Origin: Anaerolineae bacterium
GTDB taxonomy: Bacteria > Chloroflexota > Anaerolineae > UBA1429
NCBI GenBank assembly: GCA_040767425.1
Contig: JAXGON010000003.1
Span: 22,440-86,439 of the forward strand
Length of the DNA stretch: 64,000 nucleotides
Direction of reading: 5' to 3'
Shown: positions 1 through 64,000 of the stretch, one piece after another
How positions within the stretch are numbered: the first letter of the stretch is position 1
Layout of the letters: every line of letters starts with the position of its first letter
Made by a program: the position numbers and the translations under genes
Notes under the pieces: generated by a model
What the model was told of the DNA's origin: nothing
What the model saw: the letters and a program-made list of their open reading frames with translations, nothing else
The model's database searches: none

Positions 1-801
1 AGCCGCGGTTGCCCTGGGCACTGCCGTTTTTGCATCAAGCATGTCTCCTACGGCGAGTCGGTTCGCTTCCGCTCACCAGAGCACGTCCTGGCCGAGATCG
101 AGCAGATTACCCGTTTGGGCGTGCGCGACGTCCATATGTACGCTGACCTGTTCACGGTGAGCCGCGAGCACGTCATGGGGATATGCGAGGGCTTGCAGCG
201 CCTGGAGCGGCCGATCCGCTGGACCTGCAACAGCCGCGTGGACTTTTGCGACCAAGAGATGCTTCAGACCATGGCCCGCGCCGGGTGCTGGATGATCTCA
301 TGGGGCATCGAATCCGGCGACCCGGACATGCTTCGTCGCATGCGCAAGGGCACCACCCTGGAGGCGATCGAGCAGGCCGTCCGGTGGTCGCGAGAAGCCG
401 GCATCAAGAACTGGGGCTACTTTATCATCGGTCTCCCCGGCGAGACCGAAGCGTCCATCCGACGCACCATCGACCTGGCCAAGCGACTCCCGCTGGACCT
501 GGCCCTCTTTCATATCGCCGCGCCGCATCCGGGCACGCCCTTCTTTTTCGAGGTAGTGGAGAACGGTTGGTTTCGACCGGGAACTCAGTGGGAGGCCGTG
601 GACATGGACCGCTCCACCGTCCTCGACTATCCCAACCTATCGGCCGAGGAGCTGGTTCAGTGGGCCCAACGCGCCTTTCGCGAATGGGCGCTGCGTCCCG
701 GTCCGCTCTGGACCTATCTCAAGATGGTGGCAACCAGCCCATCTTTGTGGCGGACCGCCGCCGAGATCGGGTTAGAGAGCCTGGGCTGGGCCAAGGGATG
801 A
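1..801 (+). CDS. Radical SAM domain protein (B12-binding radical SAM type), 5'-truncated at the window edge.
   Basis: Frame 1 reads through from base 1 (..CPGHCRFCIKHVSYGE..) and contains the C-x3-C-x2-C-like radical SAM cysteine motif. It continues as the 228-aa ORF ending at TGA 799-801, with no start codon inside the window. Confidence 0.75.
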   Translation, partial: SRGCPGHCRFCIKHVSYGESVRFRSPEHVLAEIEQITRLGVRDVHMYADLFTVSREHVMGICEGLQRLERPIRWTCNSRVDFCDQEMLQTMARAGCWMISWGIESGDPDMLRRMRKGTTLEAIEQAVRWSREAGIKNWGYFIIGLPGETEASIRRTIDLAKRLPLDLALFHIAAPHPGTPFFFEVVENGWFRPGTQWEAVDMDRSTVLDYPNLSAEELVQWAQRAFREWALRPGPLWTYLKMVATSPSLWRTAAEIGLESLGWAKG

Positions 802-2735
802 TGGTGCCGACCATGGGTGAGCAGATGACGGCAAAGCGATGGGCGGCGGCTCTGGAGCGAACCGAGCTTTGCTTGGCGCTGCTGGCCGTCGGGCTGGCGT
901 TTGCCGCCGGCGAGCGCATCCCGCAGATGGCCGCTGTGCTGGGACCCACTCTGGTGGCGCTGCTGGGCCTTTTGTGGGGGGCGGGCTGGATGCTCAACGG
1001 CACCCGTCCCCGCATCCCCCCACTCACCGTGCCGGTGCTTCTGTTTCTACTCTCGGCGGGCATCGGGCTCTGGGCCAGCTATGACCGCGAAACGGCGTGG
1101 CCCATCTTTGGCCTGATCCTCTGTGGCACCGGCCTCTTCTGGGCCGCGGCGCGGAGCGCAACCCCCACCCGGCTCTATGCTGTGCTGGCGGCTATGGGGC
1201 TGCTGACGACCTGCCTGGCGATCGGGTTCCTGGCGGGCGACCCCTGGGCCACCCATGACGTCAAGGTGCCTTTGCTGGCAGACTTCGGGAGCCGCGTGGC
1301 ACGCTATTTTCCGAGGCCCGTCGCTGCGACCATGAACCCCAACTGGGCCGGCGGCCTGTTGGCGGCGTCGCTGCCCTGGTTCGTGCCCCTGCTGGCTTTG
1401 GAGCCAGGCCCACTCGCCAACCGACCCCGTCTACGCTGGATGCGCTGGCCACTGGTGGTGGGTTGGAGCCTAGGCATCGGCATCGTCATGCTTGGTCTGG
1501 TGGTGAGCGCGTCGCGGGGAGCTTGGCTGGCGACGTTGGCTACCGGATCAGCGTGGGCCATCTGGCGCCTCTCCCGCAAGCACAACCTGAAACACCGTCT
1601 GGGCATGTTGGGGCTGGCCGGCGGCATCGTCGCACTCGCGGCGGTCGGGGTCGGCAGCCTTATCTGGACCCGCCAGTGGCCCGGGGCGCAGGCTCTGGCT
1701 AGCCGCGTCGCGATTTACCGGTTTCTGCCGACACTGGCCCGCGACTATGCCTATACCGGGGCTGGCCTGACCGGCTTTGACATGCAGTTCTCGACCTATG
1801 CTCTGCTGATCCACGTCGGCTACCTGACCTACGGCCACACCATGCTGCTGGACATCCTGATCGCCCAGGGCATCCTTGGCTTGGCAAGCTATGCCGCCGC
1901 GGTGATTGGTAGCGTGCTCCTCGCCAGCCGCGTCATACGGCAGACGCGCGAACCGCTGGCGCTGGCGGCCGAGGCAGCCTTGGCCAGCCTCACCATTCTC
2001 CTGCTGCACAGCCTGGTCGATGATGTCTTTTACCAGGGCCGCGGGCTGCTGCTGCTCTGGGTGCCGATGGCCACGCTGGCCGCGCTCTCTAGCATGGCCG
2101 GGCCGGTGGGATCGCCGACCCCGATGGTAGCCCCGTCTCGCGTGGGTCAGATGGCCCTCCTGGCGGTGGGCGTGGTCGTGATGGCGTTCCTGGGCATGCG
2201 ATGGCGATCGATCCTGGCCGGCATCCACGCCAACCTAGGCGCCGTGGCCCAGGCCAAGGTCGAGCTGGCGGCCTACGATCCCGAGGCCCGCCCCTGGCTT
2301 AGCTTGGACGCGATTCGCAACGAGGAGGATCTTGGCCCGGCGATCGAGCAGTTTGAGCGTGCCCTAGCTTACGACTCCGCGCAGCTCACCGCGCGCCAGC
2401 GGTTGGCTGGCATCCACTTGGCAAGGGGCCAGGCCGCCCAAGCCCGCACCCATATGGATCAAACCTGGCAGGCTGGACATCGCGATCCGACCACCCGGCT
2501 GCTCTACGGCGACGCGTTGGTTGCCACGGGTGACGCCGTTGGGGCCGCCCAGGCGATCGGCGGCCAGCCTCGAGCGGCCGACCGCCTGCTGCTCCAGGCG
2601 TGGGATCGCTATTGGGAACAGGAGCGGTGGCAGGAGGCCCATGCCGCCTGGGAGGCCGTCCTGTTGATCGAGCCCAAGCACCAGCACGCGGCCTACTGGG
2701 CCGACCAGGCGCGCCAGCGGTTGGCGACGCCATGA
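798..2735 (+). CDS. O-antigen ligase (WaaL/Wzy-like) family polytopic membrane protein with a C-terminal TPR-like region.
   Basis: The 850-aa ORF begins as off-frame Arg/Pro-rich overlap with the upstream gene. The plausible start is ATG 798, an ATGA overlap with the upstream stop. The product has about 10 predicted TM helices, an O-antigen ligase-like core (..WAGGLLAASLPW.., ..SRGAWLA..) and a C-terminal helical-repeat (TPR-like) tail. Confidence 0.65.
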   Translation: MMVPTMGEQMTAKRWAAALERTELCLALLAVGLAFAAGERIPQMAAVLGPTLVALLGLLWGAGWMLNGTRPRIPPLTVPVLLFLLSAGIGLWASYDRETAWPIFGLILCGTGLFWAAARSATPTRLYAVLAAMGLLTTCLAIGFLAGDPWATHDVKVPLLADFGSRVARYFPRPVAATMNPNWAGGLLAASLPWFVPLLALEPGPLANRPRLRWMRWPLVVGWSLGIGIVMLGLVVSASRGAWLATLATGSAWAIWRLSRKHNLKHRLGMLGLAGGIVALAAVGVGSLIWTRQWPGAQALASRVAIYRFLPTLARDYAYTGAGLTGFDMQFSTYALLIHVGYLTYGHTMLLDILIAQGILGLASYAAAVIGSVLLASRVIRQTREPLALAAEAALASLTILLLHSLVDDVFYQGRGLLLLWVPMATLAALSSMAGPVGSPTPMVAPSRVGQMALLAVGVVVMAFLGMRWRSILAGIHANLGAVAQAKVELAAYDPEARPWLSLDAIRNEEDLGPAIEQFERALAYDSAQLTARQRLAGIHLARGQAAQARTHMDQTWQAGHRDPTTRLLYGDALVATGDAVGAAQAIGGQPRAADRLLLQAWDRYWEQERWQEAHAAWEAVLLIEPKHQHAAYWADQARQRLATP

Positions 2736-2748
2736 TAGCAGGTACACC

Positions 2749-5490
2749 GTGAACCCACAGGCTCCCCCTCGAAAGTGGCCTCAAAGCGATACGCGACGCT
2801 GGAAAGCGACCGCTCTCCTCATCATCCTGCTTGCCGCCCTCGCCGCACCAGTCCAGGGCCAAGCGCCCGCTCAGGAGTGGTCCTTTACCACCAACCTGTC
2901 GCGCTCGGGCTCGGCAGCCGATCCGGTCTTGGTGTTGGGGCCCGAAGGAACCATGCAAGCCTTCTGGTGGGATCGTTTCGACGGGCTGATGACGGCCGCT
3001 ATGGACGGGATCGCCTGGCAGGCGGCCACTCCTGCCAACCTGTTGGTTCCCGATCCCAGAGCCATCGCACCGGTGAATGTTGAGGAGCCGCCTGCCCTCA
3101 TCCCCATCGGCATGATGCCACAGATGGTGGCCGATGGCCAAGGGAACGTACACGCCTTTTGGCTGGTCGAGCGCGGCGGATTCGCCGCCCGCACGACCGA
3201 CCCTGTGCCGGCAGCCCCCTCGCTGGCCCACGCCAGTTCGCCCATGGGAGCGTTGGAATGGTCGCAAGCGGAGCTTCTCGTCGAAGGCGCCTTGACCTGG
3301 CGAGTCTTTGCGGATCCCGACGGCGGCCTGCACCTGGCCTATATTCGGACTCTGCACAGCGAGGATCAGCCGGCCGGAGTTTACTACACCCGGCTGGATG
3401 GCGAAACGCTCCAGTGGGAGACGCCACGCCTGGCTCAAGCCAGCATCTATGCCCGGCTGCTCAGCGCCGATGAGGCGCGAGTGGCGGGTGTGGCCAATGG
3501 GACTGGGACGGTGGTACTGGCCTGGTGCGACCCTCGGATGGGAGAGCCGACCTATCTTTGCTCCAGTGACAGCGGCGAGACATGGCGCACCGCCGCTGCT
3601 CCCCTGGAGCATGCCAGCCATCCAGCCCTGGCCTATCTCGGCCCCGGCCGCCTGGTTGCCATCTGGCAGGTAGGGCTCAGCGACAACCAGGTCTCTCATT
3701 ACCAGCAGGTCTCGACCGACGCCGGGCTAACCTGGGGCGAACCGAGGTGGGTTCCCCGCGAGGCCGCCCGCTATGGCGCGCCAGCGCTCCGCCAAGCGGG
3801 GTGGGCTGGCGATGCGTGGCTCGTCTCTGGCGAGGGTGGACCCTATCTTTCGCTCTGTCGCTGGCGCCCCGATCCGTCAGCCGATGCAGGCCAGGGTGAA
3901 TGGTCGTTGGCCAACACGGTGGCCATCAACATCCACGATATCGAGACCGAGCGGACCGTCTCGCTGGAAGAACTCCAGATGGCGGTAGACGACCACTGGC
4001 TGCACGTGGTCGGACGGGGCCAGGATGGCGAGGTGTGGGCCATGCGGCGCGAGACCAGCGGCATCGCCTGGGCATTCTCCTCCGATACTCCTTGGACCGA
4101 ACCGCTCGCCATCTGGGAGGACAATGCGGGAGCCGACATGCCGGCCTTGGTAGGCGACGCCGACGGCACGGTCCACGCCTGGTGGATCGCCGCGGCCGAC
4201 GTGGGGCGATCCGGCGTCGCTCTCTGGTACGCGCAGCGAACGGGAGACGAGTGGTCACCCGCCGCCGCCATCTTTGCCCTAGAGGAGCAGGCCCAGCATC
4301 CCACGGCGACGTTGGTCGAGGGCCGCGTGCATCTGCTGTGGACCTCGGGACGGGTCGGCACCATCGGGCATAGCAGCGTCTTTCAGGATCGGGCCGCGAC
4401 GGCCTCCGAATGGACGACGGTCCGACGGCTGCCCCTGCCCACCGAGGCTGGCGGAGCATCCTCTCCCCAGCTAGTAGCCGACGGCGAGGGCGGACTACAT
4501 GCAATCTACTCCGTCCCCCTCAACGAGAGCCGCGGCATCTACTATGTGCACTCGGAAGATGGAGGCAGCAGTTGGTCCGATCCAATCGCAGTGGTCCACG
4601 CCGCCGAGGCGGGCTGGCCCAGCGTGGATACGCCCGATCTGGCCATCGCAGGGGACGGCTCGCTGTGGGCAACCTGGATCAAGGTGCCGTTGACCGACGG
4701 GCACGGCGAGGCCGTCTACCTGGCGCGCTCTACCGACGGCGGCGCCACTTGGTCGCCGCCCTTGCTGGTCTTCGAGGGGCCGTGTTCGGAGCCACGCCTG
4801 GCCCTCTCGGGCCCAGCGGACCTCCATCTCTTCTGGGTCGATGAAACCGATGCGCGGGTCTGGTCCTACCGCCAATCGGCCGACGGCGGGGCCACCTGGA
4901 CCCCCATCGAGACGGTGCCCGGCATGAGCGGCCTTCGTGGCTCGCCCGACCTGGCCTATGATGCCGGTGGCTTCGTTTACTTGATGGGCGTCAGCTACGA
5001 GGCCAGCGATGGCTGGTTGATGCGACATGCCTCGTGGGACGCGGACAGCTCGGCATGGTCCGACGTAGGGCGGTTTCGGCTCAGTGCCCTATACCAACCC
5101 CGCGGAGGCGTCTCTTTGGCCCTGTTGCCAGAGCGCGGTCAGCTGCACGCCCTGCTGACAGCCAAGAGCCCCGATGCTAATGCCGAGCCAGCTCTGCTCC
5201 ATGCCTACCGGGCTGTCACACCCACCGAGCCGTACCGCCCCGTCGTCGTTCGCTCAGTGGCGAGCGAGATCGAGCCGGCCGAATCGACAGAACCTGCGCC
5301 CCCACCCACCGCCTGGGTGGCCATCGAACCGGCCCCCGCCGCCGCGTCGGGCATCTCCCTGGGGCCGTTCTTCCTGCCGATGACCGGCGTGTTGGGCATT
5401 GTGGTAGCGGCGGTGATAGTCCTGGTAGTTGCCCTGGTTCACAGCCTGCGGCCTGGCCGGCACTGGCGGTCTTGGACGCGGTCGCGATGA
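2749..5490 (+). CDS. Secreted, C-terminally membrane-anchored BNR/Asp-box repeat protein (sialidase/glycoside-hydrolase-like).
   Basis: GTG start; signal peptide (..ALLIILLAALAAPVQG/QA). It carries multiple Asp-box motifs (SSDSGETW, STDAGLTW, SEDGGSSW, STDGGATW, SADGGATW), a Pro/Glu-rich linker and a C-terminal TM helix (GVLGIVVAAVIVLVVALV). Confidence 0.7.
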   Translation: MNPQAPPRKWPQSDTRRWKATALLIILLAALAAPVQGQAPAQEWSFTTNLSRSGSAADPVLVLGPEGTMQAFWWDRFDGLMTAAMDGIAWQAATPANLLVPDPRAIAPVNVEEPPALIPIGMMPQMVADGQGNVHAFWLVERGGFAARTTDPVPAAPSLAHASSPMGALEWSQAELLVEGALTWRVFADPDGGLHLAYIRTLHSEDQPAGVYYTRLDGETLQWETPRLAQASIYARLLSADEARVAGVANGTGTVVLAWCDPRMGEPTYLCSSDSGETWRTAAAPLEHASHPALAYLGPGRLVAIWQVGLSDNQVSHYQQVSTDAGLTWGEPRWVPREAARYGAPALRQAGWAGDAWLVSGEGGPYLSLCRWRPDPSADAGQGEWSLANTVAINIHDIETERTVSLEELQMAVDDHWLHVVGRGQDGEVWAMRRETSGIAWAFSSDTPWTEPLAIWEDNAGADMPALVGDADGTVHAWWIAAADVGRSGVALWYAQRTGDEWSPAAAIFALEEQAQHPTATLVEGRVHLLWTSGRVGTIGHSSVFQDRAATASEWTTVRRLPLPTEAGGASSPQLVADGEGGLHAIYSVPLNESRGIYYVHSEDGGSSWSDPIAVVHAAEAGWPSVDTPDLAIAGDGSLWATWIKVPLTDGHGEAVYLARSTDGGATWSPPLLVFEGPCSEPRLALSGPADLHLFWVDETDARVWSYRQSADGGATWTPIETVPGMSGLRGSPDLAYDAGGFVYLMGVSYEASDGWLMRHASWDADSSAWSDVGRFRLSALYQPRGGVSLALLPERGQLHALLTAKSPDANAEPALLHAYRAVTPTEPYRPVVVRSVASEIEPAESTEPAPPPTAWVAIEPAPAAASGISLGPFFLPMTGVLGIVVAAVIVLVVALVHSLRPGRHWRSWTRSR

Positions 5491-7070
5491 CCACATCGAT
5501 TCCTGGAGCGGCGATGGAGAGCATCAGCGCCCGGCAATCCAGCCCGCAGCGGAGCAGGACCACGCGGTCGCTGACGGCGACATGGCGCAAGGTCACCCTG
5601 CTCCTGGCGGCCGTTGGGTTGCTGTCGGCGCCGATCCCTCTGTTGGCCCAGGGAGAGACTGTGGCGGTGGACGCGCCGGCCATTACCTGGTCGGCGCCGA
5701 CCAACCTATCGCAATCCTCGCGCAGCTCAGCCTATCCCACCATCGCGGCGGACCAACGCGGGTGGGTTCACGTCTTTTGGAGCCAGGACATGGTTGGGAT
5801 GCCTATGCGCGAGGGCGACCTGCCCACCATCGGCAACGCTATCGCCTACACTCGTTGGGACGGCCACCGCTGGACCCAGCCAGTCGATGTGGTGTCAGTT
5901 CCTGACGAGGCGCTGGCCGGCTTTCCAGAGGTAGCGCTGGACGCCGACGACAACCTGCACCTGGTGTGGATCGGGCAGAGCACGGTCTACTATAGCCGCG
6001 CCCCAGCCCAGGAAGCCGCCTCCACGCACGCCTGGATCAGCCCAGTGGCGGTGGCGCAAGGCAACCTTCCCCGCACCCATCCGGTCGACGTGGCCGTCGA
6101 CCGGGGCGGGGTGATCCATGTGCTGCTGGCGGATAACAGCTTTGAGGGCGCCGCCCGCAGCACGCGATCGCTGGACGGCGGCGCGTCTTGGCGGCCGCTG
6201 CAGGACATCTCGGCCCCCTCCGACCCGCTAGAAACCGGGGTCGCGCGCGTGCAGCTCGCCGTCGACGCGCTGGACCGTCTACACGCCACCTGGCAGACCA
6301 ACCAGGCCGAAGGGTATGGACAGGCCGTCTACTATGCTCGCAGCGTGGACGGGGGCCAGACCTGGAACACTCCGCAACGCTTTGGCTACCGTGACCCGGG
6401 CGAGATCTTTGTCGAGTACCTCACGCTGGCCAGCCGCGGCAACGACGAGCTGCACTCTTTCTATGTCGATGGAACCGGCATCGGGCGCTGGCATCGTATC
6501 TCCACGGATGGCGGCGAAACGTGGAGCACCGCGCAGCATATCATCACCGACTTGGAGGGGGTGAACGGCTATATGGCGCCGGTGGTGGATGGCGCCGGCC
6601 GGCTTCACCTGATGATCAACATGCGAACCCGCGCCGAGCAGGCGGTAGGCATCTATCACGCCACCTGGCTGGACGGGAACTGGTCGGCCGTCCGGGCGGT
6701 CGATGACAGCAGCCCTGCCGCTCCATCGGCCCACGCCGCCGTAGCCACCGTGCGGCTTGGCTGTGAGATTCATGTAGCCTACGTGCAGCTGGCCGGCGGT
6801 GAGATCTGGCATGTTCGTGGCACCATCTCAGACGTCGAGCCACAGCCAACCATCGGCGCGGCGGCGGGAGCTCTGGCTCCGCTACCCACCGTCGCCGTGC
6901 CTACACCGCCGTTTGACGCCATCGAGCCTACTGCCGTAGCGCGGCTCTCCCTGCCCGCAGAAGCAGAGGCTCCCGGAGGGCGATTGGTCTGGGTAGTGGG
7001 GCTCATGACGGCGGCAGCGTTGGTCGTGGGCGTGTCCTGGCGCCGGCTTGCGGGAGCGCAGAGACGATGA
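5487..7070 (+). CDS. Second BNR/Asp-box repeat protein, a paralog of the upstream gene, with signal peptide and C-terminal TM anchor.
   Basis: ATG 5487 overlaps the upstream stop (ATGA). Asp-boxes SLDGGASW, SVDGGQTW, STDGGETW; signal peptide ..LLLAAVGLLSAPIPLLAQG; C-terminal TM (VWVVGLMTAAALVVGV). It shares N-terminal motifs with the upstream gene (..TNLSQS../..TNLSRS.., ..W.HVFW..). Confidence 0.7.
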   Translation: MTTSIPGAAMESISARQSSPQRSRTTRSLTATWRKVTLLLAAVGLLSAPIPLLAQGETVAVDAPAITWSAPTNLSQSSRSSAYPTIAADQRGWVHVFWSQDMVGMPMREGDLPTIGNAIAYTRWDGHRWTQPVDVVSVPDEALAGFPEVALDADDNLHLVWIGQSTVYYSRAPAQEAASTHAWISPVAVAQGNLPRTHPVDVAVDRGGVIHVLLADNSFEGAARSTRSLDGGASWRPLQDISAPSDPLETGVARVQLAVDALDRLHATWQTNQAEGYGQAVYYARSVDGGQTWNTPQRFGYRDPGEIFVEYLTLASRGNDELHSFYVDGTGIGRWHRISTDGGETWSTAQHIITDLEGVNGYMAPVVDGAGRLHLMINMRTRAEQAVGIYHATWLDGNWSAVRAVDDSSPAAPSAHAAVATVRLGCEIHVAYVQLAGGEIWHVRGTISDVEPQPTIGAAAGALAPLPTVAVPTPPFDAIEPTAVARLSLPAEAEAPGGRLVWVVGLMTAAALVVGVSWRRLAGAQRR

Positions 7071-7104
7071 CGACCGCTAAGGCGCAACTGCCGAAAGGGG
7101 GCGC

Positions 7105-8409
7105 ATGCGCATCCTGTTCGTGACCAGCCACTATGCTCCATCGCCGCATGGCGGGGGGTATGGCCAACTCTGCGAAGAGGTGGCCAATGGCCTGCATGCC
7201 CGCGGCCATCAGGTGGCGGTGCTCACCAGCACCTATGGCGCACAGGATGGTGATCTACACCCGTACCCGGTCATGCGACGCCTGTCCATCGATCCCGACT
7301 GGCACAGTGCTCGCAGCGCGGCCTGGCAGTTCTGGCTGCAGCGACGCGGTCGAGAGCGACGAGCCCTCGGCGCCCTGCGTGACGTTGTTGCCTCCTTCTA
7401 TCCGGACGCCATCTACGTCTGGGATGCCGTCGGCCTGCCCCGCGAGCTGCTCCGCGAGGCCGAGGACAGATCCGGCGTGCCAACCGCCTACTACCTCGCC
7501 AACTATGCGCCCGAGTTGGCGGACGAGTACCAGGCCTACTGGCAGGCCGCCCCGAGCTCTCCCCTGGCTCGCCTGCTGAAGCGGCCCGTTGCTTCTCTGG
7601 CCCTGGCTGCCCTGCGACGCGAAGGCAAGCCGGTGCCAGTCCGCTACCAAGAGACCGCCTGTGTCAGCGACTATGTGCGGCAGCGACTGCACGCTCAAGG
7701 TCTCATCGGGGCCGGCTCGGTGGTGATCCACAATGGTGTCGACCTGGCGGCCTTTGGCCGATCCGACGGTGGGGAGACATCCGCCCTAACGCGGCCGCTG
7801 CGCTGCCTGGTGGCTGGCCGAGTGGACCCGGAAAAGGGTGTTCATACGGTGGTACAAGCCCTCGGCCTGCTGGCGCAGCATCACGCCCCGCACCTAGCCA
7901 CCTTGACCATCCTCGGCGATGGGCCAGCGGCCTATGGCGCGTCTCTGCGCAGAGCCGTGAGCCTCCAGGGGATGGACGCCATCGTGCAGCTCCGCCCCGG
8001 GATCCCCCGCGCCCAGATGCCCAGCATCCTTGAGGGACACGATACCCTGATCCTCGCTTCCGAGTACGCCGAGCCGCTGGCTCGGGCGGCCCAAGAGGCC
8101 ATGGCCATGGGGCTCCTAGTGGTGGGCACCATCACCGGCGGCAGTGGCGAGCTGTTGGTCCACGAGCAGACCGGTCTGGCCTTTGACGCTGGAGACCCTG
8201 CCTCATTGGCCCAGCAGATCGAGCGAGCCGCAAAGAACCCCGAGCTAGCCCGCCGCCTGGCAAGGGCGGGCAGAGACGCCGTGCGTGAGCGGTTCGATAT
8301 CGGCCGCACGGTGCTTGAGACCGAGCGCTACCTGCAAGACCTGGTGGACGGCAAGCCGGCTGTTGATGTCGCTGGTACCCACAACGACACGCCCAGCGAG
8401 GCAGCATGA
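7105..8409 (+). CDS. Glycosyltransferase family 4 (GT4, GT-B fold).
   Basis: N-terminus MRILFVTSHYAPSPHGGGYG is typical of GT4. The C-terminal half contains a sugar-donor binding E-x7-E-like region. RBS AAAGGGGG at 7094-7101. Confidence 0.85.
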   Translation: MRILFVTSHYAPSPHGGGYGQLCEEVANGLHARGHQVAVLTSTYGAQDGDLHPYPVMRRLSIDPDWHSARSAAWQFWLQRRGRERRALGALRDVVASFYPDAIYVWDAVGLPRELLREAEDRSGVPTAYYLANYAPELADEYQAYWQAAPSSPLARLLKRPVASLALAALRREGKPVPVRYQETACVSDYVRQRLHAQGLIGAGSVVIHNGVDLAAFGRSDGGETSALTRPLRCLVAGRVDPEKGVHTVVQALGLLAQHHAPHLATLTILGDGPAAYGASLRRAVSLQGMDAIVQLRPGIPRAQMPSILEGHDTLILASEYAEPLARAAQEAMAMGLLVVGTITGGSGELLVHEQTGLAFDAGDPASLAQQIERAAKNPELARRLARAGRDAVRERFDIGRTVLETERYLQDLVDGKPAVDVAGTHNDTPSEAA

Positions 8410-9608
8410 GAATCTTGGCGGTCTGCACCTGGTGTCCCTACCCACCCAACAACGGGTCACGCATTCGCACGTACCATCTCCTTCGGGCGCTAGCCCGCCA
8501 GCACGAAGTCGATGCGGTGGCGTTCTGCCCCGATGACGACCCATCCCGGTGGCCCACGCCCATCCCAGGCCTGGAGCGCGTTCACCTGGATCCCGTGGCC
8601 GATGACCCGTTCCGGTATGTTTCGGCGCCCAGTTGGGTCAAGTTCGTCTCACCCGTGCCGCTCTGCTTTGTCCCCAGCCGCCGGTTCGGGCGGGCGGCGC
8701 GCCAACGTGCGCACCGCCCGTATGACGCCGTGGTGGCGATGAACACGCCAGCGGCATGGCCCGCCCTTCGCGCCGCCAAGGCCGCGCGCGTGCTGGACGT
8801 GGATTCGGCCCTGTGCTTTTTGATGCGCGATCGGCATCTGCAGGGCGAGGATGGCCGCCTGCGCACCCGCATCAGTTGGTGGAAGGCTGAACAAGCCGAG
8901 GGCTGGTTGATGCAGCGCTTTGATACCTGCACCTTTACCACCATACGAGAGGCCGACTTTATGCGCCATGTGGTGCGCCATAGCGACTGCCAGGTGCGCG
9001 TCATCCCCAACGGTGTCGACTGCGACCATTACCGCCCGTCGAACGCCCCACGGGTGCCCGCCCAACTGATCTATACTGGAGCGCTGACGTATAGCGCCAA
9101 CTATGACGCCATGCGCCATTTTACCGATAGCATCTACCCGCTAATCCGCGATAAAGAGCCTGAGGCGTCCTTGGTGATCACGGGCTCACACAAGGGCGTG
9201 GACCTGTCGCGGCTTTCCCTGGATTCCAGCGTGCGCCTGACCGGCTATGTGGACGATGTCCGCCCATGGGTGCAAGCGAGCCGCGTATGCGTCGTTCCGC
9301 TGCGTCAAGGCGGTGGCACCAGAATAAAGATCCTCGAGGCCATGGCGTTGGGCACTCCAGTGGTTGCCACGTCCAAAGGGATGGAGGGGCTGGACGTCAT
9401 CGCCGAAGAGCACCTCTTGGTGGCGGACGAGCCGGCCGACTTTGCCCGGCAGACGGTGCGCCTGCTGCGCGACGACGCCCTGGCCCAAGGCCTCGCCGAG
9501 CGGGCGCGCCAGCTAGTCGTTGAGCGCTATGAGTGGCGTGCCATCGGCCACGACTTTGTTGACCTGGTGGAAGAGGCGGTGGGGCGGCATCAGAGGGGAT
9601 CGGCATGA
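8406..9608 (+). CDS. Glycosyltransferase family 4 (GT4).
   Basis: MRILAVCTWCPYPPNNGSRIRTYHLLRALA.. N-terminus and GT-B C-terminal domain (..EGLDVIAEEHLLV..). ATG 8406 overlaps the upstream stop (ATGA). Confidence 0.8.
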   Translation: MRILAVCTWCPYPPNNGSRIRTYHLLRALARQHEVDAVAFCPDDDPSRWPTPIPGLERVHLDPVADDPFRYVSAPSWVKFVSPVPLCFVPSRRFGRAARQRAHRPYDAVVAMNTPAAWPALRAAKAARVLDVDSALCFLMRDRHLQGEDGRLRTRISWWKAEQAEGWLMQRFDTCTFTTIREADFMRHVVRHSDCQVRVIPNGVDCDHYRPSNAPRVPAQLIYTGALTYSANYDAMRHFTDSIYPLIRDKEPEASLVITGSHKGVDLSRLSLDSSVRLTGYVDDVRPWVQASRVCVVPLRQGGGTRIKILEAMALGTPVVATSKGMEGLDVIAEEHLLVADEPADFARQTVRLLRDDALAQGLAERARQLVVERYEWRAIGHDFVDLVEEAVGRHQRGSA

Positions 9609-11008
9609 CCGACGCCCGGCAGCAGGGTTCCGAGCGAAACCACTGGACCTCTATGGCGGTGGTGGCCGCGACGCTATTCGCCGCCACCCTGCTGGGGATG
9701 TATCCGCGGCATCTCTACCTGCTGGCCGCGGGGGCCGTGCCGGTAGGGTTGGCACTCCTGTGGCGACCCTATTGGGCGCTGGCGCTCCTGATCATCACGG
9801 CGATGTTGGTCCCGGTAGAGTTCGGCACCGGCACCGCTGTGGCCATCAACGGCGCCGTGATGATGGTACCCGCCGCCCTGGCGGTCTGGATCATCGACAT
9901 GGCGCGGCGCCGTGGCCTGGCTTGGACATCAGCGGCCGCCAACCGCCCCCTGGCGCTGTTCCTGCTCGCCGGAGTCGTCTCTCTGGTCGCTGGCAACATG
10001 TTCTGGGATCCGGCGGTTCCCCGCCCCGCCAACCTGGTCGTGGTACAGTGGGCACAGTGGGGCATGTTCGCCCTGTCTGGTCTCGCTTTTTGGTTGATGG
10101 GCAATATGGTCGAGGACGAGGAGGCCTTGCGGGTCCTCACCTGGCTCTTTTTGGGGATCGGCGGCACCATGGCGCTCCTGCGAACCATCCGCTGGTTCTG
10201 GCCCCTAGGTTGGTCGATCGGCACCATGGGCCTCTACCGCGCGCCCTTTTGGGTGCTGCTGGCCAGCATGGCAGGGGGCCAACTATTTCATAACCGTGAT
10301 CTCAAGGCTGGCCAACGCGCGTTCCTCATCTGTGTACTGGTGGCCGTGCTTTACTATGCGGGGGTCATGGAGCGTCGTTCCACCTCTACCTGGGTGGGAG
10401 TGGCCCTAGCGCTGGGGCTGCTGCTCTGGATGCGTTTCCCCAAGGTGGGGTGGGGAGGACTGGTGCTGCTATTGCTGGCGGCCCCCATGGTGGGAACACT
10501 GATTTATGAGTTCGCGGGCGGGGCCGCCAAGTGGGACGAGAGTGGGGGGTCGCGCCTGGTGCTCATCGGCCGCGTAGTAGGGGTCGCCATGCGCAACCCC
10601 ATCACCGGCTTGGGCCCGGCCTCGTACCGATCCTACGCCGCTGTCGAGCCGCTCGCGTACCAAGGCGCCCTCTGGCTCGACCCGCTGGTCAGTTCGCACA
10701 ACAACTATGCCGACCTATTCGCCCATGTGGGCTTGCTCGGGTTGGGTCTCTTTGCGTGGTTCATCATCGCCCTGGCGCGGCTGAACGCCCGCCTCTGTCG
10801 CACCTACGAGAGCGGCTTTCTACGGGGCTATGTCTGCGGGGTGGCCGCGTCGCTGGGGGCCAGCCTCGTCATCATGCTGCTGGCAGACTGGGTGCTGCCC
10901 TTTGTCTACAACATCGGCTTTGAGGGCTTTCAGGCCAGCGTCCTGCTGTGGTTGTTCTGGGGCGGTCTGGTGGCAATCTCTCAGTGGACCCCAACGGGAG
11001 CGACATGA
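9605..11008 (+). CDS. O-antigen polymerase/ligase (Wzy/WaaL-like) family polytopic membrane protein.
   Basis: 467 aa with about 11-12 predicted TM helices and a Wzy_C-like region (..MERRSTSTWVGVALALGLLLW..). ATGA overlap with the upstream gene. Confidence 0.65.
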   Translation: MTDARQQGSERNHWTSMAVVAATLFAATLLGMYPRHLYLLAAGAVPVGLALLWRPYWALALLIITAMLVPVEFGTGTAVAINGAVMMVPAALAVWIIDMARRRGLAWTSAAANRPLALFLLAGVVSLVAGNMFWDPAVPRPANLVVVQWAQWGMFALSGLAFWLMGNMVEDEEALRVLTWLFLGIGGTMALLRTIRWFWPLGWSIGTMGLYRAPFWVLLASMAGGQLFHNRDLKAGQRAFLICVLVAVLYYAGVMERRSTSTWVGVALALGLLLWMRFPKVGWGGLVLLLLAAPMVGTLIYEFAGGAAKWDESGGSRLVLIGRVVGVAMRNPITGLGPASYRSYAAVEPLAYQGALWLDPLVSSHNNYADLFAHVGLLGLGLFAWFIIALARLNARLCRTYESGFLRGYVCGVAASLGASLVIMLLADWVLPFVYNIGFEGFQASVLLWLFWGGLVAISQWTPTGAT

Positions 11009-11952
11009 CCGATCTATCGATCGTGATCGTCAACTGGAACACGTCGGCCCTGCTTCGGGGCTGCTTGCGGTCCATCTATGGTCAGGCCAGCTCCCCGTCG
11101 CTGGAGGTCTTGGTCGTCGATAACGCCTCGTTGGACGACAGCGTGGCCATGGTCCGCCGCGAGTTTGACCAGGTTCGCCTGATCGAGATATCCACCAACC
11201 TGGGCTTTGCCGCCGGCAACAACCTAGCCTTCCCACTGGCTGAGGGCGCCTTCATACTGCTGCTCAATCCCGATACGGTGCTGACCGATGGCGCCCTTTG
11301 CGCCCTTGTGGACATGGCGCGAACGCACCCGGAGGCCGCCATCATCGGCGCCCAGTTGCTCAACGCCGACGGCAGCCTCCAAACGTCGTGCGGTATCTAT
11401 CCCAGCATCTGGAGCGAGATCCCGCTGGTGAGGAGCCTAGCCGAGGGGCTGGATCGCCTCTCGCTGGGAAGCAACCATCGCGCTGAACCCGACATCCGAT
11501 CCGTCGACTGGGTATCAGGCGCGTGCCTTCTGATCCGGCAGGAGGCCCTCCAGGCCATCGGCCCCCTGGACGAGAGCTACTGGCTCTATACCGAGGAGAC
11601 CGATTGGTGCTATCGAGCCCGCCGAGTCGGCTGGGACGTGCTCTTAGCGCCCAGCGCGCGCGTGTATCACTTGGCCCGCGCCGCCTCGGGCCAGCGCTTT
11701 GTGTTCTCGATGCTGCACTTTTACCAGTCCAGGGTGCGGTTTGCTCACAAGCACTATGGAGCCGCCCATGCCGCCGCGCTGCAACGGCTGTACGGCCTTA
11801 AAGCGCTGATGTGGCAACGTCGGCCCGAGAGTTCGCCGCTCCGCAAGGCCTACGAGAACCTCTCGGACGAACAGATCCGCGCAGCCTACGGCACGTTGCG
11901 CCGCGCTCTGGCCAGTTCGCTGACCACCTATCTGGAGAGCAGTTGGTCATGA
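11005..11952 (+). CDS. Glycosyltransferase family 2 (GT2, GT-A fold).
   Basis: MTDLSIVIVNWNTSALLRGCLRSI..VVDNASLDDS.. is the classic GT2 N-terminus with DxD (LLNPDTV). ATG 11005 overlaps the upstream stop. The upstream 57 codons of the tracked ORF are off-frame overlap. Confidence 0.8.
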   Translation: MTDLSIVIVNWNTSALLRGCLRSIYGQASSPSLEVLVVDNASLDDSVAMVRREFDQVRLIEISTNLGFAAGNNLAFPLAEGAFILLLNPDTVLTDGALCALVDMARTHPEAAIIGAQLLNADGSLQTSCGIYPSIWSEIPLVRSLAEGLDRLSLGSNHRAEPDIRSVDWVSGACLLIRQEALQAIGPLDESYWLYTEETDWCYRARRVGWDVLLAPSARVYHLARAASGQRFVFSMLHFYQSRVRFAHKHYGAAHAAALQRLYGLKALMWQRRPESSPLRKAYENLSDEQIRAAYGTLRRALASSLTTYLESSWS

Positions 11953-13103
11953 TGGCGATAGACTTTCAGGTAGCATCCAGCGTGGACGCGCAAGCGCCCC
12001 ACCCGCTGCCGACCTGGAACGCCACGGTGCAAGCCGCTGGTGAGCTGATTATCCTGGTGGGACCGGAGGATCCCCTCCGGGCCGAGTCGATCGCGGGTGG
12101 CCTCGCCCCGCGCCTCGAGTACCGGATGATCGCCGACCGGTGGGCTGGCAGCCAGGTGCAGCAGTGGCGACCGCCAGCGGCCGGCGTTATCGGCGGCCGG
12201 CTCGCCGGCCTGCTCCACACCCTGCCAAGGAATCTGGCGCTAGCACGGCGGCTGGCGCGCGGGCTTGGGCCCAACAGCGTCGTCTTCTCTACCGGCGAGA
12301 CCTGGGGGCTTCCGCTGGCCCTGATTGCCGCCTTACGACGCCGTCGCCCGTGGGCCCATGTGGTCTACGCCCACCGCCTCTACTCGCCGCGATGGCAGCG
12401 TTTCCTGGCCGCCTCCCATCGGCGCCTGGCGGTGGACGCCTGGATCTGTGCGACCGAGCATCAAGCCAGCCTGCTTCGCCACGTGCTGGGCCGGCCTGAG
12501 GCAGTTCACGTGGTGTCACCCGGAGTCGACACAGCGTTCTTTGCCCCAGCGAGGAACCCGGCACCAGAGCGGCGCTATCTCCTCTCGGTGGGAGCGGAAA
12601 TGCGCAACTACCCGCTGCTGTTTGATGCGGTGCGTGATCTCCCCATCGACGTCATCGTCAAAGCTTCCAGCGCCTGGATGGCGGCATCGCGCGAGGCGCT
12701 GCACGCCGCCCCGGCGAACGTGCAGATCATCACCGAGCGCCTGTCCTATGCCCAGCTGTATGACCTGTACGCCGGCGCGTTCGCCGTGGTGGCACCCGTG
12801 CTGGATACGCCCCAGGCCGCCGGCATCACGACCATCCTGGAGGGCATGGCCATGCAGAAATGCGTGATCGCCACCCGGTCGCGCGGCCTGCCGGACACGC
12901 TCATCCACGGCGAGACCGGCATCGTCTGTGATGCCACGGCCGAGGCGCTGGCAGAGGCGCTCGCGTCGGTGCTGGCATCGCCCAATGTCGAGGCCTTGGC
13001 GCTGGCGGGGCGCCACGCCGTGTGCCGCGCAGCGTCCATCGAAGAGCATGCGTGCCGGGTCACCAGCATCCTGGCCCAAACGCTCGCGAGTAGAGTGCCG
13101 TGA
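11949..13103 (+). CDS. GT4-like glycosyltransferase (GT-B fold).
   Basis: ATG 11949 (MMAIDFQ..) overlaps the upstream stop (ATGA). The C-terminal domain has ..GITTILEGMAMQKCVIATRSRGLPDTLIHGETGIV.., typical of GT4 donor-binding domains. The N-terminal domain is divergent. Confidence 0.65.
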   Translation: MMAIDFQVASSVDAQAPHPLPTWNATVQAAGELIILVGPEDPLRAESIAGGLAPRLEYRMIADRWAGSQVQQWRPPAAGVIGGRLAGLLHTLPRNLALARRLARGLGPNSVVFSTGETWGLPLALIAALRRRRPWAHVVYAHRLYSPRWQRFLAASHRRLAVDAWICATEHQASLLRHVLGRPEAVHVVSPGVDTAFFAPARNPAPERRYLLSVGAEMRNYPLLFDAVRDLPIDVIVKASSAWMAASREALHAAPANVQIITERLSYAQLYDLYAGAFAVVAPVLDTPQAAGITTILEGMAMQKCVIATRSRGLPDTLIHGETGIVCDATAEALAEALASVLASPNVEALALAGRHAVCRAASIEEHACRVTSILAQTLASRVP

Positions 13104-13178
13104 CCAAACCAGCCGACGTGGCCAAGCGTATCGCGTCGGGCGGGATAGCCCGATAGATCCGCAGGAGGGATCGAACCC

Positions 13179-14276
13179 GTGCGTATCTGTTACGCCCTGC
13201 TCTCGCCGACCTTTGGCATGCACCAGTACACCGCTGATCTGGCGGCTACGCTGGGGCGAGCGGGGCATACGGTCCAACTGGCGACTACCGACCGCTATCC
13301 GCATGATCGTTACGATCCCGCCATGGCGGTCATCTGCCCATCATCGGCACAGGACACGGGCTACTCGCTCGACGCCGCCCGGCCCGGGGCGTGCGCGCAG
13401 ATCGTCCGCTCCATCGAGGCGCTACAGCCCGAAGTGGTCCACCTTACCGGCCCCCACGTCTGGAACGTTGGCGTGATGCGAGGCTTGGCGCGCCGGGGCA
13501 TTCCCGTCGTTCACACCCTGCACGACCTGGACCCCCACGCCGGCGGGGCCTATGGCCGATTGGTGCACCAGTGGAACCGCGCGGTGCTGCGCTGGTCCGA
13601 CCAGATCCTGGTCCACGGGCGCTGTTACCGCCAGCGCCTTTTGCAGGAGGGCATGGCACCGGAGCGGGTCTGCTACACGCCGCTGCTGCATCTCTTTGTC
13701 GGTCACCACAGCCTGCCAGAGGCTGGTGCCAAGGCCGACGCACCTCTCTACGAGCCCTTTCTCCTCTTCTTTGGTCGCATCGAGCCCTACAAGGGCCTCG
13801 ACCATCTGCTGGCCGCCTGGCAACGGGCGGACGTGGCCGACGCCACGCTGATGATCGCTGGGCCTGGAGAGCTGGCCCGCTGTTGGAGCGAGCCGCTCCC
13901 TCCCCGCGTCGAGCTCCGCAACCACCTGATCGGCGACGCCGAGGCGATCGAGCTATTCCAACGGTGCAGTGCCGTCGTCTTGCCCTACACCCGCGCCAGC
14001 CAGTCGGCGCTGGTGGCTGCAGCCTACCATTTTCAGAAGCCGGTGCTAGTCTCAACGTCGGGCGCCTTGCCCGAGTATGTCGAATCTGGCGAGACGGGCT
14101 GGCTGGTCGACCCTCACGACGAGCCTGCCCTCACCGAGGCCCTACGTCAGGCCCTGGAGGATCCGGCTCGGTTGCGACGCATGGGAGCGGCCGGCCGTAG
14201 GTGGTACGAGGAGCAGCGCCAGCGCGAAAGAACGGACCTGGAAGCCATGTACCGACGGGTGGTGGGCAGTGATTGA
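13179..14276 (+). CDS. Glycosyltransferase family 4 (GT4).
   Basis: GTG start 11 nt downstream of AGGAGG (13163-13168). MRICYALLSPTFGMHQYT..; C-terminal ..EPYKGLDHLL..LMIAGPGE..GETGWLVDPHDEPALTEAL.. is the GT4 signature. Confidence 0.8.
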   Translation: MRICYALLSPTFGMHQYTADLAATLGRAGHTVQLATTDRYPHDRYDPAMAVICPSSAQDTGYSLDAARPGACAQIVRSIEALQPEVVHLTGPHVWNVGVMRGLARRGIPVVHTLHDLDPHAGGAYGRLVHQWNRAVLRWSDQILVHGRCYRQRLLQEGMAPERVCYTPLLHLFVGHHSLPEAGAKADAPLYEPFLLFFGRIEPYKGLDHLLAAWQRADVADATLMIAGPGELARCWSEPLPPRVELRNHLIGDAEAIELFQRCSAVVLPYTRASQSALVAAAYHFQKPVLVSTSGALPEYVESGETGWLVDPHDEPALTEALRQALEDPARLRRMGAAGRRWYEEQRQRERTDLEAMYRRVVGSD

Positions 14277-14381
14277 TGCGAAGGCCGTCGGGCATGGTAA
14301 CCGGGGCGCGACCGCGGAGACCGGCGTGCCGTTGCCTGCCATCGCCTCTGCTGATCCACCACCGATGAGGATGGACTGGCC

Positions 14382-15629
14382 ATGGTAGCATTGGTACCGC
14401 TCCACAACTCGGCGATCCTGCTGGCGGCCATATTGCTGGCGCTTGTAGAGGCAGCCGCCATCGCCAGCCTGCTCTACCACGGCGTCCTGCTCATTGCCGG
14501 GGCAGCGCATCCTCGGCGGCCTGTCGGCCAGAGTGGCGGCACGCCGCATCTGGCGGTGGTCGTCCCCGCCCACAACGAAGAGACGGTCATCGCAGCGACG
14601 ATGGCCGCCGCTCGGTCGCAGCAGTACCCCCCGGATCGGATCGACGTCTATGTCGTCGCCGACTATTGCTCCGACGCCACGGCAGCGCGGGCCCGCCAGT
14701 CTGGCGCCACCTGCCTGGAGCGCAACGATGGGCCGCGTGGACGCAAGGCCTATGCGCTCCAGTGGGGGTTGGCGGAGCTTCTGGCCAGTGAGCCCACCTT
14801 GGATGCCTTTGTGGTGATCGACGCCGACAGTCAGCTCGAGCCCACCTTTGCAGCCACCATGGCCTCGCACCTCCAATCTGGACAGCCGGTGCTGCAGGGC
14901 CAACACCGAATCGCCAACCCTCGGGACAGCGCGTTCACGGGGCTGGCCGATGTGGATATGCGCATCAACAACCTGCTCCGAAACCAGGCCAAGGGCGCCC
15001 TTGGCCTCTCGGGCCGCCTCATGGGCGACGCCATGTGCTTTGCCAGAGAGATCATCGAAGCGTTCGGTTGGCCGACGGAGACCATCACGGAGGATCGCGA
15101 GTTCGGCCTCTTCCTGGGGCTGCGAGGTATTCGCACCGTCTATGTGCCCGACGCGATCTCGCGGGGGCAGGCAGCCGGACGTTGGCAGGACGCCTCCAAG
15201 CAGCGGATGCGATGGTACGCGGGCATGCGCCAGGTGCGCCTCGCCCGGCTGGGGACGCTCTGGAGAGCCGCGTGGCGGGGAAATCCGGTGGCCCTGGATG
15301 GCCTCCTGGAGCTGGCGCTGCCTTCGATCTCGCTTTCCACGCTGTTTTCGGTGGTCGCGGCGGCCATCCAGGTGGCGTTTCCCGCCTGGCCGTGGCTCCT
15401 GCCGACCGAGCTGGTCCTGGTTGTCAGCGCGCTCTGGATCCTGTTCCCAATAGCGGCCCTCCTGGCTGCGAGGGCACCCTGGGCCAGCTTTCGCGCCCTC
15501 CTTTGGGGGCCGATCTACCTGGTCTGGCGGGTATGGATCGGCCTGCGAGCGCGCCTGGGCCGCAGCAAGGGAGAGTGGGTTCGGACGCGAAGACGAGAGG
15601 AAGCCCAAGGGGGGATTGGTGAGAGCTGA
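14382..15629 (+). CDS. Membrane-embedded processive-type GT2 glycosyltransferase (cellulose-synthase/PgaC-like).
   Basis: N-terminal TM; ..LAVVVPAHNEETVI..; DAD motif (VIDADSQ); Q-R-M-R-W (QxxRW) motif, then 4-5 C-terminal TM helices. Confidence 0.75.
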   Translation: MVALVPLHNSAILLAAILLALVEAAAIASLLYHGVLLIAGAAHPRRPVGQSGGTPHLAVVVPAHNEETVIAATMAAARSQQYPPDRIDVYVVADYCSDATAARARQSGATCLERNDGPRGRKAYALQWGLAELLASEPTLDAFVVIDADSQLEPTFAATMASHLQSGQPVLQGQHRIANPRDSAFTGLADVDMRINNLLRNQAKGALGLSGRLMGDAMCFAREIIEAFGWPTETITEDREFGLFLGLRGIRTVYVPDAISRGQAAGRWQDASKQRMRWYAGMRQVRLARLGTLWRAAWRGNPVALDGLLELALPSISLSTLFSVVAAAIQVAFPAWPWLLPTELVLVVSALWILFPIAALLAARAPWASFRALLWGPIYLVWRVWIGLRARLGRSKGEWVRTRRREEAQGGIGES

Positions 15630-16977
15630 CGGCGCGACCAGATCGAACATACACGAAAGCGACAGAGACCACGCCACCGAGCGTCGCTGGCTCTGGATCG
15701 TGCTCGCCCTCTCCGTGCTGGCTCGCGTGGCCGTCGCGCTCTACCTGGGCAACGTCGTGGACGCCCCGCCGCTCCTCACAGACCAGCGATCCTACCACGC
15801 CCTGGGCGAACGCCTGGTAGGGGGGCACGGCTTTAGCTTTGACCGTGACTGGTATCCCTTTACGCTGGCCGAAACCCCCACGGCTCACTGGTCGTTCCTC
15901 TACTCGCTCTTTGTGGCCGCGGTCTATGCACTTTTCGGTGTGCATCCCATCGCCGTTCGCCTCGTGCAAGCCGTCTTGGGAGGGCTTCTAGTCCCTTGGA
16001 TGGTCTACCGTCTAGCCCAGCAGGTCTTTGTCGGGCGCAAGTGGACTCCACTCTGGGCCGCAGCCATCGCCGCCGGTTACGCGTACCTAGTGCTCTATGC
16101 CGCCACGCTGATGACCGAGACCTTTTACATCGTGCTGTTGTTGTGGTCGCTCAACCTTGGCATGGATATCGGGGCAGCGCTTCATGGGGCGGTGCCGGTC
16201 TCGTCGCGGCGGTGGTTGGGCCTAGGCCTGGTGTTGGGCCTGGCGACGCTGATGCGTCAGTCGATCCTGCCATGGCTGCCATTCTTCTTTCTCTGGCTGC
16301 TTTGGCAGGGCCGCGTTGGGCGTCAAATCAAGCCGGCCCTGCGAGGCCTGGTACTCTCCGGCCTGATGGTGTTCGCCTTGGTGCTGCCGTGGACGGTACG
16401 TAACTATGCGGTCTACGGACGCTTTCTTCTGCTAAACTCGAACACCGGCTATGCCATGTACTCGGCCCAACACCCCATGCACGGCACCCGCTTTTCCGAG
16501 TTTGCGGCGGCGCCGCTGCCCGAGGGGTTCACCTGGGGCAACGAGGCCGCCATGGATCGAGAACTGCTGCGGCTGGGCATTCAGTATGTCCTGGCCGAGC
16601 CCGGCCGCTATTTCTTGCTATGCCTCAGCCGAATCCGAGCCTTTGTCGAATTCTGGCCCAGCGCCGAGACAAGCGCCTTGCATAATGTGGGACGGGTTGT
16701 TTCATTTGGTCTAGCTATGCCCTTTATGGTCTATGGTCTGATACTGGGACAGAAAAGGGGCATCCTGCGCCCCAGCGCTTGCCTGGTTGTTTTCTTTGTA
16801 CTAGTGTATTCGGTGATGCACATCATGACCTGGGCGATGGTCCGTTATCGCCTGCCGGTCGATGCGACGCTGCTTCCCCTAGCTGCGTTGGGCGCCGAGA
16901 ACATGTGCGCCCGTGCACAGCTGATGCTGGCCCGCCGAGGCGTGCTCCACGTGAACCTACCCTGCGAGGTGGCCTAG
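15616..16977 (+). CDS. GT39/ArnT-PMT_2-like glycosyltransferase (dolichyl/undecaprenyl-phosphate-sugar dependent), polytopic membrane protein.
   Basis: 453 aa with about 11 TM helices. N-terminal loop ..DQRSYHALGERLVGGHGFSF.. resembles the PMT_2/ArnT DE-motif region. Overlaps the upstream gene by 14 nt; the true start may be an internal codon. Confidence 0.6.
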   Translation: MVRADGATRSNIHESDRDHATERRWLWIVLALSVLARVAVALYLGNVVDAPPLLTDQRSYHALGERLVGGHGFSFDRDWYPFTLAETPTAHWSFLYSLFVAAVYALFGVHPIAVRLVQAVLGGLLVPWMVYRLAQQVFVGRKWTPLWAAAIAAGYAYLVLYAATLMTETFYIVLLLWSLNLGMDIGAALHGAVPVSSRRWLGLGLVLGLATLMRQSILPWLPFFFLWLLWQGRVGRQIKPALRGLVLSGLMVFALVLPWTVRNYAVYGRFLLLNSNTGYAMYSAQHPMHGTRFSEFAAAPLPEGFTWGNEAAMDRELLRLGIQYVLAEPGRYFLLCLSRIRAFVEFWPSAETSALHNVGRVVSFGLAMPFMVYGLILGQKRGILRPSACLVVFFVLVYSVMHIMTWAMVRYRLPVDATLLPLAALGAENMCARAQLMLARRGVLHVNLPCEVA

Positions 16978-17058
16978 GACCCCAGACCGAGACCCGAGCG
17001 AGGTGGAAGATGGCGAGCCAGCCCGGCCAATGGCTCACAAAGCGATAGGGTGGTCGTA

Positions 17059-18891
17059 ATGGATCAGTCGAGGTTGCACCAGTATTTGCGCATCATCAAA
17101 CGGTGGTGGTGGCTGGCCGTCGCCAGCATGCTCATCGCCGGCGTCTCCAGCTATCTGGGACTGCAGCGGACGCCCCGCACCTACCAATCGACCACCACGG
17201 TGATGGTCGGCCAGAGCCTGGAGACGCTCAGCCCTACCGGCTCGGATCTGGCCATCGGTCAGCAGCTCACCCACACCTACGCCCAGCTGGTCCGACGTGA
17301 GTCGCTGCTCGCAGCGGCCGCAGCGCAACTGGGGCTGGACGCGCCTCCGTCGCCGGAATCGGTCACGGCCCAGCAGGTAGCGGGCACCCAGCTCCTCGAG
17401 ATCAGCGTCCTGGATACCAGCCCCGAGCGGGCTCGCGCTCTAGCTGACGCCATCGCCCAGCAACTGATCCTCCTGACGCCGGCGGCACGCGAGATCACCG
17501 AGCGCGAGGCGTTTGTGCAAGAGCAGCTGGACGATCTGGAAGCCAAAATCGCCGCCACGCGCGACGAGATGGAGCAGGAACGCGCCAAGTTCGAGGCCGC
17601 CAGCAGCGCTAGCGCCGTGCAACAGCATCAAGCCAATATCGACGCCCTCCAGCAGCAGCTCGCCTACTATCAGACCTCGTACGCCTCGCTGCTGGCTAAT
17701 ACCCAGCAGGCCACCAACCGCGTGTCGGTCGTCGAGCCAGCTACCCTGCCCACGCGCCCCGTAAGCCCCAACGTGATGAGCAGCATGACGCTGGCCATGG
17801 CCATCGGCCTGGCGCTGGCTGTCAGCGGCGCCCTGGTCACCGAACTCCTCGACGGTCGGATCCGATCCGCTGAGGAGGCGGTGCGCTACGCGGGGCTACC
17901 GCTCTTTGCCAGCATCCCGCCTCTCGACCACGTCCAGGAGCTTGGCGGGCTGGTAACCGCCTACGCGCCCCGCTCGCCAGCTGCCGAGTCCTTCCGCCTG
18001 CTGGGCACCCGCATCGCTCTCGAGTCGGGCGACGGCGCCCTCACCACCGTCATGTTCGTCAGCCCGGGCCCAGGCGAGGGCAAGAGCCTGGCGGTCGCCA
18101 ACGTAGGCGTGGCCTTTGCCGAGGCGGGACGCGAAGTGCTGATTGTGGATTCGGACCTGCGGCGGCCGTCTCAGCACGGCCTCTTTGGGCTCGACAACGA
18201 GCTAGGTCTGGCGGACCTGCTGCGCGACCCGCACGCCGACCTGTCGCGGCTGATTCAGGCCACCCGGGTGCCGCGCCTCTCGCTGATGGCAGCCGGAGAG
18301 ACGGCCTCCAGCCCTGGCAGCCCCCTGGCCATGGAAAACCTCAACGGCGAGGTCAAGGCTCTCCTGCAAGAGGCATACAAGGATCCCTATGGCCTACTGG
18401 CTTCGGAGCACCTGGACGCCGCTCTCCAGCGGCTACAGGAGCGCTATCGCCTGGTGCTCTTTGATAGCCCGCCGTCATCGATCTTTCCTGATGCGGCCAT
18501 TCTGGCTGCGCGGGTCGACGCGGTCCTCATGATGGCAGACGTCACCGTCACGCAGCGTGCTCTCCTCGCTGAGGTGGCCGAGCAGTTGCGCCACAGCGGC
18601 GCCCACCTCCTCGGCTTGGTATTGAACCGCTCGCGCGAGGGCGACGCGTCGTCACGACAGGCCTACTATCGCTACTATTACGACAGCGAGGGGCACCGTC
18701 AGCGCCGTCGAGCTGAGAGGAGCGATATGCCCAGGGATGCGCTCTCGGGTCCGGATGGCCTGATGGGAAAGCTTCAGGCCTGGCGCACCCGGGGCATGGG
18801 CCAGACGCGGCCTGCGACCCACCCGACGGCACCGGTACCGCCAGAAGGGCCCGAGGACGAGGCCCACCAAGCCGAGCAGAACGCCAGCTAG
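17059..18891 (+). CDS. Polysaccharide co-polymerase (Wzz/Wzc-like, PCP-2) fused to a BY-kinase (tyrosine autokinase) domain.
   Basis: N-terminal TM (WWWLAVASMLIAGV), coiled-coil periplasmic region, second TM, then Walker A VSPGPGEGKS, a Walker B-like region and a C-terminal Tyr cluster YYRYYYDSEG. ATG 17059 follows AGGGTGG. Confidence 0.8.
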   Translation: MDQSRLHQYLRIIKRWWWLAVASMLIAGVSSYLGLQRTPRTYQSTTTVMVGQSLETLSPTGSDLAIGQQLTHTYAQLVRRESLLAAAAAQLGLDAPPSPESVTAQQVAGTQLLEISVLDTSPERARALADAIAQQLILLTPAAREITEREAFVQEQLDDLEAKIAATRDEMEQERAKFEAASSASAVQQHQANIDALQQQLAYYQTSYASLLANTQQATNRVSVVEPATLPTRPVSPNVMSSMTLAMAIGLALAVSGALVTELLDGRIRSAEEAVRYAGLPLFASIPPLDHVQELGGLVTAYAPRSPAAESFRLLGTRIALESGDGALTTVMFVSPGPGEGKSLAVANVGVAFAEAGREVLIVDSDLRRPSQHGLFGLDNELGLADLLRDPHADLSRLIQATRVPRLSLMAAGETASSPGSPLAMENLNGEVKALLQEAYKDPYGLLASEHLDAALQRLQERYRLVLFDSPPSSIFPDAAILAARVDAVLMMADVTVTQRALLAEVAEQLRHSGAHLLGLVLNRSREGDASSRQAYYRYYYDSEGHRQRRRAERSDMPRDALSGPDGLMGKLQAWRTRGMGQTRPATHPTAPVPPEGPEDEAHQAEQNAS

Positions 18892-18905
18892 ACCCCCATA
18901 AAGAC

Positions 18906-18940
18906 GGCGGTCGGCACGACGGAGGGTCGCGCCGACCGCC
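18906..18940. terminator. Perfect 10-bp inverted repeat between convergent genes (candidate bidirectional terminator).
   Basis: GGCGGTCGGC (18906-18915) / GCCGACCGCC (18931-18940) with a 15-nt loop, between the 18891 (+) and 18957 (-) gene ends. Confidence 0.45.
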
Positions 18941-18956
18941 ATCAAACGCTACGGAG

Positions 18957-21002
18957 CTACGAGATCTCGAGTATGGCGTGGACGTCCACCTGCGGGATCT
19001 CGACTACCAGCGTGCCATCCTCCAGCGACCAAACCGGCTCGACGCCGTCAGGCTGCAGCCGCACCGCATTTGGCTGCGAGTCCACGCGCAAGCGGACGGT
19101 CACATCCCGCACGGGCAGTACGCTCTCCACACAGACGTTATTGCCATCCACTGGCCGGTTGCCGTGATGGTTGACCAGGTGCACCAAGCGACGCGGGGGG
19201 CGCTGTGCGGTGGCGGGCTGGCGCGTCAGCACGACCTCTAGCCATGCCGGTGCCTCCACCTCGACTGGCAAATCCGGCGCCAGCGCGCGCAGCAGGTTGG
19301 CCACCACATGCTTCAAGTTCCAGTTGTTCTTGGCCTGATAGGCGCGGAATAGGTCCCCTGCCAGGTAGCAGGCCCATCCCTGACCGTAGGGACGGACGGT
19401 GATGGCCGGGCAGCCGGTATCCTCGCCCACCGGCGACCAGCGTAGCAGCGGCTTACCGTCGCTCCTCAAGTAGATGGCGCGCAGCTTAGCCAACGTCTGA
19501 ACGTCGTCGACCACGGGCTTGGCCAGGGCAAAGGTCGCCTCGGCCAGGTGCGGCATGTCGAGTGTCCCCGGCTCCAGCCTGGGATCGATGACCTCCACAT
19601 AGGCGTGGGTCTGATCATAGACGCCCTCCATCTCCACGCCCAGGACCTCCTCCAGGGCCATGCGGCCGGTGGGCTCAAAGGCATCGTCGAGGGTGCCGCT
19701 GAGACCAGCAGCCACCAGCACGCCCCCATCGCGCACCCAATCGGTGATGCGCGATACCAGGGCTCCCGAGAGATAGCGCTGATCCGGCAGGATGAGCACT
19801 TGGAGCTCGTCCAGCCGCTCGTCCAGGGTGACCTCGTTCATCAGGTGGTAGGGCAGCATGCTCTCGGTGAGCAGACGGTGCGCGCCGCGGGAGCTAGTCT
19901 CGTCGATCCACATGGCCGGTCGGTCCTGCGTCAGGTGGGAGGCCGTGCTATGGAGGACGGCTATGGAGAGCTCTGGTTCGGCGCCCTTGAGCCAAGGCTC
20001 GCGCTCCTGAACGAACCCGAGTGTCTTGCCAAGCTCACCCATCACGGCCGGCTCCACGTCAAAGCGCTCGTTCATCTGGTAGCCGATCCAGGTGAGGCCG
20101 CCATTGGCCAGCGTCGTGGCGACCTCTTGCTGCATGGCAATGGCGGGCTTGCAGCCCCAATCGCCCCACCACTGCAGGAACGCCGTGTTCATGATGTCGA
20201 ACGGCACGCCCAGCAGCGACCAGTACCGCGAAAAGTAACTCCCGTTAAAGGCTTGGTCGTCGGGATAGATATCGGCCACGAGGTTGCCGACGCCCTCGGG
20301 GACGGGCTCGGGCATGCGCGGCGCGTACGCCCAGTTGAACGAGACCACCATATCGGGCTTGATCTCATGGATGGCGTCGCAGATGCGCTGGCGCAGCTCG
20401 CGATAGCGCTCAAGCTCCCAAGCCACCCAGGCCGCCCAGCCCGGCTCATCGGGGCCGGTGGGGATGGGCGCGCCGCCACTGGCCTCGGCCCAGGCGGCCT
20501 GGCAGGCATCGCAGTAGCAGGGTGCGTGCCCATAGGTCCCATCAAAGAACAGCGCGTCGAGATCGTACAGGCGCACGGCCTCGGCGATATGGGGCAGCAT
20601 CCACTCATCGGTAAGCGGCCCCAGCATGCAGATGGACGTCTCGTCGGCCTCGCCCTCGGCATTGACCCGGCGCCACTCGGGATGATCGCGCGCGACGGGC
20701 TCACTGTTGAAGGTATGATAGTAGCCAATGGCCTTCAGGCCGCGTGCGTGGAGAGCGTCGATCTGCTCCTGCACCATGTCGAGGCCCTCGGGCAGGCTGG
20801 GATGCACATAGCGAATCTCGCCCTGGCGATAGAACGAGTAGCCATATCCACCCTTGATAAAGACCGAGACCGCCTCGGCGTTGGCGGCAACCAGGCGATC
20901 GGCCCAACGCGCAGCGTCGAACCCCGCCGCTAGGCCGACCGTGGCCCCGGGGCTGTGAAAGTCGAAAAAGAGCTTGCGGTAGCTGGTGTCATACCATGAC
21001 AT
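18957..21002 (-). CDS. Putative glycoside hydrolase, GHL6/GH42-like (catalytic TIM-barrel-like N-domain plus beta-galactosidase-trimerisation-like domain).
   Basis: N-terminus ..KLFFDFHSP.. resembles the conserved start of 'hypothetical glycosyl hydrolase 6'. Cys cluster CYCDACQ; class-I glutamine-amidotransferase-like middle domain (..GGVLVAAGLSG..). It is the last gene of the sugar ABC operon. RBS GGGAGG before ATG 21002. A paralog lies at 38701-40686. Confidence 0.55.
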   Translation of the reverse strand: MSWYDTSYRKLFFDFHSPGATVGLAAGFDAARWADRLVAANAEAVSVFIKGGYGYSFYRQGEIRYVHPSLPEGLDMVQEQIDALHARGLKAIGYYHTFNSEPVARDHPEWRRVNAEGEADETSICMLGPLTDEWMLPHIAEAVRLYDLDALFFDGTYGHAPCYCDACQAAWAEASGGAPIPTGPDEPGWAAWVAWELERYRELRQRICDAIHEIKPDMVVSFNWAYAPRMPEPVPEGVGNLVADIYPDDQAFNGSYFSRYWSLLGVPFDIMNTAFLQWWGDWGCKPAIAMQQEVATTLANGGLTWIGYQMNERFDVEPAVMGELGKTLGFVQEREPWLKGAEPELSIAVLHSTASHLTQDRPAMWIDETSSRGAHRLLTESMLPYHLMNEVTLDERLDELQVLILPDQRYLSGALVSRITDWVRDGGVLVAAGLSGTLDDAFEPTGRMALEEVLGVEMEGVYDQTHAYVEVIDPRLEPGTLDMPHLAEATFALAKPVVDDVQTLAKLRAIYLRSDGKPLLRWSPVGEDTGCPAITVRPYGQGWACYLAGDLFRAYQAKNNWNLKHVVANLLRALAPDLPVEVEAPAWLEVVLTRQPATAQRPPRRLVHLVNHHGNRPVDGNNVCVESVLPVRDVTVRLRVDSQPNAVRLQPDGVEPVWSLEDGTLVVEIPQVDVHAILEIS

Positions 21003-21027
21003 GGGTGGAATCCTCCCTCGATGCTGA

Positions 21028-21058
21028 GAGAGGGGCCCCGCATGGAGGAGCCCCTCTG
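21028..21058 (-). other. Intra-operon stem-loop between the permease gene and the hydrolase gene.
   Basis: AGAGGGGC (21029-21036) / GCCCCTCT (21050-21057), loop 13 nt, about 25 nt upstream of the downstream start. Confidence 0.35.
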
Positions 21059-21086
21059 GCGGACGTAACTGTGCAGTGAACCCGGG

Positions 21087-21974
21087 CTACATCTTGATGG
21101 CGCCCGAAGTCAGCCCCCGGATAAAGGCACGGCTACTGAGCGAGAACAGCACCAGGAGCGGCAGCCCCGCGATGACGTACCCGGCATACTGTGCGCCGGG
21201 ATCACGCTGCGTGATGAGCTCGCCCAACCGCAGCACCCCCAAGATGGCCGGATAGCGCGTCGGGTCCGACAGCACCATGATAGGCCAGATATACTCGCTA
21301 TAGACGCCATTGATCTGCAGGACGATCAGCGTGGTCAGGATCGGCGTCGCCAGCGGCAGCGCGATGGTGCGCAGCATCCGACCCTCGCTAGCGCCGTCCA
21401 GCCGGCCCGCCTCGAACATTTCCTCCGGGATGGAAGCAAAGAATGTCCGTAACACAATGATCTGGAACGCCTGCGCGCCTGCCGCCATAGGAAGCCAGAC
21501 GCCGGGATAGGTGTTGTTGAGCTTCATGTTGACCACCACCACGAAACGGGGAATCAGCGTCAAGATACCCGGGATCATCATCAGGCCTAGGATGGCTATG
21601 AAAAAGAACTCGCGTCCGGGGAACGGATACCGGGCCAAGGCAAAAGCGGAAAAGATGCTGCAAATGATGCTCACCGTCACCGTACCCAAGACGAACACGG
21701 CGCTATTGATCATGTACGGCCCCATGACGCGGGACGCCTTCACATAGTTGACCCAACGGAAAGGCAGCGTCGGCAACCACATCGAATCGGCCATCTGCTG
21801 CTCGCTCTTGAGCGAGAGCTGCAACAGCATCAGGACCGGCACGAACGTGAGAAAGCCAAGGACCCCCAGAATGATGCTCAACACCACGTCGCCGGGGATG
21901 CGAAAGCGCCGACGCGGAGGCGCAACCCTCTTGGGGGATGTAGCGCGCGTCATATCGGCTGTGCTCATGCTCAC
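21087..21974 (-). CDS. Carbohydrate ABC transporter permease (MalG/LacG-type inner-membrane component).
   Basis: 6 TM helices; EAA-loop (EAGRLDGASEGRMLRTIALPLATP). Confidence 0.85.
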   Translation of the reverse strand: MSMSTADMTRATSPKRVAPPRRRFRIPGDVVLSIILGVLGFLTFVPVLMLLQLSLKSEQQMADSMWLPTLPFRWVNYVKASRVMGPYMINSAVFVLGTVTVSIICSIFSAFALARYPFPGREFFFIAILGLMMIPGILTLIPRFVVVVNMKLNNTYPGVWLPMAAGAQAFQIIVLRTFFASIPEEMFEAGRLDGASEGRMLRTIALPLATPILTTLIVLQINGVYSEYIWPIMVLSDPTRYPAILGVLRLGELITQRDPGAQYAGYVIAGLPLLVLFSLSSRAFIRGLTSGAIKM

Positions 21975-21977
21975 CCC

Positions 21978-22925
21978 CTAGTGTGCCTCGTACTCGATGT
22001 CAGTGCGGATGGCGGCTTGATTGATCAGCGTGAGCGAAAAGATGAGTATGAAGAGGACCACGCCGATGGCGCAGGCCACGCCGTAGCGCCCCTCATTCAT
22101 GGCTGCCTTGTACATGGACCAAGCTGGCACGGTAGTCGCCCCTGCAGGGCCACCTCGCGTCACCAACAGCTGCCAGCCGAAATCCTGAAAGGAGCCGATG
22201 ACGTTGAGGATGACAATGAGCCGGATCTGCGGGATGATCAGAGGCAGCTCCATGGAAAAGAAGCGCCGCACCGTGCCGGCGCCGTCCATGATGGCGGCCT
22301 CGATGATCTCCAGCGGGATGGCGAGAAACCCTGCCAAATAGATGAGCAAACCCACGCCATCGATCCACGGGAACCCCATAAAGATCAGCGAGAACAGGGC
22401 CGTGTCCGGGCTATTAAGCCAGGCCAGGGGCTTCATGCCGAGGCCAACGAGGATCTCGTTAAACAGGCCAACGTTGGGCTCATAGAGCTGCCGCCATACC
22501 AGAATGCCGACCAGTCCTGGAACCACGATGGGCAGCACAAAGAGCAGCCGGAAAAAGTAGGCGACCTTCTCGCTCTTGACGCGGTAGAGCAGAGCCGCGC
22601 CCAGCAATGGAAACACCGACGAGCGGAAGATCTGCCAGGCCGCCAGAATGAACATGTTGCGGAAGCCCTTCTCAAAGATCTCCGTCGACGTAAAGATGTA
22701 CCGGTAGTTCTTGATTCCCACCCATTGGGGAGGCCGGAAGCCGTCCCAGTTGGTGAATGAGTGATAAAAAGCAGAAAATGCAGGATAATAAGCAAAAGTC
22801 AAGAGCAGTGCAAACGTGCCGGACATCATAGCATAGCAGTACCAGTACCGGCGCACGTTCCGTACTAGCTCCGACCATCTGGTACGCTCGTGGACGATGG
22901 CGTGCCCCTCTCGGGTAGCATCCAT
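21978..22925 (-). CDS. Carbohydrate ABC transporter permease (MalF/LacF-type).
   Basis: 6 TM helices; EAA motif EAAIMDGAGTVRRFFSMELPLI. A 3-nt gap separates it from the downstream permease. Confidence 0.85.
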   Translation of the reverse strand: MDATREGHAIVHERTRWSELVRNVRRYWYCYAMMSGTFALLLTFAYYPAFSAFYHSFTNWDGFRPPQWVGIKNYRYIFTSTEIFEKGFRNMFILAAWQIFRSSVFPLLGAALLYRVKSEKVAYFFRLLFVLPIVVPGLVGILVWRQLYEPNVGLFNEILVGLGMKPLAWLNSPDTALFSLIFMGFPWIDGVGLLIYLAGFLAIPLEIIEAAIMDGAGTVRRFFSMELPLIIPQIRLIVILNVIGSFQDFGWQLLVTRGGPAGATTVPAWSMYKAAMNEGRYGVACAIGVVLFILIFSLTLINQAAIRTDIEYEAH

Positions 22926-23008
22926 GGGCTATTTACCTCTCTAGCGGCCACGGTCCGGCAGGCTGGCTGCCGGACCGTGCAATAGTCTCCGTTACCTAGG
23001 CCAACTGA

Positions 23009-24508
23009 TTACTCGGTGACCCAGTCCGGGTTGACCTCGAGGACTTTGTCCACCTCGGCGTCCAGCTTTTCCTTGGCCAGTTGGAGGAACTGGTCGTCGT
23101 TCATGTCACTGGGCAGGTACTTCTGCCACAGATCGCACTCGGCGTTCAGGGCGCTGGCGGATAGCGTCTGCCAGCTCTGGTACGGGACGGCCCGATCGTA
23201 TGGCTCATAGAACGGGGCCAGCTCGGGCAGGCCCTCGGCACCATAGGTCAGCGGCACGAGGCCGGTCTCCTTGCAGATGGAGCCGACGTGCTCGGGTACA
23301 CTGGACCACATCAACCAGTCCATGATCACGTCGACCCTGGCCGGATCGGTTTGCGCCAGATAGCCGGGCACGTGGTACTGCATGGCGCCCCAAGCGCCCT
23401 GGATGCGCACCACCTTTTCGGGCGCCGCCGGCCAGATGTCCTTGGTGATGATGGGGAACGCGAGCCAGTTAAAGCCATGGGGCGGCGGATCATTCTTGAG
23501 CTGGCTGACGCCCCAGTTGCCCTCCATGTACATGGCCAGGTTGCCCTGCCGCCAGAGCTGCGGCAGATCCAGCTCGCCCTCGTATCCCAGCGGGAAGTAG
23601 GGCGTCAGCTCCTTGAACAGATGGGCAAACTTCAGGAAAGCGTCCCAATCCGGAAAGAGGCCCTCGTCATAGCTGAGAACGAGGTCCTTGGCGGTGATGA
23701 CTTTGTTGCCATCGTGATCCCAGTCGTAGATGGTGTCCCACACAAGCTGGTTATAGATATGAGCGGAGGCCCAGTGCGGGAAGCAGCAGTTCTCAGGCGA
23801 GAGGTCCGCGCCGTATGGGATATAGCCCGCATCGAGCAGCGCCTGCCAGACATCCTTGAACTCGCCCCACGTCCGTGGCTCTTCAGTGATGCCGGCTTCC
23901 TCAAAGGCATCGGTGTTATAGAGCGTCATCACGCCGGCGCCGTCCATGTTTACGCCGTAGAGCTTGCCGTCAGGCCCCGTCTGGGAGATGATGGCCACCT
24001 CTTCGAACTGGTCGAACCAGCGCTCGTTTCCCTCCACGTACGGGTTGGGCAACTCGGCCCAAGGATCAAAGGCCAGCGCCCATCCCTTGGGGATGTGCGG
24101 CCAGAGGTCCTCCGTATTGGACCAGTAGATGTCGGGGGCATCCTGCGCGATCATCCGCGCCGTCAGCCACTCCATTACGTTGGAGCCAGCAGGGAATCGG
24201 TACCACTCGATCTCCACGTTCGGGTGATCCGCCATATAGGCGTCCTTGATCTTGTCATAGGCCACCTTGCGGACCTGGCCCGGCTCGAGCTCGGCGTCCG
24301 GCGGCGTCGGCTCGGCCGATTGCGCCCAGTGCTGGATGGTGATGGTCTCGGCGACCTCTTCGGCCGGCGCAGCGGTAGCTACCTCTTCCTCAGCCTCCGG
24401 CGCCGCCGTGGGCGTAGCGCTCGGCGCGCAAGCGGCGGCCATGGCGCCCACGGCGGTAAGGCCCAGCGCCTTGAGCAGATCGCGGCGACTCATGCTAAGC
24501 TTGGACAT
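23009..24508 (-). CDS. Extracellular solute-binding protein of a sugar ABC transporter (family 1), Tat-signal lipoprotein-like.
   Basis: MSKLSMSRRDLLKALGLTAVGAMAAACAPS (twin-arginine motif plus lipobox-like AAC), Ala/Pro/Glu-rich linker, then an SBP_bac_1-like domain. Confidence 0.85.
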   Translation of the reverse strand: MSKLSMSRRDLLKALGLTAVGAMAAACAPSATPTAAPEAEEEVATAAPAEEVAETITIQHWAQSAEPTPPDAELEPGQVRKVAYDKIKDAYMADHPNVEIEWYRFPAGSNVMEWLTARMIAQDAPDIYWSNTEDLWPHIPKGWALAFDPWAELPNPYVEGNERWFDQFEEVAIISQTGPDGKLYGVNMDGAGVMTLYNTDAFEEAGITEEPRTWGEFKDVWQALLDAGYIPYGADLSPENCCFPHWASAHIYNQLVWDTIYDWDHDGNKVITAKDLVLSYDEGLFPDWDAFLKFAHLFKELTPYFPLGYEGELDLPQLWRQGNLAMYMEGNWGVSQLKNDPPPHGFNWLAFPIITKDIWPAAPEKVVRIQGAWGAMQYHVPGYLAQTDPARVDVIMDWLMWSSVPEHVGSICKETGLVPLTYGAEGLPELAPFYEPYDRAVPYQSWQTLSASALNAECDLWQKYLPSDMNDDQFLQLAKEKLDAEVDKVLEVNPDWVTE

Positions 24509-24726
24509 TCTTGCTCCTCCTCTGAATTGAATCCGGCGACACGACTCGAATGTGCACGGTAATCAATCTCCGGCAGACTCCCTCCCCCAACGTGCCGCAG
24601 GCGGCGATCGCCTCCCACACAACCTAACCCCAAGATATCACAATCACGCAGCCGGTGACTGACAAATGACTGACATCGCAGTGCAAGCCTTCCGTGATCG
24701 ATCTACTGCCGTCAACCACGCGAGGC

Positions 24727-26928
24727 TCAGCCCGCGTCTTCCTCATCAGCGTACGAGGGGCGCAGTGCCATCAGCAGCCTCGGCACTAGGTCCACCACCA
24801 GTGGCGTAGGAATGCCCCGGGCTTGATGGATCGAAAAGTGCCCCTGCGCGTGCTGTAGCAGCTCGTGCACATAGTCGGTGGCCGTCACGCCGATCACCTT
24901 GACCTCACGCCCGAATGCTGCTCCCCGCAGCCGCTCCAGCACCTCGAATCCACTGATGCCCGGCAGCACCATGTCGAGCAACACCAGGTCCGGGCGCGAC
25001 TCCTCCGCGATGGCCAAGCCCTGCTCGCCGCTGGACGCCGTGAGCACCCGGCGATCGTTGCCCGCCCCCTCCAAGAAGCGCGTCATCAAGTTGAGGAATC
25101 CGCGGCTGTCATCGATCACCAGCACATTGTGTGCATCGGGCGCCACGCGCTCCAGGGCAGCCATCAAGTTGCCCTGCGATACCGGCTTGATCAAGACAGC
25201 ATCCAGGCCCGTCCCGTTGGCGCTTTGCATCCAGCTCGGGCTGGGGATAGAACAGCGGATCACGGGAAGGTTGTAGCGTCCTGCCAGCGCCGTAGCACTC
25301 CCGTACCATGCCTCCGCCGGCGCGTCTGGCGCCAGGTTGACCAGCAGCCCGCCAGGATGCTCGCGCTGAATCACCCCATCGGCCTCGTCCAGATCGGCCA
25401 CCGGCACGATCTGCCGATCTCCAAGGTAGCGCCGCATCATATCGCCAAAGGTTGGGTCGGGGTCCACCACCACCACGGGAGCCTGCTCCTCGGGATGAGG
25501 CGGTCGTTCAGGGATCTGGCGCAGCGCCTCGGTCTCAGCCTCGGTCCACGGCAGCGGCAGCGACACGAAAAAGGTGCTGCCTTTGCCCGGGGTACTCTCG
25601 GCCCACATGCTTCCGCCATGCAGCTCCACGAACCGACGACTGAGGGACAACCCCAGGCCAGCTCCCTCTCGTCGGCGCGTGGTCATATCGGCCTGACGAA
25701 ACTCGTCAAAAATCACGTCCATCTGGTCGGGCGCGATCCCCACGCCGGTGTCTCTCACCTCTAGCAAGACGTCAGCCTCGCGCACCTGCACGGCGATCGT
25801 AATACCGCCTTGGTCCGTATAGCGGGCGGCATTGTTCAGCAGGTTGAGCAGCACCTGGCGAATGCGCGTCCGATCCAAAAAGAGCGCCGGCGGGTCGCCA
25901 TCTCGCTCCAGCCGCACCCACAGGTGGCGCTGGTCTAGAAGCGGCCTTACTGTCTCGAGCGCCTCTTGGACGATCTCGTGCAGATTGTGCCACTCGCGGA
26001 ACATGGGCAGGGCCGCGGCGTCGATGCGCGACAGGTCAAGGACGTCGTTCACCAAGTCTTGCAGGTGCCGGCTAGTTCGGTAGAGCTGCCGTAGGTCGTC
26101 CTCAAAGGACGGCGTCAACGCCACGCCGGGGTAGCTCTCTGGCTCGAGATACATCAGCTCGGCGAACCCAACGATCACGTTCAGCGGCGTTCGCAGCTCG
26201 TGGCTAACGTTGGCCACAAAGCGCTCCTTGATCACCCGCGCATCCTCGGCCTCTCGCCGCGCTGCGCGAAGCTCCTGGTTGGAGCGCTGCAGCCGCACAT
26301 AGGCCTCGTCCAGCGCCTTGAGAGCGCGGTTCAGTTCTCCCTGGTGATCCCGAAGCTGCTCGATGCGGTTGCGCTGCGTGTCGGCCAGGTCGCGCTCCAG
26401 CGTGTCCATGGTGCCAAGGGCCTCATCAGCTAGATAGCCAAACGCGGTAGTGGAGAGCCACACGCCCACCCAGTGGGCAAACTCGGCCGGCACGCCCAGG
26501 GGACGCTGCAAGATGAGCGCCTCCCCCAGCGCCAGCGCGGCCACAACGAGGCCTCCCCACCTCCCTAGCAGCATCCCGGCAAAGAGCGGCAGAAACGCGA
26601 CGCGCAACAGCGACGCCGTGATCCCGTGCTGTAAAGCCACAAAGGGTTGGAGTGCGGCCTGGCCGGCGAGGAGGAGAATCGCAGCCCACAGGGTGGCCCG
26701 GTCGCGCAGCCAGAAGACTCCCACCGCTACCAGCGTTCCCAAGCCCAGCGTAACATAGCCAGGCAAGCCAAAGTCGCTCACGTTGGTGCCATAAGGCAAG
26801 ACGAGCCAGACGTCATAGAAAACGAGGATGGCAGCCACCAGCAGGAGGCGGCGCCGAAAGGCAACCAGTTCGGTGGTAGCGTACCTGGCATCGGGGGCTA
26901 TCCGCCTAGTGGCCACAAGTTCCTCCAC
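24727..26928 (-). CDS. Hybrid sensor histidine kinase / response regulator (membrane sensor, HisKA, HATPase_c, two receiver-like C-terminal domains).
   Basis: N-terminal multi-TM sensor; H-box HELRTPLNVIVGFAELM; N/G1/G2 boxes (..LLNLLNNAARYT.., ..DTGVGI.., GAGLGLSL); C-terminal REC (..LVIDDSRGF.. and ..LVLLDMVLPGISGFEVL..). Probable GTG start. Confidence 0.8.
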   Translation of the reverse strand: MEELVATRRIAPDARYATTELVAFRRRLLLVAAILVFYDVWLVLPYGTNVSDFGLPGYVTLGLGTLVAVGVFWLRDRATLWAAILLLAGQAALQPFVALQHGITASLLRVAFLPLFAGMLLGRWGGLVVAALALGEALILQRPLGVPAEFAHWVGVWLSTTAFGYLADEALGTMDTLERDLADTQRNRIEQLRDHQGELNRALKALDEAYVRLQRSNQELRAARREAEDARVIKERFVANVSHELRTPLNVIVGFAELMYLEPESYPGVALTPSFEDDLRQLYRTSRHLQDLVNDVLDLSRIDAAALPMFREWHNLHEIVQEALETVRPLLDQRHLWVRLERDGDPPALFLDRTRIRQVLLNLLNNAARYTDQGGITIAVQVREADVLLEVRDTGVGIAPDQMDVIFDEFRQADMTTRRREGAGLGLSLSRRFVELHGGSMWAESTPGKGSTFFVSLPLPWTEAETEALRQIPERPPHPEEQAPVVVVDPDPTFGDMMRRYLGDRQIVPVADLDEADGVIQREHPGGLLVNLAPDAPAEAWYGSATALAGRYNLPVIRCSIPSPSWMQSANGTGLDAVLIKPVSQGNLMAALERVAPDAHNVLVIDDSRGFLNLMTRFLEGAGNDRRVLTASSGEQGLAIAEESRPDLVLLDMVLPGISGFEVLERLRGAAFGREVKVIGVTATDYVHELLQHAQGHFSIHQARGIPTPLVVDLVPRLLMALRPSYADEEDAG

Positions 26929-26945
26929 TCGCCTGGGGAGACGTG

Positions 26946-28184
26946 TCAGCCGGCGTCGGAGGGATCCTGGCCCAGCACCTGTTCCAGGGTGCGCACCAGC
27001 GCAGCCCGGCGCACCGGCTTGAGCAAAAAGGCATCGGCGCCGAGAGCGAACGCCAGCTCGGGGTCATCGATCACCGAGCAGACCACCACGCGCGCCGCCT
27101 TGCCGGCCTCGCGTTCGCGGATGGCGCCCAGGACGTCCCAGCCATCGTGTTCTGGCATCATGATATCGAGGATGACCACGTCCGGCCGCAGCTCCTCTAA
27201 CTTGGCCAAGGCGGTTGGCATATCGGCGGCAGCGTGCACCCGGATGGGCAACGATTGGAGATACCGGGCAAACAACGCCGTCAGACCAGCGTTGTCATCC
27301 ACTATCAGGAGACGATAGTCGTCATTCAAGTCAAGCCGCACTTGAACGCAGACCCGACCGGTATCCGCCTTGTGTACGGATGTCTCCGCGCCCAAAGACG
27401 CAAACAAGCCTTGAGAGACAGCATACGGCTGCGAGGGATCGGCTTCCATCTCACGGTCCGCCGGACGATATACAAAGTCCAGCACCGCCGACGGGCCCTG
27501 CCGCGTTACCTCCAAGCTGACTTCCCCGCCCTCCTGGTGACGCACCATATGGCTGAGCAGGTTCAGCACCGCCTGACGGAGCATCACCCGGTTGACCGCG
27601 GCTGGCAGGCTGGTGACCATGGCATAGAACCGAACGTCAATCCCCTGCTGGGCTCCCAGTTGCCGCGCCTTGTCCACCGCCTCGCGTAACAGCGGCACTA
27701 GGTCGTTCTGGGTGGCTTGGGTGCGAGCCAGACGCTCCACTTCCTGATGGAGCTGGGTTAGGTCGCGCATGGGCGGCGACCCCGATGCGAGCTCGCGCGA
27801 TACGATGGCAGCCAGCGCCTCGACGCCACGACGAAGCTCGCGATAGGCCTGCCTCTCGCCGATACCCAGATCCTGGGCTACCTTGATGACCGGCTGATCC
27901 CCGATATAGTGCCGACACACGACCTCATAGGGCCGCGCCTCGGGGGCGTTGGCAGGGATGCCGGGATCGGGCTGCATCGCCTCGATGGCTCCCCGCAGCA
28001 TCCGCCGCAGCGCCTGGCCGCGGGTGACGCCCAGCGCCTCGGCCACGGGAATGGCACGCTCCGCCAGCGGGTGATTCTCCAGGTAGGCCCGGTCATGCCA
28101 GCGCTGCAGAACGGAGCGTAGCATCGCCTGCAGCTCCTGCTCACTGGGTTCGGTTCCTTCAGGCGGCCTCTCGTTCGTCGACAT
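26946..28184 (-). CDS. Two-component regulator: N-terminal sigma-70 region-4-like HTH, HATPase-like core and C-terminal receiver domain.
   Basis: ..IGDQPVIKVAQDLGIGERQAYRELRRGVEALA.. (HTH); ..LNLLSHMVRH.. (kinase-like N box); C-terminal ..LLIVDDNAGL..VVILDIMMPEHDGWDVL.. (REC). 17 nt upstream of the hybrid HK. Confidence 0.6.
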   Translation of the reverse strand: MSTNERPPEGTEPSEQELQAMLRSVLQRWHDRAYLENHPLAERAIPVAEALGVTRGQALRRMLRGAIEAMQPDPGIPANAPEARPYEVVCRHYIGDQPVIKVAQDLGIGERQAYRELRRGVEALAAIVSRELASGSPPMRDLTQLHQEVERLARTQATQNDLVPLLREAVDKARQLGAQQGIDVRFYAMVTSLPAAVNRVMLRQAVLNLLSHMVRHQEGGEVSLEVTRQGPSAVLDFVYRPADREMEADPSQPYAVSQGLFASLGAETSVHKADTGRVCVQVRLDLNDDYRLLIVDDNAGLTALFARYLQSLPIRVHAAADMPTALAKLEELRPDVVILDIMMPEHDGWDVLGAIREREAGKAARVVVCSVIDDPELAFALGADAFLLKPVRRAALVRTLEQVLGQDPSDAG

Positions 28185-28398
28185 GGCCTGATTCTAGGAG
28201 CCCGCCCATACTCGGTCAAAGGCGCGCATCCCGCCTGCGCGCCTTGACGTGACAACGCCGGTGCACCAAGATCAGGGTCAAATCTTGCCCAGGGGCGGGC
28301 GTCCAAGCAGCCGCCGGACCGGCCGCGCGGGACCAGACCGGCCGGCCACAAGCCAATGCTGACACCCTGCCATGTTCCTACGCGCGAGGAGGACCCAA

Positions 28399-29631
28399 AT
28401 GCTCGACCCCGCAGATGCCAACTATGACGAAGCGTCAGTGCCGGACTATAGCTTGCCAGACCCCTTGGTGCTGCCCGACGGCAGCTCTGTTTCCGATCCA
28501 GAGACCTGGCAACGCATCCGCCGGCCGCAGATCCTGGCGCTGTTCGAGGAACATGTCTACGGCCGATCGCCTGGGAGGCCCGACGGCCTGGCCTGGGAGG
28601 TGACCTCGCGCGACGCCAACGCGCTACAGGGCACCGCCACCCGCAAAGAGATCACCATCTGGTTCGCCGGTCGCCAGGGGCCCTCCATGAACCTGCTGCT
28701 CTATCTGCCAAACGGCCGCTCAGAGCCGCCGCCACTGTTCCTGGGCCTCAACTTTTACGGCAATCACTCGATCCATCCCGATCCCGGCATCCGGCTATCA
28801 GGGCGATGGATGCGCCCCAATCCCCAACTGGGTGTGGAGGGGCACCGCGCCACAGAGGCCTCGCGGGGAGCCGGCGCCCACGCCTGGGCGGTCGAGCGGA
28901 TCCTGGAGCGCGGCTATGGGCTAGCGACCGCCTACTATGGCGACCTGGACCCCGATTTCGATGACGGGTTCCAGAACGGGGTGCACGCTCTCTATCCCAC
29001 ACCAGCCGGCATGGACCGTCCGGGCGATGCCTGGGGCGCTATCGGCGCGTGGGCCTGGGGCCTGAGCCGCGCCATGGACTATTTGGAGACCGACGGCGAT
29101 GTGGATCCACGCCAGATCATCGTCATGGGCCATTCGCGCCTGGGCAAGACGGCCCTCTGGGCCGGCGCCCAGGACGAACGCTTTCGCCTGGTCATTTCTG
29201 TCCAGTCCGGTTGCGGCGGCGCCGCGCTCTCACGACGACGCATCGGCGAGACGGTAACGGCGATCAACGAGCGGTTCCCCCATTGGTTCTGCCGGAACTT
29301 CTCTCGGTACAATGGCCAGGAGGATGCGCTGCCCATCGACCAACACGAGCTCCTAGCGCTGATCGCTCCACGTGGCCTCTATGTCTCCAGCGCTGAGGAC
29401 GATGGCTGGTCCGATCCTCGAGGCGAGTTCCTGGGAGCTCTACATGCCGATCCGGTCTATCGGCTCCTAGGCACCGACGGCCTGGCCGCCCAGGAGATGC
29501 CCGGGCTCGAGCAACCCATCACCAGCACCATCGGGTACCACATCCGGCCGGGGCGGCATGCCGTAATGCCCTATGACTGGGAGCGCTATATGGACTGGGC
29601 CGATCTGCGGCTAGGACGGCCTGGCAGCTAG
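28399..29631 (+). CDS. Carbohydrate esterase family 15 (4-O-methyl-glucuronoyl methylesterase-like).
   Basis: GHSRLGK nucleophile motif, ..[10 protein letters not shown].. and catalytic His region, typical of bacterial CE15. ATG 28399 lies 6 nt after GAGGAGG; the tracked ORF starts 27 nt earlier. Confidence 0.7.
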
Positions 29632-29739
29632 GCAGAGCGGGCACCCTTGCCCGTCCCCCTCAATGCCCTATAATCGGACCCGCTGCAGCCCTGCGCGCAG
29701 CCGCAGCTCTCGTCATCGCTGGCACAAGGAGGCTGATCC

Positions 29740-30558
29740 GTGCTTCACCAACCGTTGCGTATTCTGGCGTTCGGCGCCCATCCCGACGATTGCGACATCC
29801 TGCTGGGCGGGATGGCCATCATGTGGGCGCGGCAGGGTCATCAGGTGACCTTTGTGTCGGCCACTAACGGCGACACAGGCCATCATCTCATGGGGGGCGG
29901 CCCGTTAGCGCGCCGACGCTATGCGGAAGCGCAGCGCTCAGCCGAGATCGCCGGCATTCGCTACCAGGTGTTAGATATCCACAACGGCCAGCTCATGCCC
30001 ACGCTGGAGAACCGCTGGCGTTTCGTCGAGATCATCCGCGAGGCCGATCCCGACCTCGTCGTGAGCCACCGGCCCAACGACTATCACCCTGATCACCGCT
30101 GCACCGGCCAGCTGGTTCAGGACGCCGCCTACACGGTGACCATCCCCAACGTGGCCGCGCTGACGCCGCACCTGATGACCAACCCGATCTTTGCTTGCTT
30201 CTCCGATCGGTTCCAACGCCCCTACCCGTTCCAGGCCGATGTGATCGTCGACATTGACGAGGTGATGCCCACCAAGCTAGAGATGCTGCACTGTCACACA
30301 TCCCAGTTCTACGAATGGCTGCCCTACAACCTGGGACGGCTGGATCAGGTGCCCGAGGGGGCAGACGAGCGCAAGGCCTGGGTCAACGAGCTATGGGGAG
30401 CCCGCAGCCGCGACCTAGCGGACGCCCACCGCGATGCCCTCATCAGCCGCTATGGCGTCGACCGTGGCCAGGCCGTACGCAACGCCGAGGCGATCGAGAT
30501 CTCCGAGTATGGCGCGCAACCCACGCCGGAGGAGCTGGCGACGCTCTTTCCGTTCTAG
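29740..30558 (+). CDS. PIG-L/LmbE family N-acetylglucosaminyl deacetylase.
   Basis: LRILAFGAHPDDCDILLGG.. (AHPDD motif), HxxH later. GTG start after AAGGAGG (29726-29732). Promoter-like TTGCCC-N16-TATAAT upstream (about 29656-29684). Confidence 0.8.
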   Translation: MLHQPLRILAFGAHPDDCDILLGGMAIMWARQGHQVTFVSATNGDTGHHLMGGGPLARRRYAEAQRSAEIAGIRYQVLDIHNGQLMPTLENRWRFVEIIREADPDLVVSHRPNDYHPDHRCTGQLVQDAAYTVTIPNVAALTPHLMTNPIFACFSDRFQRPYPFQADVIVDIDEVMPTKLEMLHCHTSQFYEWLPYNLGRLDQVPEGADERKAWVNELWGARSRDLADAHRDALISRYGVDRGQAVRNAEAIEISEYGAQPTPEELATLFPF

Positions 30559-30606
30559 CCCCAACCAGGGGGCCGCGCACCGCGTGCGGCTATCGACGAT
30601 ACCAGC

Positions 30607-30630
30607 GGGGGCAGCCTTCAGGCTGCCCCC
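30607..30630. terminator. GC-rich perfect hairpin between convergent genes (bidirectional terminator candidate).
   Basis: GGGGGCAGCC-TTCA-GGCTGCCCCC (10-bp stem, 4-nt loop) followed by a T-rich GTTCGCACTGTTGG. Confidence 0.55.
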
Positions 30631-30729
30631 GTTCGCACTGTTGGGTAGGGTCCACCGTGTAGCCGAGACCGCCAGTGAACCACTTTTCAGCAGACGCCCC
30701 CAAACGCTCCCGAACAGCCCATCGCGTCG

Positions 30730-31866
30730 CTACGCGTCGCCAAACACCCGCTTGATCGCCTCCAGATACCCCATGCCCTCGTCGGCATCGGGCTCCAGAT
30801 AGCTGCCCTCGGTCCATTCGTTCCAGGCATTCAGCGAGACGATGCCGGGCAGTTCTGGGTGCTTGTCCAGAAACGCCCGCGCCCGCCGCAAGGCCTCCTC
30901 AAAGCGCGCTGGCGTGTTGCCCGTCATCGCCGGCATAAACGGGTATCCACTGTTCAGGTAGACGTCCGACTGGATGGTACGCGGACTGGCGTCCCAGCCC
31001 ATGGTGACGTTGGGATGGAACGGCTGGGGATAGCGCGCCACCGTCGCTTCCCAGTGGGCTGCGGCGGCTTCCATCACCCGTGCATAGGACGTCTCCGGAA
31101 AGCTATCTAGCTGGACGTGGTGGATCCACACGTACGACCCGATGCTATCGAACCCCAGGTAGCGGACCATCTCGACAGGGTCGGTCACCTTGGTCTCGCT
31201 AGGGAGCACCCGCACGCTCCAGAGCACCACGTTGAGCTCTAGCCCGGGAAAGCCAGCGGCCACCGTCTTGGCGCGAAAAGCCTGCAGCGCCTCGCGCGCT
31301 GGCTCCAAGCCGCCCATCCCCTCCACGAACTTGCCCAGATCATAGATGGAAAAGTAAGGCCGGCCGTCCACGCACCAGTAGCTGGGATGCGCAAAGTAGC
31401 GCTCTACCACCAGGTCGGTGATGGCATCAAACGTCTGGGGCGTCACGGCTCCAGGGAACTGGAGGTCGCGCCCGATCTGCAGGCCACAGGGATGAATGTT
31501 GATCCAATCATGGTTGGCCCACATCAGCCCAAAGCGCATGCGCTCGGCGTTGGGGGCCGCCATGAACCCCTCCTCCAGGCAACGCTGCAGATAAGGGCCA
31601 TCATCGTAATAGTACCAGTCAAAGATCCAGGCATCGACGCCATGGTCGGCAGCCGCATCGATCTTTTTTGCCATCACGGCCGGATCGGCCTCGTCCTCGT
31701 AGCCCCACGCCGGCACCCTCGGCTGTCGGTGCCCGCGCCACCGCGGGCGCGCCCGCTTGATCAGCTCCCACTCGGTCCAGCCTGGGCCATGGGCCGCCTC
31801 ATTACGTGGATCCACATGATAGTTGGGGAAATAGTAACAGGCGACCGTGTAGCGTCCCACTGCCAA
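30730..31866 (-). CDS. Glyco_tran_WbsX / GH99-like family protein (polysaccharide-processing).
   Basis: N-terminus ..ACYYFPNYHVDPRNEAAHGPGWTEWELIKRARPRW.. matches the WbsX/GH99-like hallmark (YY-P-hH....G.G.TEW). Confidence 0.65.
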   Translation of the reverse strand: MAVGRYTVACYYFPNYHVDPRNEAAHGPGWTEWELIKRARPRWRGHRQPRVPAWGYEDEADPAVMAKKIDAAADHGVDAWIFDWYYYDDGPYLQRCLEEGFMAAPNAERMRFGLMWANHDWINIHPCGLQIGRDLQFPGAVTPQTFDAITDLVVERYFAHPSYWCVDGRPYFSIYDLGKFVEGMGGLEPAREALQAFRAKTVAAGFPGLELNVVLWSVRVLPSETKVTDPVEMVRYLGFDSIGSYVWIHHVQLDSFPETSYARVMEAAAAHWEATVARYPQPFHPNVTMGWDASPRTIQSDVYLNSGYPFMPAMTGNTPARFEEALRRARAFLDKHPELPGIVSLNAWNEWTEGSYLEPDADEGMGYLEAIKRVFGDA

Positions 31867-32260
31867 ACCTCCTCAGTCCTCGTCATAGTCCGGATTGTAG
31901 ATAGCGCCGCCACCGTCAGCATAGGCTCGCAGGGCGGCCACGATGCGCCGTCCCACGCCTGCCTCCCTCTGAACATCACTACGTTGACTCTACCGCAGAA
32001 TCACCCGCCACTCAAGCAAAGATCGGTCGCGCTAGCCCTTATCAAAGACGCCCCTCTGTGCTATAATAAAGTCGACGGGTACTGCTGGAGACGCACCTGT
32101 CGCGCGCGCATCCAGCTCGGAACCGCGCGTCGGGCATGGCGCTCGCAACGTCGCCTCATCATCCTCTCAATGCCGCTCCACCGCACCATGCCATCTCTCG
32201 CTCGGGAGCCGTGCGCTCGCCAACCGATGCGGCTCTGGCCTCAATGAGGAGGAGGGTGCC

Positions 32261-32908
32261 ATGGCAATCATCACCATGTCGCGGCAGGTGGGATCGCGCG
32301 CGTCAGAGCTCACTAACCGTCTGTGCGACGAGCTGGGCCTTGTCGCGTTCGACAAGGCCCTCATGGCCAAAGTCGCCACCGATGTCGGCCTCGGCCAGCA
32401 GGAGGTGGTGGACTATTCCGAGGACGAGTACGAGAAGCGGGGCTTTTTCGAGGCGCTCTTTCGTCGGCCGCGGGCGCTTGGCGAGGTATCCATGTGGGTG
32501 GACTCACAGACCCGCACCGTGCGCCAGCTGGACGAAGAGGACGCCATCGGGCTGATCCGCAGCACGATGAATGCGGCCTACAAGCGCGGCAATGTGCTCA
32601 TCGTAGGGCGCGGTGGCCAGGCCATCCTCGAGAACCGTCCAGGTGTGCTGCATCTGCGGATCGTGGCGCCCTTTGAGGACCGCGTCCTGCAGATCCAGGC
32701 CAGCGAGAGCTTGACGGCAGCCCAGGCCCGTCGCCTGATAGAGGAGCGGGATGCGGCTCAGCGCGAGTATCTGCGTATGTTCCACCATATCGATGTCGAC
32801 GATGCCACGCTGTACCATATGGTGCTGAACACGGGCAAGTTGACGCTCGACCAGTGCGTCGCGCTGATCAAGGAGGCAGTCCAGGGGCTCCCGAGCGCCA
32901 CCGCCTAG
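32261..32908 (+). CDS. Cytidylate kinase-like family protein (P-loop NTPase, Cytidylate_kin2-type).
   Basis: MAIITMSRQVGSRASELTNRLCDELGL.. is the typical start of this family. An extended -10 TGCTATAAT lies about 200 nt upstream (about 32063). Confidence 0.65.
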   Translation: MAIITMSRQVGSRASELTNRLCDELGLVAFDKALMAKVATDVGLGQQEVVDYSEDEYEKRGFFEALFRRPRALGEVSMWVDSQTRTVRQLDEEDAIGLIRSTMNAAYKRGNVLIVGRGGQAILENRPGVLHLRIVAPFEDRVLQIQASESLTAAQARRLIEERDAAQREYLRMFHHIDVDDATLYHMVLNTGKLTLDQCVALIKEAVQGLPSATA

Positions 32909-33004
32909 GCTCAGCAGCGACCCGTAGGGGTCAAAAGCGCAAACTAAAAAAGGCGGGTCCCGCGCCATAGCTGGCGGGCCCCGTTCGTGGCGCGTCAGCC
33001 ATCG

Positions 33005-34072
33005 CTAGCCAGCGTCCATCTGCTCCTGCGCGACGCGATCGGGGCACGCTTGGGGCTTGGCCGCGTCTTTGCCAATCGGCCCAGTCGCGCCGCCAGCGTT
33101 CTCAGCCACATCCTGCAACAGCAAGGCCCGCCCCACCCAGGGAGTAGACCCTAGAGGCAGCTCTCGCGAGCGAATGATACGCGAGCCGTCGGCCAAGGTC
33201 AGCGTCACCGCGCCGTCAACGCCCACGGAGGCCAGCGGAGCCAGCGGCCCGGTCAAGACCTTGTCCGCCGGGCGCCCCACCGCCTGCCACACGCCGTACT
33301 CGGCCAGGAGGAGCAGCGCGGGGGCATTGGCGTCCGTCACCCGATTGCGGCCATCCAGCGCCAGCACGGCGTCATCGGCCTCACCCCCCAGGGCCTGAGC
33401 CGAGAGCCCGCTCATCTCGCGGGCCGGCTGCAGGTAGAGCACCTGCAGCAGCAGAGCGCTGCATCCCGCGGCCGCCAGAGGCAGCAATGACACGGCCCAG
33501 CCGCCACCAATCCAGGAACTCGCCAAGCTGATGCCGCCCGCCAGAACACCGGTGAGCATCAGCACCCAGATCACTTCAGGCCGCCACGCCCTGATGGGCT
33601 GCCCGTCGCGGAGCAACGCCGCGCCGCCAGCCATCACCAGCAGCACACTGTAGCTGGCGTACACCCATAGCCACAAGCCCGGTGAGCCGTCCGACGTCCA
33701 GAGCAAGACATGCTGAGATCCGCTAGCGGCCAGGAGCGCGGTGAGCACGGGGAGGACCATCAGCCTAGCCAGGACACAGGTGGAGGGGCGCTGGCCCATA
33801 GAGACCAGCGAGACCGTCAGGCCGTACCAAGCCACCGGCACGGCCGCGGAGACGAGATAACGGGCGGCCCAGAGCCACGGGGCCGATCGCAAGGCGGGGA
33901 GCCAGCTCGCCATGAGGGTGCATCCAGCGGCGACGGCAGTCGTGGCGCTAACCATCCCCAGTGACGTTGCGCCGGTCGCCGGGTGTCGACGAAAGGCGCC
34001 TACGGCCACAGCGAACCCGCCCACCATGCCCAATAGCAGCACAAAGCTTGGCCAATACAGCGTTGCGTTCAC
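33005..34072 (-). CDS. Polytopic membrane protein with 7TM-like sensor N-domain and PAS-like C-terminal segment (possible truncated sensor).
   Basis: About 7-8 TM helices, then ..DAVLALDGRNRVTDANAPALLLLAEYG.. (PAS-like), with no kinase core. An A-tract plus imperfect hairpin lies downstream (about 32945-32990). Confidence 0.45.
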   Translation of the reverse strand: MNATLYWPSFVLLLGMVGGFAVAVGAFRRHPATGATSLGMVSATTAVAAGCTLMASWLPALRSAPWLWAARYLVSAAVPVAWYGLTVSLVSMGQRPSTCVLARLMVLPVLTALLAASGSQHVLLWTSDGSPGLWLWVYASYSVLLVMAGGAALLRDGQPIRAWRPEVIWVLMLTGVLAGGISLASSWIGGGWAVSLLPLAAAGCSALLLQVLYLQPAREMSGLSAQALGGEADDAVLALDGRNRVTDANAPALLLLAEYGVWQAVGRPADKVLTGPLAPLASVGVDGAVTLTLADGSRIIRSRELPLGSTPWVGRALLLQDVAENAGGATGPIGKDAAKPQACPDRVAQEQMDAG

Positions 34073-34318
34073 GTCTGCTACGCTCCCGTTTGGTGAAACA
34101 CCGAATTCGGGAACTCGCCACCCGCCGCTCCGCTATCGGTAGGCGCGCCCCTTTCGCGCTCTGATAGATCCATTGTAGCAGGGTTATGCTGGCCCGCCGT
34201 CGAACTGGCGTGAATATCGCGTCTCGTTAGGCGGCTGCCCGCGAGGCCGGCGGCTCGTTTTTTGCCTGAGCGCCAGCTTGCATATAATGGTCCGAGCGGC
34301 AGCTATGGAAGGGGAAGC

Positions 34319-35755
34319 ATGGCTTACGAGGCCGTCATCGGCATGGAGGTCCACGCCCAGATCCTCACAGGTAGCAAGATGTTTTGCGCCTGCTCGGCGG
34401 ACTATGCCGGAGCCCCACCCAACGCCCACACCTGTCCCACCTGCCTCGGCATGCCCGGGGCCCTGCCCACCGCCAACAAAGCTGCCGTCGAGGCCACCAT
34501 CCGCACCGGCCTGGCTTTGGGCTGTGAGATTCCGCCCTATTCCAAGTTCGACCGCAAGAACTATCCTTATCCCGACCTGCCCAAGGGCTACCAGATATCC
34601 CAGTACGACCTGCCGCTATGCCGCGCCGGTCGCCTGGAGGTTGAGACCGAGGCGGGCCGCCGCTCGGTGCGCATCCGTCGCGTTCACCTCGAAGAGGATA
34701 CCGCCAAGCTTATCCATCGGCCCGATGCCACCCTCATCGACTATAATCGGGCGGGCGTCCCGCTGATGGAGATCGTCACCGAAGCCGATATCCGCACCGC
34801 CGACGAGGCCTGGCAGTATCTGCTCTCACTACGCCGGATTCTGCGCTACCTGGGCGTCTGCACCGGTAACATGGAAGACGGCGCCATGCGCTGCGAGGCC
34901 AACGTCTCCGTGATGCCCGCCGGCTCGGACGCGTTAGGGACCAAGGTCGAGGTCAAGAACCTGAACTCGTTTCGGTCGGTGCGCCAGGCCATCGCTTACG
35001 AGATCGAGCGCCAGGTCGGCGTGCTCGAGAGCGGCGGCGCGGTGCAGCAAGTCACCATGGGCTGGGATGAGGAGAACCATCGCACCGTCTTCCAGCGCTC
35101 CAAAGAGTTCGCTGAGGACTATCGTTACTTTCCCGAGCCTGACCTTCCGCCCATGGTCCACGACCCGGCCTGGATCGAAAGGCTTCGAGCCAGCGTACCA
35201 GAGCTGCCCGAGGCTGTGGCGGCACGTTTCGCCTCTGCCGGCATGCGGCTGGAGGACGCCCGGCTGCTGGCAGACGACCGCGCAGTGGCCGAGTACGTCG
35301 ATGCCGCCCTCGCCGTCGGGCGAGAGCGCGAGATCGACGCCGCTACTATCGCCAACTGGGTCACCGGCGAGCTGTTTCGCTGGTTGTCCGAAGGTACCCA
35401 TGACATCGCGACGATGCCAGTCTCGCCCCAGAGCCTGGTAAGCTGCATCGCCCTGGTGCAGAGAGGCATCATCAGCCAGGGCGTCGGCAAAGAGGTGTTG
35501 GCAGAGATGCTAGACACCGGTCGCGAGGCGGCCCAGATCGTTGAGGCGCGTGGACTGCGCCAGATCAGCGACAAGGACGCCCTCCTGGAGGCGGTTCAAG
35601 GCGTCATCGCCGAGAACCCCGGCCCCGCCGATGACTATCGGAGAGGCAAGGAGGCTGCGCTGAACTTTCTCATGGGCCAAGTCATGCGTGCCACTCGCGG
35701 CCAGGCCAATGCCGGCTTGGTTCGCCAGTTGCTCCGTTCCGAGCTAGACCGCTAG
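34319..35755 (+). CDS. gatB: Asp-tRNA(Asn)/Glu-tRNA(Gln) amidotransferase subunit B.
   Basis: [38 protein letters not shown].. is the canonical GatB N-terminus; C-terminal GatB/YqeY domain. ATG 34319 after GGAAGGGGAAG. -10 TATAAT at 34283-34288. Confidence 0.9.
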
Positions 35756-35845
35756 ACCCGTACGCCCAGCGGCGGACAATGGCGCCCCCGCAATCAACAT
35801 TTGGCGCCCCATAGGGCGCCCCAAGTCCAACGTGAAGGGGGAACT

Positions 35846-37096
35846 ATGTCCGACGCGAGATCCATCTTTGACATCGCCGTCCAGCAGTACCGGCAAGCCG
35901 CCGCCTACCTAGATCTCGACCCTGGGATCCAAGAGATGCTGGCCACCTGCGCGCGCGAAGTCACCGTACGGTTCCCGGTGCGCATGGACGACGGTAGCGT
36001 CCGCGTGTTTGAGGGCTACCGCGTGCAGCACAATAGCGCGCTGGGGCCCACCAAGGGCGGGCTACGCTTCCATCCCGATGTCACGCTGGCCGAGGTCAAG
36101 GCCCTGGCTATGTGGATGACTTGGAAGACCTCCGTGGCAGGCCTGCCGTACGGCGGCGCCAAGGGCGGTGTCATCTGCGATCCCAAGACGCTTTCCAAAG
36201 GCGAGCTAGAACGACTATCGCGACGCTTTGGTCGCGCGATCGCGCCGGTAATTGGCCCTTGGGTCGATGTGCCCGCGCCCGATGTGAACACCAATCCGCA
36301 GACCATGGCGTGGATCCTCAGCGCCTACGAGTCAGTGTCAGGGGCGCACTCGCCGGCCGTGATTACCGGCAAGCCCATCGAGCTCGGTGGTTCCGAGGGG
36401 CGCGCCGAGGCCACGGGGCGAGGCGTCATGTTCTGCACCATCGAGGCCTGCCATGCGCGCGGGATCGCCGTCGAGGGCGCCCGTATGGTCGTCCAGGGCT
36501 ATGGAAACGCTGGCTCGGTGAGCGCCTACCTCTTGCAGGAACGCGGAGCCAAGCTGGTGGCGGCCAGCGATACCCGCGGCGCCGTCTATAACCCCGATGG
36601 CATCGACGCTCGCGAGCTCCTGGCGCACAAGTGCGCCACGGGATCGGTGGTAGGGTACCCAGGCACGCGTCAGATCGACGAGTCCGAGCTGCTGCACCTG
36701 CCGTGCGAGATCCTGATCCCCGCTGCGCTAGAGGGCGTCCTCACGGCCAAGACCGCCGCCGGCGTCCAGGCCCGCGTGATAGTGGAAGCCGCCAACGGCC
36801 CGACCACTCCCGAAGCGGACGCCATCCTTGAGGAAAATGGCGTGCTGGTGATTCCGGACATCCTGGCCAACTCGGGCGGGGTGATCGTCTCCTACTTTGA
36901 GTGGGTTCAGAATCTGCAGGGTGAGATGTGGACCGAGACCGAGGTCAACCGTCGGTTGGAGAGCCAGATCACGACGGCCTTCCAGGACGTACTGCGAATC
37001 TCGACCGAGCGCAAGGTGAGCACGCGCGTGGCGGCCTATATCAAGGCGATCTCGCGGGTGGCCAAGGCCGTGGCCATGCGTGGCACCGAAGGCTAG
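35846..37096 (+). CDS. gdhA: Glutamate dehydrogenase (Glu/Leu/Phe/Val dehydrogenase family).
   Basis: ..GPTKGGLRFHPDVTLAEVKALAMWMTWKTSVAGLPYGGAKGG.. (GDH signature with catalytic Lys); Rossmann GYGNAG. ATG 35846 after GAAGGGGGAA. Confidence 0.9.
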   Translation: MSDARSIFDIAVQQYRQAAAYLDLDPGIQEMLATCAREVTVRFPVRMDDGSVRVFEGYRVQHNSALGPTKGGLRFHPDVTLAEVKALAMWMTWKTSVAGLPYGGAKGGVICDPKTLSKGELERLSRRFGRAIAPVIGPWVDVPAPDVNTNPQTMAWILSAYESVSGAHSPAVITGKPIELGGSEGRAEATGRGVMFCTIEACHARGIAVEGARMVVQGYGNAGSVSAYLLQERGAKLVAASDTRGAVYNPDGIDARELLAHKCATGSVVGYPGTRQIDESELLHLPCEILIPAALEGVLTAKTAAGVQARVIVEAANGPTTPEADAILEENGVLVIPDILANSGGVIVSYFEWVQNLQGEMWTETEVNRRLESQITTAFQDVLRISTERKVSTRVAAYIKAISRVAKAVAMRGTEG

Positions 37097-37177
37097 GTGC
37101 CGAGACAACCCCACCGCGCAATGACCAGGGCGGGGGTCACCAAAGTGACCCTCGCCCCAACACAAAGGAGTGAACCG

Positions 37178-37951
37178 ATGCGAACCCCCATCCTGGCTGG
37201 CAACTGGAAGATGCACAAGACGGCCGCCGAGGCCGCCGCGCTGGTGGCCGAGTCCAAAGAGGCCTTGCTGGCCGTAGACACGGTCGACCGCGTGTTCTGC
37301 CCGTCCTACCTGGCCATCCCAAAGGTGGCCGAGCTGGTCGCGGGCACGCCGCTGGGCGTCGGCGCGCAGAACCTCTACTGGGAGGAAAGCGGCGCCTACA
37401 CCGGCGAGGTTGCCCCCGCCATGGTGGCCGAGTTCTGCGACTATGTCATCATCGGGCACTCGGAGCGGCGCGCGTATTTCGGTGAGACCGACGAGACCGT
37501 CAACAAAAAGATCGTCGCCGCGCTCAAGCATGGTCTGATTCCCATCGTCTGTGTGGGCGAGACGCTAGAGCTACGTGAGGCGGGCAAGACCGAGTCTTGG
37601 GTAGCGGGGCAGGTCCGCGCGGCCCTAAAGGGGCTCACCGCCGCGCAGGTGGCGGGCCTAGTGATCGCTTACGAGCCGATTTGGGCCATCGGCACCGGCT
37701 TGGCCGCCACCGCTGAAGAGGCCGAGCGCGTCATCGGCGAGGTGGTGCGCACGACGGTGCGTGAGCTTTATGGTGATGCCACCGCCGAGGCCGTCCGCAT
37801 CCAGTACGGCGGCTCGGTCAAGCCCGATAATGCCCTGGAGCTGATGGGCAAGCCCAACATCGACGGCGCCCTCATCGGCGGCGCCAGCCTCAAGGCGGCC
37901 GATTTCGTGGCTATCGTCCAGGCCGCGGCCGAGGCCAAGGGGCTGGTGTAA
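37178..37951 (+). CDS. tpiA: Triosephosphate isomerase.
   Basis: [15 protein letters not shown].., ..IGHSERR.., ..[10 protein letters not shown].. are all canonical TIM motifs. RBS AAAGGAG at 37164-37170. Confidence 0.9.
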
Positions 37952-37959
37952 GCGCGGAT

Positions 37960-38568
37960 ATGCCGAACAACGACGACACCGCCACCCGCCCGTCAAAGGG
38001 CGCGGCCTGGCATGGCAGCATGGTCGCCATCCTGGTGGCGCGTGGTGAGACCGACCCCCTCTCGGCGGATCCGCTCACGTCATCGCTGACCGTAGCAGGG
38101 CGCGCGCAGGCCAACCGCGCCGCGCAGGCGTTGGCCGGACTGCCGATCGACCTGCTGTGCGCCGCCAGCGACATCGCCAGCGCCGAGGCCGCCGACATCC
38201 TGGCCGCTGCCACGCAGCCCAAGGAACGGTGGGATCTGGCGGACCTGGAAACGCTCAACCGCGACGACCTGGCGCTTGAGCCCACCGGCTCGCCGATGCC
38301 CGCCCGCTGGTCGCCCGATCAGTGGCGCTTTGGGTTGGAGCGTCTGTGGGTGCGGATTACGCCCGCCTGGACGAGGATCGCCATCTATGCCGAGACCCAA
38401 GGCCTGACCCGCGTCCTGGTGGTAGCTGATCCGCTGGTGTTGACGCTACTCCTACAGAGCTGGCAGGGGCGCGATTGGCGCGCGTTGGACGAGGGCGGCG
38501 CGGTCTCTCCTGGCGATCTACTGCGGGTCGTCCTGGACGGGGCATCGGTGGTAATCCAATCTCTATGA
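37960..38568 (+). CDS. Histidine-phosphatase-superfamily-like protein (SixA/PGAM-like fold) with a non-canonical active-site motif.
   Basis: ..MVAILVARGETD..LT..G..QA.. aligns to the RHGE motif region of SixA-like phosphatases but reads A-R-G instead of R-H-G. About 200 aa, the size of SixA. Confidence 0.4.
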   Translation: MPNNDDTATRPSKGAAWHGSMVAILVARGETDPLSADPLTSSLTVAGRAQANRAAQALAGLPIDLLCAASDIASAEAADILAAATQPKERWDLADLETLNRDDLALEPTGSPMPARWSPDQWRFGLERLWVRITPAWTRIAIYAETQGLTRVLVVADPLVLTLLLQSWQGRDWRALDEGGAVSPGDLLRVVLDGASVVIQSL

Positions 38569-38588
38569 GCTATTCCTGGATATAGCAC

Positions 38589-38626
38589 CAGGGGCGCGGC
38601 ATACCGTGCCCCTGTTAGTTCTTTTT
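38589..38626 (+). terminator. Rho-independent terminator downstream of the 37960-38568 gene.
   Basis: CAGGGGC (38589-38595) ... GCCCCTG (38608-38614) stem, followed by TTAGTTCTTTTT. Confidence 0.6.
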
Positions 38627-38700
38627 GGATACCTGTCGGGCATGGACGCCCAGCCCCACCGCGCGGTATGGAAACCGCGCCTACCGGACCAACCTCCCCC

Positions 38701-40686
38701 CTACTCGGCCGCCAACGCCTGATGCCCGCGGACCTCGGGCACCGTCAGGTGCACATAGCCATCGCGATACTCGAACGGCAACGGCTGGCCCGTCGGCACC
38801 AACGTGACCTGCGCGGGCGGCTGTGCCGTCTTGAAGGCCAACCCTACGTTGAACAGCGGGATCACATCCTCGATCACATCGAAGGCGAGGCCGCGCCGCT
38901 CGGGGATATAGTGCAGCAGATGCACCACCGTCCGGCCCGCCTCCTCTTGGCGCAGCATGGTCAGCTGCGCGGTACTGGGAGCATCGGTCACCGTCAACGG
39001 ATCGGGTAGCAGAAGCTTGAGCGCCGCCAGCACTAGCTTCTTGTACCAGGGTGTAGCTTGCTGGCGGTAGCCCATAAAGAGCGGATGCGCCAGATAGATG
39101 ACGTTGCCCGCGGCGTTCATGGTGATGCCCGGGTAGCCAGCGCTCTTGTCATGAGTCGGCGGCGTCTGCCGGTGCGAGCAGAAATGCTCCCAGGTACGCT
39201 CAAAGTACGGCGCGATCACATCGGCCAGGATCCGCGTGCCCTTGAGCGGCCGCACGGCCATACCACGCTCATAAATGACATGCGGCGCGGCCGGCAAGGC
39301 CCCCTCCAGCGGCCCTTTACCCACCCACAAGTAGTCGGCCTCGTACGGCGCATCGCCCTGGCACCCCAAGCCAAAGGCATCCAGCGCAAAAGAGTCGCCC
39401 GTTGGCGTCAACCCCGCCCGATAGCTGGCCAGGATGCGGCCGCCCTGATCGAGATACCCCTGCACCTTGGCCGCCAACGTCTCATCCAGCGGCACCTTGT
39501 CGGGCAGGATCACCACCCGGTAGCCGCTCCAGTCGCACTCGCCGTCGATGACATCGAACTGGTGGTGTCCCTCGGTCAGTATGCGCAGGGCGCCGGCATT
39601 GGCGCTATCCACCCGGCCATCCTCCAGGCCCACGGCCTCGACGTTGAACAGCCCGATATCCACCTGCGGCACGGCGCCGACCGCCCACGGCTCCAGCGCC
39701 TCCACCTTGGCATAGACGCTACCAATCAGGTCATAGACCTCCTCCTCCAGCCTTCCGCGCGGCGGAAGCTGGTCTCCCACGGAGCAGGCGGCGCCGTTAG
39801 CCACCATCTGCAGACACTCGTACTCTAGCGCAGCCTGATTCTTGTACGAGGCAAAGTCACCCCACGAGGTATGAAACTTGCCCGTCATGCCCAACACTGG
39901 CTTTTGCAGGGCACGCGCATAGCGCCCGGTCACCGGAAAGTGCTCATAGCCCCAACCACTAGGCAACGACTCGACCTCCAGATGGGTAAAGGTGTCCAGT
40001 GTGGGGCGGAACGACGGCGGGATGTGCCCGGTGTTATGGAACACGGTCACATCGGGCTTGAGCTGCAATACGCCGTGGCCGAACCGGCGTCGGTAGCGCT
40101 CGATCACGTCATGGGCAAAGCGCTGGCGATCCTCGGCTCGCTCCGGGCGCAAACCCTGCTTGACCATATCCCGTCGGCAATAGCGACAGGTGCACTCGCC
40201 TTGGTGGATAATATCGAAAAAGAAGCCGTCCACGTCGTCACCGAAAAGCTCTAGCACCTCCATGGTCTGCTCCCAGACATAATCCAGGTAGGGACTATTG
40301 AGGCAGAGCTTTTTCCAGCGCGCCACCACCGGGCTGGTGTTCCCCAAGGTACCCTGTGGGTTGACCTCGAGCCACTCTGGATGCTCCTCGGCCATGGCCT
40401 CGTCCAGGCCTACCGTGATATAGATCGGCGCACGGATGCCCGCCTGGTGGCAGGCGACGATCTGCTCGCCCAGCAGGTTGAACGTGAGGCTAGGATGCTT
40501 GGGAAAGCGGGTAGGCGTATAGTAGACCATGCCATGGTGACAACGCGCAAAGCAGGTAATCGAGTTCACATGGGCACGCTGCAGGGTCTCCACAAAGTGC
40601 TGCGCATCCCAATCGGCGCCCACATCGTCGATGGCCGGCGACGTGTGAAAATCCAGATGAACCTGACGCATGCGTAGGGGCTCCAT
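38701..40686 (-). CDS. Putative glycoside hydrolase, GHL6/GH42-like, paralog of the 18957-21002 gene.
   Basis: N-terminus ..RQVHLDFHTSP.. (compare ..KLFFDFHSP..), shared EHPEW motif, Cys cluster ECTCRYCRRD (compare CYCDACQ), and the same amidotransferase-like middle domain (..GGRILASYRAGL..). Confidence 0.55.
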   Translation of the reverse strand: MEPLRMRQVHLDFHTSPAIDDVGADWDAQHFVETLQRAHVNSITCFARCHHGMVYYTPTRFPKHPSLTFNLLGEQIVACHQAGIRAPIYITVGLDEAMAEEHPEWLEVNPQGTLGNTSPVVARWKKLCLNSPYLDYVWEQTMEVLELFGDDVDGFFFDIIHQGECTCRYCRRDMVKQGLRPERAEDRQRFAHDVIERYRRRFGHGVLQLKPDVTVFHNTGHIPPSFRPTLDTFTHLEVESLPSGWGYEHFPVTGRYARALQKPVLGMTGKFHTSWGDFASYKNQAALEYECLQMVANGAACSVGDQLPPRGRLEEEVYDLIGSVYAKVEALEPWAVGAVPQVDIGLFNVEAVGLEDGRVDSANAGALRILTEGHHQFDVIDGECDWSGYRVVILPDKVPLDETLAAKVQGYLDQGGRILASYRAGLTPTGDSFALDAFGLGCQGDAPYEADYLWVGKGPLEGALPAAPHVIYERGMAVRPLKGTRILADVIAPYFERTWEHFCSHRQTPPTHDKSAGYPGITMNAAGNVIYLAHPLFMGYRQQATPWYKKLVLAALKLLLPDPLTVTDAPSTAQLTMLRQEEAGRTVVHLLHYIPERRGLAFDVIEDVIPLFNVGLAFKTAQPPAQVTLVPTGQPLPFEYRDGYVHLTVPEVRGHQALAAE

Positions 40687-40746
40687 GATTCTCCTTTCAA
40701 CTAGGCGACTCGGTATAACGCCATCATAGCGGCGGAGAAAGGCAGC

Positions 40747-40787
40747 GTCAACGTCTCGTTGACCCGCCCTTTGCCCGCCGGTATACT
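40747..40787 (+). promoter_or_regulatory. Sigma-70-like promoter for the AOR gene with a palindromic operator candidate overlapping the -35.
   Basis: TTGACC (40759-40764), 17 nt spacer, TATACT (40782-40787). Palindrome GTCAACG-TCTC-CGTTGAC at 40747-40764. The 5' UTR is about 88 nt. Confidence 0.5.
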
Positions 40788-40875
40788 CTCAGAAGGCTGC
40801 ACCTACCAGAGGGCGCGACGCTGGACAGCGTCACCGCTTCTCTTGGCACCAAGGAACCGTATGGAGGGGGCTAGG

Positions 40876-42768
40876 ATGAGCTACGGACACTGGGGCAAGA
40901 TGTTGCGCGTCAACCTGACCACTGGCGATATCGCCGTCGAGAGCCTCGACGAGGACTTTCTTCGGCGCTACGTCGGCGGCTGGGGGTTCATCGCGCACAC
41001 CCTGCTGCGCGAGCTGCCGGCGGGCGTCGACCCGCTGAGCCCTGAGAACCGCCTTATCTATGCCACCGGCCCCATCACCGGCCAGGCCATCGCCGGTGGC
41101 GGCCGCCACATGATCGGCGCCAAGTCGCCCCTCACCGGCGGCTTTTCGGGGTCCGAGGCCGGCGGCTATTTCGGTGCCGAGCTCAAGCGCGCCGGCTGGG
41201 ACATGATCATCTTTGAGGGCGCCTCGGAAAAGCCGGTCTACCTCTGGATCCAGGACGATCAGGTGGAGCTGCGCTCCGCCGAGCACCTGTGGGGACGCGA
41301 GATCTGGGAGGTCCAGGAAGCCATCCGCGAGAAGCTAGGCGACAAGTGGATTCGCGTCTCTCAGTGTGGCCCCGCCGGAGAACGGCTAGTGCGGGTCAGC
41401 AATATCCTGCACGACGCCACCCGCGCCGCCGGACGCACCGGCCTGGGCGCGGTCATGGGCAGCAAAAAGCTGCGCGCCGTGGCCGTACGCGGCAGCCAGT
41501 CGCCACCCGTCCACGATCCTGACGCGCTGAAAGATCTCGCCAAATGGTTCCGCGACCACTTTCGCGAGACCGGCTCCGTGGCCTATGCCACGCTGGGCAC
41601 GGTGCGCATGGTCCGCGTCCACAACGAAGCCGGCGGGCTGCCCACCCGAAACTTTTCCCAGGGCGTCTTTGAGGGCTTTGAGAATCTGACCTCTGAAGCG
41701 CAGCTCGAGGTGACCCAACGGCGCGATACCTGCTACGGCTGCCCCATCCGTTGCAAGTGGGTGGTCTCTATCGAGGACGAGACTTATCCCGCCGACCCCA
41801 AGTACGGCGGCCCCGAATATGAGACCACGGGCGCCTTTGGCTCCTGCTGTGGCATCGACGACATCCGCATCACCTGCCACGCCAACCAGCTCTGCAACGC
41901 TTACGGCCTAGACACCATCGGCGTGGGGGTGACCATCGCCTGGGCCATGGAGTCGTTCGAGCGCGGCGTGCTCACCACGGCCGATACCGACGGTCTCGAT
42001 CTGCACTTTGGCAACGGCGATGCGATCATCACCCTGATTCACAAGATCGCCCGTCGCGAGGGGTTCGGCGACCTGCTCTCCCACGGCTCGCGCTATGCCG
42101 CCCAGCAGGTCGGCCAGGGCTCGCTAGCATGGGCCGTCCAGATCAAGGGCCAAGAGGTGGCCATGCACGACCCCCGGATCAAGTACGGCCACGGGTTGGG
42201 CATCGCCGTCTCGCCCACCGGCGCCGACCACATGCACTCGGTGCATGACAGCGGCTATACTACTGACGATGGCATCCACGACCTCAAGCCGCTGGGCGTG
42301 TTGCACCCCTTGCCCAAGGACGACCTCAGCGCCGAAAAGGCCCGCATGGTGCGCCGCGCCATGATGTGGCGCGTGCTGGACAATCTCACTGGCATCTGCA
42401 TGTTCCAGATGTGGCCGCCCCAGAAAAAGGCCGAGATCATCCAGGCCGCCACGGGCTGGAACACCTCGGTGCTAGAGCTGTGGCAGGCAGCCGAGCGCGC
42501 CTATGACATGGCCCGCGCCTTTAACGCCCGCGAGGGCTTTGGCCCCGATGACGACGACCTGCCGCCGCGCATGTACGAGCACTTTGCCGAGGGGCCAGCC
42601 GCCGGCCAGGCGCCCACCCGCGAGCAGTTTGCCGCCGCCAAGCAGGCGTTTTACGCCTACATGGGGTGGGATCCGAAGACGGCCGCGCCCACGCGCGAGA
42701 GGCTGGAGGAGCTGGACGTGCCCTGGGTGGCAGAGCTGCTGGAGGGGGCGACGAGACGCGATGCTTAG
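40876..42768 (+). CDS. aor: Tungsten-containing aldehyde:ferredoxin oxidoreductase (AOR family).
   Basis: MSYGHWGKMLRVNLTTGDI..; tungstopterin-binding and [4Fe-4S] region (..CYGCPIRCKW..); ..GADHMHS..; AOR domains 2/3. ATG 40876 after GGAGGGGG. Confidence 0.9.
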   Translation: MSYGHWGKMLRVNLTTGDIAVESLDEDFLRRYVGGWGFIAHTLLRELPAGVDPLSPENRLIYATGPITGQAIAGGGRHMIGAKSPLTGGFSGSEAGGYFGAELKRAGWDMIIFEGASEKPVYLWIQDDQVELRSAEHLWGREIWEVQEAIREKLGDKWIRVSQCGPAGERLVRVSNILHDATRAAGRTGLGAVMGSKKLRAVAVRGSQSPPVHDPDALKDLAKWFRDHFRETGSVAYATLGTVRMVRVHNEAGGLPTRNFSQGVFEGFENLTSEAQLEVTQRRDTCYGCPIRCKWVVSIEDETYPADPKYGGPEYETTGAFGSCCGIDDIRITCHANQLCNAYGLDTIGVGVTIAWAMESFERGVLTTADTDGLDLHFGNGDAIITLIHKIARREGFGDLLSHGSRYAAQQVGQGSLAWAVQIKGQEVAMHDPRIKYGHGLGIAVSPTGADHMHSVHDSGYTTDDGIHDLKPLGVLHPLPKDDLSAEKARMVRRAMMWRVLDNLTGICMFQMWPPQKKAEIIQAATGWNTSVLELWQAAERAYDMARAFNAREGFGPDDDDLPPRMYEHFAEGPAAGQAPTREQFAAAKQAFYAYMGWDPKTAAPTRERLEELDVPWVAELLEGATRRDA

Positions 42769-43231
42769 GTGTCGCGCAGCAATACGCGCGCCATAGAGCC
42801 AGTGCTCGTTTGCGACTGGATGCAGGATTATCTCAAATGACCTCAAATTGAACGATAGCTGGTGTAAACTGCAAGCATGGTTGGGAGGGCCAAGAAAAGG
42901 GTCCGCTGCTGGGGTCATACCCGGCACCCGGCCGTGTTTTGCTGTGAATCGATCATGGCGCGCGGCAGACTCGCCAACCAGCCACACCGCCAAATACACC
43001 TCGGTATCTGGCAGCGGCTGACAAGAGGCATGTCCCATCGGACAACCTCGAGACAGCAAGCTATCGCTCAAGCCGTCTACACGGCTGCGCTCGGTATCGC
43101 TTACTGAGGGGAGCGGTTGCCGCGCGGACACGGCTGAACAGGATCGGCTCCGATTGGTAGTGACTGCCATTGACGCTTGCGTCCTGGAAGAAGGATCTAC
43201 CGTCGGCCGTACCGATCCTGCTCAATTCCCC

Positions 43232-43260
43232 TTGACCTCTCCCCCCTCCGCAGCTATAGT
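43232..43260 (+). promoter_or_regulatory. Sigma-70-like promoter upstream of the 964-aa gene.
   Basis: TTGACC (43232-43237), 17 nt spacer, TATAGT (43255-43260), about 85 nt before the start at 43347. Confidence 0.5.
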
Positions 43261-43346
43261 GTCATCAGAATAGCGCTCCCCGGCAGCCTCGTCCGACCGT
43301 TAGGCGCCGCCGCCTGCTTGCGACGCCCAGCTCGAAGGACGCAGAC

Positions 43347-46241
43347 GTGAAACGCACATCTCGACCGCCCAAGGCTGTCGTAGATGGGCCTCGGCTCTCC
43401 CACCGCGGCACCCTGGTCTGCGCCGCGCTGCTCCTCTTGGTCGGAAGCGCCTGCATCACCACCGAGTATGGCTTGACGATCACCGCGCCGGACCAGGATG
43501 GCGAATCCGAACTCATTGCCACCATCTCAGAGAGGCTTCACGCCGAGTACGTTGACGCCGCCCTGCAGGCCAACGCCGAGTATCGGGCCGATCTCGCGGC
43601 CGTCGGCGGTACGGTGAGCGAGGACCCTTTCCCCACCACCATCGAGGGCCTCTCCGATCTCATGAGCAGCATCCCCACCGCCCAAGAGATGCGCGACGAC
43701 GGCATGGACGTTGACGAGTCCTACGACGGTTTCGTCGCCACCCGGACCATCCCCTTGTCCGAGGCTCTCGCGAACCTGGAATCCTCCGAAGAGAAGATGA
43801 TCGTCATCGACGAGAGCGCGCCCCCCGCCATACGTTACATCTTTGACCAAGTGGTCCCCATAGGCGATGCCGAGAACGACATGGTCGCCCAGTTGGAGGA
43901 GATAGATCGTTACCGGCGCGAGGGCTTGCCGCCGAAACCCAAACTGGTGATCCGCGAGGGAGAGATCGTCGCCGAAGGCGAGGTCGACTATCTCGCGCTG
44001 TTCGGCTCCCTCGGCGAAAAGAGCGAACTGGAGGCGTGGTACTGGCTTCGCATCCTGGTGGAGACTGGCATCCCCACGTTCAGCTTTTCCGTCTCCATGC
44101 CCGGCGAGGTCGTTCTTTATACAATAGATGGCGTGCCGGGCGGAAACCTGGTAGACAACCGCGTCACCTTTGTGTTTGACGAAGCTTTCATGCGGCGCCT
44201 CGGCACCGGCGACCACCGCCTACATGTGGAGACGGTGTACATCCCCGGGCAGACGCCCGCATCCCGCGACGACCGCGATGGCGACGGCATCCCTGATGAC
44301 GACGACGCCTGCCCCAACCAGTACGGCCCGCCCCCCGATGGCTGCCCCACCGACGCCTTGGCACTAGTCTGCGTGCCCGCTGAGCCCGCAGCGTATGCGC
44401 AGGTCACCTGCACGGCCCGTGTGCCCGAAGCGCACCGCACCGACACGCTCACCTTCGACTGGTACCTGGACGGCGCCCATCAGGGGACGAGCACACAGCC
44501 CACCTGGGTTTGGGGATCGGCCGAGCCGGGGAAACACGACGTGGGCGCTGACGCCATTGGCGATGGCTGGAGCTCCAGCGCATCTATTCCGCTCGACGTC
44601 TCCGAGGACCGCGATCTGGTAGCGACCCTGGGATACGCCCCCGACCCTCCCGTGGCAGACAAGTCGCTGATCCTTAGCGTACAGGTGGACGGGAGCCGCC
44701 CCGATGAGACGCTCACCTACCGCTGGTTCTTGGACGACCAACTGGCCTCAGAGGCCGAAACCATGGCATGGGTGGCTATCACCGGCACCCACACCGTCCA
44801 GGTGGAGGTACGCGGCGAGGGCGACCGCCTCGCTGTCGACCGCCGCAGCGTGGCCGTCCCGCCGCTCCAGCCAGCCTTCTACGAGGCCACCCCGGGAGCG
44901 CAGGCCGCGTTTGACATCTCTTACCTACAATGCACCGAGAGCATCACCACCGGCGAAAGCGTCGAATGCACCGTGGGCATTACCCGCGATGACAGCAAGG
45001 TGGGAGCGCTTGGCGTAGTTTGGTTCGTGGACGGCGCGTTGGCGCAACAGGAAGAGTCGGTGGGTTTGAGGGCCGCTTTCTCTCTAGAGAACCCGTCTCC
45101 CGGCCAGCACACGATCCAAGTGCGCGTCATTGACCCCGAATCGGGCGACGCCGCGGCCAGATCCGCCGTTGTGCGCGTCGACGAGGGGGCAGGGGGCCGC
45201 ATCCCTACCGCGGCAGCTGCCGGCGCAGCCGCCGGAACGGCCGGCACCATAGGCGCGTGGCTGTGGTTGGAGTGGTGGCGCGCCCGCATGGCGCAGCAGC
45301 GTGTCGAAGCAGCCGCCCGCGCAGCCGAGGCACGCAAGGCCGCGGAGGAGGCCGCCGATGAGGCCCTGCGACAGGACCGGCAACGCTGGTACGACCAAGT
45401 GGAGGAGCTCAACCGCGTTGAGAGGCAGCAGCGTGCTTACCGCGAGGCCCTTGGCGAGTACTATGACGCCGCGCTGGATCATCTCGATGCAGTCATCAAG
45501 CTAGGGCACCTGGAACGCGATCACGCCCAGCTCTCCAAACGACTGGCGGAGCTCAAGGTCCAGTTCGACGTCGCGCGTTGCACCGCCGTAACCGACGGTG
45601 TACTTGAAATCGCCGACATAATGGTGGATACGCTGCTGTGGAACGCCGGCGGCGGCCCCGAGTGGCTCTCGACGGTGCCCGGCGGCTATGGCAAGGATTG
45701 GCTAAAAGCCCTCCTCAAGGCCGCCGCCCGCCAGAAAGTTCGCGAGGCCTACGGGGTTCCGGGGCACGAACCCGATTTTCTGCGCAAACAGTTTCTCGAT
45801 TCCGCTGGCATCCCGACAGACTATTTCGTCGATTGGGACGTCGCTACACGCGATAAGGGGCTACCGCGCATCGTCTTCGACCTGGGGGTGCCGCGTGGGG
45901 TCCCCAAAACCTTGCTGATCCAGCAGCTTGAGAAACGCCTCCCGACCCGGGACCTGGGCAAGAACCTGGGATACGGCTACAGTGTGTTCGAGACCGGCGC
46001 AACCGCCGCCGTTGACACGGCGGACAAGATGGAAGAGTGTCGCAAGCTGCGGCGGCAGATGAGCACCACGCTCGATCAGGTGCTGCGCCGCGAGCGAGCC
46101 ATCCCGGATGCCCAGGACGACGCCGCCCAGGCCACCCGCGTGCTACAACAGCGCACGCAACAGGTAGCCGCCGCGCAACCATCCGCCGCGGATCGGGCCG
46201 TCAATACCCAAGCGCGCTGGGAAGCGATGCAGCAACGCTAG
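43347..46241 (+). CDS. Large hypothetical lipoprotein-like single-pass membrane protein: extracellular region with an Asp-rich Ca-binding-like motif and three tandem Ig-like repeats, a TM helix, and a cytoplasmic coiled-coil/alpha domain.
   Basis: N-terminus MKRTSRPP..LLLLVGSAC (lipobox-like LVGSAC). DDRDGDGIPDDDDACPNQ (thrombospondin-type-3-like Asp motif). Three approximately 110-aa repeats (..TFDWYLDGAHQG..HDV.., ..TYRWFLDDQLASE..HTVQVEV.., ..VVWFVDGALAQQ..HTIQVRV..). TM AAAGAAAGTAGTIGAWLWLEWW at about residues 610-635. About 330-aa Glu/Arg/Gln-rich helical C-terminal domain. No recognisable catalytic motif. Confidence 0.6.
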   Translation: MKRTSRPPKAVVDGPRLSHRGTLVCAALLLLVGSACITTEYGLTITAPDQDGESELIATISERLHAEYVDAALQANAEYRADLAAVGGTVSEDPFPTTIEGLSDLMSSIPTAQEMRDDGMDVDESYDGFVATRTIPLSEALANLESSEEKMIVIDESAPPAIRYIFDQVVPIGDAENDMVAQLEEIDRYRREGLPPKPKLVIREGEIVAEGEVDYLALFGSLGEKSELEAWYWLRILVETGIPTFSFSVSMPGEVVLYTIDGVPGGNLVDNRVTFVFDEAFMRRLGTGDHRLHVETVYIPGQTPASRDDRDGDGIPDDDDACPNQYGPPPDGCPTDALALVCVPAEPAAYAQVTCTARVPEAHRTDTLTFDWYLDGAHQGTSTQPTWVWGSAEPGKHDVGADAIGDGWSSSASIPLDVSEDRDLVATLGYAPDPPVADKSLILSVQVDGSRPDETLTYRWFLDDQLASEAETMAWVAITGTHTVQVEVRGEGDRLAVDRRSVAVPPLQPAFYEATPGAQAAFDISYLQCTESITTGESVECTVGITRDDSKVGALGVVWFVDGALAQQEESVGLRAAFSLENPSPGQHTIQVRVIDPESGDAAARSAVVRVDEGAGGRIPTAAAAGAAAGTAGTIGAWLWLEWWRARMAQQRVEAAARAAEARKAAEEAADEALRQDRQRWYDQVEELNRVERQQRAYREALGEYYDAALDHLDAVIKLGHLERDHAQLSKRLAELKVQFDVARCTAVTDGVLEIADIMVDTLLWNAGGGPEWLSTVPGGYGKDWLKALLKAAARQKVREAYGVPGHEPDFLRKQFLDSAGIPTDYFVDWDVATRDKGLPRIVFDLGVPRGVPKTLLIQQLEKRLPTRDLGKNLGYGYSVFETGATAAVDTADKMEECRKLRRQMSTTLDQVLRRERAIPDAQDDAAQATRVLQQRTQQVAAAQPSAADRAVNTQARWEAMQQR

Positions 46242-46255
46242 GAGAGGATAGGACT

Positions 46256-47149
46256 ATGCCCACGCTGCGCATGTACACACCGGCCGCTCTCGCCGAGATG
46301 GCGCGCGAGGTCCGCCTGCATCGCGCCGACAAGATCATGACGGACGTCGATCTGGCCCTGTTGCTGGCGCGTTGCGTCCTGCGCGATGACGCTGGCGCCT
46401 ACTTTTACCTCGATCCGCGCGATGAGAGCTGGTATCGCTGGGATGACGCCACATGGCAGCCATCCACCGCGCCCGAAGGACCTCTGGCGGGAGAGGATGG
46501 GTTGCCTGTGTCAATACGTCGCCCAGAGATTCCACCGGAGGAGGTGGTAACACCCGGGGAGCGCGTCTCGGCGGCCCAGGCGTTGGCAAACATCCGCCAG
46601 ACGGTGTGGGAAGCTTTTCGTGACGGCCGCTTGGATAGCGACGCCGCCGCCATCCTCATGGCGCGACAAGTGCTGGTGGAGCGCTCGGGGATCGCGTGGA
46701 CCGTCGGGATCGCGACGGGGCACTGGTACCGCTTTTGGCCGGAGGGCTGGAGCGAAGCGGCGCCGCCCCCCATGGATGACGAGTTGTGTGGCCGCGGAGA
46801 GCTGGGATCGCTGTTGGAGAACCCCAGCGGTGAGAACGATCCGCCCGACGCGCTGGCGCGCTTTCTCGTCGCCGGCGTGGGAGTCCTGCCGGAGGCTATC
46901 ACCCCTCCCTGGACCCCTCCCGACGCCATCCCCGCCGCCGCCATGAAGCTATATCGCGTATGCCCGAGCTGCAAAGCCACCATCGCCGCCGAGAGCCGCT
47001 TCTGCCCCGTCTGTCGCGCCGTGCGGCCGGAGCCGTTGCCCCCGAAAGGCGACAGCGCTCCTGAGAAACAGCCTGAGGCCCGATGCTCCCGATGTGGCGC
47101 CCCCCTGCGCGCTGGCGACGCCTTTGCCTCCGGTGCGGTGCGCCCGTAA
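46256..47149 (+). CDS. Hypothetical cytoplasmic protein with a C-terminal multi-zinc-ribbon (CxxC) array, apparently truncated by a frameshift (the array continues to 47244).
   Basis: ATG 46256 lies 9 nt after GGAGAGG and 15 nt after the upstream stop. C-terminus CPSC-x10-CPVC, CSRCGAP; stop TAA 47147-47149. A further C[L]RCGAP..CIRCGAQ-x7-CPAC segment is encoded in the +2 frame from 47125 to TGA 47242-47244. Confidence 0.55.
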   Translation: MPTLRMYTPAALAEMAREVRLHRADKIMTDVDLALLLARCVLRDDAGAYFYLDPRDESWYRWDDATWQPSTAPEGPLAGEDGLPVSIRRPEIPPEEVVTPGERVSAAQALANIRQTVWEAFRDGRLDSDAAAILMARQVLVERSGIAWTVGIATGHWYRFWPEGWSEAAPPPMDDELCGRGELGSLLENPSGENDPPDALARFLVAGVGVLPEAITPPWTPPDAIPAAAMKLYRVCPSCKATIAAESRFCPVCRAVRPEPLPPKGDSAPEKQPEARCSRCGAPLRAGDAFASGAVRP

Positions 47150-47331
47150 GCGAGTCCAATCACTGCATCAGGTGCGGCGCACAGATCCCAAAGGGAGCCC
47201 GGTTCTGCCCAGCGTGCGGTGCCAGGCAGGATGAGAAGCCTTGACGACCCTCGTGGCGCAGAACTGCGCCCTCACCCAGTCCGTGGCTGAGGGCACCTGC
47301 ATCAAGCGCTGCCGGCCGTCACGGGCGACGC

Positions 47332-47510
47332 GGCAGGCGGCCGAGCGCGCCTACGATATGGCCTGGGCCTTTAACGCCCGCGGGGCTTTGGCCCCGATGA
47401 CGACGACCTGCCGCCGCGCATGTTCGAGCATGCCGACGGGTCCAGCCGCCGGCCAGGCGCCCACGCGCGAAAGGCTGGAGAGCGGACGTGCCCTGGGTGG
47501 CAGCTGGGGG
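47332..47510 (+). pseudogene. Degraded partial duplicate of the 3' end of the AOR gene (gene remnant).
   Basis: Nucleotide-level similarity (about 90 %) to 42482-42752 (..GCCGAGCGCGCCTA[CT]GA[TC]ATGGCC..TTTAACGCCCGC..GGCCCCGATGACGACGACCTGCCGCCGCGCATG..). It translates to ..QAAERAYDMAWAFNAR.. and then loses frame. An internal deletion of about 75 nt lies between the short direct repeats CCCAC(C/G)CGCGAG. Confidence 0.6.
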
Positions 47511-47984
47511 GGCGTAGAGATCGAGGGGCCGGCTGTGCCCGACGCCCGTGTGTGCCACGGTAGAGTACAGCAGACCGCATCTTGCCAACAGCGAACCCCC
47601 ATTCGCCCTACGACCCCAGCCAGCCGCCGCGGCGCCATAGGCCGCCAGCGTCTCGTCATTCGAGCGCTGAGCAAGCGATCGGGCCATCATCGGTCCTCGA
47701 GATATCGTCGCCTACCCCACGCATGCCCCACGTTAGTCGTTTGGGCCTCCGCCCGCCAGAGATCGGCGTGGTGTCCACCCACATCTGCATGGGCTGGCCT
47801 CTGCTCGACCGAAAGCATGGCCACCGTAGGCCTCGTCCACCCAGGGCCAACGATGGGCCAGGCGAACCGAACAGCTTGGAAAGTGGATGAATCCTCGTTG
47901 GCCGGCCGGCATAGCGCGTCCATATTCGAAAACGAATCGGTGGCAGTGCACCCTCCCGATGCGAGATACACCGGAAAGACCGCC

Positions 47985-48308
47985 TCATACTGGACCAGTG
48001 GGATCATCGCCGAAAGCCCAGCTCAGGATGGCATGGTTCAAGCTCGCCTCGATGGCATCGGTCGGGTTCGACAGATGCGGGTCTATACGCGCACCCCACC
48101 AGCCAGTCCGCCGATTCTGCATGGTGAGCGCATGGTCGCGGGCGTCAGTGGCGGCGGCAGAGATCAAGACTTTGCCAAGCTCGGCCTCTTCCAGCCCAGC
48201 CAGCATGCTTCGAGAGACGTCACACGCCATCGCATGCACGTGAATGTCGATCAGCACGTTTGCACCTCCAAGGCTAGCAACCTTGCATCCTGAGATTCTA
48301 GCGCGCAC
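47985..48308 (-). pseudogene. N-terminal fragment of a metal-dependent (amidohydrolase-type) hydrolase.
   Basis: ..GGANVLIDIHVHAMACD.. (the hHxH metal-binding start of the amidohydrolase/TIM-barrel hydrolase fold). The frame breaks after about 107 codons. Downstream minus-strand ORFs (47656-48007) look like shifted continuations. Confidence 0.4.
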
Positions 48309-49615
48309 GTCGGCAGCTCATGTTCTTATCTGAAAGTCGGGGCACACTGTTCTCTCAAATGAAAACGTCACCGGGGAGCAGCATGAGACCACAGGGTTGG
48401 ACCTGAAGCAACGTCTGAACGAATCCAACAAAGCGCTATGCACTGAAGACTGAAGAGGGCTTTACGCTTCATCATACACCCGCTCCTCACACCGAATCGG
48501 ATACGACGTCTGAACGGCAAGTTCCCGACCTCAGCCGACGCAGGAAAGAGCGAGGTGCACGTTCGCCACGATCCTGAAGTAGACGAGGTGCGCATCGTCT
48601 ACCGGGCTTACGACGGCGCCCAAGCGCACCCGCCGCGGACTATGCCGGAAGCATCCAGGCACAGCCACGGCATCTCGTCGTAACCCGCCCTGCAGTGAAG
48701 CAGGTCGGATCGCGGGCCATCAGCGTCTCGGATATCGTGCGGCGCGGGCATCCTGCAACGGGTCCGACAGGCAGCCACGGCGTCAGCGCCGTCCCATAGG
48801 CCAGCGCCGGTTAGGAGGGTCCCGCCAAGGGCGTCCTGGGTGTCCACCCCGGGGCATCGAGGTGGACTGATCTGCACCCGCCGCCGAAAGCGGGCGGGCA
48901 CCGCCAGACCTTGCATCTCGTGGACGTCGCCAGCGGCTGGATGAATGGGCCAGGTGCGACGCAGCTATCTTGTGATGCAGGATGAGTTTTAGCGGTGTGC
49001 CCGGCGTTTGCCTTTCTCCGAAGAATCCGGACAATGGCGGCAATCCGCCAGCCCATGAATACATCAAAGCGCTCCCATCTGGTCCAGTTCTGGTTGGGGA
49101 TCATCTTCACCGGCGAAGCCCAGCTCAGGCGTCCAGCCGCCCCGATGGCAAAAGAACGACAACCGCTTCGTCGAGCACGCAACGGGTTCGATCCAGAGGT
49201 GAACGGGATCGCGACTCCGGCCGAGCAGGCCCGAGCCAGCCGAGATCCGCCGATCATATCTTCAGCCGGCATGACACACAAGACCTATGACCGTGAGACT
49301 CAAGTGACGTCGCGGGGCGTTTCCAGCGTGCGGCGGGCCGGAGCGCAGAGGATCACGCAGCGCCTCTACGACCAACCGATCCGCTAACATTACGCCAGCA
49401 GCACAGGAGGACGTCCGCTCTTGTGAAGCTGCCGGGTCACAGCAGATGGAGCGATGCACGTGTGTACTACTACGATCATCCGTTACACCTCACGGCGAAA
49501 GGAGGAGGCCTCTCTCCGGTGACGTTATCAAACCGAGGCCTTCTAGCGTGCACGTCTGGCGGACACGCAACGTCAACGTCCCTCGCGACGCTTAGCAGAG
49601 GCTGTGGGGGCGTCT

Positions 49616-49822
49616 ATGATACCGCTGCAACGGGACCTCTACGGCCAGGCCGAGGCTTGGTCCACTCAATCGGAGCTAATGGTGCGCCACATCTATGCCT
49701 ACATGCGCGCCATGGAGACGTGGCGCTATGAGCGGCTGCCCATCGACGAGGGACGCCCTATGATGCCCGATCCCACTATGGCCACGCCGCTGGAGCCTGC
49801 CTATCCCGGGGATGACGACTAG
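49616..49822 (+). CDS. Small hypothetical acidic protein (68 aa) in an otherwise gene-poor region.
   Basis: ATG 49616 after GGGGGCG. The product MIPLQRDLYGQAEAWSTQSELMVRHIYAYMRAMETWRYERLPIDEGRPMMPDPTMATPLEPAYPGDDD has non-repetitive, protein-like composition, unlike the surrounding ORFs. Confidence 0.3.
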   Translation: MIPLQRDLYGQAEAWSTQSELMVRHIYAYMRAMETWRYERLPIDEGRPMMPDPTMATPLEPAYPGDDD

Positions 49823-49883
49823 CCGAATCAGCAGACGAGAGGACCCGACGACGGGGGCGAGCGTGGCCCTTCGCCTCTGTTCC

Positions 49884-49912
49884 TTGACGCCCACCCCCAC
49901 CGCGGCTATGGT
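49884..49912 (+). promoter_or_regulatory. Sigma-70-like promoter for the GH38 locus.
   Basis: TTGACG (49884-49889), 17 nt spacer, TATGGT (49907-49912); RBS GGGGGAA before ATG 49954. Confidence 0.5.
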
Positions 49913-49953
49913 GTCCCAAACGTCAATCGCCACATTCCTGGGGGAACGCCATC

Positions 49954-52674
49954 ATGGCCAAAGCGCCTCGCCGTTGTCACTATGTCGTGAGCACGCACTG
50001 GGACCGCGAATGGTACCAGACCTTTCAGGGCTTTCGCTTTCGCCTCGTCAAGCTGATGGACCGCGTCCTCGAGGGCTGGCGCGACGGCCGGCTGAAGGGC
50101 CCCTTCCAGACCGACGGCCAGGCAGTGCTATTGGAGGACTATCTCGAGATCCGCCCAGAGCGCCGCGATGAACTGATGGAGCGCGCTCAAGAGGGCAAGC
50201 TGGTCATCGGCCCCTGGTACGCCATGCCGGATGAATTCCTGGTCTCGGGCGAATCCTTGGTGCGGAACCTGCGCCTGGGCCGAGAGGTAGCCCGCTCCCT
50301 CGGCGGCGAGCCCAGTTGCGCCGGCTTTGCCTGCGACCTCTTTGGGCACAACAGCCAGTTGCCCCAGATCTATGCCGGATTCGACATCGTGGCCGCCCTG
50401 ATCTGGCGCGGCCTGAACACCTGGGATCACCGCAACCTGCTCTGGGAGGGCGCTGATGGCACCGTCCTGCCCACCTACCGCTTTGGCCACGTGGGCTATT
50501 GCACCTATGCCATCGACGTGCGCGGCTGCCGTGACAAGGCCGGCTGCGTCGATCTCAAGGCGCTCAATGGCAGGCTGGATAGCTTTTTGCAGTGGACGGC
50601 AGAGTGCTCCGACGTGGATCCGCTGCTGCTCTTTGACGGGTGCGACCACATGGAGTGGGACCCCGTCACCTACCAAGCAATCGTCGACCGCATGGCGCCG
50701 GACGCACCAGACGACGGCTTCCAGATCGTCCATACTAGCCTCGACGAGTTCTGCCGCGAGATGGCCGCCCAGGCCGATCGCATCCAGACCCGCGTGGTCG
50801 GCGAGCTGCGCGAGCCCGCCCGCTGGACCGAGGAACGCGACAACCAGTGGCTGATTCCGGGCGTGCTCTCCAGCCGGGTGTGGATCAAACAGGAGAACGC
50901 GGCCTGCGAGACCCTGCTGACTCGCTGGACCGAGCCCATGGGCGTGCTGGCCCACCTGGCGTTGGGCCGTGACTACCCCAAGGGCTATCTCGACGTCGCC
51001 TGGCGCTGGCTGCTGCGCAACCACCCCCACGACTCCATCTGCGGTTGCAGCATCGACCAGGTCCACGAGGATATGAAGTTCCGCTTTAGCCAGTGTCGCG
51101 GGATCTGCCAAGAGGTCACCCGCGACGTTGAGCGCCGCATCGCCGCCAACGTGGGCGAGCCGGTGGTCCCCGAGACCCTGCGCGTCACCCTCTTTAACGG
51201 CGCCCAGGTGCCGGTGGACGAATCCGTCGAGGTGATCCTGGAGATCCCCTCCGATTGGCCTACGTTCAACGAGTTCTTTGGCTTTGAGCCCAAGCCAGCC
51301 TTTCGCATCTATGACGCGGAGGGCAACGAGGTGCCCTATCAGCGGCTCCACCAGACCATGAAGCAGCCGGCTACCCGACTCCTCGACACGGGGTCCATCC
51401 AGGGCTATCAGACCCATCACGTGCGCGTGAGCTTGCCGGCACGCATCCCGGCATTTGGCTATACGACGTATACGGTGCTCCCTGGCAAGCATGGCGAGCG
51501 CACCCGGCATCCTGCCGTGCCCGGCCTAGCCACCAGCGAGCGCTCTATGGAGAATGAGCACCTGGCCGTAACGATCGAGAGTAACGGCACCCTGACCCTC
51601 ACCGACAAGCGCACCGGCCAGCGCTATGAGCGGCTGCTCACCTTTAAGGACACGGCCGATATCGGCGACGGGTGGTACCACGGCGTGGCTGTCAACGACG
51701 AGACCTATGTCTCCACAGCCTCCCCCGCCGCCGTGGCCCTGGTGCACGACGGCCCCATGCTGACCACGTTCCGCGTGCGCACCAGCATGTCGGTGCCGGC
51801 GGCCTTCCAGTTCGATGGCATGATCCGCTCCGATCAGCGCACCGACCTAGTCATCGACAGCCTGATCTCGCTCCGCCCGGGGGCGGCGCACCTAGAGGTG
51901 GAGACCACCGTCCACAACAACGCCCTCGATCACCGGCTCCGCGTCCTGCTGCCCAGCGGCGCCCAGACCGACACCTACCTGGCCGACACGCCCTATGACG
52001 TGGTCGAGCGCCCCATCGCCCTCCGGGCCGATAACCACCTATATCGCGAGCTAGAGGTCGAGACCAAGCCGCAACGCACCTGGTCGGCCGTGGCCGACGC
52101 CGTCCGCGGCCTGGCCGTCATCAGCGCGGGCCTGCTGGAGACAGCCGTGCGTGACCTGCCCGAGCGCCCCTTGGCCCTGACCCTGTTCCGCGCCACCCGC
52201 ACCACCGTGGGCACCGCCGGTGAGCCCAATGGCCAGCTCCAGGGGACGCTCCAGTTTCGCTACTGGATCGTCCCGCTGGATGGCCAACCGCGCAGCGCCG
52301 AGGCCCGCATGGCCCTCTACGCCCTGGCCAACCGGCTGGCCTGTGGCGTGCACGCCGCCCAGCTGCAAGCCCTGGATGGCGAGCAGCTCCGCGAGCGGGG
52401 TGGGCTGCCCGCCAGCGGCGCGTTGATGGCCGTCAAGGGGCCGGTGGTCGTCACCGCCACCGAGATGCGTGGCGATGCCCTCGAGATCCGGGCGTTCAAC
52501 CCGGGCAGCGAGCCGGCGCAGGCCACCTATCGGCTCACAAGCGATGCCCCGTTCACGTCCGCCCAGCCGGTCAACCTGGAGAGCACGCCCCAGGGCGAGC
52601 CGCAGCCCATCGTAGATGGCGCGGTGACCGCCGAGTTTGGTCCCAAGCAGATCGTGACGTTGCGGTTGAGCTAG
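49954..52674 (+). CDS. Glycoside hydrolase family 38 (alpha-mannosidase).
   Basis: N-terminal HYVVSTHWDREW (GH38 H-x3-H-x-H-W-D-R-E-W metal/catalytic signature); about 900 aa with GH38 central and C-terminal beta-sandwich domains. Confidence 0.85.
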   Translation: MAKAPRRCHYVVSTHWDREWYQTFQGFRFRLVKLMDRVLEGWRDGRLKGPFQTDGQAVLLEDYLEIRPERRDELMERAQEGKLVIGPWYAMPDEFLVSGESLVRNLRLGREVARSLGGEPSCAGFACDLFGHNSQLPQIYAGFDIVAALIWRGLNTWDHRNLLWEGADGTVLPTYRFGHVGYCTYAIDVRGCRDKAGCVDLKALNGRLDSFLQWTAECSDVDPLLLFDGCDHMEWDPVTYQAIVDRMAPDAPDDGFQIVHTSLDEFCREMAAQADRIQTRVVGELREPARWTEERDNQWLIPGVLSSRVWIKQENAACETLLTRWTEPMGVLAHLALGRDYPKGYLDVAWRWLLRNHPHDSICGCSIDQVHEDMKFRFSQCRGICQEVTRDVERRIAANVGEPVVPETLRVTLFNGAQVPVDESVEVILEIPSDWPTFNEFFGFEPKPAFRIYDAEGNEVPYQRLHQTMKQPATRLLDTGSIQGYQTHHVRVSLPARIPAFGYTTYTVLPGKHGERTRHPAVPGLATSERSMENEHLAVTIESNGTLTLTDKRTGQRYERLLTFKDTADIGDGWYHGVAVNDETYVSTASPAAVALVHDGPMLTTFRVRTSMSVPAAFQFDGMIRSDQRTDLVIDSLISLRPGAAHLEVETTVHNNALDHRLRVLLPSGAQTDTYLADTPYDVVERPIALRADNHLYRELEVETKPQRTWSAVADAVRGLAVISAGLLETAVRDLPERPLALTLFRATRTTVGTAGEPNGQLQGTLQFRYWIVPLDGQPRSAEARMALYALANRLACGVHAAQLQALDGEQLRERGGLPASGALMAVKGPVVVTATEMRGDALEIRAFNPGSEPAQATYRLTSDAPFTSAQPVNLESTPQGEPQPIVDGAVTAEFGPKQIVTLRLS

Positions 52675-52713
52675 CCGTCGTTCCTGATAGCCCTTGCCAA
52701 CAAAGGAGTATCC

Positions 52714-54204
52714 ATGCCACGCCCCAACATCTTGCTGTTCTTTACCGATCAGCAGCGCGCCGACACGATCCATGCCGGCGGCAACCCGGTCATCCGCACG
52801 CCTAACCTGGATCGCTTGGCGCGGGAGGGCGTCCGCTTTAGCAGCGCTTATACGCCCAGCCCGGTCTGCGTGTCGGCCCGCTGCTCCATGATCCACGGCC
52901 AGTACGCTCACAACACCGGCTGCGCATTCAACGGCGACGCCATGCCCACCGACCGCCCCAGCTTTATGCAGGTGCTCACTGACGCCGGCTATCGAACCCA
53001 TGGCATCGGCAAGATGCACTTTACGCCCGATTCCCAAGCCCTGCGCGGCTGGCAGACCCGCGAGCACCAGGAAGAGATCCGTCGCAGCGTGGACGAGGAC
53101 GACTATCTCAAATTCCTGCGGAGCAAAGGCTACAGCCACGTCTACGATCCCATGGGACAGCGCGGCGAGATGTACTATATGCCGCAGCTCGCCCAGATGC
53201 CCGCCGAGTACCACGCGACCCATTGGGTGGGGGATCGCTCCATCGCCTTTATCCGCGAGCAGGAGCGGAGCGACCAGCCTTGGCTGCTCATGTCCAGCTA
53301 CATTCATCCCCACCCGCCCTTTTCGCCGCCTACACCGTGGAACAAGCTCTACCGGGCGCCGCTGATGCCCCTGCCCAAGATGCCGCAGCAGTACGAAGCC
53401 TTTTGGACCTATATGAACCGCGTGCAGAACCGTTACAAGTATCGCGATAACGGGTTTGACTATAACATGCTGCGCTGCTTGAAGGCGTTCTACTATGCCT
53501 GCATCTCGTTCATCGATTACCAGGTCGGCCGCATCCTGCAGGCGCTCGAGGAGACTGGTCAGCTTGACAACACCCTGATCCTCTACACCTCGGATCACGG
53601 CGAGTTCTTGGGCGACTATGGCTGCTTTGGCAAGCGCAGCATGCTCAACGCCGCCTGCAACGTCCCCATGCTAGCCCGCTTCCCACAACGCTTTGCCCAG
53701 GGCGCCGTCTGCAACACCCCCACCAGCTTGGTGGACATCATGCCAACCATGCTGGCGGCCGCCGACGTGCAGCGGGATGATCTCGCGCTCGACGGCGTCG
53801 ACCTGGCCGAGATCGCCCAAGAGGGCTCTGACACGCTGCTCGGTCAGCGTACCGTCTATAGCCAGTACCAGCATCGTGACGTCGGCGTCTACATGGCGTT
53901 GACCCGCCGCTGGAAGTATTTCTACTCGGCGCCCGACCGCCGCGAGTGGCTGATCGACCGCGAACAGGATCCCAACGAGCTCCGCAGTCAGGCCGGGCTG
54001 GTGTTCCGCCACAGCGCCGTATCCGAGATGCGCGACAACCTGTGGTCATTCTACCGCTCCCAGGGCTTTGAGGAACCGCTGGACGGCAACGCCTGGCGTA
54101 CCTACCCGCAGCCGAGCGTGCCGGAAGATCCCGACGGCGGCCTACTGATCCAGGATCCACCTTGGGCGGCACCGTATCAGCGTATCCCGGGCTACACCGA
54201 ATAG
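52714..54204 (+). CDS. Sulfatase (alkaline-phosphatase superfamily, formylglycine-type) with a variant signature.
   Basis: MPRPNILLFFTDQQRAD.. (metal-binding DQQ), ..SPVCVSARCSMIHGQY.. (C-x-S-x-R instead of the canonical C-x-P/A-x-R), ..HGIGKMHF... RBS AAAGGAG. Confidence 0.8.
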   Translation: MPRPNILLFFTDQQRADTIHAGGNPVIRTPNLDRLAREGVRFSSAYTPSPVCVSARCSMIHGQYAHNTGCAFNGDAMPTDRPSFMQVLTDAGYRTHGIGKMHFTPDSQALRGWQTREHQEEIRRSVDEDDYLKFLRSKGYSHVYDPMGQRGEMYYMPQLAQMPAEYHATHWVGDRSIAFIREQERSDQPWLLMSSYIHPHPPFSPPTPWNKLYRAPLMPLPKMPQQYEAFWTYMNRVQNRYKYRDNGFDYNMLRCLKAFYYACISFIDYQVGRILQALEETGQLDNTLILYTSDHGEFLGDYGCFGKRSMLNAACNVPMLARFPQRFAQGAVCNTPTSLVDIMPTMLAAADVQRDDLALDGVDLAEIAQEGSDTLLGQRTVYSQYQHRDVGVYMALTRRWKYFYSAPDRREWLIDREQDPNELRSQAGLVFRHSAVSEMRDNLWSFYRSQGFEEPLDGNAWRTYPQPSVPEDPDGGLLIQDPPWAAPYQRIPGYTE

Positions 54205-54238
54205 ATCCGTCGTCATACCGCGTACAAGGAGCTAGGCT

Positions 54239-55741
54239 ATGGCAAGGGCACGTCTAGTCGTCATCCCCGATGAGATAATCGGGACCATCAACCCCAACAT
54301 CTATGGGCATTTCGCCGAGCACCTGGGCGGCTGCATCTATGAGGGCATCTGGGTGGGTGAGGACTCGCCCATCCCCAACCGCGACGGCATTCGGCTGGAT
54401 GTAGTGGATGCGTTGCGACGCATCCACCCGCCAATAGTCCGCTGGCCCGGCGGCTGCTTTGCTGACGACTACCACTGGCGCGACGGCATCGGCCCGCGCG
54501 AGGATCGTCCCCGCACCCTCAACATCTGGTGGGATGACGTCGAGAGCAACCAGTTCGGCACCCACGAGTTCGTCCGCTTTTGCCGAATGATCGGCGCCGA
54601 GCCGTACATCTGCGGCAATGTGGGCTCGGGATCCCCCCGCGAGCTGCGCGACTGGGTCGAGTACTGCAACTATCCCGGGGGCACCACGCTATCTGACCTG
54701 CGCGCCGCCAACGGCGACCGCCAGCCGTTCGACGTCCGTTACTGGGGCGTGGGGAACGAGAGCTGGGGTTGCGGCGGTGCGTTCACGCCCGAAGAGTATG
54801 CGGCCGCTTACCGCCGTTTCGCCACCTATCTACGACCTCTCCAGCGTGATCCCATGACCCTGATCGCCAGTGGCCCGCTGGCCAACGACCAGGACTATTC
54901 CCGGCGTTTCCTCAAGCAGGTCGTCCGAACCTGCCCGCCGCAACGTGGCTTGCCCTTTGAGGGCTATGCCGCCCACTACTATTGTGGGACGGCAGGCAGC
55001 GCCACCGAGTATACCGAGGGCCAGTGGTACCACCTGCTAGCCCGCTCGCTCGAGATGGAGGCCTTGGTACGCCAGCAACGCGCCATCCTGGATAGTTACG
55101 ACCCTGAGCGCAAGGTCGGGCTGATCGTGGACGAGTGGGGCGCCTGGCATCCGGTCCAGGACGGGACCAACCCACGCCATCTCTTTCAACAGAACACCCA
55201 GCGCGATGCCTTGGTGGCTGCCTTGACGTTGGATGTCTTTAACCGGCACGCCGACAAGGTAGTGATGTCCAACATCGCCCAGACCATCAATGTGCTCCAA
55301 GCCATGATCCTCACCGATGGCGCGCGCATGCTCACCACGCCCACCTACCATGTGTACGCCATGTACGCCGCCCACCAGGGCGGCCAGGCGGTGCGCGTTC
55401 TGGTCGACTCGGAGCGTATCGACTGGATCGACGCCGAAGGAGGCGCCAGCGGTGAGATCACCCAAGTCGCCGGCTCCGCCTCGATTCGGGACGGCGCCCT
55501 CACCGTGAGCCTCGTCAACACGCACGCGGCAGAGCCGGTGGACGTCTCCCTAGCGCTCTATGGCGCCGATGGCACCATGGAGACCCGCACCACGTTGGCG
55601 AGCGGTGACATCCATGCCCACAATACCTTTGACGCCCCCACGCGCGTGGCTCCCCGCGTCGAGCATCCCGACGTCGCTGCTGACGGTGCGACGGTGACCC
55701 TGCCACCCGCCTCGGTGACGACGCTGACCATCGCCCTCTAG
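54239..55741 (+). CDS. Glycoside hydrolase family 51 (alpha-L-arabinofuranosidase).
   Basis: ..INPNIYGHFAEHLG.. N-terminus and ..YWGVGNESWGCGG.. (GH51 acid/base Glu motif); C-terminal beta-sandwich. RBS AAGGAG. Confidence 0.85.
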   Translation: MARARLVVIPDEIIGTINPNIYGHFAEHLGGCIYEGIWVGEDSPIPNRDGIRLDVVDALRRIHPPIVRWPGGCFADDYHWRDGIGPREDRPRTLNIWWDDVESNQFGTHEFVRFCRMIGAEPYICGNVGSGSPRELRDWVEYCNYPGGTTLSDLRAANGDRQPFDVRYWGVGNESWGCGGAFTPEEYAAAYRRFATYLRPLQRDPMTLIASGPLANDQDYSRRFLKQVVRTCPPQRGLPFEGYAAHYYCGTAGSATEYTEGQWYHLLARSLEMEALVRQQRAILDSYDPERKVGLIVDEWGAWHPVQDGTNPRHLFQQNTQRDALVAALTLDVFNRHADKVVMSNIAQTINVLQAMILTDGARMLTTPTYHVYAMYAAHQGGQAVRVLVDSERIDWIDAEGGASGEITQVAGSASIRDGALTVSLVNTHAAEPVDVSLALYGADGTMETRTTLASGDIHAHNTFDAPTRVAPRVEHPDVAADGATVTLPPASVTTLTIAL

Positions 55742-55754
55742 ATCGCACGACAAA

Positions 55755-55787
55755 ACGCCCCCGGCCTGGAAAAGAGGTCGGGGGCGT
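55755..55787. terminator. Perfect 9-bp stem hairpin between convergent genes.
   Basis: ACGCCCCCG (55755-55763) / CGGGGGCGT (55779-55787), loop 15 nt, followed by TCTCATCTC. Confidence 0.5.
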
Positions 55788-55808
55788 TCTCATCTCGCAG
55801 AGATCGGC

Positions 55809-56951
55809 TCAGCCTACCATCGCCCTCCACGCCGGCACCCGCAAGAACCAGATCCGGTTGCTATCGTGGTAGCTGTGCGCCCCACGATAGGCTACCCGCA
55901 CCGCCGCCAGGATGTCGTCGCCCTCAAAGGCCCAGTCCACGTATTGAAAGCCCGTGAGACGGAGCGAGTCCTCCCCTTGCAGGCCCGAGTCGTCCTCCAG
56001 CAGGTAGCGCACCACCTGCCACTGCCGCAGGTCGCGAGAGGCGCACAGCGCCAGACGGTTGCGTTGCGCGGGCCAGCCTGGCTCCGAGTTGGGGTTACTC
56101 AGCGTCACGTAGCGGTCGGTCACGGCATCATAGCGCACAGTAAACTTGGTCATGCCTCCGGGAAAGCTGACGAACCCCTCGCCCGGATCGAACGTCAGGC
56201 GACGCCCCTCATCCTCCACCCGCACCATCGCGGCCACGTCTACCTGCGGCGCGCTATGAAACCGCAGCAGATCGACCATACGCCCGTCGCGATCCAGCAC
56301 CACGTTGCCCTCCAGCCAGCCTGGCCGCTCCAACGCCCCCCACTCGGCGGGCAGCCAGGTCGGGTCAAAGGCCAGCTTGTTACTCATGCGCCAGTTGGCG
56401 GCGTCCAGCAGGTCGGCATCGGCGTCGGCCGAGATCACCAGCGCCTGAAAGCCGGTCCCCCACTGGCAGGGCGTGCAGTCCTCAAAGGCCCGATAGAGCC
56501 GGCCCTCGTGCTGCAGCACCGGCACCGGCGCGCAATGATAGTTGGGCGGCTCGTGGCCCACACCCCCCGAGAAGAGTAGCCCACTGGCGCCGTCGGCGGG
56601 GTGAGTCCAGGTATACCCGCCATCCTCGCTACGCCGGATGCAGATGCTCCCATACTGCTGCGAGCACCCCAGCAGATAGAGCGCGCCCCCGTGGACGAAC
56701 AGGCTGCTCCAGAAGGCGCCGGCGATATGGGTCACATAGCGCCAGGTGCGCCCGTCATCTTCGGAACGATACACCGTGGTGAGATGCTCTTCCGCCTCAT
56801 GATTCTTGGGACAGCCCGGCCCAAAGTAGTCATGCGTCACCACCAGCGCCCCGTCCGGCGCCCGGATGATGCTGGGGCTGCCCAGATACGTGCGCGTGCG
56901 CGGATCCTGATACGCGACCTCAACCGGGCATGGCGAGTATTCGGCTCCCAT
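55809..56951 (-). CDS. BNR/Asp-box repeat protein (exo-alpha-sialidase/GH33-like six-bladed propeller), cytoplasmic or secreted status unclear.
   Basis: Asp-boxes SEDDGRTW and SEDGGYTW; about 380 aa. Confidence 0.65.
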   Translation of the reverse strand: MGAEYSPCPVEVAYQDPRTRTYLGSPSIIRAPDGALVVTHDYFGPGCPKNHEAEEHLTTVYRSEDDGRTWRYVTHIAGAFWSSLFVHGGALYLLGCSQQYGSICIRRSEDGGYTWTHPADGASGLLFSGGVGHEPPNYHCAPVPVLQHEGRLYRAFEDCTPCQWGTGFQALVISADADADLLDAANWRMSNKLAFDPTWLPAEWGALERPGWLEGNVVLDRDGRMVDLLRFHSAPQVDVAAMVRVEDEGRRLTFDPGEGFVSFPGGMTKFTVRYDAVTDRYVTLSNPNSEPGWPAQRNRLALCASRDLRQWQVVRYLLEDDSGLQGEDSLRLTGFQYVDWAFEGDDILAAVRVAYRGAHSYHDSNRIWFLRVPAWRAMVG

Positions 56952-56953
56952 CG

Positions 56954-57919
56954 TCAGAGCGTCACGTCGTTGACCACGTTCTGGAGCCTGCCCTGCTGAA
57001 AGGCGCGTACGTTCTCGACGGCAGTGCCCATCAGCCGACGCCGCGCCGACGCCGTCGCCCAGGCGATATGCGGCGTGATGTAGCAGTTCTTGGCGGTGAG
57101 CAGCGGGTTATCCGGCAACGCTGGCTCGACGCTCAGCACATCTAGCCCCGCCCCCGCGATGCGGCCCTCGTTCAGGGCCTCAGCCAGGGCCGGCTCATCC
57201 ACCAGAGGCCCGCGGCTCGTATTGATCAGAAAGGCCGTTGGTTTCATCAGGGCCAGGCGATCGGCGTTCATCAACTTTTCGGTCTCGGGTGTCAATGGGC
57301 AATGCAGCGTCACCACGTCGCTTTCGCGCAAAAGCGTGTCCAGATCCACCATGGCGATCTCGGGGTCGCCCGAGTCCTCCACATAGGCGTCGTGGGCGAT
57401 CACCCGCATGCCGTAGGCTTGGCCGATGACGGCCGACTGCCGCCCGATGCGGCCATAGCCCACCACGCCCAGCGTCAGGTCCATCAGCTCAATCAGCGGG
57501 AAATCCCAGTAGCACCAGTCATCGGACTCGGCCCAGCGCCCAGCCTTGACCGTCTCCGCGTGATAGGCCACGTGCTGCGTGAGGTTCAGGATGTGAGCAA
57601 AGGCCATCTGCGCCACCGATTGGGTTCCATAGGTCGGCACGTTGCAGACCGGGATACCCCGCTCGGCGGCCGCTTCCACGTCAACGATGTTGTACCCCGT
57701 CGCCAGCACGCCGATGAACCGCAGGTCAGGCAACTGCTCCAACGTCTCACGGCTGAGCGGCACCTTGTTCACCAGCACCACCTGGGCGCCCTGGGCCCGC
57801 GCCACGATTTGGTCCTCGGGTGTGCGTGGGTATACGGTGGTCTCGCCCAGGGCCTCCAGCCCCTCCCAAGAGAGGTCGCCCGGGTTCAAGGTGTGACCAT
57901 CCAGGACAACGATTTTCAT
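56954..57919 (-). CDS. D-isomer-specific 2-hydroxyacid dehydrogenase (glycerate/hydroxypyruvate reductase-like).
   Basis: MKIVVLDG..; NAD-binding GVVGYGRIGR; catalytic ..INTSRGPLVDE..ITPHIAW... The ATG at 57917-57919 follows AAGGAGG. The 28 upstream codons of the tracked ORF are likely not translated. Confidence 0.85.
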   Translation of the reverse strand: MKIVVLDGHTLNPGDLSWEGLEALGETTVYPRTPEDQIVARAQGAQVVLVNKVPLSRETLEQLPDLRFIGVLATGYNIVDVEAAAERGIPVCNVPTYGTQSVAQMAFAHILNLTQHVAYHAETVKAGRWAESDDWCYWDFPLIELMDLTLGVVGYGRIGRQSAVIGQAYGMRVIAHDAYVEDSGDPEIAMVDLDTLLRESDVVTLHCPLTPETEKLMNADRLALMKPTAFLINTSRGPLVDEPALAEALNEGRIAGAGLDVLSVEPALPDNPLLTAKNCYITPHIAWATASARRRLMGTAVENVRAFQQGRLQNVVNDVTL

Positions 57920-58109
57920 CCTAGTTGCCTCCTTTGCCGCGCGACGGTGTCGCGCCCTCACTCGACACCGCTCTATGGTACCAGTCCCCAGGCCCGCTGC
58001 CAAGCGCCGCCATAGGCCAAGCCACGATCGGCCCTGTCGAGCTTGCGCAACGCCCAGCCCGTCGGTAGACTAGCCTCGATCAGAGGTCATCCCAAGACAG
58101 GAGCTGTTG

Positions 58110-59411
58110 ATGCCACGCCCCAACATCCTCTACCTGCACTCGCACGACTCGGGTCGCTATGTTCAGCCGTATGGCCACGCCATCCCCACGCCCGCTATCC
58201 AACGCCTGGCTCAAGAGGGCGTGCTGTTCCGCCAGGCCTTTTGCGCCGGTCCCACCTGTTCCCCCAGCCGGGCTGCACTGGTCACCGGCATGGCGCCGCA
58301 CAACGCCGGCATGATCGGCCTGGCCCATCGCGGCTTTTCGCTGAACGATTATGGGCAGCATATCGCCAACGTCCTAAAGTCGGCCGGCTACCACACCACC
58401 CTGGCGGGCGTACAGCACGTCGCCGCTCGGCCAGAGATCATCGGCTATGACCAGATCCTCACCCAGGGGCGCCCTGACGTCGCCAACGTAGCGCCGGCCG
58501 CCGGCAACTGGCTAGCCCAGGCTCCATCGGAGCCTTGGTTCCTCTCGGTGGGCTTTTTCGAGACCCATCGCGAGTACCCCGAGCCCGAGGCCAGCGAGGA
58601 TCTCCGCTATACCTTGCCGCCGCCCACCCTGCCCGACACACCCGAGACCCGCTATGACATGGCCGCCTACAAGGCCAGTGCCCGCATCTATGATCAGGGC
58701 GTGAGGGCGGTGCTCGCGGCGTTAGAGGCCAGCGGGCAGGCGGGCAACACCTTGGTGATCAACACCACCGACCATGGCATCGCCTTCCCAGGGATGAAAT
58801 GCAATCTCACCGATCACGGCATCGGCGTCATGCTGATCATCCGTGGCCCCGGAGGCTTTGAGGGCGGCCGGGTCATCGACGCCATGGTCTCGCATATCGA
58901 CCTGTTCCCCACCATCTGCGAGCTGGCCCACGTCGCGCCGCCGGACTGGCTCCAGGGGCACTCGCTACTGCCGCTGCTCCACGGACAAGCCAGCGAGATC
59001 CGCAAAGAGATCCACGCCGAGGTGACCTATCACGCCGCTTATGAGCCCATGCGCTGCGTGCGCACCCGCCGCTGGAAGTACATCCGCCGGTTCGACGGCC
59101 GCGAGACCCCAGTGTTGCCCAACTGCGACGACGGCCCCAGCAAGAGCATCTGGCTGGAGCATGGCTGGGCCGATCGGCCGGTAGATGCCGAGCAGCTCTA
59201 TGATCTGATCTATGACCCCCAAGAGACCCAGAACCTGGCCTTGCTGAACACCCATCCCATGGTGCTGGACGAGATGCGCGGTCGCCTGGAGCGATGGATG
59301 CGGGCTACGGATGATCCGCTCTTGAGCGGGCCGGTGCCGGCCCCCAGCGGAGCGCAGGTCAACGATCCCGACGGCCTCTCGCCTCGCGAGGCGTGCCAGG
59401 TGATTCCGTAA
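58110..59411 (+). CDS. Sulfatase (formylglycine-dependent, canonical signature).
   Basis: MPRPNILYLHSHDSGRY.., ..CAGPTCSPSRAALVTG.. (canonical C-x-P-x-R-xxx-L-TG), ..TTDHGIAFPG.., ..NCDDGPSK... RBS CAGGAGC. Confidence 0.85.
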   Translation: MPRPNILYLHSHDSGRYVQPYGHAIPTPAIQRLAQEGVLFRQAFCAGPTCSPSRAALVTGMAPHNAGMIGLAHRGFSLNDYGQHIANVLKSAGYHTTLAGVQHVAARPEIIGYDQILTQGRPDVANVAPAAGNWLAQAPSEPWFLSVGFFETHREYPEPEASEDLRYTLPPPTLPDTPETRYDMAAYKASARIYDQGVRAVLAALEASGQAGNTLVINTTDHGIAFPGMKCNLTDHGIGVMLIIRGPGGFEGGRVIDAMVSHIDLFPTICELAHVAPPDWLQGHSLLPLLHGQASEIRKEIHAEVTYHAAYEPMRCVRTRRWKYIRRFDGRETPVLPNCDDGPSKSIWLEHGWADRPVDAEQLYDLIYDPQETQNLALLNTHPMVLDEMRGRLERWMRATDDPLLSGPVPAPSGAQVNDPDGLSPREACQVIP

Positions 59412-59446
59412 TTGGCAAGACGAGCCACTCAAAGGGAGAGCATCCT

Positions 59447-60310
59447 ATGAGCGCAACGCCCAAGCTAATCGCCAACTACCAGTGCCTGTGCGGCGAGGGA
59501 CCCATCTGGCATCCCGACGAAGGCCGCCTCTACTGGCTGGATATCGACACCGGACGCATCTTTCGCTATGAGCCCGCCACTGGCCACCACGAGCAGATCT
59601 ATGACGGCGAGCACATTGGCGGCATCACCATCCAGGCCGATGGCAGCCTGGCCCTCTTTGGGCCCAAGGGCATGGTGGACGGCTGGCGCGAGGGCTGCAT
59701 CACCACCCTGGTCGAGGGCATCCCCGGCGAGGAGGAGCGCCGCTTTAACGACTGTATCGCCGACCCCGAGGGGCGCGTGTACGCCGGCACCCTGGGCCAG
59801 GGACTCGGCAATCTTTACCGCATCGACCCCGACGGCAGTGTGACCCATCTGCTTGGCGGGGTAGGCTGCTCCAACGGCATGGGGTTCACGCCCGACCTGA
59901 CCGGACTATACTATGTCGATTCGGTGGCCGGCGTTGTTTATCGCTTTGACTATGATCGGGGCACTGGCAACCTCACCAACCAGCGCGTTTGGCTGCAGGT
60001 GGATACCAGCCAGGGCATCCCCGACGGCATGACCGTGGACGCCGAGGGGTTCGTCTGGGTGGCCTTTTGGGATGGCAACCGCGTCACCCGCTACGATCCG
60101 GCCACGGCCGAGCCCGTGGCCACCATCAGCGTGCCTGCCCGTAAAGCCTCTTGCCTGACCTTTGGCGGACCCAACGCTGAAGACATCTATATCACCACCG
60201 CCATCGGCGAGGGCGACCCCGCCCTCGAAGGCGAGAACGCCGGCGGGCTCTTTTGCGTCAACCTGGGCATTCGTGGCGTCCCCGAGTTTCGCTCCCGTAT
60301 CGGCCTGTAA
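59447..60310 (+). CDS. SMP-30/gluconolactonase/LRE-like beta-propeller protein.
   Basis: ..CGEGPIWHPDEGRLYWLDI.. (the regucalcin/gluconolactonase N-terminal motif), ..NGMGFTPD.., ..PDGMTVDAEGFVWVA... RBS AAAGGGAGAG. Confidence 0.8.
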   Translation: MSATPKLIANYQCLCGEGPIWHPDEGRLYWLDIDTGRIFRYEPATGHHEQIYDGEHIGGITIQADGSLALFGPKGMVDGWREGCITTLVEGIPGEEERRFNDCIADPEGRVYAGTLGQGLGNLYRIDPDGSVTHLLGGVGCSNGMGFTPDLTGLYYVDSVAGVVYRFDYDRGTGNLTNQRVWLQVDTSQGIPDGMTVDAEGFVWVAFWDGNRVTRYDPATAEPVATISVPARKASCLTFGGPNAEDIYITTAIGEGDPALEGENAGGLFCVNLGIRGVPEFRSRIGL

Positions 60311-60319
60311 GTTACAACT

Positions 60320-61171
60320 TTGGCTGGCCACGGCCTGGTGCCTTTGGCCTGGTCGCTGCGCCAGGCGGGCTGGCCGAGTGACATCTTGACACGACGGTTT
60401 GCCAAGGGTCATGGGTTGGTCGATCTCTACACCGCCGCGCTCGAGATGCTCTTGCCGGACGGCACCATGCCCTCGGGGGGTGACTGCTACGGGCGCCCCA
60501 CGCTGTTGCCAGCGCTCCATTACGAGTATCTCTATGCCGCGCCGGAGGATCCGCGTTTTGCCTGGGTCCTCTCACACACCGAACGCACCTATCCTAGCAG
60601 CTCAGCGGCAGTTGGCCTTCTGGTGGCGCAGCCCTTGGCGAGCACCCACCCGCCATCGCTCGGCCCTCGCGACTGGCCGCAGCACGGCTACACGTTGATG
60701 GCCACCGCTCGCCGAGGCAGCTATCTCTCCGAGGCGACCAACGTCGCGCTAGTGACCTGGGGCTATGCGGGGATCCACGGCCATCACGACAAGCTCTCTT
60801 TTGAGCTGCACGCTGATGGCATCCGTTGGGTCGTGGACGCCGAGGCCAGCTCGCCAGGCCATAGCTTTTCGGCGGCAGTCCAGCGTGAGCTCAACCGGTC
60901 CACCCTAGCGCATAACACCGTGCGGATCGATCGGCGTGACCAGAACACCCTGACCGCCAACCTCTCGCTCGAGCACGTGGACGGCTCGCCCAACGACGTG
61001 CGCATCGGCGATCGCGGCCAGCTCTACGACGGCGTCTCCCAAGAGCGCCGACTGTGGCCCTCCCCCCATCCCCATGGTGATCCTGCGCTCCAGCGAAGCC
61101 GACGCCACGTTTCGCATCCATCTGCGCTGGAACTAGACTCTAGCGACGGGCGATCTCGCGCCGAGCCGTGA
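60320..61171 (+). pseudogene. C-terminal fragment of a heparinase II/III-like polysaccharide lyase (N-terminal alpha/alpha-toroid domain missing).
   Basis: ..GYAGIHGHHDKLSFELHADGIRWVVD.. and ..AHNTVRIDRRDQ.. match the Hepar_II_III C-terminal beta-sheet domain signature (GHxHxDxxSF). It is only 283 codons and opens with TTG 10 nt after the upstream stop, with no RBS. Confidence 0.45.
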
Positions 61172-61196
61172 GAACGCCCGTTGGCTTCCGCCACGT

Positions 61197-61255
61197 TTGA
61201 CACACCTCCTGCCACCGCTATAATGCCACCTAGCGTAGTTGCAACTGGTTGCAAC
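61197..61255 (+). promoter_or_regulatory. Consensus sigma-70 promoter with a tandem palindromic operator candidate for the FmdE-TsaA-FecCD-ABC operon.
   Basis: TTGACA (61197-61202), 16 nt spacer, TATAAT (61219-61224). GTTGCAAC-TG-GTTGCAAC at 61238-61255 (two abutting 8-bp palindromes), then RBS AAGGAG (61274-61279) and ATG 61286. Confidence 0.6.
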
Positions 61256-61285
61256 AAGGACCATCATCACGCCAAGGAGTGACGG

Positions 61286-61849
61286 ATGCAGGAGCGCGAT
61301 CCCCGTCTTGAGGCCGCCATCGCCTTTCACGGTCACTTTTGCCCTGGCCTAACTATCGGCTTTCGCGCCGCCCTAGCGGCCCTCGGCCGCCTCGGAGTAA
61401 GCCGCGCCACTGACGAAGAGCTGGTGGCCATCGCCGAGACCGACGCCTGCGGGCTGGATGCTATCCAGGTGCTGACGGGCTGCACCGCTGGCAAGGGGAA
61501 CTTGATCATCCGCGATTGGGGCAAGCAGGTCTTTTCCATCGGGCGCCGTTCTGACGGACGCATGGTGCGCGTGGCCTTGCGCTATGGCGCTACCACGCCA
61601 CCCGACGCCAACCAGCTCTCTCCTGAAGAGGCGCGGCAACGCAGCCTAGAGCTGCTGCAGACCCTCCCAGATGACGAGCTTTTCGACATCCGCTGGGTCG
61701 ACTGGCCCCTACCCGAGCGGGCTCGCCTCTTTCGCACCGTTCGATGCAGCCAGTGCGGTGAGGGAGTGATGGAAGCCCGCGCCCACCTGCGCGACGGCCA
61801 GCCCGTCTGCCCCGAGTGCTACGGCAAGGAGTACACCCGCCGGGGCTAG
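61286..61849 (+). CDS. FmdE-family protein (formylmethanofuran dehydrogenase subunit E-like domain) with a C-terminal zinc ribbon.
   Basis: ..AIAFHGHFCPGLTIGFRAA..; ..ETDACGLDAIQVLTGCTAGKGNL.. (FmdE Cys/His pattern); C-terminal ..CSQCGE..CPEC... Confidence 0.7.
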   Translation: MQERDPRLEAAIAFHGHFCPGLTIGFRAALAALGRLGVSRATDEELVAIAETDACGLDAIQVLTGCTAGKGNLIIRDWGKQVFSIGRRSDGRMVRVALRYGATTPPDANQLSPEEARQRSLELLQTLPDDELFDIRWVDWPLPERARLFRTVRCSQCGEGVMEARAHLRDGQPVCPECYGKEYTRRG

Positions 61850-61867
61850 ACGGCTAGATCTGCCATC

Positions 61868-62401
61868 ATGGAAAGAACACCATTCGCCACACCCAATCAA
61901 GCTAGAGCGGGAGAAGTCATGGATCTACTCGGTGAAATGGAACTGGTTCCCATTGGTGTCATTCATAGCCCATGCCAGGAGCGCGGGCAGGCTCCCCGCC
62001 AGGGGCGGCTGTCCGAGAACCTGATCACCCTGGAGATCCACCCGCAATTCGCTGCAGCGATGGACGGAATCGGCCGCTGCTCGCATCTGATCGTCCTCTA
62101 TTGGGGCGACCGGGCCAACCGCGAGATCCTGCGTTCGCCGACGCCCTTTAGCGAGGTGCCGGTAGGCGTCTTTACCAGCCGCTCCCCCAACCGCCCCAAC
62201 CCGATTGCTTTCTGCGTGGCTGAGTTGGTCCGGCAGGAGGAGAACCGCCTGATCGTGCGCGGCGTTGATGCCCTAGATGGCAGCCCATTGCTGGATATCA
62301 AAGCCTATGTCGCAGCCATTGATTGTGTGCCCGAGGCCACCAACCAGCATCTCCCCAACACCCTGGGTGGAATCGCGCAGGGGGAAGACCCGCATGATTG
62401 A
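61868..62401 (+). CDS. TsaA/YaeB-like (TrmO family) SAM-dependent methyltransferase-fold protein.
   Basis: ..IGVIHSP.., ..FSHLIVLYW.., ..RSPNRPNPIAF.., ..GSPLLDIKAYV.. are TsaA-family hallmarks. Confidence 0.7.
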   Translation: MERTPFATPNQARAGEVMDLLGEMELVPIGVIHSPCQERGQAPRQGRLSENLITLEIHPQFAAAMDGIGRCSHLIVLYWGDRANREILRSPTPFSEVPVGVFTSRSPNRPNPIAFCVAELVRQEENRLIVRGVDALDGSPLLDIKAYVAAIDCVPEATNQHLPNTLGGIAQGEDPHD

Positions 62402-63485
62402 CAGGCCATCCGGCGAAAGCGCAGGTCCTGGTCTGGCCACAGCCGCCTTTCTGCATCAGTCGGCCCGCAAACAACGTCTCATCCTGGGCTTGGCGGCGCT
62501 GACCCTGCTGCTGGCCGTCATCGCTATCAATGCCGGCGCCGCGAACACCCACCCATTGCAGGTACTGCGGGCGCTGTTGTTTCTGGAAGGCGACCTTCCC
62601 GGTGTGGTGGTCTGGAACATCCGCCTGCCGCGCGTCATCGCCGGGATCGTGGCCGGTATCGGGTTGGCGGTGGCCGGCTGCGTGATGCAGACCTGTCTGC
62701 GCAACCCGCTAGCTTCGCCGTTCACCCTGGGCATCTCGAACGCGGCCGCTTTTGGCGCCAACCTGGCGATCGTGTGCTTTGGGGCCGGCACGCTGCGCAG
62801 CACCACCCATGACGCGGTCTTTATCGCCAATCCCTACTCTGTCACCATCAGCGCGTTCGTCTTTTCGATGGTCGCCATGTGCCTGATCTTGCTCCTGGCC
62901 CGGCAGCGCGGCTTTTCGCCCGAGTCGGTGGTGCTCGCCGGGGTGGCTTTTGGCTCGCTCTTTTCGGCCGGCTCGGCCCTGGTGCAGTATTTCGCCCAGG
63001 ACGTGCAGGTGGCGGCCATGGTCTTTTGGACCTTTGGCGATCTGGGCCGCGTCTCCTGGCGAGAGATAGGCATCCTCGCAGCTCTCACGGCAGCCGCCCT
63101 GGCCTATTTTTCGCTGCACCGCTGGGACTATAACGCCCTCGATAGCGGCGAGGATGCCGCCAAAGGGTTGGGCGTGCACGTGGAGCAGATCCGCTTCCGC
63201 ACGATGCTGGCAGCTTCCATGGTCACGGCGGTGGCGGTCGCGTTCATGGGCATCATCGGCTTTATCGGCCTCATCGCGCCTCAGATGATGCGACGCATCC
63301 TGGGCGTCGACCACCGCTTCCTGATCCCTGCCTCGGCGGTGACCGGCGCGGCGCTGCTGCTCTTTGCCGATACCCTGGCGCGCACCCTGATCTCACCCGT
63401 GGTCCTGCCAGTGGGCGCGATCACCTCCTTTTTCGGCGCGCCGCTGTTCCTGTTCATCTTGGCGAAAGGCTATTCCCGGCGATGA
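62394..63485 (+). CDS. FecCD-family ABC permease (iron-siderophore/cobalamin/heme-type).
   Basis: ATG 62394 overlaps the upstream stop. About 9 TM helices and FecCD motifs (..LPRVIAGIVAGIGLAVAG.., ..GVAFGSLFSAGSAL.., ..IGFIGLIAPQMMRR..). Confidence 0.85.
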   Translation: MIDRPSGESAGPGLATAAFLHQSARKQRLILGLAALTLLLAVIAINAGAANTHPLQVLRALLFLEGDLPGVVVWNIRLPRVIAGIVAGIGLAVAGCVMQTCLRNPLASPFTLGISNAAAFGANLAIVCFGAGTLRSTTHDAVFIANPYSVTISAFVFSMVAMCLILLLARQRGFSPESVVLAGVAFGSLFSAGSALVQYFAQDVQVAAMVFWTFGDLGRVSWREIGILAALTAAALAYFSLHRWDYNALDSGEDAAKGLGVHVEQIRFRTMLAASMVTAVAVAFMGIIGFIGLIAPQMMRRILGVDHRFLIPASAVTGAALLLFADTLARTLISPVVLPVGAITSFFGAPLFLFILAKGYSRR

Positions 63486-64000
63486 TCCTGAACGTGCAAG
63501 GCATTCGATTTGACTATCCGTGCCGTCCAGTGCTGGAAGAGGCCACCTTTTCCGTGGAAAGAGGCGAGGTGCTGGCGGTGCTGGGCACCAACGGGACGGG
63601 CAAGACCACCTTGCTCAAATGCATCAACCGCATCCTCATGCCAGCCGCCGGCACGGTGCTGATCGACGATGAATCGACCGCCCTCCTCAGCCGAAACGCC
63701 CTGGCGCAAAAGATCGGCTATGTCGAGCAGCAGCGCTCCGGCTCGCGCGCCACCGTCTTCAATACCGTGCTCCTGGGCCGCAAGCCGTACATCCGCTGGG
63801 ACATCACCCAGCGAGACATGGAAATTGCCGGGCAAGCGCTGACAGCGCTGGGCCTTGCCGACTATGCCCTGCGCTATATGGATGAGCTGAGCGGCGGCGA
63901 ACTGCAAAAGGTGGTTATCGCGCGCGCGCTGGCGCAAGAGCCCGACATTCTACTCATGGACGAACCAACCAGCAGCCTGGACCTAAAGAATCAGATCGAG
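63482..64000 (+). CDS. ABC transporter ATP-binding protein (FepC/FecE-type), 3'-truncated by the window end.
   Basis: ATGA overlap with the permease; Walker A GTNGTGKTT; ABC signature LSGGELQKV; Walker B ILLMDEPTS. It runs to the window edge. Confidence 0.85.
   Translation, partial: MILNVQGIRFDYPCRPVLEEATFSVERGEVLAVLGTNGTGKTTLLKCINRILMPAAGTVLIDDESTALLSRNALAQKIGYVEQQRSGSRATVFNTVLLGRKPYIRWDITQRDMEIAGQALTALGLADYALRYMDELSGGELQKVVIARALAQEPDILLMDEPTSSLDLKNQIE

Follow-up and report, generated by a model that had tools for sequence, protein, structure and literature searches.

Two membrane-anchored BNR/Asp-box propeller proteins as an accessory part of surface-glycan gene clusters in Chloroflexota

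In the 64,000-nt window, meaning the whole stretch of DNA that was analysed, two adjacent same-strand genes, here termed A and B, encode proteins of 913 and 527 aa with BNR/Asp-box repeats. Their presence confirms the two open reading frames of the preliminary description, which had also correctly placed them between a Wzy_C protein gene upstream and a glycosyltransferase run downstream (Pfam). No terminator-like intergenic site was found among the downstream same-strand genes. The locus is laid out as follows.

1 to 801, plus strand: 3′ part of a radical-SAM gene (phmmer, 455 bits to the radical-SAM protein of related locus L007), first gene of a conserved module.
798 to 2735, plus strand: Wzy_C (O-antigen-ligase-like) membrane protein with C-terminal TPR (Pfam Wzy_C 33.2 bits, TPR_19 27.6 bits, both above cutoff).
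2749 to 5490, plus strand: gene A, 913-aa two-propeller BNR/Asp-box ectoprotein (open reading frame, BNR_2, AF2).
2749 to 2862, plus strand: signal peptide of A, aa 1-38, h-region about 17-35, ending ...PVQG/Q (hydropathy).
2878 to 4059, plus strand: N-terminal seven-bladed propeller of A, aa ~44-437 (DSSP strand pattern).
4093 to 5223, plus strand: C-terminal seven-bladed propeller of A, aa ~449-825 (DSSP; BLASTP to B).
5224 to 5379, plus strand: stalk of A, aa 826-877, Pro/Glu/Ala-rich, disordered (pLDDT below 50 for aa 836-865; composition).
5380 to 5487, plus strand: C-terminal TM helix (aa 878-899, AF2) and Arg-rich tail of A (hydropathy).
5487 to 5490, plus strand: ATGA stop/start overlap of A and B, holding only if B starts at 5487 (sequence).
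5487 to 7070, plus strand: gene B, 527-aa single-propeller BNR/Asp-box ectoprotein (open reading frame, BNR_2, AF2).
5682 to 6827, plus strand: seven-bladed propeller of B, aa 66-447 (DSSP, Foldseek).
6828 to 6977, plus strand: stalk of B, aa 448-497, Pro/Ala/Thr-rich, disordered (pLDDT 45-53; composition).
6978 to 7067, plus strand: C-terminal TM (aa 498-520; modelled helix 498-526) and basic tail of B (hydropathy).
7105 to 18891, plus strand: downstream glycan-assembly genes, in order GT4, GT4, Wzy_C, GT2, GT4, GT4, GT2, PMT_2 and Wzz/kinase (Pfam).
9605 to 11008, plus strand: the downstream Wzy_C (Pfam).
15616 to 16977, plus strand: PMT_2-type GT-C (Pfam).
17050 to 18891, plus strand: Wzz/GNVR/P-loop tyrosine-kinase-type co-polymerase (Pfam).

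The stop of the radical-SAM gene overlaps the ATG of the Wzy_C-TPR gene (ATGA, 798-801). Gene A begins with GTG, a start that agrees with NCBI protein P0121 (100% identity and coverage). For B, the start may lie at 5487 or at 5514, since P0001, the protein on deposit, has 518 aa and matches the next in-frame ATG at 5514. The ATGA coupling attributed to the pair is therefore start-dependent: it is present at 5487-5490 with the first start, whereas the second leaves a gap of 23 nt.

Both proteins score above the BNR_2 gathering cutoff of 31.4 bits (A, 49.9; B, 36.8), and AF2 confidently models two seven-bladed propellers in A (pLDDT 80.7) and one in B (pLDDT 87, propeller core above 95), so that structure prediction bears out the propeller fold. 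Strict Asp-boxes (SxDxGxxW) lie at aa 272 and 322 in the N-terminal propeller of A, at aa 602, 661 and 710 in its C-terminal propeller and at aa 228, 286 and 339 in B. Among orthologs of A, which range from 85 to 24% identity, an N49-L-S51 motif in the N-terminal propeller is invariant. At the N-terminus of each protein is a hydrophobic signal, modelled in A as a helix at 14-30, with an AxA/Q-type site after it; at the C-terminus a hydrophobic helix leads into an Arg-rich tail. We found the C-terminal TM in 86 of 86 B-type and 28 of 29 A-type proteins. The Pro/Glu/Ala-rich stalk first described holds for the window; across both families the stalks are instead rich in Pro, Thr, Ala and Ser (P 20-22%, T 12-16%, median 53 aa). 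Taken together, models and hydropathy show A and B to be type-I-topology surface proteins, as had been proposed, in which a Sec signal is removed and the propellers stand outside the membrane on a stalk of about 50 residues above a single C-terminal TM anchor with a short basic tail.

In BLASTP, B shares 27% identity with the second half of A (E 2e-20) and aligns more weakly with the first. The view of the pair as a duplication is thus right as to paralogy but not as to a recent tandem event, as A and B are old paralogs belonging to separate families with different conserved partners. Both families are large and Chloroflexota-specific (1,845 clusters at E<=1e-30), and we found no literature on any member, leaving the family uncharacterised. 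A search with B gave 129 homologs (E<=1e-3); the B-type sample consisted of the best 86, which are full-length and reach down to 36% identity; motif and TM counts for A used 29 proteins. BNR_2 matched 85 of the 86 B family members and BNR_4 matched 53, a family that the B of the window did not reach in the Pfam scan.

Comparison of related loci tied each propeller type to its own neighbours. In a locus sample not anchored on B, A-type genes came directly after a radical-SAM gene and a Wzy_C-TPR gene, in that order, in 15 of 15 informative metagenome loci, and in some related loci A overlaps the upstream membrane-protein gene. Among 25 B-anchored loci, all of them glycan loci, B lies immediately upstream of a Wzm-Wzt exporter in about 18, with a B-to-wzm spacing of -13 to +7 nt where genes were called; three of three distant relatives at 26-33% identity are in glycan loci as well. 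In most relatives a pyruvyltransferase gene stands downstream of B, and PMT_2-like GT-C genes recur as immediate neighbours. Within the module, conservation is highest for the radical-SAM gene, with a median identity of 74% between genomes. Wzm/Wzt and pyruvyltransferase are absent from the whole 64,000-nt window, where the locus has a Wzy polymerase and PCP kinase in place of the exporter, and B is likewise kept without Wzm/Wzt in related locus L001. The proposed link to glycan assembly is accordingly strong, with the pair or one partner recurring in homologous loci across Chloroflexota; conservation of the pair itself is partial, as 17 of the 34 related radical-SAM loci that were covered by sufficient sequence have no such propeller and the number per locus otherwise varies from one to three. 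These data show that A/B, radical-SAM and Wzy_C-TPR co-occur as a conserved Chloroflexota module, and that the propellers are an accessory part of the gene clusters for surface sugar polymers in Chloroflexota (Anaerolineae).

B evolves at the slow pace of the cytoplasmic pyruvyltransferase of these loci (median identity 44% against 43%), and more slowly than Wzy_C-TPR (36%). Conservation by structural class gave S75, S81, Q100, N117, E249, R334, R380, H416 and E439 as candidate anterior-face residues. Position 100 is Gln in the window and Glu in 76 of 86 relatives. An invariant Glu, Arg, Arg, His, Glu set is kept in 73 B orthologs at D-A or B-C loop or strand-start positions, which by propeller topology places it on the anterior face; the top-face loops taken together are the most variable structural class. 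The closeness of these pocket residues in three dimensions is predicted from strand topology only. Two arginines and a histidine in the predicted pocket would suggest an anionic sugar epitope. With a propeller fold and conserved polar residues on the predicted anterior face, the carbohydrate-directed role raised in the preliminary description survives.

The best Foldseek matches were PL42 FoRham1, BT3686 and the PLL/PHL lectins (TM 0.64-0.78), and the nearest folds are thus PL42/GH145 lyases, at 13-16% identity to A/B, and Photorhabdus lectins, at 13-17%. PL42 (formerly GH145: FoRham1, BT3686) and the PL24/PL25 ulvan lyases are seven-bladed enzymes acting on uronate-containing glycans, in which an Arg neutraliser and a His/Tyr lie on the anterior face (PMC8377490). 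A/B have in common with PL42 the seven blades, the blade motifs 'D..G.(L/I)H.(S/V)W' and 'YARS.D.G.TW', the BNR_4 hits of 53 of 86 family members and a best or near-best structural match. A site on the anterior face that includes Arg and His is also plausible. They differ in their 13-16% identity, membrane tether and biosynthetic loci, and the 'DHHG' catalytic histidines of PL42 align to 'IGQ/TGQ', so the His pair is not conserved. TM-scores were highest for the PLL/PHL lectins, reaching 0.78 when normalised to the lectin at an rmsd of 4-5 Å, and a non-catalytic sugar-binding propeller modelled on them would be viable; the lectins are soluble, about 340 aa long, 13-17% identical in the matches and not known to carry Asp-boxes. 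Like PslG, PelA, BcsZ and AlgL, the first three of which the preliminary description had already named as parallels, A/B have an extracytoplasmic carbohydrate-active-type fold encoded within a polymer-assembly operon. Those proteins have unrelated folds and belong to synthase- or Wzy-dependent systems, whereas B-type genes are mostly coupled to Wzm/Wzt exporters and catalysis by A/B is putative.

We tentatively favour, at a little under even confidence, a module that binds or processes the glycan of its own locus after export. Fold and topology, distant carbohydrate-active homology, glycan-locus context, coupling to export, the place of A after radical-SAM and Wzy_C-TPR, the invariant anterior-face residues and slow evolution of B, the Arg and His/Tyr of the propeller lyases and the pyruvyltransferase gene of most relatives point this way. 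The lipid-linked glycan would reach the outer side of the membrane before the module acts, an order that we infer, delivered by the Wzm/Wzt ABC exporter in most relatives and by the Wzy polymerase and PCP-kinase route in the window. The propellers would recognise the polymer through an anterior-face pocket, comprising in B E249, R334, R380, H416, E439, N117 and E100 (Q in the window), and would afterwards either retain the chain and display it on the cell surface or, acting as a hydrolase or lyase, cleave it. Non-catalytic binding and catalysis appear roughly equally likely. Counting against this reading, A/B carry none of the catalytic signatures of characterised families, and the candidate pocket residues are not conserved (8-38% retention) among 13 remoter family members that also lie in glycan loci. 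The variable number of propellers, their absence from half of the related radical-SAM loci and, in the window, the missing Wzm/Wzt and pyruvyltransferase and the E100Q change in B weigh in the same direction. A further point against it is that ABC-transporter-dependent pathways are not known to require a glycanase.

The main alternative, unlikely though of appreciable weight and absent from the preliminary description, is that A/B are membrane-anchored, S-layer-like acceptor glycoproteins whose Pro/Thr/Ser-rich stalks would be O-glycosylated with the exported glycan by Wzy_C-TPR as a protein O-oligosaccharyltransferase or by the PMT_2-type GT-C. The position of A directly after Wzy_C-TPR in every informative locus, an arrangement like that of pilA and pilO in Pseudomonas, is consistent with this, as are the universal P/T/S/A-rich stalks, the recurrently adjoining PMT_2-like genes and the flexible propeller number. 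The gene set of canonical relatives (Bac_transf initiator, GTs, Wzm/Wzt, Wzy_C-TPR) matches the slg clusters of Geobacillus stearothermophilus and Paenibacillus alvei (SgsE/SpaA, WsaB/WsfB, Wzm/Wzt), which are drawn together with the S-layer gene and likewise combine a WbaP-like initiator with a surface-protein gene; the O-OTases WsfB and PglL have the exact Wzy_C plus C-terminal TPR architecture (PMC2943079). Among the Chloroflexota there are also monoderms that have S-layer-like outer layers and, on their surface, O-glycosylated filaments (PMC12488501). However, B matches the cytoplasmic enzymes of its loci in conservation and has an invariant set of polar residues, which would not be usual in a structural protein exposed at the surface. 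Conservation of A/B also far exceeds that of typical S-layer proteins, those of the slg clusters having neither BNR propeller nor TM anchor. Moreover, when scanned against Pfam, Wzy_C-TPR gave only Wzy_C and TPR, with no O-OTase-specific family, and other secreted proteins of related loci have different C-termini.

It is improbable that A/B are instead protein-binding assembly or partner subunits, B of Wzm/Wzt and A of the Wzy_C-TPR ligase, acting without direct glycan recognition. The analogy would be to Ycf48, a seven-bladed, BNR-like propeller tethered to the membrane that helps in the assembly of a membrane complex. The partner-specific synteny of the two families, the B-wzm stop/start overlaps or gaps of at most 7 nt and the overlap of A with the upstream membrane-protein gene all fit, and TPR domains mediate protein-protein contacts (PMC2943079). 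The persistence of B without Wzm/Wzt in the window and L001 argues against it, as does the flexible stalk, whose length of about 50 residues would keep the propeller at a distance from any partner embedded in the membrane.

The label 'sialidase-like', taken as an enzymatic claim, fails: although A/B share with BNR_2/GH33 sialidases the Asp-box repeats in strand 3-4 loops and a BNR_2 score above gathering, a genuine GH33 exo-alpha-sialidase removing sialic-acid-type sugars is nearly refuted by seven blades rather than six, a FRIP motif ([FYWL]R[IV]P) in 0 of 86 B-type and 1 of 29 A-type proteins with no Arg-triad signature, profile matches to solved sialidases that cover Asp-box segments only, TM-scores of 0.34-0.58 that lie below those of the seven-bladed lectins and PL42 (Foldseek), the C-terminal TM anchor, a biosynthetic rather than catabolic gene context and the lack of nonulosonic-acid biosynthesis genes wherever the window was annotated. 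In its favour, some homologs bear the NCBI name 'exo-alpha-sialidase' or 'sialidase family protein', and there are weak sequence hits to solved sialidases. The stalk of A ends in LGPFFLPMTG, with LPMTG at 5374-5388.

Genes A and B lie between an O-antigen-ligase-like Wzy_C gene upstream and a run of glycosyltransferases downstream; Pfam agrees here with the preliminary description. The features concerned are as follows.

1-801, forward strand: 3' end of the radical-SAM gene, with an ATGA overlap at 798-801 with the next gene
798-2735, forward strand: Wzy_C plus TPR_19 gene (Wzy_C-TPR; Pfam)
2749-5490, forward strand: gene A (ORF table; GTG start, 913 aa), matched over its full length by the NCBI protein P0121
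5487-7070, forward strand: gene B (ORF table; in-frame ATG at 5487, 527 aa)
Downstream run ending at 18891, forward strand: GT4, GT4, second Wzy_C, GT2, GT4, GT4, GT2, PMT_2-type GT-C and Wzz/GNVR/P-loop co-polymerase kinase
9605-11008: the second Wzy_C protein, which has no TPR
17050-18891: the Wzz/GNVR/P-loop kinase-type co-polymerase

A promoter and terminator scan of 1-19500 found no intergenic terminator-like or promoter-like sites, and no flippase was identified in the window. The radical-SAM and Wzy_C-TPR genes are ATGA-coupled, as A and B are, and the radical-SAM gene is the most conserved of the module.

The two adjacent ORFs and the ATGA that had been said to couple them are present, with the ATGA at 5487-5490 joining the A stop to the B start. 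The 4-nt overlap is plausible and hinges on which B start is used, because the deposited B protein (P0001, 518 aa) corresponds to an ATG at 5514. The second half of A aligns with B at 27% identity (E = 2e-20) and the first half less strongly, so that A is a paralog of B with two domains. Both carry a signal-type hydrophobic segment at the N-terminus and, at the C-terminus, a hydrophobic helix that leads into an Arg-rich tail. There are five strict Asp-boxes (SxDxGxxW) in A and three in B, and Pfam BNR_2 (PF13088) scores 49.9 bits on A and 36.8 bits on B against a gathering threshold of 31.4, which places both in the BNR_2 superfamily; 85 of 86 B family members also match it. The description of both as Asp-box proteins with a C-terminal TM anchor is thus borne out. 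GH43 and F510_1955, considered as domains of A, scored far under their cutoffs.

Our AlphaFold2 model of B, built with an 86-sequence alignment (mean pLDDT 87, core 93-98), predicts a seven-bladed propeller at aa 66-447 closed by N-terminal strand 66-68, a disordered stalk at 448-497 and a C-terminal helix at 498-526. For A, the AlphaFold2 model (pLDDT 80.7) places two seven-bladed propellers at about 44-437 and 449-825 and a helix at 878-899, with a stalk between the second propeller and the helix; how the two propellers sit relative to each other is uncertain (pTM 0.52). Every blade in these propellers is four-stranded. Foldseek searches of the PDB with A and B returned propellers only, at 13-17% identity. 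For B these were Dfer_1899, whose function is unknown, seven-bladed Photorhabdus lectins (TM up to 0.78), BT3686 at 0.67 (5muk, TMt 0.67) and six-bladed sialidases at 0.34-0.58, while the best match of A was the PL42 lyase FoRham1 (7esk, TMt 0.65). GH74 xyloglucanases, like A, have two seven-bladed propellers, which in GH74 pack into a substrate cleft; a GH74-like cleft was provisionally rejected for A since it aligned with the GH74 two-propeller chains at a TM of just 0.20-0.30, a comparison to be read with the low inter-domain confidence of the A model.

The preliminary description had called both proteins sialidase-like, and this label did not survive. Asp-boxes, which GH33 sialidases carry, are common to many non-sialidase families as well, and it is over Asp-box stretches only that the B-family profile matches solved sialidases. 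The GH33 catalytic domain is six-bladed, whereas both models have seven blades per propeller and higher TM scores to seven-bladed proteins than to sialidases. The FRIP/RIP motif, searched as [FYWL]R[IV]P, occurs in 0 of 86 B-family and 1 of 29 A-family sequences, and from these alignments A and B appear to lack the Arg triad, the Tyr/Glu nucleophile pair and the Asp acid/base. We rejected GH33 identity on blade number, FRIP absence and the confinement of matches to Asp-box segments, and it is hardly credible that A and B are true sialidases.

The PL42/GH145 (BNR_4) families are closer. Their members are seven-bladed propellers, as A and B are in the models and in the Foldseek matches to 7esk and 5muk, and PL42 proteins and B have the blade motifs D..G.LH..W and YARS.D.G.TW in common. 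In FoRham1, a catalytic His, an adjacent His and an Arg neutralizer (His85/His105/Arg166) lie on the anterior face (PMC8377490). In a phmmer alignment anchored on LHL..W and Y.RS, the 'FDHHG' of 5mum falls opposite 'WIGQS' of B (family consensus TGQ), so the PL42 His pair does not appear to be kept; this alignment is weak (E about 0.3) and the negative is correspondingly soft, as is our rejection of PL42 membership. A and B are BNR-superfamily propellers whose nearest relatives, at a distance, are in the PL42/BNR_4 branch, and they belong to no characterized enzyme family. A full-text literature search returned nothing on the A/B family and no account of TM-tethered BNR propellers with seven blades that are conserved alongside Wzy_C-TPR and Wzm/Wzt.

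In a 90%-clustered database, B has 129 homologs at E<=1e-3, mostly 470-535 aa long; few are named, and the labels on these, which belong to Chloroflexota, Anaerolineae or Anaerolineales MAGs, are 'exo-alpha-sialidase', 'glycoside hydrolase' or 'hypothetical'. The 24 homologs of A fall into two size classes, about 850-940 aa and about 1250-1380 aa. Species-representative genomes yielded 16 loci, every one from Chloroflexota (Anaerolineae, Anaerolineales, Caldilineales/Caldilineaceae, Thermoflexus and 'Chloroflexia'-labelled MAGs). An exhaustive profile search gave 1,845 clusters (50% identity) at E<=1e-30, rising to 8,280 at E<=1e-10; their lengths correspond to one, two or three propellers. 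A C-terminal TM segment is present in 86 of 86 B-type and 28 of 29 A-type proteins, and the stalk across the families has a median length of 53 aa and is composed of P (20-22%), T (12-16%), A (13-15%) and S (8-10%). The relatives of about 1300 aa were considered as A+B (Rosetta-stone) fusions, which we rejected: the A N-terminus aligns to residue 460 of one such protein, P0126, and the additional propeller is an N-terminal unit of the A-N type, making these three-propeller A-type proteins. Such proteins (about 1300-1420 aa) substitute for A+B in some loci (L009 5580-9470; L028 13556-17533; L066, L069 and L073), and in L028 the gene lies immediately before wzm-wzt.

We compared gene order in 25 loci anchored on B and, separately, in 80 metagenome loci anchored on the radical-SAM gene. 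In about 18 of the 25, Wzm and Wzt follow B directly, with a B-wzm spacing between a 13-nt overlap and a 7-nt gap where genes were called; PS_pyruv_trans usually lies slightly beyond, with GT2 and GT4 genes. The full cassette, seen in L007 and L015, reads Bac_transf ... GT2 - radical SAM - Wzy_C-TPR - (PMT_2-like GT-C) - A - B - Wzm - Wzt - ... pyruvyltransferase - GTs. Genes for more distant B-like proteins (26-33% identity) likewise lie in glycan loci, accompanied by Wzm/Wzt(+Wzt_C), Wzy_C, PMT_2, Bac_transf or PCP kinase. Among the radical-SAM-anchored loci, an A-type gene comes next in 15 of 15 that have Wzy_C-TPR directly after radical SAM and enough sequence, plus 3 truncated ones. B is frequently missing from this set, the A-type gene then standing immediately before wzm (L028, L054 and L055), and in 17 of the 34 loci that extend 6 kb or more downstream, not even an HMM search detected a BNR-family ORF. 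A thus pairs with Wzy_C-TPR, and B with the exporter; a locus can have one, two or three propellers, and the module is an accessory, not an obligatory, one. The A-B pair is kept in the window and its relatives L010 (88%), L011 (72%) and L001 (55%), and in L007 and L015.

Most relatives have Wzm/Wzt and a pyruvyltransferase, where the window has a second Wzy_C and a co-polymerase kinase instead. L001, which like the window extends past B, also combines the absence of Wzm/Wzt with a second Wzy_C, PMT_2 and PCP kinase; the sequence of L010 and L011 stops at or just beyond the end of B. This suggests that the window lineage swapped its export route and retained the radical-SAM/Wzy_C-TPR/A/B cassette.

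Median identities over the same genome pairs were 74 for radical SAM, 64 for Wzm, 53 for Wzt, 44 for B, 43 for pyruvyltransferase, 36 for Wzy_C-TPR, 32 for GT-C and 31 for A. Since B (44) matches the pyruvyltransferase (43), it is constrained like a pathway enzyme, and A evolves at the pace of the accompanying membrane enzymes. We classed B residues by propeller position: strands A-D, the A-B and C-D loops at the bottom, and the B-C and D-A loops at the top. Most of the conservation lies in the structural motifs that repeat on the Asp-box face, and no class varies more than the top loops; there is no overall enrichment on the anterior face of B, just a handful of specific invariant residues. 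The top-face residues S75, S81, N117, E249, R334, R380, H416 and E439 are invariant or nearly so in 73 orthologs, and from the propeller topology of the model we infer that they would form one candidate pocket. These candidate-site residues are mostly lost in 13 distant members.

Position 100 of B (window 5784-5786) is Glu in 76 of 86 members ('FWSE[ED]') and Gln in only the window's B and its 88% relative, the same lineage that lacks Wzm/Wzt and pyruvyltransferase. Just past the propeller-closing strand, the motif 'W-[ST]-x-P-x-N-[LIV]-S' hardly varies in either family (N49-L-S51 of A, 2893-2901; N73-L-S75 of B, 5703-5711). Its 'N-[LIV]-S' resembles an N-glycosylation sequon in form; because the middle residue is always hydrophobic, the pattern suggests a structural or functional loop.

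Every line of evidence puts A and B outside the membrane, with a probable role in or on the glycan pathway after export. The reading we favor, held tentatively and a little short of an even chance, is that the propellers recognize the glycan, either to bind or present it or to cleave it, the two being about equally likely. Cleavage has in its favor that B is constrained like an enzyme and has an Arg/His/Glu constellation, and that the propellers are related to PL42-type lyases. The absence of a known catalytic set, the loss of the site in distant members, the variable propeller number, the link to an ABC-exporter pathway and the lectins among the nearest folds argue for non-catalytic binding. 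We know of no glycanase requirement in ABC-exporter pathways. The functional analogy to PslG, PelA and BcsZ drawn in the preliminary description is possible.

The main rival reading is that A and B might be glycoprotein acceptors of the pathway, by analogy with S-layer glycosylation clusters, which the cassette resembles. There, Wzm/Wzt export the chain, and it is attached to a cluster-encoded surface protein by an O-oligosaccharyltransferase (WsfB, PglL) that combines Wzy_C with a C-terminal TPR (PMC2943079). The window has this architecture in its Wzy_C plus TPR_19 gene next to an acceptor-candidate gene, synteny agrees with exporter-adjacent placement in relatives, the A/B stalks are Pro/Thr/Ser-rich and PMT_2-type enzymes often adjoin; however, B is highly conserved, and we regard the acceptor role as unlikely. 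That A and B are partner subunits without glycan binding is more doubtful still, and this and sialidase activity are less likely than glycan recognition or an acceptor role.

A broader proposal is speculative and somewhat improbable as a whole: A/B would be a new class of extracytoplasmic component of monoderm Chloroflexota surface-glycan pathways, membrane-tethered seven-bladed propellers to which Wzm/Wzt or Wzy hand the polymer and which, with the Wzy_C-TPR ligase, fix it to the cell surface or tailor it there. They would be either a new CAZy-type family, with anterior-face catalytic residues of its own for an anionic (e.g. pyruvylated) glycan, or a lectin anchor replacing covalent LCP/WaaL-type attachment. 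Anaerolineae and other Chloroflexota, filamentous bacteria that abound in sludge, sediments and hot springs, have a poorly understood cell envelope, and no post-export step has so far been assigned in their surface-glycan pathways. Here, a large family labelled 'exo-alpha-sialidase' or 'hypothetical protein' turns out to consist of membrane-tethered proteins, conserved as partners of Wzy_C-TPR and Wzm/Wzt. Should the propellers bind or cut polymer, they offer a handle on how an LPS-less monoderm keeps or tailors an ABC-exported glycan, and possibly a new carbohydrate-active family; if they are glycosylated acceptors, surface glycoproteins of the phylum have been identified. Either way, the widespread automatic 'sialidase' annotation needs correction, and this correction and an entry point into Chloroflexota envelope biology are the main value of A/B.

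The C-terminus of A consists of LPMTG, a TM segment and RPGRHWRSWTRSR. With LGPFFLPMTG (LPMTG at aa 876-880, window 5374-5388), a hydrophobic helix and an Arg-rich tail, it is formally a sortase-type LPXTG signal. LP[MLI]TG recurs in the four closest A relatives and is LPLTS, LPLIA or missing in the remaining family; B has no LPXTG-type motif, and six isolated tails gave no NCBIfam match to C-terminal sorting signals (PEP-CTERM, LPXTG and others). B-type proteins have in common 'PL[LI]PGxG', where the TM helix starts, and a tail of the form 'W.R.RSR'. Other secreted proteins of related glycan loci (a CBM96 protein, a PQQ-type propeller and a Tat-signal 1003-aa protein; L001 2106-3905 and 3902-7096, L006 6979-9990) have a similar C-terminal domain with '...NP(x)3-4 LP.VL[RK]' at or near the extreme C-terminus, an ending that could represent a separate C-terminal signal of Chloroflexota.

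The remainder of the window, which lies outside the run of same-strand biosynthetic genes (last position 18891), holds many carbohydrate-utilization genes: two GHL6/GH42M-like proteins, an ABC sugar-uptake system, a glucuronyl-esterase-like protein and a GH38 alpha-mannosidase. Their coordinates are as follows.

18957-21002, reverse strand: carbohydrate utilization
21087-24508, reverse strand: carbohydrate utilization
28372-29631, forward strand: carbohydrate utilization
38701-40686, reverse strand: carbohydrate utilization
49954-52674, forward strand: carbohydrate utilization

Follow-up and report, generated by a model that had tools for sequence, protein, structure and literature searches.

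Integrase-mediated islands and prophages enter the 3' ends of tRNA, tmRNA and protein-coding genes, whose end they rebuild. Between conserved core genes there are chromosomal hot spots of gene turnover, also called 'islets', and non-replicating plasmids integrate in the Campbell manner, by the single crossover of a circle. At Rhs, CDI and T6SS effector-immunity loci, C-terminal displacement has been proposed to proceed via homology-facilitated illegitimate recombination, HFIR (Kirchberger et al. 2017, PMC5361080, where Jackson et al. 2009 is cited for rhs). HFIR itself is the subject of PMC3240628, and of de Vries & Wackernagel 2002 and Prudhomme et al. 2002 as cited in PMC5361080. RNA motifs associated with DUF3800 genes, including DUF3800-VI (Rfam RF02915), were reported by Weinberg et al. 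2017 (PMC5737381).

The window (the whole stretch of 64,000 nt that was analysed) carries an intact aldehyde:ferredoxin oxidoreductase (AOR) gene, the 3' end of which recurs downstream. Most probably this second AOR copy is the scar of a recombination event, left at a site whose gene content varies among related bacteria, and nothing speaks for a mobile element that inserted itself. The features of the region are as follows.

40876–42768, + strand: intact AOR, 630 aa from MSYGHWGK (Pfam AFOR_N, E 4e-76; AFOR_C, E 1e-117)
42482–42756, + strand: repeat copy 1, the resident AOR 3' end (BLASTN, repeat search, nhmmer); the homology arm in the favoured model
42878–42934, + strand: orphan DUF3800-VI RNA-like motif (Rfam RF02915, 32.4 bits, E 1.3e-4, full model)
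43232–43260, + strand: g1 promoter, TTGACC, 17 nt, TATAGT (10/12 consensus positions; conserved in the window, L081, L083 and L001)
43347–46241, + strand: g1, 964 aa, opening the clade-specific cargo (Pfam: weak matches to PKD and Big_3_5)
46256–47244, + strand: g2, 329 aa, with a triple zinc-ribbon C-terminus (Pfam DZR, Zn_ribbon)
47245–47331, no strand: x, 87-nt spacer from the g2 stop to the AOR fragment (common to L081 and L085, absent in L083)
47332–47520, + strand: repeat copy 2, the AOR 3' end again, non-coding and decayed from an original 275 nt to 189 nt
47521–47607, no strand: y, 87-nt spacer from the AOR fragment to the amidohydrolase stop codon (no homologue found anywhere)
47608–48257, - strand: amidohydrolase (Amidohydro_2) pseudogene 1 (nhmmer, DNA profile made from intact orthologues, E 2.6e-90)
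48632–49480, - strand: amidohydrolase pseudogene 2, in tandem and far more decayed (nhmmer E 2e-20, profile positions 35–796 of 810)
49627–49823, + strand: sulfatase 3' remnant, last 64 codons and stop (tblastn E 1.6e-19, 55% identity)
49954–52674, + strand: GH38 alpha-mannosidase, first intact gene right of the decayed interval (Pfam; syntenic in L002, L167 and L173)

Two Copies of the AOR 3' End

When the AOR region was searched against the window (BLASTN), nt 42,482–42,756, the last 275 nt of the conserved coding sequence, were found to recur in direct orientation at nt 47,332–47,520. The similarity falls into two collinear matches, 42482–42623 to 47332–47470 (130/143, 91%, E 6e-50) and 42680–42756 to 47450–47520 (66/79, 84%, E 4e-14). 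The next-best match of the AOR region in the whole 64 kb had an E-value of only ~2e-4, so the repeat is far beyond chance. An nhmmer DNA profile made solely from the AOR alleles of other genomes recovered copy 2 at 47330–47470 (E 1.5e-26) and 47457–47503, with an envelope that begins at 47311, and this profile and a repeat search returned the same two AOR copies and no others. The degraded second copy described in the initial annotation is therefore real.

Counted by substitutions the copies are ~95% alike, and their longest common exact run is 41 nt. Copy 2 has lost 76 nt between the direct repeats GCGCCCAC(C/G)CGCGAG (42609–42623 and 42685–42699) and carries seven more indels (-1, -3, +1, -1, -1, -5, -1; eight in all), so that protein coding is impossible, as had been claimed along with the internal deletion. 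It is without function today. Where the copies differ, the fragment nearly always has the derived state, and the changes are biased from GC to AT. Copy 2 shares the window-type codons CCA, GGC and GCA and the tail start GGGGCG with the resident AOR; it shares GCG, GAT and GAA with the L172-type allele and not with the resident, a pattern that parallel GC-to-AT changes may also have produced.

The right end of the repeat lies close to a point of divergence among AOR alleles. The conserved AOR coding sequence stops near 42745, nucleotide homology to every other allele is lost at 42744–42746, and the last seven codons (GATRRDA*) are peculiar to the lineage of the window, alternative C-terminal tails being present among alleles. 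Homology between the two copies ends at 42756, which is 11 nt beyond this boundary and 12 nt ahead of the TAG at 42766–42768. Past 42756 the copies have no alignable sequence; L081 (92% identical), by contrast, aligns with the window straight past this point. Read in the resident frame, copy 2 continues GGG GCG TAG and would give an AOR ending in ...LLEGA*, which we count at 625 residues (630 minus 5), against 626 aa for the short-tailed L167 and L172 alleles. With a 21-nt deletion permitted, the homology may reach further left, to 42443/47314 (12/13-nt match), and AOR divergence between the window and L166 shows no break at 42482.

The Bracketed Segment and its Right Flank

The genes g1 and g2, their promoter and ~0.5 kb of spacer account for the whole bracketed interval. 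Besides a lipoprotein-like signal and PKD/Ig-like domains, the g1 protein has a coiled-coil C-terminal part and a single predicted membrane helix, and only two homologues were found among 5.8 billion proteins. Both genes are under purifying selection (dN/dS of 0.155 for g1, compared with L081, and 0.28 for g2). Of the reported two-gene cassette (43347–47244), g2 is frameshift-truncated, its T run at 47123–47125 having lost 1 nt; this truncation occurs in the present genome alone, g2 being intact in L081, L085 and L084. Across g1–g2 the window and L081 are mostly 95–100% identical but have two patches of 60–78%, and within the g2 patch the L081–window distance is as large as the L083–window and L084–window distances. 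Between-lineage recombination is visible in this way inside the cargo.

In GC, GC3 and codon usage g1 equals the window mean, and the bracketed segment as a whole is host-like in these measures and in GC skew and tetranucleotide content, so that the comparison proposed in the initial annotation showed no compositional deviation. The patch after the AOR stop, described there as unusually AT-rich, does have a lower GC content (0.57–0.60 against a window mean of 0.65), but the shift is mild and resembles that of other intergenic stretches; it is accounted for by the orphan DUF3800-VI RNA and an upstream promoter-like sequence that lie there. The RNA score is just under the gathering score of 35, the L081 motif scores 29.6 bits, and a DUF3800 gene is absent behind the motif in both. 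The orthologous motif of L166 (34 bits) lies ~35 nt upstream of a DUF3800 gene. Homology between the window and L166 stops at 42940, and a deletion inside the bracketed segment removed the DUF3800 ORF. Searches with Pfam, PADLOC and PHROGs confirmed that no integrase is present and, together with a tRNA search, found no recombinase, tRNA or any mobility gene.

The interval downstream is a gene graveyard, ordered as AOR fragment, y, amidohydrolase pseudogene 1, 374 nt and pseudogene 2. Neither AOR nor the 3' end of the amidohydrolase gene is significantly similar to spacer x. Pseudogene 1 is damaged by stop codons, frameshifts and deletions of ~160 nt (tblastn matches of ~36% identity with in-frame stops), and intact orthologues of 269–272 aa occupy its position in L083, L084, L167 and L172–L177. 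Pseudogene 2 is also matched by blastn to L172 and L170, and its right side is contiguous with a remnant of the ancestral upstream intergenic DNA (49550–49620). The sulfatase remnant is 85.8% identical over 197 nt to L167 and L172 (blastn), and the ADH gene, the remainder of the sulfatase gene and the URO-D gene of the relatives are missing here.

A Hypervariable Slot in Related Genomes

Comparison with ~15 related loci showed that the 3' ends of the AOR and amidohydrolase genes converge on a hypervariable slot, the content of which differs between close relatives. Cargo g1–g2 is found in the window, L081, L085, L083 and L001; a TnsA-like gene with ResIII and methyltransferase genes in L167–L169; a single gene of 317 aa in L170–L177; and the DUF3800-VI RNA with its DUF3800 gene in L166. 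The flanks are ~89% identical between three lineages and 96.8% between L167 and L172, whose gene sets still differ. Slot boundaries recur among alleles, the left at 42744–42746 and the right at the amidohydrolase stop codon, within ~5 nt of which homology returns. In L167 the AOR gene is of L172 type at almost every informative site and then has ten consecutive L166-type sites near its 3' end, adjoining its different cargo. This mosaic shows a homologous crossover inside the AOR 3' end beside swapped cargo, and is direct evidence that cargo turns over via such crossovers at this locus. One metagenome (JGI 3300009607) holds both cargo types, represented by L085 and L177.

The sister lineage L081 (~92% identical) has the same arrangement as far as its contig extends, including the first 30 nt of copy 2, in which it has two differences from the window's resident copy in common with the window's fragment. 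The event is therefore old and inherited, across lineages differing by a dS of ~0.2–0.3; in the initial annotation an identical arrangement in a relative had been taken to speak for an old local duplication and against an insertion. The more distant L083 carries g1–g2 with the same promoter between AOR and an intact amidohydrolase gene, with just 28 nt between g2 and amidohydrolase and no second AOR copy, and L001 likewise has g1–g2 in the slot without the repeat. The repeat is also absent in the other cargo types checked (L167, L170 and L172). The predicted empty site, in which the AOR stop is followed by GH38, was seen in no relative recovered, and among the ~15 loci there was neither an empty-slot relative nor a homologue of spacer y.

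Origin of the Second Copy

The reading we prefer, with a probability of about 0.45, is that copy 2 is the displaced homology arm of a homology-driven, integrase-free additive integration of cargo at a recombination hot spot. DNA from a related cell would have entered an ancestor common to the window and L081/L085 lineages; it would have consisted of the last ~275–315 nt of AOR, the DUF3800-leader remnant, g1, g2 and 87 nt beyond g2. The recipient slot would have been nearly empty (AOR, ~90 nt, amidohydrolase), and spacer y may be its former AOR–amidohydrolase intergenic DNA. Recombination would have passed through the AOR homology alone, by a single (Campbell-type) crossover of a circularised fragment or by HFIR, so that cargo was added and not exchanged, leaving an arm on both sides of it. 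The upstream copy would complete the working AOR, and the downstream copy, lacking its 5' part and free of selection, would since have decayed, by substitutions from GC to AT, by small indels and by the slippage that deleted 76 nt. A stop of homology at 42756 would be expected if the two AOR alleles behind the copies had been followed by different slot contents, and would be a coincidence under random local duplication. The idea of a supplied 3' end plus a displaced remnant, put forward in the initial annotation, remains the best account of homology that stops where AOR alleles cease aligning.

Counted for additive integration were the variable slot with its four cargo types and recurring boundaries, the LLEGA* tail, the L167 crossover, the recombination patches in the cargo, the co-occurrence in one metagenome and the lack of a mobility gene. 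Counted against it were the missing empty-slot relative and y homologue; the g1–g2 genes of the outgroup L083 and of L001, by which the cargo could be ancestral and the repeat a later local event; the fuzzy left end of the repeat (42443 or 42482); the unbroken AOR–L166 divergence at 42482; and the adjoining amidohydrolase duplication, by which local duplication clearly happens in the interval. Fragment-side, GC-to-AT-biased differences were also counted against it, as they fit any model that starts from a near-identical copy. Neither junction shows evident microhomology, which also tells against it.

The main rival is a purely local duplication in one genome, with g1–g2 inherited vertically and unrelated to the repeat, and neutral decay afterwards; we consider it rather unlikely. 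A tandem duplication of 42482–47331 could have been followed by a deletion that took nearly the whole second unit; alternatively, break repair or template switching could have copied a ~300-nt patch from the nearby AOR 3' end into the g2–amidohydrolase spacer. L083 and L001, in which g1–g2 has the same position and promoter but the repeat is missing, fit this history, as do the codons and tail start shared with the resident AOR, the derived state of nearly all differences in the fragment, the tandem duplication next door (which marks the interval as duplication-prone), the normal composition and the unseen empty-slot allele. The right end of the copy would, however, have met both the AOR-allele divergence point and the gene end within ~10 nt by chance, a coincidence of ~3–10% by rough estimate, not computed. 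The tandem route also takes two events, of which the second, a non-homologous deletion, would have to remove precisely the slot content. L083, with its 28-nt g2–amidohydrolase spacer, lacks both x and y, and GCG, GAT and GAA are of L172 type and not resident, although parallel GC-to-AT changes could account for them.

The insertion reading of the initial annotation holds in so far as the post-AOR interval varies between genomes, but an element entering the AOR 3' end through an integrase since lost, supplying a replacement end and leaving the copies as attL/attR, is very improbable. Direct repeats do bracket 4.6 kb, with a gene-completing copy upstream and a remnant downstream, they share the 41-nt exact run, the slot varies among relatives, and the DUF3800 ORF deletion makes loss of an integrase possible in principle. 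Yet neither this segment nor any related repeat-bearing cargo has a recombinase or mobility gene, the interval is already accounted for in full, no tRNA was found by the tRNA search, and composition is host-like with purifying selection. L083 has the same cargo without repeats, other slot cargos also lack AOR repeats, and the arrangement has been inherited at a dS of ~0.2–0.3. We hold just as improbable a capture in which ~1.3 kb (47332 to ~48630), with the fragment as its left end, came from a donor with adjacent AOR and amidohydrolase genes and entered between g2 and the recipient's own amidohydrolase gene by illegitimate recombination. Both extra copies would then stem from one event, the gene order fits, and pseudogene 2 alone is contiguous with ancestral upstream intergenic DNA. 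Against this, excess substitutions, reckoned from the identity that an intact gene should show, are ~12–14% in pseudogene 1, and the AOR fragment has ~5–6% (rough values, no formal test), so the two look unequal in age unless gene conversion by the resident AOR refreshed the fragment; two illegitimate joins are needed, as is the same unobserved empty-slot donor.

Comparison with Known Systems

Additive integration at the AOR 3' end would resemble the Rhs, CDI and T6SS loci in that incoming DNA is anchored in the conserved part of a resident gene and brings a new 3' end with cargo, while the old end is pushed downstream as an orphan fragment without an integrase. Clean double-crossover replacement is commoner at such loci, and L167 looks like a swap of that kind. 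There, however, the displaced ends encode different toxin tips, often kept with immunity genes, whereas here both ends come from near-identical alleles of one metabolic enzyme, and the displaced piece is useless and decaying, a single scar and not an array. As in HFIR and Campbell-type integration, one homologous region would suffice to add foreign DNA, and when a circle integrates by one crossover, directly repeated copies of the homology arm flank the insert, just as they do at this locus. Those routes are known mainly from laboratory transformation and conjugation; here the event would be read from an old, decayed natural scar with no clear microhomology at its junctions.

With integrase-mediated islands the locus shares target 3'-end direct repeats around the insert, with the gene intact upstream and a remnant downstream, but it differs in having no recombinase, phage or conjugation genes or compositional signature, and in that the L083 cargo and other slot cargos lack repeats. 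The DUF3800-VI motif fits the full family model, and its L166 orthologue immediately precedes a DUF3800 gene, in keeping with the definition of the family; in the window and L081 that gene is gone, and the window's score is just below the gathering threshold. The slot is like the islets in its conserved flanks, several unrelated small cargos (one restriction-modification-like) in closely related genomes and exchange by flanking homology. It differs from islets in general in its uncultured Anaerolineae hosts, in boundaries that fall precisely at two convergent gene ends, and in the duplicated arm that one exchange would have left behind.

The duplicated end of the AOR gene

The 3' end of the aldehyde:ferredoxin oxidoreductase gene (AOR; 40876-42768, + strand) is present twice in the window, and direct repeats at 42482-42756 (the resident copy) and 47332-47520 (the fragment) bracket the DNA between them and share an identical core, as attL and attR of an integrative element would. 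The recurrence, which had been noticed from the sequence alone, was confirmed when the AOR region was aligned at the nucleotide level with the full window, giving two collinear matches in direct orientation: 42482-42623 with 47332-47470 (130/143, E 6e-50) and 42680-42756 with 47450-47520 (66/79, E 4e-14). In the rest of the 64-kb window no match to the AOR region was better than E ~2e-4. The repeat search, a MAFFT alignment and nhmmer with a profile from which the window's own AOR was left out (alleles of other genomes only) agree on a second copy and no third, and the E-value of the second copy with that independent profile (1.5e-26), together with the 6e-50 of the first match, rules out chance similarity. 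Neither a second AOR paralogue nor additional AOR fragments were found in the window by BLASTN-type self-comparison and nhmmer, and the 374 nt between two amidohydrolase pseudogenes further downstream likewise gave none.

The resident gene is intact, with AFOR_N and AFOR_C domains over its full length (Pfam), and 7569 AOR homologues were recovered at E 1e-100 or better. The duplicated arm is part of this conserved gene; upstream it belongs to a functional copy, downstream to one that is cut at its 5' side. The two match blocks overlap within the downstream copy because 76 nt have been lost there between the direct repeats GCGCCCAC(C/G)CGCGAG (42609-42623 and 42685-42699), and seven further small indels make it untranslatable, so the initial annotation was right in describing an internal deletion and a copy that cannot encode protein. 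Substitutions between the copies amount to only about 5%, mostly GC-to-AT changes derived in the fragment, and the longest exact run common to both is 41 nt; in block 1, five of the seven substitutions fall at third codon positions, a very small sample. The fragment is 91% identical to the resident AOR, against 89.5% for the allele of the related contig L172 and 77% for that of L001, with three sites matching the L172-type allele and several matching the resident copy. Read in the resident frame it ends in GGG GCG TAG, which would give a short-tailed AOR of typical length. Homology between the copies stops at 42756, 11 nt past the divergence point of all AOR alleles and 12 nt short of the stop codon, with nothing alignable beyond; the alignment of the window with the related contig L081 (92% identical) runs straight through this position, unlike that with the fragment. 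Compared with the related contig L166, AOR shows no recombination break at 42482.

The bracketed segment

The segment between the copies holds a spacer of about 465 nt from the AOR stop to the promoter of a two-gene cargo (g1 and g2). Its features, with the orthologous RNA motifs of two related contigs, are:

42878-42934, + strand: DUF3800-VI RNA-like motif (RF02915), full-length match, 32.4 bits, E 1.3e-4 (relaxed Rfam search)
L166 5535-5591 and L081 180-236: orthologous DUF3800-VI motifs
43232-43260: strong g1 promoter, TTGACC, 17 nt, TATAGT
43347-46241: g1, lipoprotein-like signal, weak PKD/Ig matches (Pfam)
46256-47244: g2, zinc-ribbon C-terminus (Pfam)

The sequence following the AOR stop had been called unusually AT-rich; its GC content is indeed lower, but only mildly so (0.57-0.60), and it coincides with the DUF3800-VI motif. 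All three motif matches are full-length and score just under the gathering threshold of 35 bits (34.0 in L166, 29.6 in L081). DUF3800-associated RNA motifs have been described and are of unknown function (PMC5737381). In L166, whose AOR is 94% identical to that of the window at the protein level, a DUF3800 gene follows about 35 nt downstream of the motif (GC 0.56). Homology of the window with L166 ends at 42940. No remnant of a DUF3800 ORF is detectable in the window or in L081, though both keep the motif, and the lower-GC patch thus appears to be the orphaned leader of a lost DUF3800 module.

The deviation in GC skew and codon usage that might have marked the segment as an insertion did not appear. 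Its GC content is 0.653 (window, 0.652), GC3 of g1 is 0.784 (mean, 0.789), the codon-usage distance is 0.123 (mean, 0.133), the tetranucleotide distance ranks 7/60 and the GC skew is that of the rest of the window, which together rule out a foreign composition of the cargo. Both cargo genes are very rare, with two homologues of g1 and five of g2 among 5.8 billion proteins; look-ups found no exact-sequence record for the g1, g2 or AOR products of the window. The closest named relatives of the source organism are Anaerolineae/Anaerolineales MAGs. The absence of an integrase, reported earlier, was borne out: no recombinase, transposase, phage or defence family was found with Pfam among the substantial ORFs of 33005-55741, PADLOC and PHROGs gave no recombinase match for g1 or g2, and no recombinase was called on the related contigs L081, L083 and L085. 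No tRNA was found, and Rfam at the gathering threshold returned no match.

Among the window, L081 and L085 lineages, dS in g1 and g2 is 0.19-0.34 and dN/dS is 0.15-0.28, indicating that both genes are under purifying selection. In the window a one-base deletion in a T run of g2 (47123-47125) truncates the product, with loss of the last zinc ribbons; the gene is intact (329 aa) in L081, which has TTTT at this point, and in L085 and L084. The frameshift could be real early pseudogenisation or a homopolymer assembly error. The cassette also carries two hypervariable patches, at 45700-46000 (g1 aa 785-885) and 46350-46700 (g2 aa 31-148), which are 60-78% identical to L081 while the remainder is 95-100% identical. 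For the g2 patch, the distance of L081 from the window equals that of L083 and L084. The patches point to imported alleles, or to diversifying selection on two regions that possibly interact.

Relatives carrying the same cargo

The Logan contig L081 aligns collinearly with window 42703-47361 (91.8% identity), a stretch that covers the spacer, g1, g2, the 87 nt following g2 (47245-47331, termed x) and, of the AOR fragment, the first 30 nt. Within those 30 nt, two differences from the resident copy of the window are common to L081 and the window fragment. L085 has the same g2 and x. That these contigs share the arrangement argues that the second copy predates the split of the window, L081 and L085 lineages. 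Both ends of L081 (window 42703 and 47361) lie inside the AOR repeat copies, which is what an assembly broken at the repeat would show. In that case the L081 fragment agrees with the resident copy of L081 itself (GAT CTG; the window resident has GAC ATG), which hints at gene conversion between the copies.

In L001 and L083, with AOR proteins 85% identical to that of the window, g1 with the same promoter directly follows AOR. The order in L083 is AOR, g1, g2, 28 nt and then an intact Amidohydro_2 gene (272 aa) on the opposite strand, beyond which come the sulfatase, arabinofuranosidase, BNR and dehydrogenase genes that the window also has, at 52708-60000; a second AOR copy is absent. A pair 39% identical to g1-g2 occurs in L082 with no AOR upstream. 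GHL6, which in the window lies upstream of AOR on the opposite strand (40423-40668), follows the sulfatase on the same strand in L084 (5899-6162) and is elsewhere again in L002, so some lineages have undergone an inversion or a move of the AOR-to-sulfatase block. In the window, an imperfect palindrome of 59 nt (40726-40784, 75% self-complementary, centred on CAACGTCTCGTTG) lies in the divergent GHL6-AOR promoter region and may be a regulator binding site.

A variable slot between AOR and the amidohydrolase

The closest AOR homologue belongs to a 90% cluster that yielded long contigs with other cargo. L167-L169 share their upstream genes and AOR with the window; on the opposite strand they then carry genes for a TnsA-like protein, a ResIII helicase and an N6/N4 DNA methyltransferase (L167 11959-16255), followed by amidohydrolase, ADH, sulfatase, URO-D and GH38 (alpha-mannosidase; 49954-52674, + strand, in the window). 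This trio, whose TnsA-like member is an endonuclease-domain protein, looks like a restriction-modification or defence set. In L170-L177 a single gene of 317 aa lies between AOR and the amidohydrolase. This gene (L172 6259-7212, - strand) has the same orientation as the amidohydrolase, which it closely follows, and has only a faint match to SQHop_cyclase_N, a terpene cyclase/prenyltransferase repeat. With the DUF3800 module of L166 and g1-g2, four unrelated types of cargo thus occupy the slot between conserved flanks, and no AOR repeats were found around the cargo in the three contigs checked (L167, L170 and L172).

Flank identities across these relatives are 0.89-0.97. Over GHL6 and AOR, the three lineages (window, L166/L088 and L167-L172) show about 89% identity to one another, and L167 and L172 share 96.8% yet carry different cargo. 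The boundaries are sharp. On the left, every comparison loses homology to the window at 42744-42746, the end of the conserved AOR coding sequence, and each lineage has its own type of C-terminal tail; on the right, the sequences become alignable again within about 5 nt of the stop codon of the amidohydrolase. The AOR of L167 is of the L172 type at almost all informative sites and then of the L166 type at ten consecutive sites near the 3' end, a switch that marks a crossover in the AOR 3' end adjoining the swapped cargo. The four cargos and this crossover indicate that the interval between the two convergent genes is a hot spot with content exchanged through homology in the flanking gene ends. 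Both L085 (g1-g2) and L177 (317-aa gene) come from the same sample, JGI metagenome 3300009607, and donors and recipients for such exchange therefore coexist. A scan of metagenome AOR contigs returned only L086-L088 as close, none of them informative downstream.

A decayed right-hand side

The AOR fragment forms the left edge of a decayed zone, 87 nt from the g2 stop (x) and 87 nt from the amidohydrolase stop (y, 47521-47607). The zone contains:

47608-48257, - strand: amidohydrolase (Amidohydro_2) pseudogene 1, with stops, frameshifts and about 160 nt deleted (nhmmer E 2.6e-90)
48632-49480, - strand: amidohydrolase pseudogene 2, in tandem and far more decayed (nhmmer E 2e-20)
49550-49620: remnant of the amidohydrolase-ADH intergenic region
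49627-49823: sulfatase remnant (last 64 codons), joined to the intergenic remnant

ORFs in 47241-49933 had no Pfam match, and the pseudogenes were seen only when intact orthologues were used as probes. Relatives have one intact amidohydrolase at the position of the two pseudogenes, and the window has lost the ADH, URO-D and most of the sulfatase, all of which L167 and L172-L175 carry. Outside L081 and L085, no relative of x or y could be detected. Two candidate origins for x were rejected: a diverged upstream part of AOR (a collinear match of only 12/13 nt, Smith-Waterman p ~0.06) and a truncated amidohydrolase 3' end (p ~0.25, not significant). No similarity to the fetched loci or to the rest of the window was found for y, the spacer 42941-43180 or 48258-48631, and the last of these, like 49481-49549, matched nothing that was recovered.

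Origin of the second copy

The fragment is real, old and non-functional, and most likely a recombination scar at a variable slot. It may best be explained by an additive, integrase-free integration driven by homology, to which we assign a probability of roughly 0.45. DNA carrying an AOR 3' arm and the cargo would have recombined through the arm alone, by Campbell-type integration (a single crossover of circular DNA) or homology-facilitated illegitimate recombination, into a genome with a nearly empty slot, and the arm would thereby have been duplicated. As expected of such a scar, the copies cease to match at the border of the variable slot (42756, with alleles diverging at 42744-42746), and the site switch in L167 is independent evidence of cargo turnover by arm crossovers. 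A purely local duplication, either in tandem with subsequent deletion or as a copied patch, would make the end at 42756 a coincidence, with a chance that we put, as a rough and uncomputed estimate, at about 3-10%. This local origin is rather unlikely, and two points count for it against the additive model. A recipient-type allele (AOR, a y-like spacer and amidohydrolase, no cargo) was absent among about 15 related loci, a limited sample, in which the empty site that the initial annotation had proposed to look for, with the AOR stop directly followed by the GH38 locus, was not found either; g1-g2 could also be ancestral in the lineage of the window. The substitution patterns between the copies do not decide between these two models.

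The repeats had originally been taken for the attL and attR of a decayed integrative element targeting the AOR 3' end. An intact supplied end with a displaced one is probably right in spirit, but the element as agent is unsupported and very improbable, since no recombinase is present, repeats are lacking around the same cargo in L083 and around other cargos in L167, L170 and L172, and the segment is host-like and inherited. Equally doubtful is the capture of an AOR-y-amidohydrolase piece from elsewhere. On a broader and improbable reading, g1-g2 with its own promoter would be a non-autonomous module that moves among Anaerolineae lineages with no recombinase of its own, being excised or circularised with a captured AOR 3' end and re-entering by host RecA-type recombination on it. 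The window would then be a natural example of 'homology-arm hitch-hiking', and the apparently co-varying patches (g1 aa 785-885, g2 aa 31-148) would stem from alleles being exchanged again and again in an interacting pair of surface and cytoplasmic proteins.

By itself, a dead gene fragment of 190 nt is a modest finding. It is probably a dated scar of gene-content turnover in uncultured Chloroflexota, at a fixed slot between two convergent genes, by recombination in the flanking gene ends and with no dedicated mobile-element machinery, and it warns that a duplicated gene end beside novel genes is not always an integrase footprint. From the comparison set (four alternative cargos, a clean swap whose crossover is visible and what is probably an additive event that displaced one arm), the ancestral gene order can be reconstructed and several losses in the window genome can be identified. 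The closest known analogue of the additive model is the C-terminal displacement described in Rhs and T6SS loci (PMC5361080); the present case is another instance of known processes, and its comparative context is more informative than the fragment.

Follow-up and report, generated by a model that had tools for sequence, protein, structure and literature searches.

Genes A and B, neighbours in a 64,000-nucleotide stretch of an Anaerolineae bacterium contig (hereafter the window), belong to a previously undescribed operon family, A-B(-C), centred on the Chloroflexota (Anaerolineae), and they most likely encode a lineage-specific type-I receptor or adhesin together with a cytoplasmic adaptor. A profile search returned 206 relatives of gene A at E<=1e-3, its homologues including P0001 (95% identity) and P0002 (39%), while those of gene B are P0003-P0006. 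Genome loci were retrieved with the motif [GA]WLW[LA]EW from the predicted transmembrane segment, and the genome matches were all from Chloroflexota, bar one Actinomycetota MAG. Several family paralogues can occupy one genome; for example, MAG JBNGEB01 carries an AB locus (L003) alongside an ABC locus (L008). The sequence-only reading could place this architecture in no described family and, indeed, searches of Pfam, NCBIfam, PADLOC, the PDB and the literature gave no match that explains the core domains of A or B beyond generic Ig/PKD and zinc-ribbon similarity.

A three-gene operon family and its reduced copy in the window

Co-occurrence of the two genes elsewhere, which had been left to be checked, is borne out: B adjoins A in the window and wherever the sequence beyond a same-type A is readable, at about 24 further places, some of them redundant (L001, L003-L008, L017 and L019-L034). 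In most relatives the A stop and B start overlap as ATGA, unlike the window, where the ATG of gene B (46256; TAA at 47149) lies 14 nt past the TAG of gene A and has, as noted earlier, its own ribosome-binding site. The earlier description as a two-gene cassette correctly paired A with B and missed a third member. Gene C (158-208 aa, four helices) lies 3' of B in 16 loci, and the window clade (window, L004, L003 and L002) is alone in lacking it; the ancestral unit is A-B-C, with C lost in that clade. C appears remotely similar to DUF1453/CcdC (PF07301), which it resembles in size (~150-200 aa) and in its four predicted helices; 8 of 14 gene C proteins match the PF07301 model (best E 1.6e-5), and the scores shown, 19.1 and 17.6 bits, are under the curated cut-off of 24.6. 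In Bacillus, CcdC is encoded within ccdA-ccdB-ccdC, a context unrelated to A-B-C, and we know of no established mechanism for it.

The dedicated promoter proposed for the pair also stands, being the sole sigma-70-like match in 42700-47600 (4.9 kb; 0.5 expected), and a similar box, TTGAC-N16-18-TAnnnT, precedes gene A in at least eight other loci (among L004, L003, L001/L020, L022, L007/L027, L024 and L026). By contrast, the claim that the cassette sits inside a putative insertion failed. The order AOR-A-B-amidohydrolase-sulfatase is common to the window and an Anaerolineae MAG at ~70% nucleotide identity and, on the strength of this synteny, the cassette was not inserted recently; no compositional anomaly was found at it. 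Downstream, region 47250-49950 (2.7 kb) holds pieces of AOR, amidohydrolase and sulfatase genes and nothing else. The start of the aldehyde:ferredoxin oxidoreductase fragment also occurs in L004 (92% identical), where the contig stops partway through it, and the fragment was not found after B in L003. The window copy is a reduced paralogue, C having been lost in the clade and the last 1.5 ribbons of B being out of frame, and purifying selection still acts on A and the N-terminal part of B (dN/dS against L004 of 0.155 for A and 0.27 for B).

Features of the A-B locus (positions in the window)
Feature	Position	Strand	Basis
Sigma-70-like promoter TTGACC-17-TATAGT, upstream of gene A	43232-43260	+	Motif scan
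Gene A, 964 aa, GTG start; predicted type-I (N-out, C-in) single-pass surface protein	43347-46241	+	ORF
Signal peptide, lipobox-like LVGSAC (Cys36)	43347-43454	+	PROSITE-style lipobox pattern matched
Acidic N-terminal ectodomain, unclassified (aa 37-300)	43455-44246	+	Net charge -33
Asp/Pro-rich linker with one thrombospondin-type-3-like motif (DDRDGDGIPDDDDACPNQ)	44247-44357	+	Below-threshold Pfam TSP_3
Three Ig/PKD-like repeats (aa 338-420, 421-505, 520-612)	44358-45182	+	Pfam PKD, HMM cross-matches, Foldseek
Ala/Gly/Trp-rich predicted transmembrane segment (IPTAAAAGAAAGTAGTIGAWLWLEWW), conserved	45201-45278	+	Hydrophobicity and conservation
Juxtamembrane long helix, DRQRWYD...N..ER motif (aa 645-745)	45279-45581	+	AF2 and hhalign
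Type-1 cytoplasmic core (aa 746-890; TAVTDGVLEIAD, GKDWLKALLKAAARQK, PRG..K, ..ET) and C-terminal helix (891-964)	45582-46238	+	Alignment
Shine-Dalgarno-like AGGAGAGGA for gene B	46240-46248	+	Read directly from sequence
Gene B as it stands, 297 aa, predicted cytoplasmic zinc-ribbon protein without signal peptide	46256-47149	+	Pfam Zn_ribbon_3
Two tandem ~64-aa helix-plus-Trp-rich-beta modules of B (aa 10-73, 108-171)	46283-46768	+	hhalign
Conserved linker motif FLVAGVGVLPEAITPPWTPP of gene B	46862-46921	+	12-sequence alignment
Three zinc ribbons of gene B	46961-47244	+	Frame translations; alignment to P0004, P0005
Ribbon 1	46961-47014	+	Frame translation
Ribbon 2, split by frameshift	47084-47139	+	Frame translation
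Ribbon 3, out of frame	47164-47217	+	Original stop 47242-47244
Frameshift site, TTT vs TTTT in relatives (Phe-Cys codons)	47123-47125	+	Comparison with relatives
Decayed duplicate, 3' end of upstream aldehyde:ferredoxin oxidoreductase gene (42482-42740)	47332-47510	+	Sequence comparison

Architecture of the two proteins

Where gene A of the window begins with GTG, its orthologues in L004 and L003 begin with ATG. The lipobox-type signal read from the sequence fits the pattern and is the most hydrophobic segment of the protein; a box of the form L-[AG]-C-[IML]-[TS]-x-E is found in essentially all relatives bearing the N-domain. That domain, as acidic as had been described, recurs after the lipobox in many proteins with other C-termini, its partners including dockerin, EGF-like and PD40 domains, and neither it nor its relatives matched Pfam. 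The thrombospondin-type-3-like Asp motif that follows is present and lies in the consensus of 16 relatives. It scores below the Pfam TSP_3 threshold (11 bits, cut-off 25), although a TSP3 segment of an OmpA-family PDB entry matches the linker (E 0.0011), and it is a dispensable linker feature, deleted in P0002. The three tandem Ig-like repeats have a genuine Ig/PKD fold: they score 27.0 bits on Pfam PKD (cut-off 23.5), their HMMs match one another, and a Foldseek search with repeat 3, the only one modelled moderately well (block-mean pLDDT about 54-70), led to Fn3, Ig and PKD domains. Their supposed common terminal strand, H-x-x-Q-V-x-V, does not extend to repeat 1, which ends HDVGADA. Relatives likewise score on BiPBP_C and PKD, and bacterial surface proteins with PKD or Ig-like repeats (BiPBP_C, Big) are comparable in this part. 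Such domains are generic spacers, leaving unexplained A's N-domain, membrane segment, cytoplasmic domain and partner genes.

The single transmembrane helix proposed for A is the sole candidate and strongly conserved, with W638, W640 and E642 invariant in 16 relatives and RAR after this one conserved hydrophobic segment, but it is only weakly hydrophobic (Kyte-Doolittle mean <1.2, crude Hessa sum +3.8), ranking second within the protein and marginal. A C-terminal domain of ~320 aa follows. AF2 models were poor overall (mean pLDDT 41.8 for A and 51.6 for B), with a continuous helix over aa 632-766 of A reaching pLDDT about 75 across roughly 660-740. The type-1 core beyond it has eight invariant residues in a 14-sequence alignment (D757, K783, K787, K791, G821, G851, K854 and E882) and matched nothing in the PDB or Pfam. 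We infer, in line with the original proposal, that the ectodomain is outside and the helical domain inside, the only topology compatible with a co-varying, signal-less zinc-ribbon partner. As had also been noted, domain searches recognised no catalytic or DNA-binding motif in A or B, and no kinase, cyclase or DNA-binding output domain.

Gene B is probably cytoplasmic, because it lacks a signal peptide and carries Cys4 ribbons. Its two N-terminal modules are repeats of each other (hhalign probability 97%, E 6.8e-11), and the ~64-aa module recurs in another zinc-ribbon protein (L030, 1348-3171). In the linker, G207, P212, E213, W219 and P222 are invariant among 12 B sequences. The C-terminus is a canonical DZR/Zn_ribbon_1/3 array (PF12773, PF13240, PF13248), scoring 29.2 on Pfam Zn_ribbon_3 (cut-off 27); Pfam covers only the ribbon of ~25-45 aa, and the 64-aa N-module and LPEPxTxPW linker are undescribed. 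The sequence-only reading had seen both the ribbons and the frameshift, yet its count of at least four CxxC pairs fell short: repaired, B is 329 aa, with six pairs forming three ribbons, and P0004 and P0005, which align to the ribbon region, are also 329 aa. At the break the 84%-identical P0004 reads GDAFCLRCG against GDAF/ASG in the window, so a TTTT run is one T short there. An HMM matches the out-of-frame tail (E 9.6e-18), which runs to 47244. Since the site is homopolymeric and every Cys is retained over the 38 codons downstream, the frameshift either arose recently by mutation or is a sequencing error in the homopolymer.

Co-variation of A and B

The C-terminal domain of A and the N-domain of B co-vary as two unrelated types on sequence comparison. 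Type-1 A C-termini (~294-321 aa) are always paired with type-1 B N-domains, whereas type-2 A C-termini (~630-658 aa) are always paired with a different B. In profile comparisons the zinc ribbon is the sole part common to both B types, and the only cytoplasmic part common to both A types is the juxtamembrane helix (hhalign probability 97%). Ectodomains are swapped on one cytoplasmic cassette: P0109, which is Cys-rich and lacks Ig, and P0023, which has the N-domain and likewise lacks Ig, both retain a type-1 cytoplasmic domain, B and C. An invariant GTG...DxD motif in type-2 relatives hints at catalysis. Relatives also show a HELDH motif, in an HExxH variant of the cytoplasmic cassette, and the NTase-like reading of type 2 rests on a motif that was spotted by eye and received no support from Pfam, NCBIfam or the PDB. 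Co-variation of neighbouring genes can arise from operon co-inheritance alone.

Alternative readings and a working model

The most substantial alternative, although we consider it unlikely, is a structural one, in which filamentous Anaerolineae use A as an adhesin or as a protein of the sheath or of cell-cell junctions, B (plus C where present) anchors or organises its cytoplasmic tail, and no signal is relayed. Its Ig/PKD repeats, Ca-binding-type TSP3 motif and acidic ectodomain are typical of adhesins, the ectodomains of relatives are highly diversified, down to the varied partners of the N-domain, the output domains sought were not found, and the family is mostly confined to one filamentous lineage. 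However, a simple anchor has no need of a conserved cytoplasmic domain of 300-650 aa that co-varies with a dedicated partner, and the type-2 motif suggests catalysis. Decay of the locus is a quite improbable account, in which the window pair would be what remains, no longer functional, of an ABC operon. The absence of C, the ribbons removed by the frameshift and the gene fragments downstream all fit it, and this copy may indeed be on its way out; yet the dN/dS values, the conserved promoter, the persistence of AB without C in L003 and L002 at 60-70% identity, and a homopolymer frameshift with intact codons beyond it, compatible with sequencing error, all speak against it.

A membrane-anchored conflict module is similarly doubtful. 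Here the ectodomain would sense phage or competitor contact, the cytoplasmic cassette (type 1, NTase-like type 2, or the HExxH variant) would act as effector or trigger, and the four-helix C would be a membrane-disrupting executor analogous to RexA/RexB. Variable, swappable cytoplasmic domains behind a constant membrane segment, the NTase-like and HELDH motifs, multiple paralogues per genome and rearrangement scars at the locus are in keeping with this, as is an operon that in relatives encodes the small 4-TM protein C along with a soluble partner, much as in RexA/RexB-type or other membrane-tethered abortive-infection pairs. But there is no sequence similarity to such pairs and C is absent from the window, no PADLOC model matched A, B or C from either type, no copies were found in phage or plasmid records or viral contigs, the family is restricted by lineage and not scattered over phyla, the locus is syntenic, its neighbours are carbohydrate-metabolism genes with no defence islands or mobile elements, and the NTase reading rests on the by-eye motif; the defence resemblance drawn earlier thus found no backing. 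The other resemblance, to an anti-sigma factor and regulator pair, was rejected as scarcely credible. It shares the general idea of a membrane protein gene beside one for a zinc-binding soluble protein, but B has no sigma-70 region 2/4 or other DNA-binding domain and its ribbons are of DZR type, not zf-HC2, whereas A lacks zf-HC2 and RskA anti-sigma domains and its predicted N-out/C-in topology is the reverse of known single-pass anti-sigma factors.

We return to the receptor-and-adaptor model, which as a whole we hold tentatively, at somewhat below an even chance. Its functional analogue is the transmembrane chemoreceptor or bitopic sensor, with an ectodomain, membrane segment, long helix and soluble adaptor (putative here), and a conserved distal region in A followed by a return helix, a hairpin geometry taken from a low-confidence AF2 model. 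A differs in having one membrane segment rather than two, an N-terminal lipobox, and no detected MCPsignal, HAMP or other signalling domain; because neither A nor B has a recognisable output domain, "signalling" is an architectural analogy. In this model A would be a lipid-anchored N-out/C-in surface protein whose variable ectodomain binds something outside the cell, and its membrane segment and juxtamembrane helix would carry a ~220-aa cytoplasmic core on which B would dock through its duplicated N-terminal module, in presumed physical contact. B would be the adaptor, its zinc ribbons, constant between operon types, probably coupling the complex to a further partner, for which C, the four-helix membrane protein resembling CcdC, is the best candidate in most relatives. 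The module may thus have a signalling rather than purely structural purpose, with binding outside the cell relayed to a response in the cytoplasm or the membrane.

The A-B-C operon family

A word-indexed search returned only two homologues of the surface membrane protein encoded by gene A and four of its zinc-ribbon partner encoded by gene B. An exhaustive profile search with A recovered 206 proteins at E<=1e-3, 56 of them at E<=1e-30. According to sub-domain HMMs, these proteins run from a signal peptide through a variable N-terminal region and one to several Ig/PKD/BiPBP_C repeats to a strikingly conserved membrane segment, a juxtamembrane DRQxWY helix and C-terminal domains that differ among members. 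Loci were collected from genome contigs (n=12; 11 Chloroflexota/Anaerolineae MAGs and one from Actinomycetota), from metagenome contigs (n=12, scanned with a 6-sequence alignment), from the contigs of exact proteins and from searches begun on the B side of the pair. Throughout these loci, by HMM and BLAST, an A gene whose product has the C-terminus of the window protein (type 1) is in every case followed by a B gene for the window-type N-domain, and the A stop and B start often overlap as ATGA. Where the contig continues, the next gene after B in 16 loci (three in the table, plus 13 more) is gene C, the product of which is a conserved membrane protein of 158-208 aa predicted to have four helices; C is present in most operons of both types. 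Alignment of C reveals the motifs GLxWG, RRS.LHL.FW..S.ALTQ and AG.T.G. Eight of 14 C members match DUF1453/CcdC (PF07301) remotely, with a best E of 1.6e-5; the bit scores given, 19.1 and 17.6, lie below the cut-off of 24.6. In L007 and L005, a gene for a subtilisin-like (S8) secreted protease lies directly upstream of the type-1 A-B-C operon, with no counterpart in the window.

The type-1 C-terminal core (aa 746-890), marked by TAVTDGVLEIAD, GKDWLKALLKAAARQK, PRG..K and ..ET, recurs behind quite different ectodomains in the homologues P0008, P0013, P0023, P0109 and P0145. For example, P0109 is Cys-rich and P0023 carries the N-domain; both are devoid of Ig repeats, and both retain the type-1 C-terminus along with type-1 B and C. 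The ectodomains of A are exchangeable, the A tail and B N-domain behave as a co-evolving cassette, and the zinc ribbon and C are the constant elements.

Type-2 operons (L010-L016) combine an unrelated A C-terminus (630-658 aa) with a B protein whose N-region is also unrelated and which has at most one ribbon, followed by the same C gene as in type 1. In profile-profile comparisons the A proteins of the two types share the juxtamembrane helix alone (probability 97%) and the B proteins the zinc ribbon alone. A GTG-x13-DxD motif is invariant in 6 type-2 tail sequences and does not concern the window protein. In fuller form it reads V-T-[VI]-[ST]-G-T-G-[AS]-[RK]-P ... T-D-x-D-x-T (G-x13-DxD), accompanied by an H-P-D motif, and occurs in L010-L015 as well as in P0009 and P0012. 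By eye these motifs look like a Pol-beta-type nucleotidyltransferase (NTase) signature, for which we required hG[GS]-x9-13-DhD plus an NTase fold that can be recognised or a match by profile; Pfam, NCBIfam and PDB profiles had no match to the type-2 tail. A third kind of tail, in P0007 (1275 aa), has a HELDH (HExxH-like) motif at residues ~985-995, hinting at more effector-type variants behind the same Ig-TM module.

Positions of features in the window and in relative loci
Feature	Location	Position	Strand	Remarks
Original AOR 3'-end	window	42482-42740		aldehyde:ferredoxin oxidoreductase gene upstream of A
DUF3800-VI RNA motif	window	42878-42934	+	32.4 bits (gathering 35), E 0.0012, full model length
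Promoter	window	43232-43260		TTGACC-17-TATAGT
Gene A	window	43347-46241	+	GTG to TAG, 964 aa, from ORF search
Gene B	window	46256-47149	+	start to stop
T-run in B	window	47123-47125		one T missing from TTTT
End of frame next to B	window	47244
Stretch without intact gene	window	47250-49950		~2.7 kb
AOR 3'-end duplicate	window	47332-47510		direct, decayed; blocks 77-98% identical, internal deletions
Degraded Amidohydro_2	window	~47764-48256	-	36% identical to the intact L003 and L002 genes over 184 aa, gapped
Sulfatase-gene fragment	window	49673-49740		68 nt, 85% identical to L002
A orthologue, overlapping frames	L003	411-980 and 853-3378		split near residue 160
Gene C	L005	5165-5638
Gene C	L007	12448-12921
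Gene C	L008	2273-2746
S8 protease gene	L007	6232-9006
S8 protease gene	L005	2-1738
Type-2 tail	L010	10430-12400
Gene with one B-type module	L030	1348-3171
Gene with one B-type module	L032	1558-3345

Architecture of the A and B proteins

The sequence-only reading had described A and B as a receptor-type membrane protein and its zinc-ribbon partner, and this observation proved essentially correct. The promoter it assigned to the pair is likewise borne out as the sole sigma-70-like site in 4.9 kb. At the position equivalent to the GTG start of A, the orthologues in L004 (92% nt identity) and L003 (~70% nt identity) have ATG. At its N-terminus the A protein has a basic n-region, then an h-region of strong hydrophobicity that closes with LVGSAC, in which Cys36 matches the lipobox pattern with its invariant Cys at +1 (PROSITE PS51257-type), albeit atypically, with Gly rather than Leu at position -3. 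Essentially all relatives with the N-domain of A (aa 37-300) have an L-[AG]-C-[IML]-[TS]-x-E box, and relatives lacking this domain have ordinary A-x-A signals instead. The N-domain is always preceded by this box, which supports the lipobox reading of A as a putative bacterial lipoprotein (Lgt/LspA substrate). The N-domain itself is acidic (264 aa, net charge -33) and is also found joined to other C-termini that lack Pfam annotation. It is followed by an Asp/Pro-rich linker with one thrombospondin-type-3 (TSP3)-like motif, which scores 11 bits (E 0.35) with Pfam TSP_3 against a cut-off of 25 bits, the family being marked by a DxDxDGxxDxxD calcium-binding loop; the TSP3 segment of the OmpA-family PDB chain 5wtl matches A at E 0.0011, and the homologue P0002 is without the motif. 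Three Ig/PKD-like repeats come next, whose HMMs match each other. Whole protein A exceeds the gathering score of Pfam PKD (PF00801; 27.0 vs 23.5 bits), and, in line with an Ig-like beta-sandwich fold, Foldseek with the moderately modelled repeat 3 retrieved Fn3, Ig and PKD chains with E down to 1e-4.

The repeats give way to an Ala/Gly/Trp-rich segment, IPTAAAAGAAAGTAGTIGAWLWLEWW-RAR, of marginal hydrophobicity, in which W638, W640 and E642 are invariant in 16 sequences. About 320 residues remain beyond it, for which AlphaFold predicts two long helices separated by a middle part that it does not resolve, within a model that is poor overall (mean pLDDT 41.8). Neither MCPsignal nor HAMP, the domains of methyl-accepting chemoreceptor-like sensors, was detected in this part by Pfam or NCBIfam, and a PDB profile search gave only coiled-coil noise. 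The N-terminal signal and lipobox would place the N-domain and Ig repeats of A outside the cell, and B is predicted to be cytoplasmic because it combines Cys4 zinc ribbons with the absence of a signal peptide. Because the B N-domain co-varies with the A tail, this tail should be cytoplasmic too, in which case the Ala/Gly/Trp-rich segment, marginally hydrophobic as it is, must be membrane-spanning. We considered its GAWLWLEW stretch as a required contact for C and discarded the idea, since C is retained in P0109 and P0023, whose membrane segments are ordinary.

Gene B starts 14 nt after the A stop, behind AGGAGAGGA. The N-terminal 175 residues of its product fall into two ~64-aa modules that hhalign shows to be homologous (probability 97%, E 6.8e-11), each laid out as a helix and then a Trp-rich beta-meander, with the pattern ...LLAR..(L/F)RD..G.YW..D....RWYRW....W....P. 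In the AF2 model, the first meander is predicted best (pLDDT about 75-79), and a conserved linker, FL..G.G.LPEP.T.PW.PP, lies upstream of the ribbons. Judged by the intact 329-aa homologues P0004 and P0005, the reading frame breaks at a shortened T-run; the adjacent frame runs on with ...LRCGAPVSESNHCIRCGAQIPKGARFCPACGARQDEKP*, and its repair gives three zinc ribbons, or six CxxC pairs. We counted as zinc ribbons paired CxxC...CxxC motifs matching PF13248, PF13240 or PF12773 above cut-off; those of the window protein score 29.2 vs 27 with Zn_ribbon_3 and 25.3 vs 25 with Zn_Ribbon_1, and the intact P0004 scores 52.6 vs 27.3 with DZR. A Pfam scan of 12 B proteins recognised nothing besides zinc ribbons. 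A suspected resemblance of the B repeat to DUF2510 or SHOCT was dropped after Pfam scans at E<=10, both families being absent among the 25 most-matched families listed for the 12 B proteins and from the 18 families of P0004. In L030 and L032, a 595-607-aa protein encoded two genes upstream of the relative's A gene carries one copy of the helix/Trp-rich module and an N-terminal zinc ribbon; the module is therefore an independent, mobile domain.

Structure prediction drew on shallow alignments, of three sequences for A and four for B (AlphaFold2; mean pLDDT of B 51.6). Foldseek with these models gave Ig/Fn3/PKD matches only for A and nothing significant for B. PDB profile searches with full A, with B and C, and with the cytoplasmic domains of types 1 and 2 yielded only Ig, TSP3, zinc-ribbon and coiled-coil noise, and NCBIfam gave nothing for window proteins or relatives. 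The N-ectodomain, type-1 core, B module and type-2 tail are unmatched in Pfam, NCBIfam, PADLOC, and PDB sequences and profiles, and our literature searches on DUF1453, and on double zinc ribbons with Chloroflexi and PKD, found nothing relevant. Described families account only for the generic parts of the pair: the Ig/PKD repeats, the DZR ribbons and, perhaps, the loop resembling TSP3. Because the core parts lack a database match and no paper was found describing them, the A-B-C module is classed as of an undescribed kind, in the sense of no detectable relationship rather than of a proven new mechanism. Good structural models might yet show a known fold.

The window copy

The sequence-only reading placed A and B inside a putative insertion, but they are not a recent one: the window is syntenic with L003, from the Anaerolineae MAG E05-057 (AOR, A, B, a minus-strand amidohydrolase gene, sulfatase), and the GC content is not anomalous. 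L004 is 92% identical over window 42703-47361. The spacer between AOR and A is unusually long at 578 nt (~130 nt in L003) and contains a stretch that Rfam matches, below threshold, to the DUF3800-VI RNA motif. Gene C is absent from this locus in the window, L004, L003 and L002, and neither tblastn nor HMM searches found it elsewhere in the window. The MAG that contains L003 also holds an A-B-C paralogue, L008, implying that the AB-only locus is a derived paralogue; a C protein encoded elsewhere in the window genome may act in trans.

Comparison with L004 gives a dN/dS of 0.155 for A, with ecto- and cytoplasmic parts alike, and 0.27 for residues 1-290 of B. Therefore, A and most of B are under selection. 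Every Cys of the out-of-frame B tail is also retained in this comparison, and the frameshift either arose recently or stems from a sequencing error in the homopolymer. Similarly, the A orthologue of L003 is split into two overlapping frames by either a frameshift or an assembly error, so that the AB-only clade shows several reading-frame defects. Immediately downstream of B, 4.85 kb from the original, lies a decayed duplicate of the AOR 3'-end, which points to a segmental duplication or an old rearrangement around the pair; L004 has the start of the same fragment, where its contig ends, and L003 does not have the fragment. This duplicate and the remnants of the amidohydrolase and sulfatase genes occupy a stretch without an intact gene. 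The window pair is a reduced paralogue, possibly in decay.

Possible function and significance

The operon, domain order, co-variation, ectodomain swapping and purifying selection of A-B(-C) are matters of observation, and the role that we tentatively favour is that of a receptor-adaptor, coupling a signal or a state across the membrane. A would display a variable binding surface outside the cell and dock the duplicated module of B through its tail, and the ribbons, as the constant part of B, would link to a constant partner, with C as the obvious candidate. Second in rank, as somewhat less likely, is a purely structural role as an adhesin tether: large, conserved, partner-specific cytoplasmic cassettes, including the invariant GTG-x13-DxD motif of the type-2 cassette, fit poorly with a passive anchor, and it is these cassettes that lead us to prefer the receptor-adaptor.

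The interpretation placed on the pair in the sequence-only reading is supported in part. Its likeness to an anti-sigma/sigma pair fails on the defining features, as Pfam and NCBIfam scans of A, B and 12 B relatives found neither sigma-70 regions 2/4 nor zf-HC2/RskA, and A, with its N-terminal signal peptide, is N-out where N-in is expected. The defence-type reading has drawn no positive support, and a role in defence or conflict seems improbable: the only hit in PADLOC-DB 2.0 linked the Ala-rich helix to LeoBC (15.7 bits, E 0.0015), a scan with A, B and C of both types was empty, mobile contexts (viral contigs, phage records and plasmid records) gave no matches, and the distribution is lineage-restricted.

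Conserved operons without known function are common in lineages known only from MAGs. A bolder proposal, which we consider unlikely as a whole, is that A-B-C represents a new class of bacterial type-I transmembrane receptors, found mainly in Chloroflexota, in which swappable ectodomains sit on at least two co-evolving cassettes, one of them with a receptor-linked NTase-like domain, with output through the CcdC-like C. If true, each cassette would pair the tail of a receptor with its own zinc-ribbon adaptor, a signalling logic without a described bacterial counterpart.

The Anaerolineae are filamentous bacteria that abound in digesters, sediments and mats and are for the most part uncultured; to our knowledge, almost nothing is known of the ways in which they perceive their environment or attach to it. 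The message for the window is more modest than that for the family, which is worth following up. The three-gene module defined here is conserved and under selection, with about 200 relatives that can be detected, and its domains supply three candidate new domain families. Its modular evolution predicts binding between the A tail and B, coupling between the B ribbons and C, and possible nucleotidyltransferase activity in type 2.
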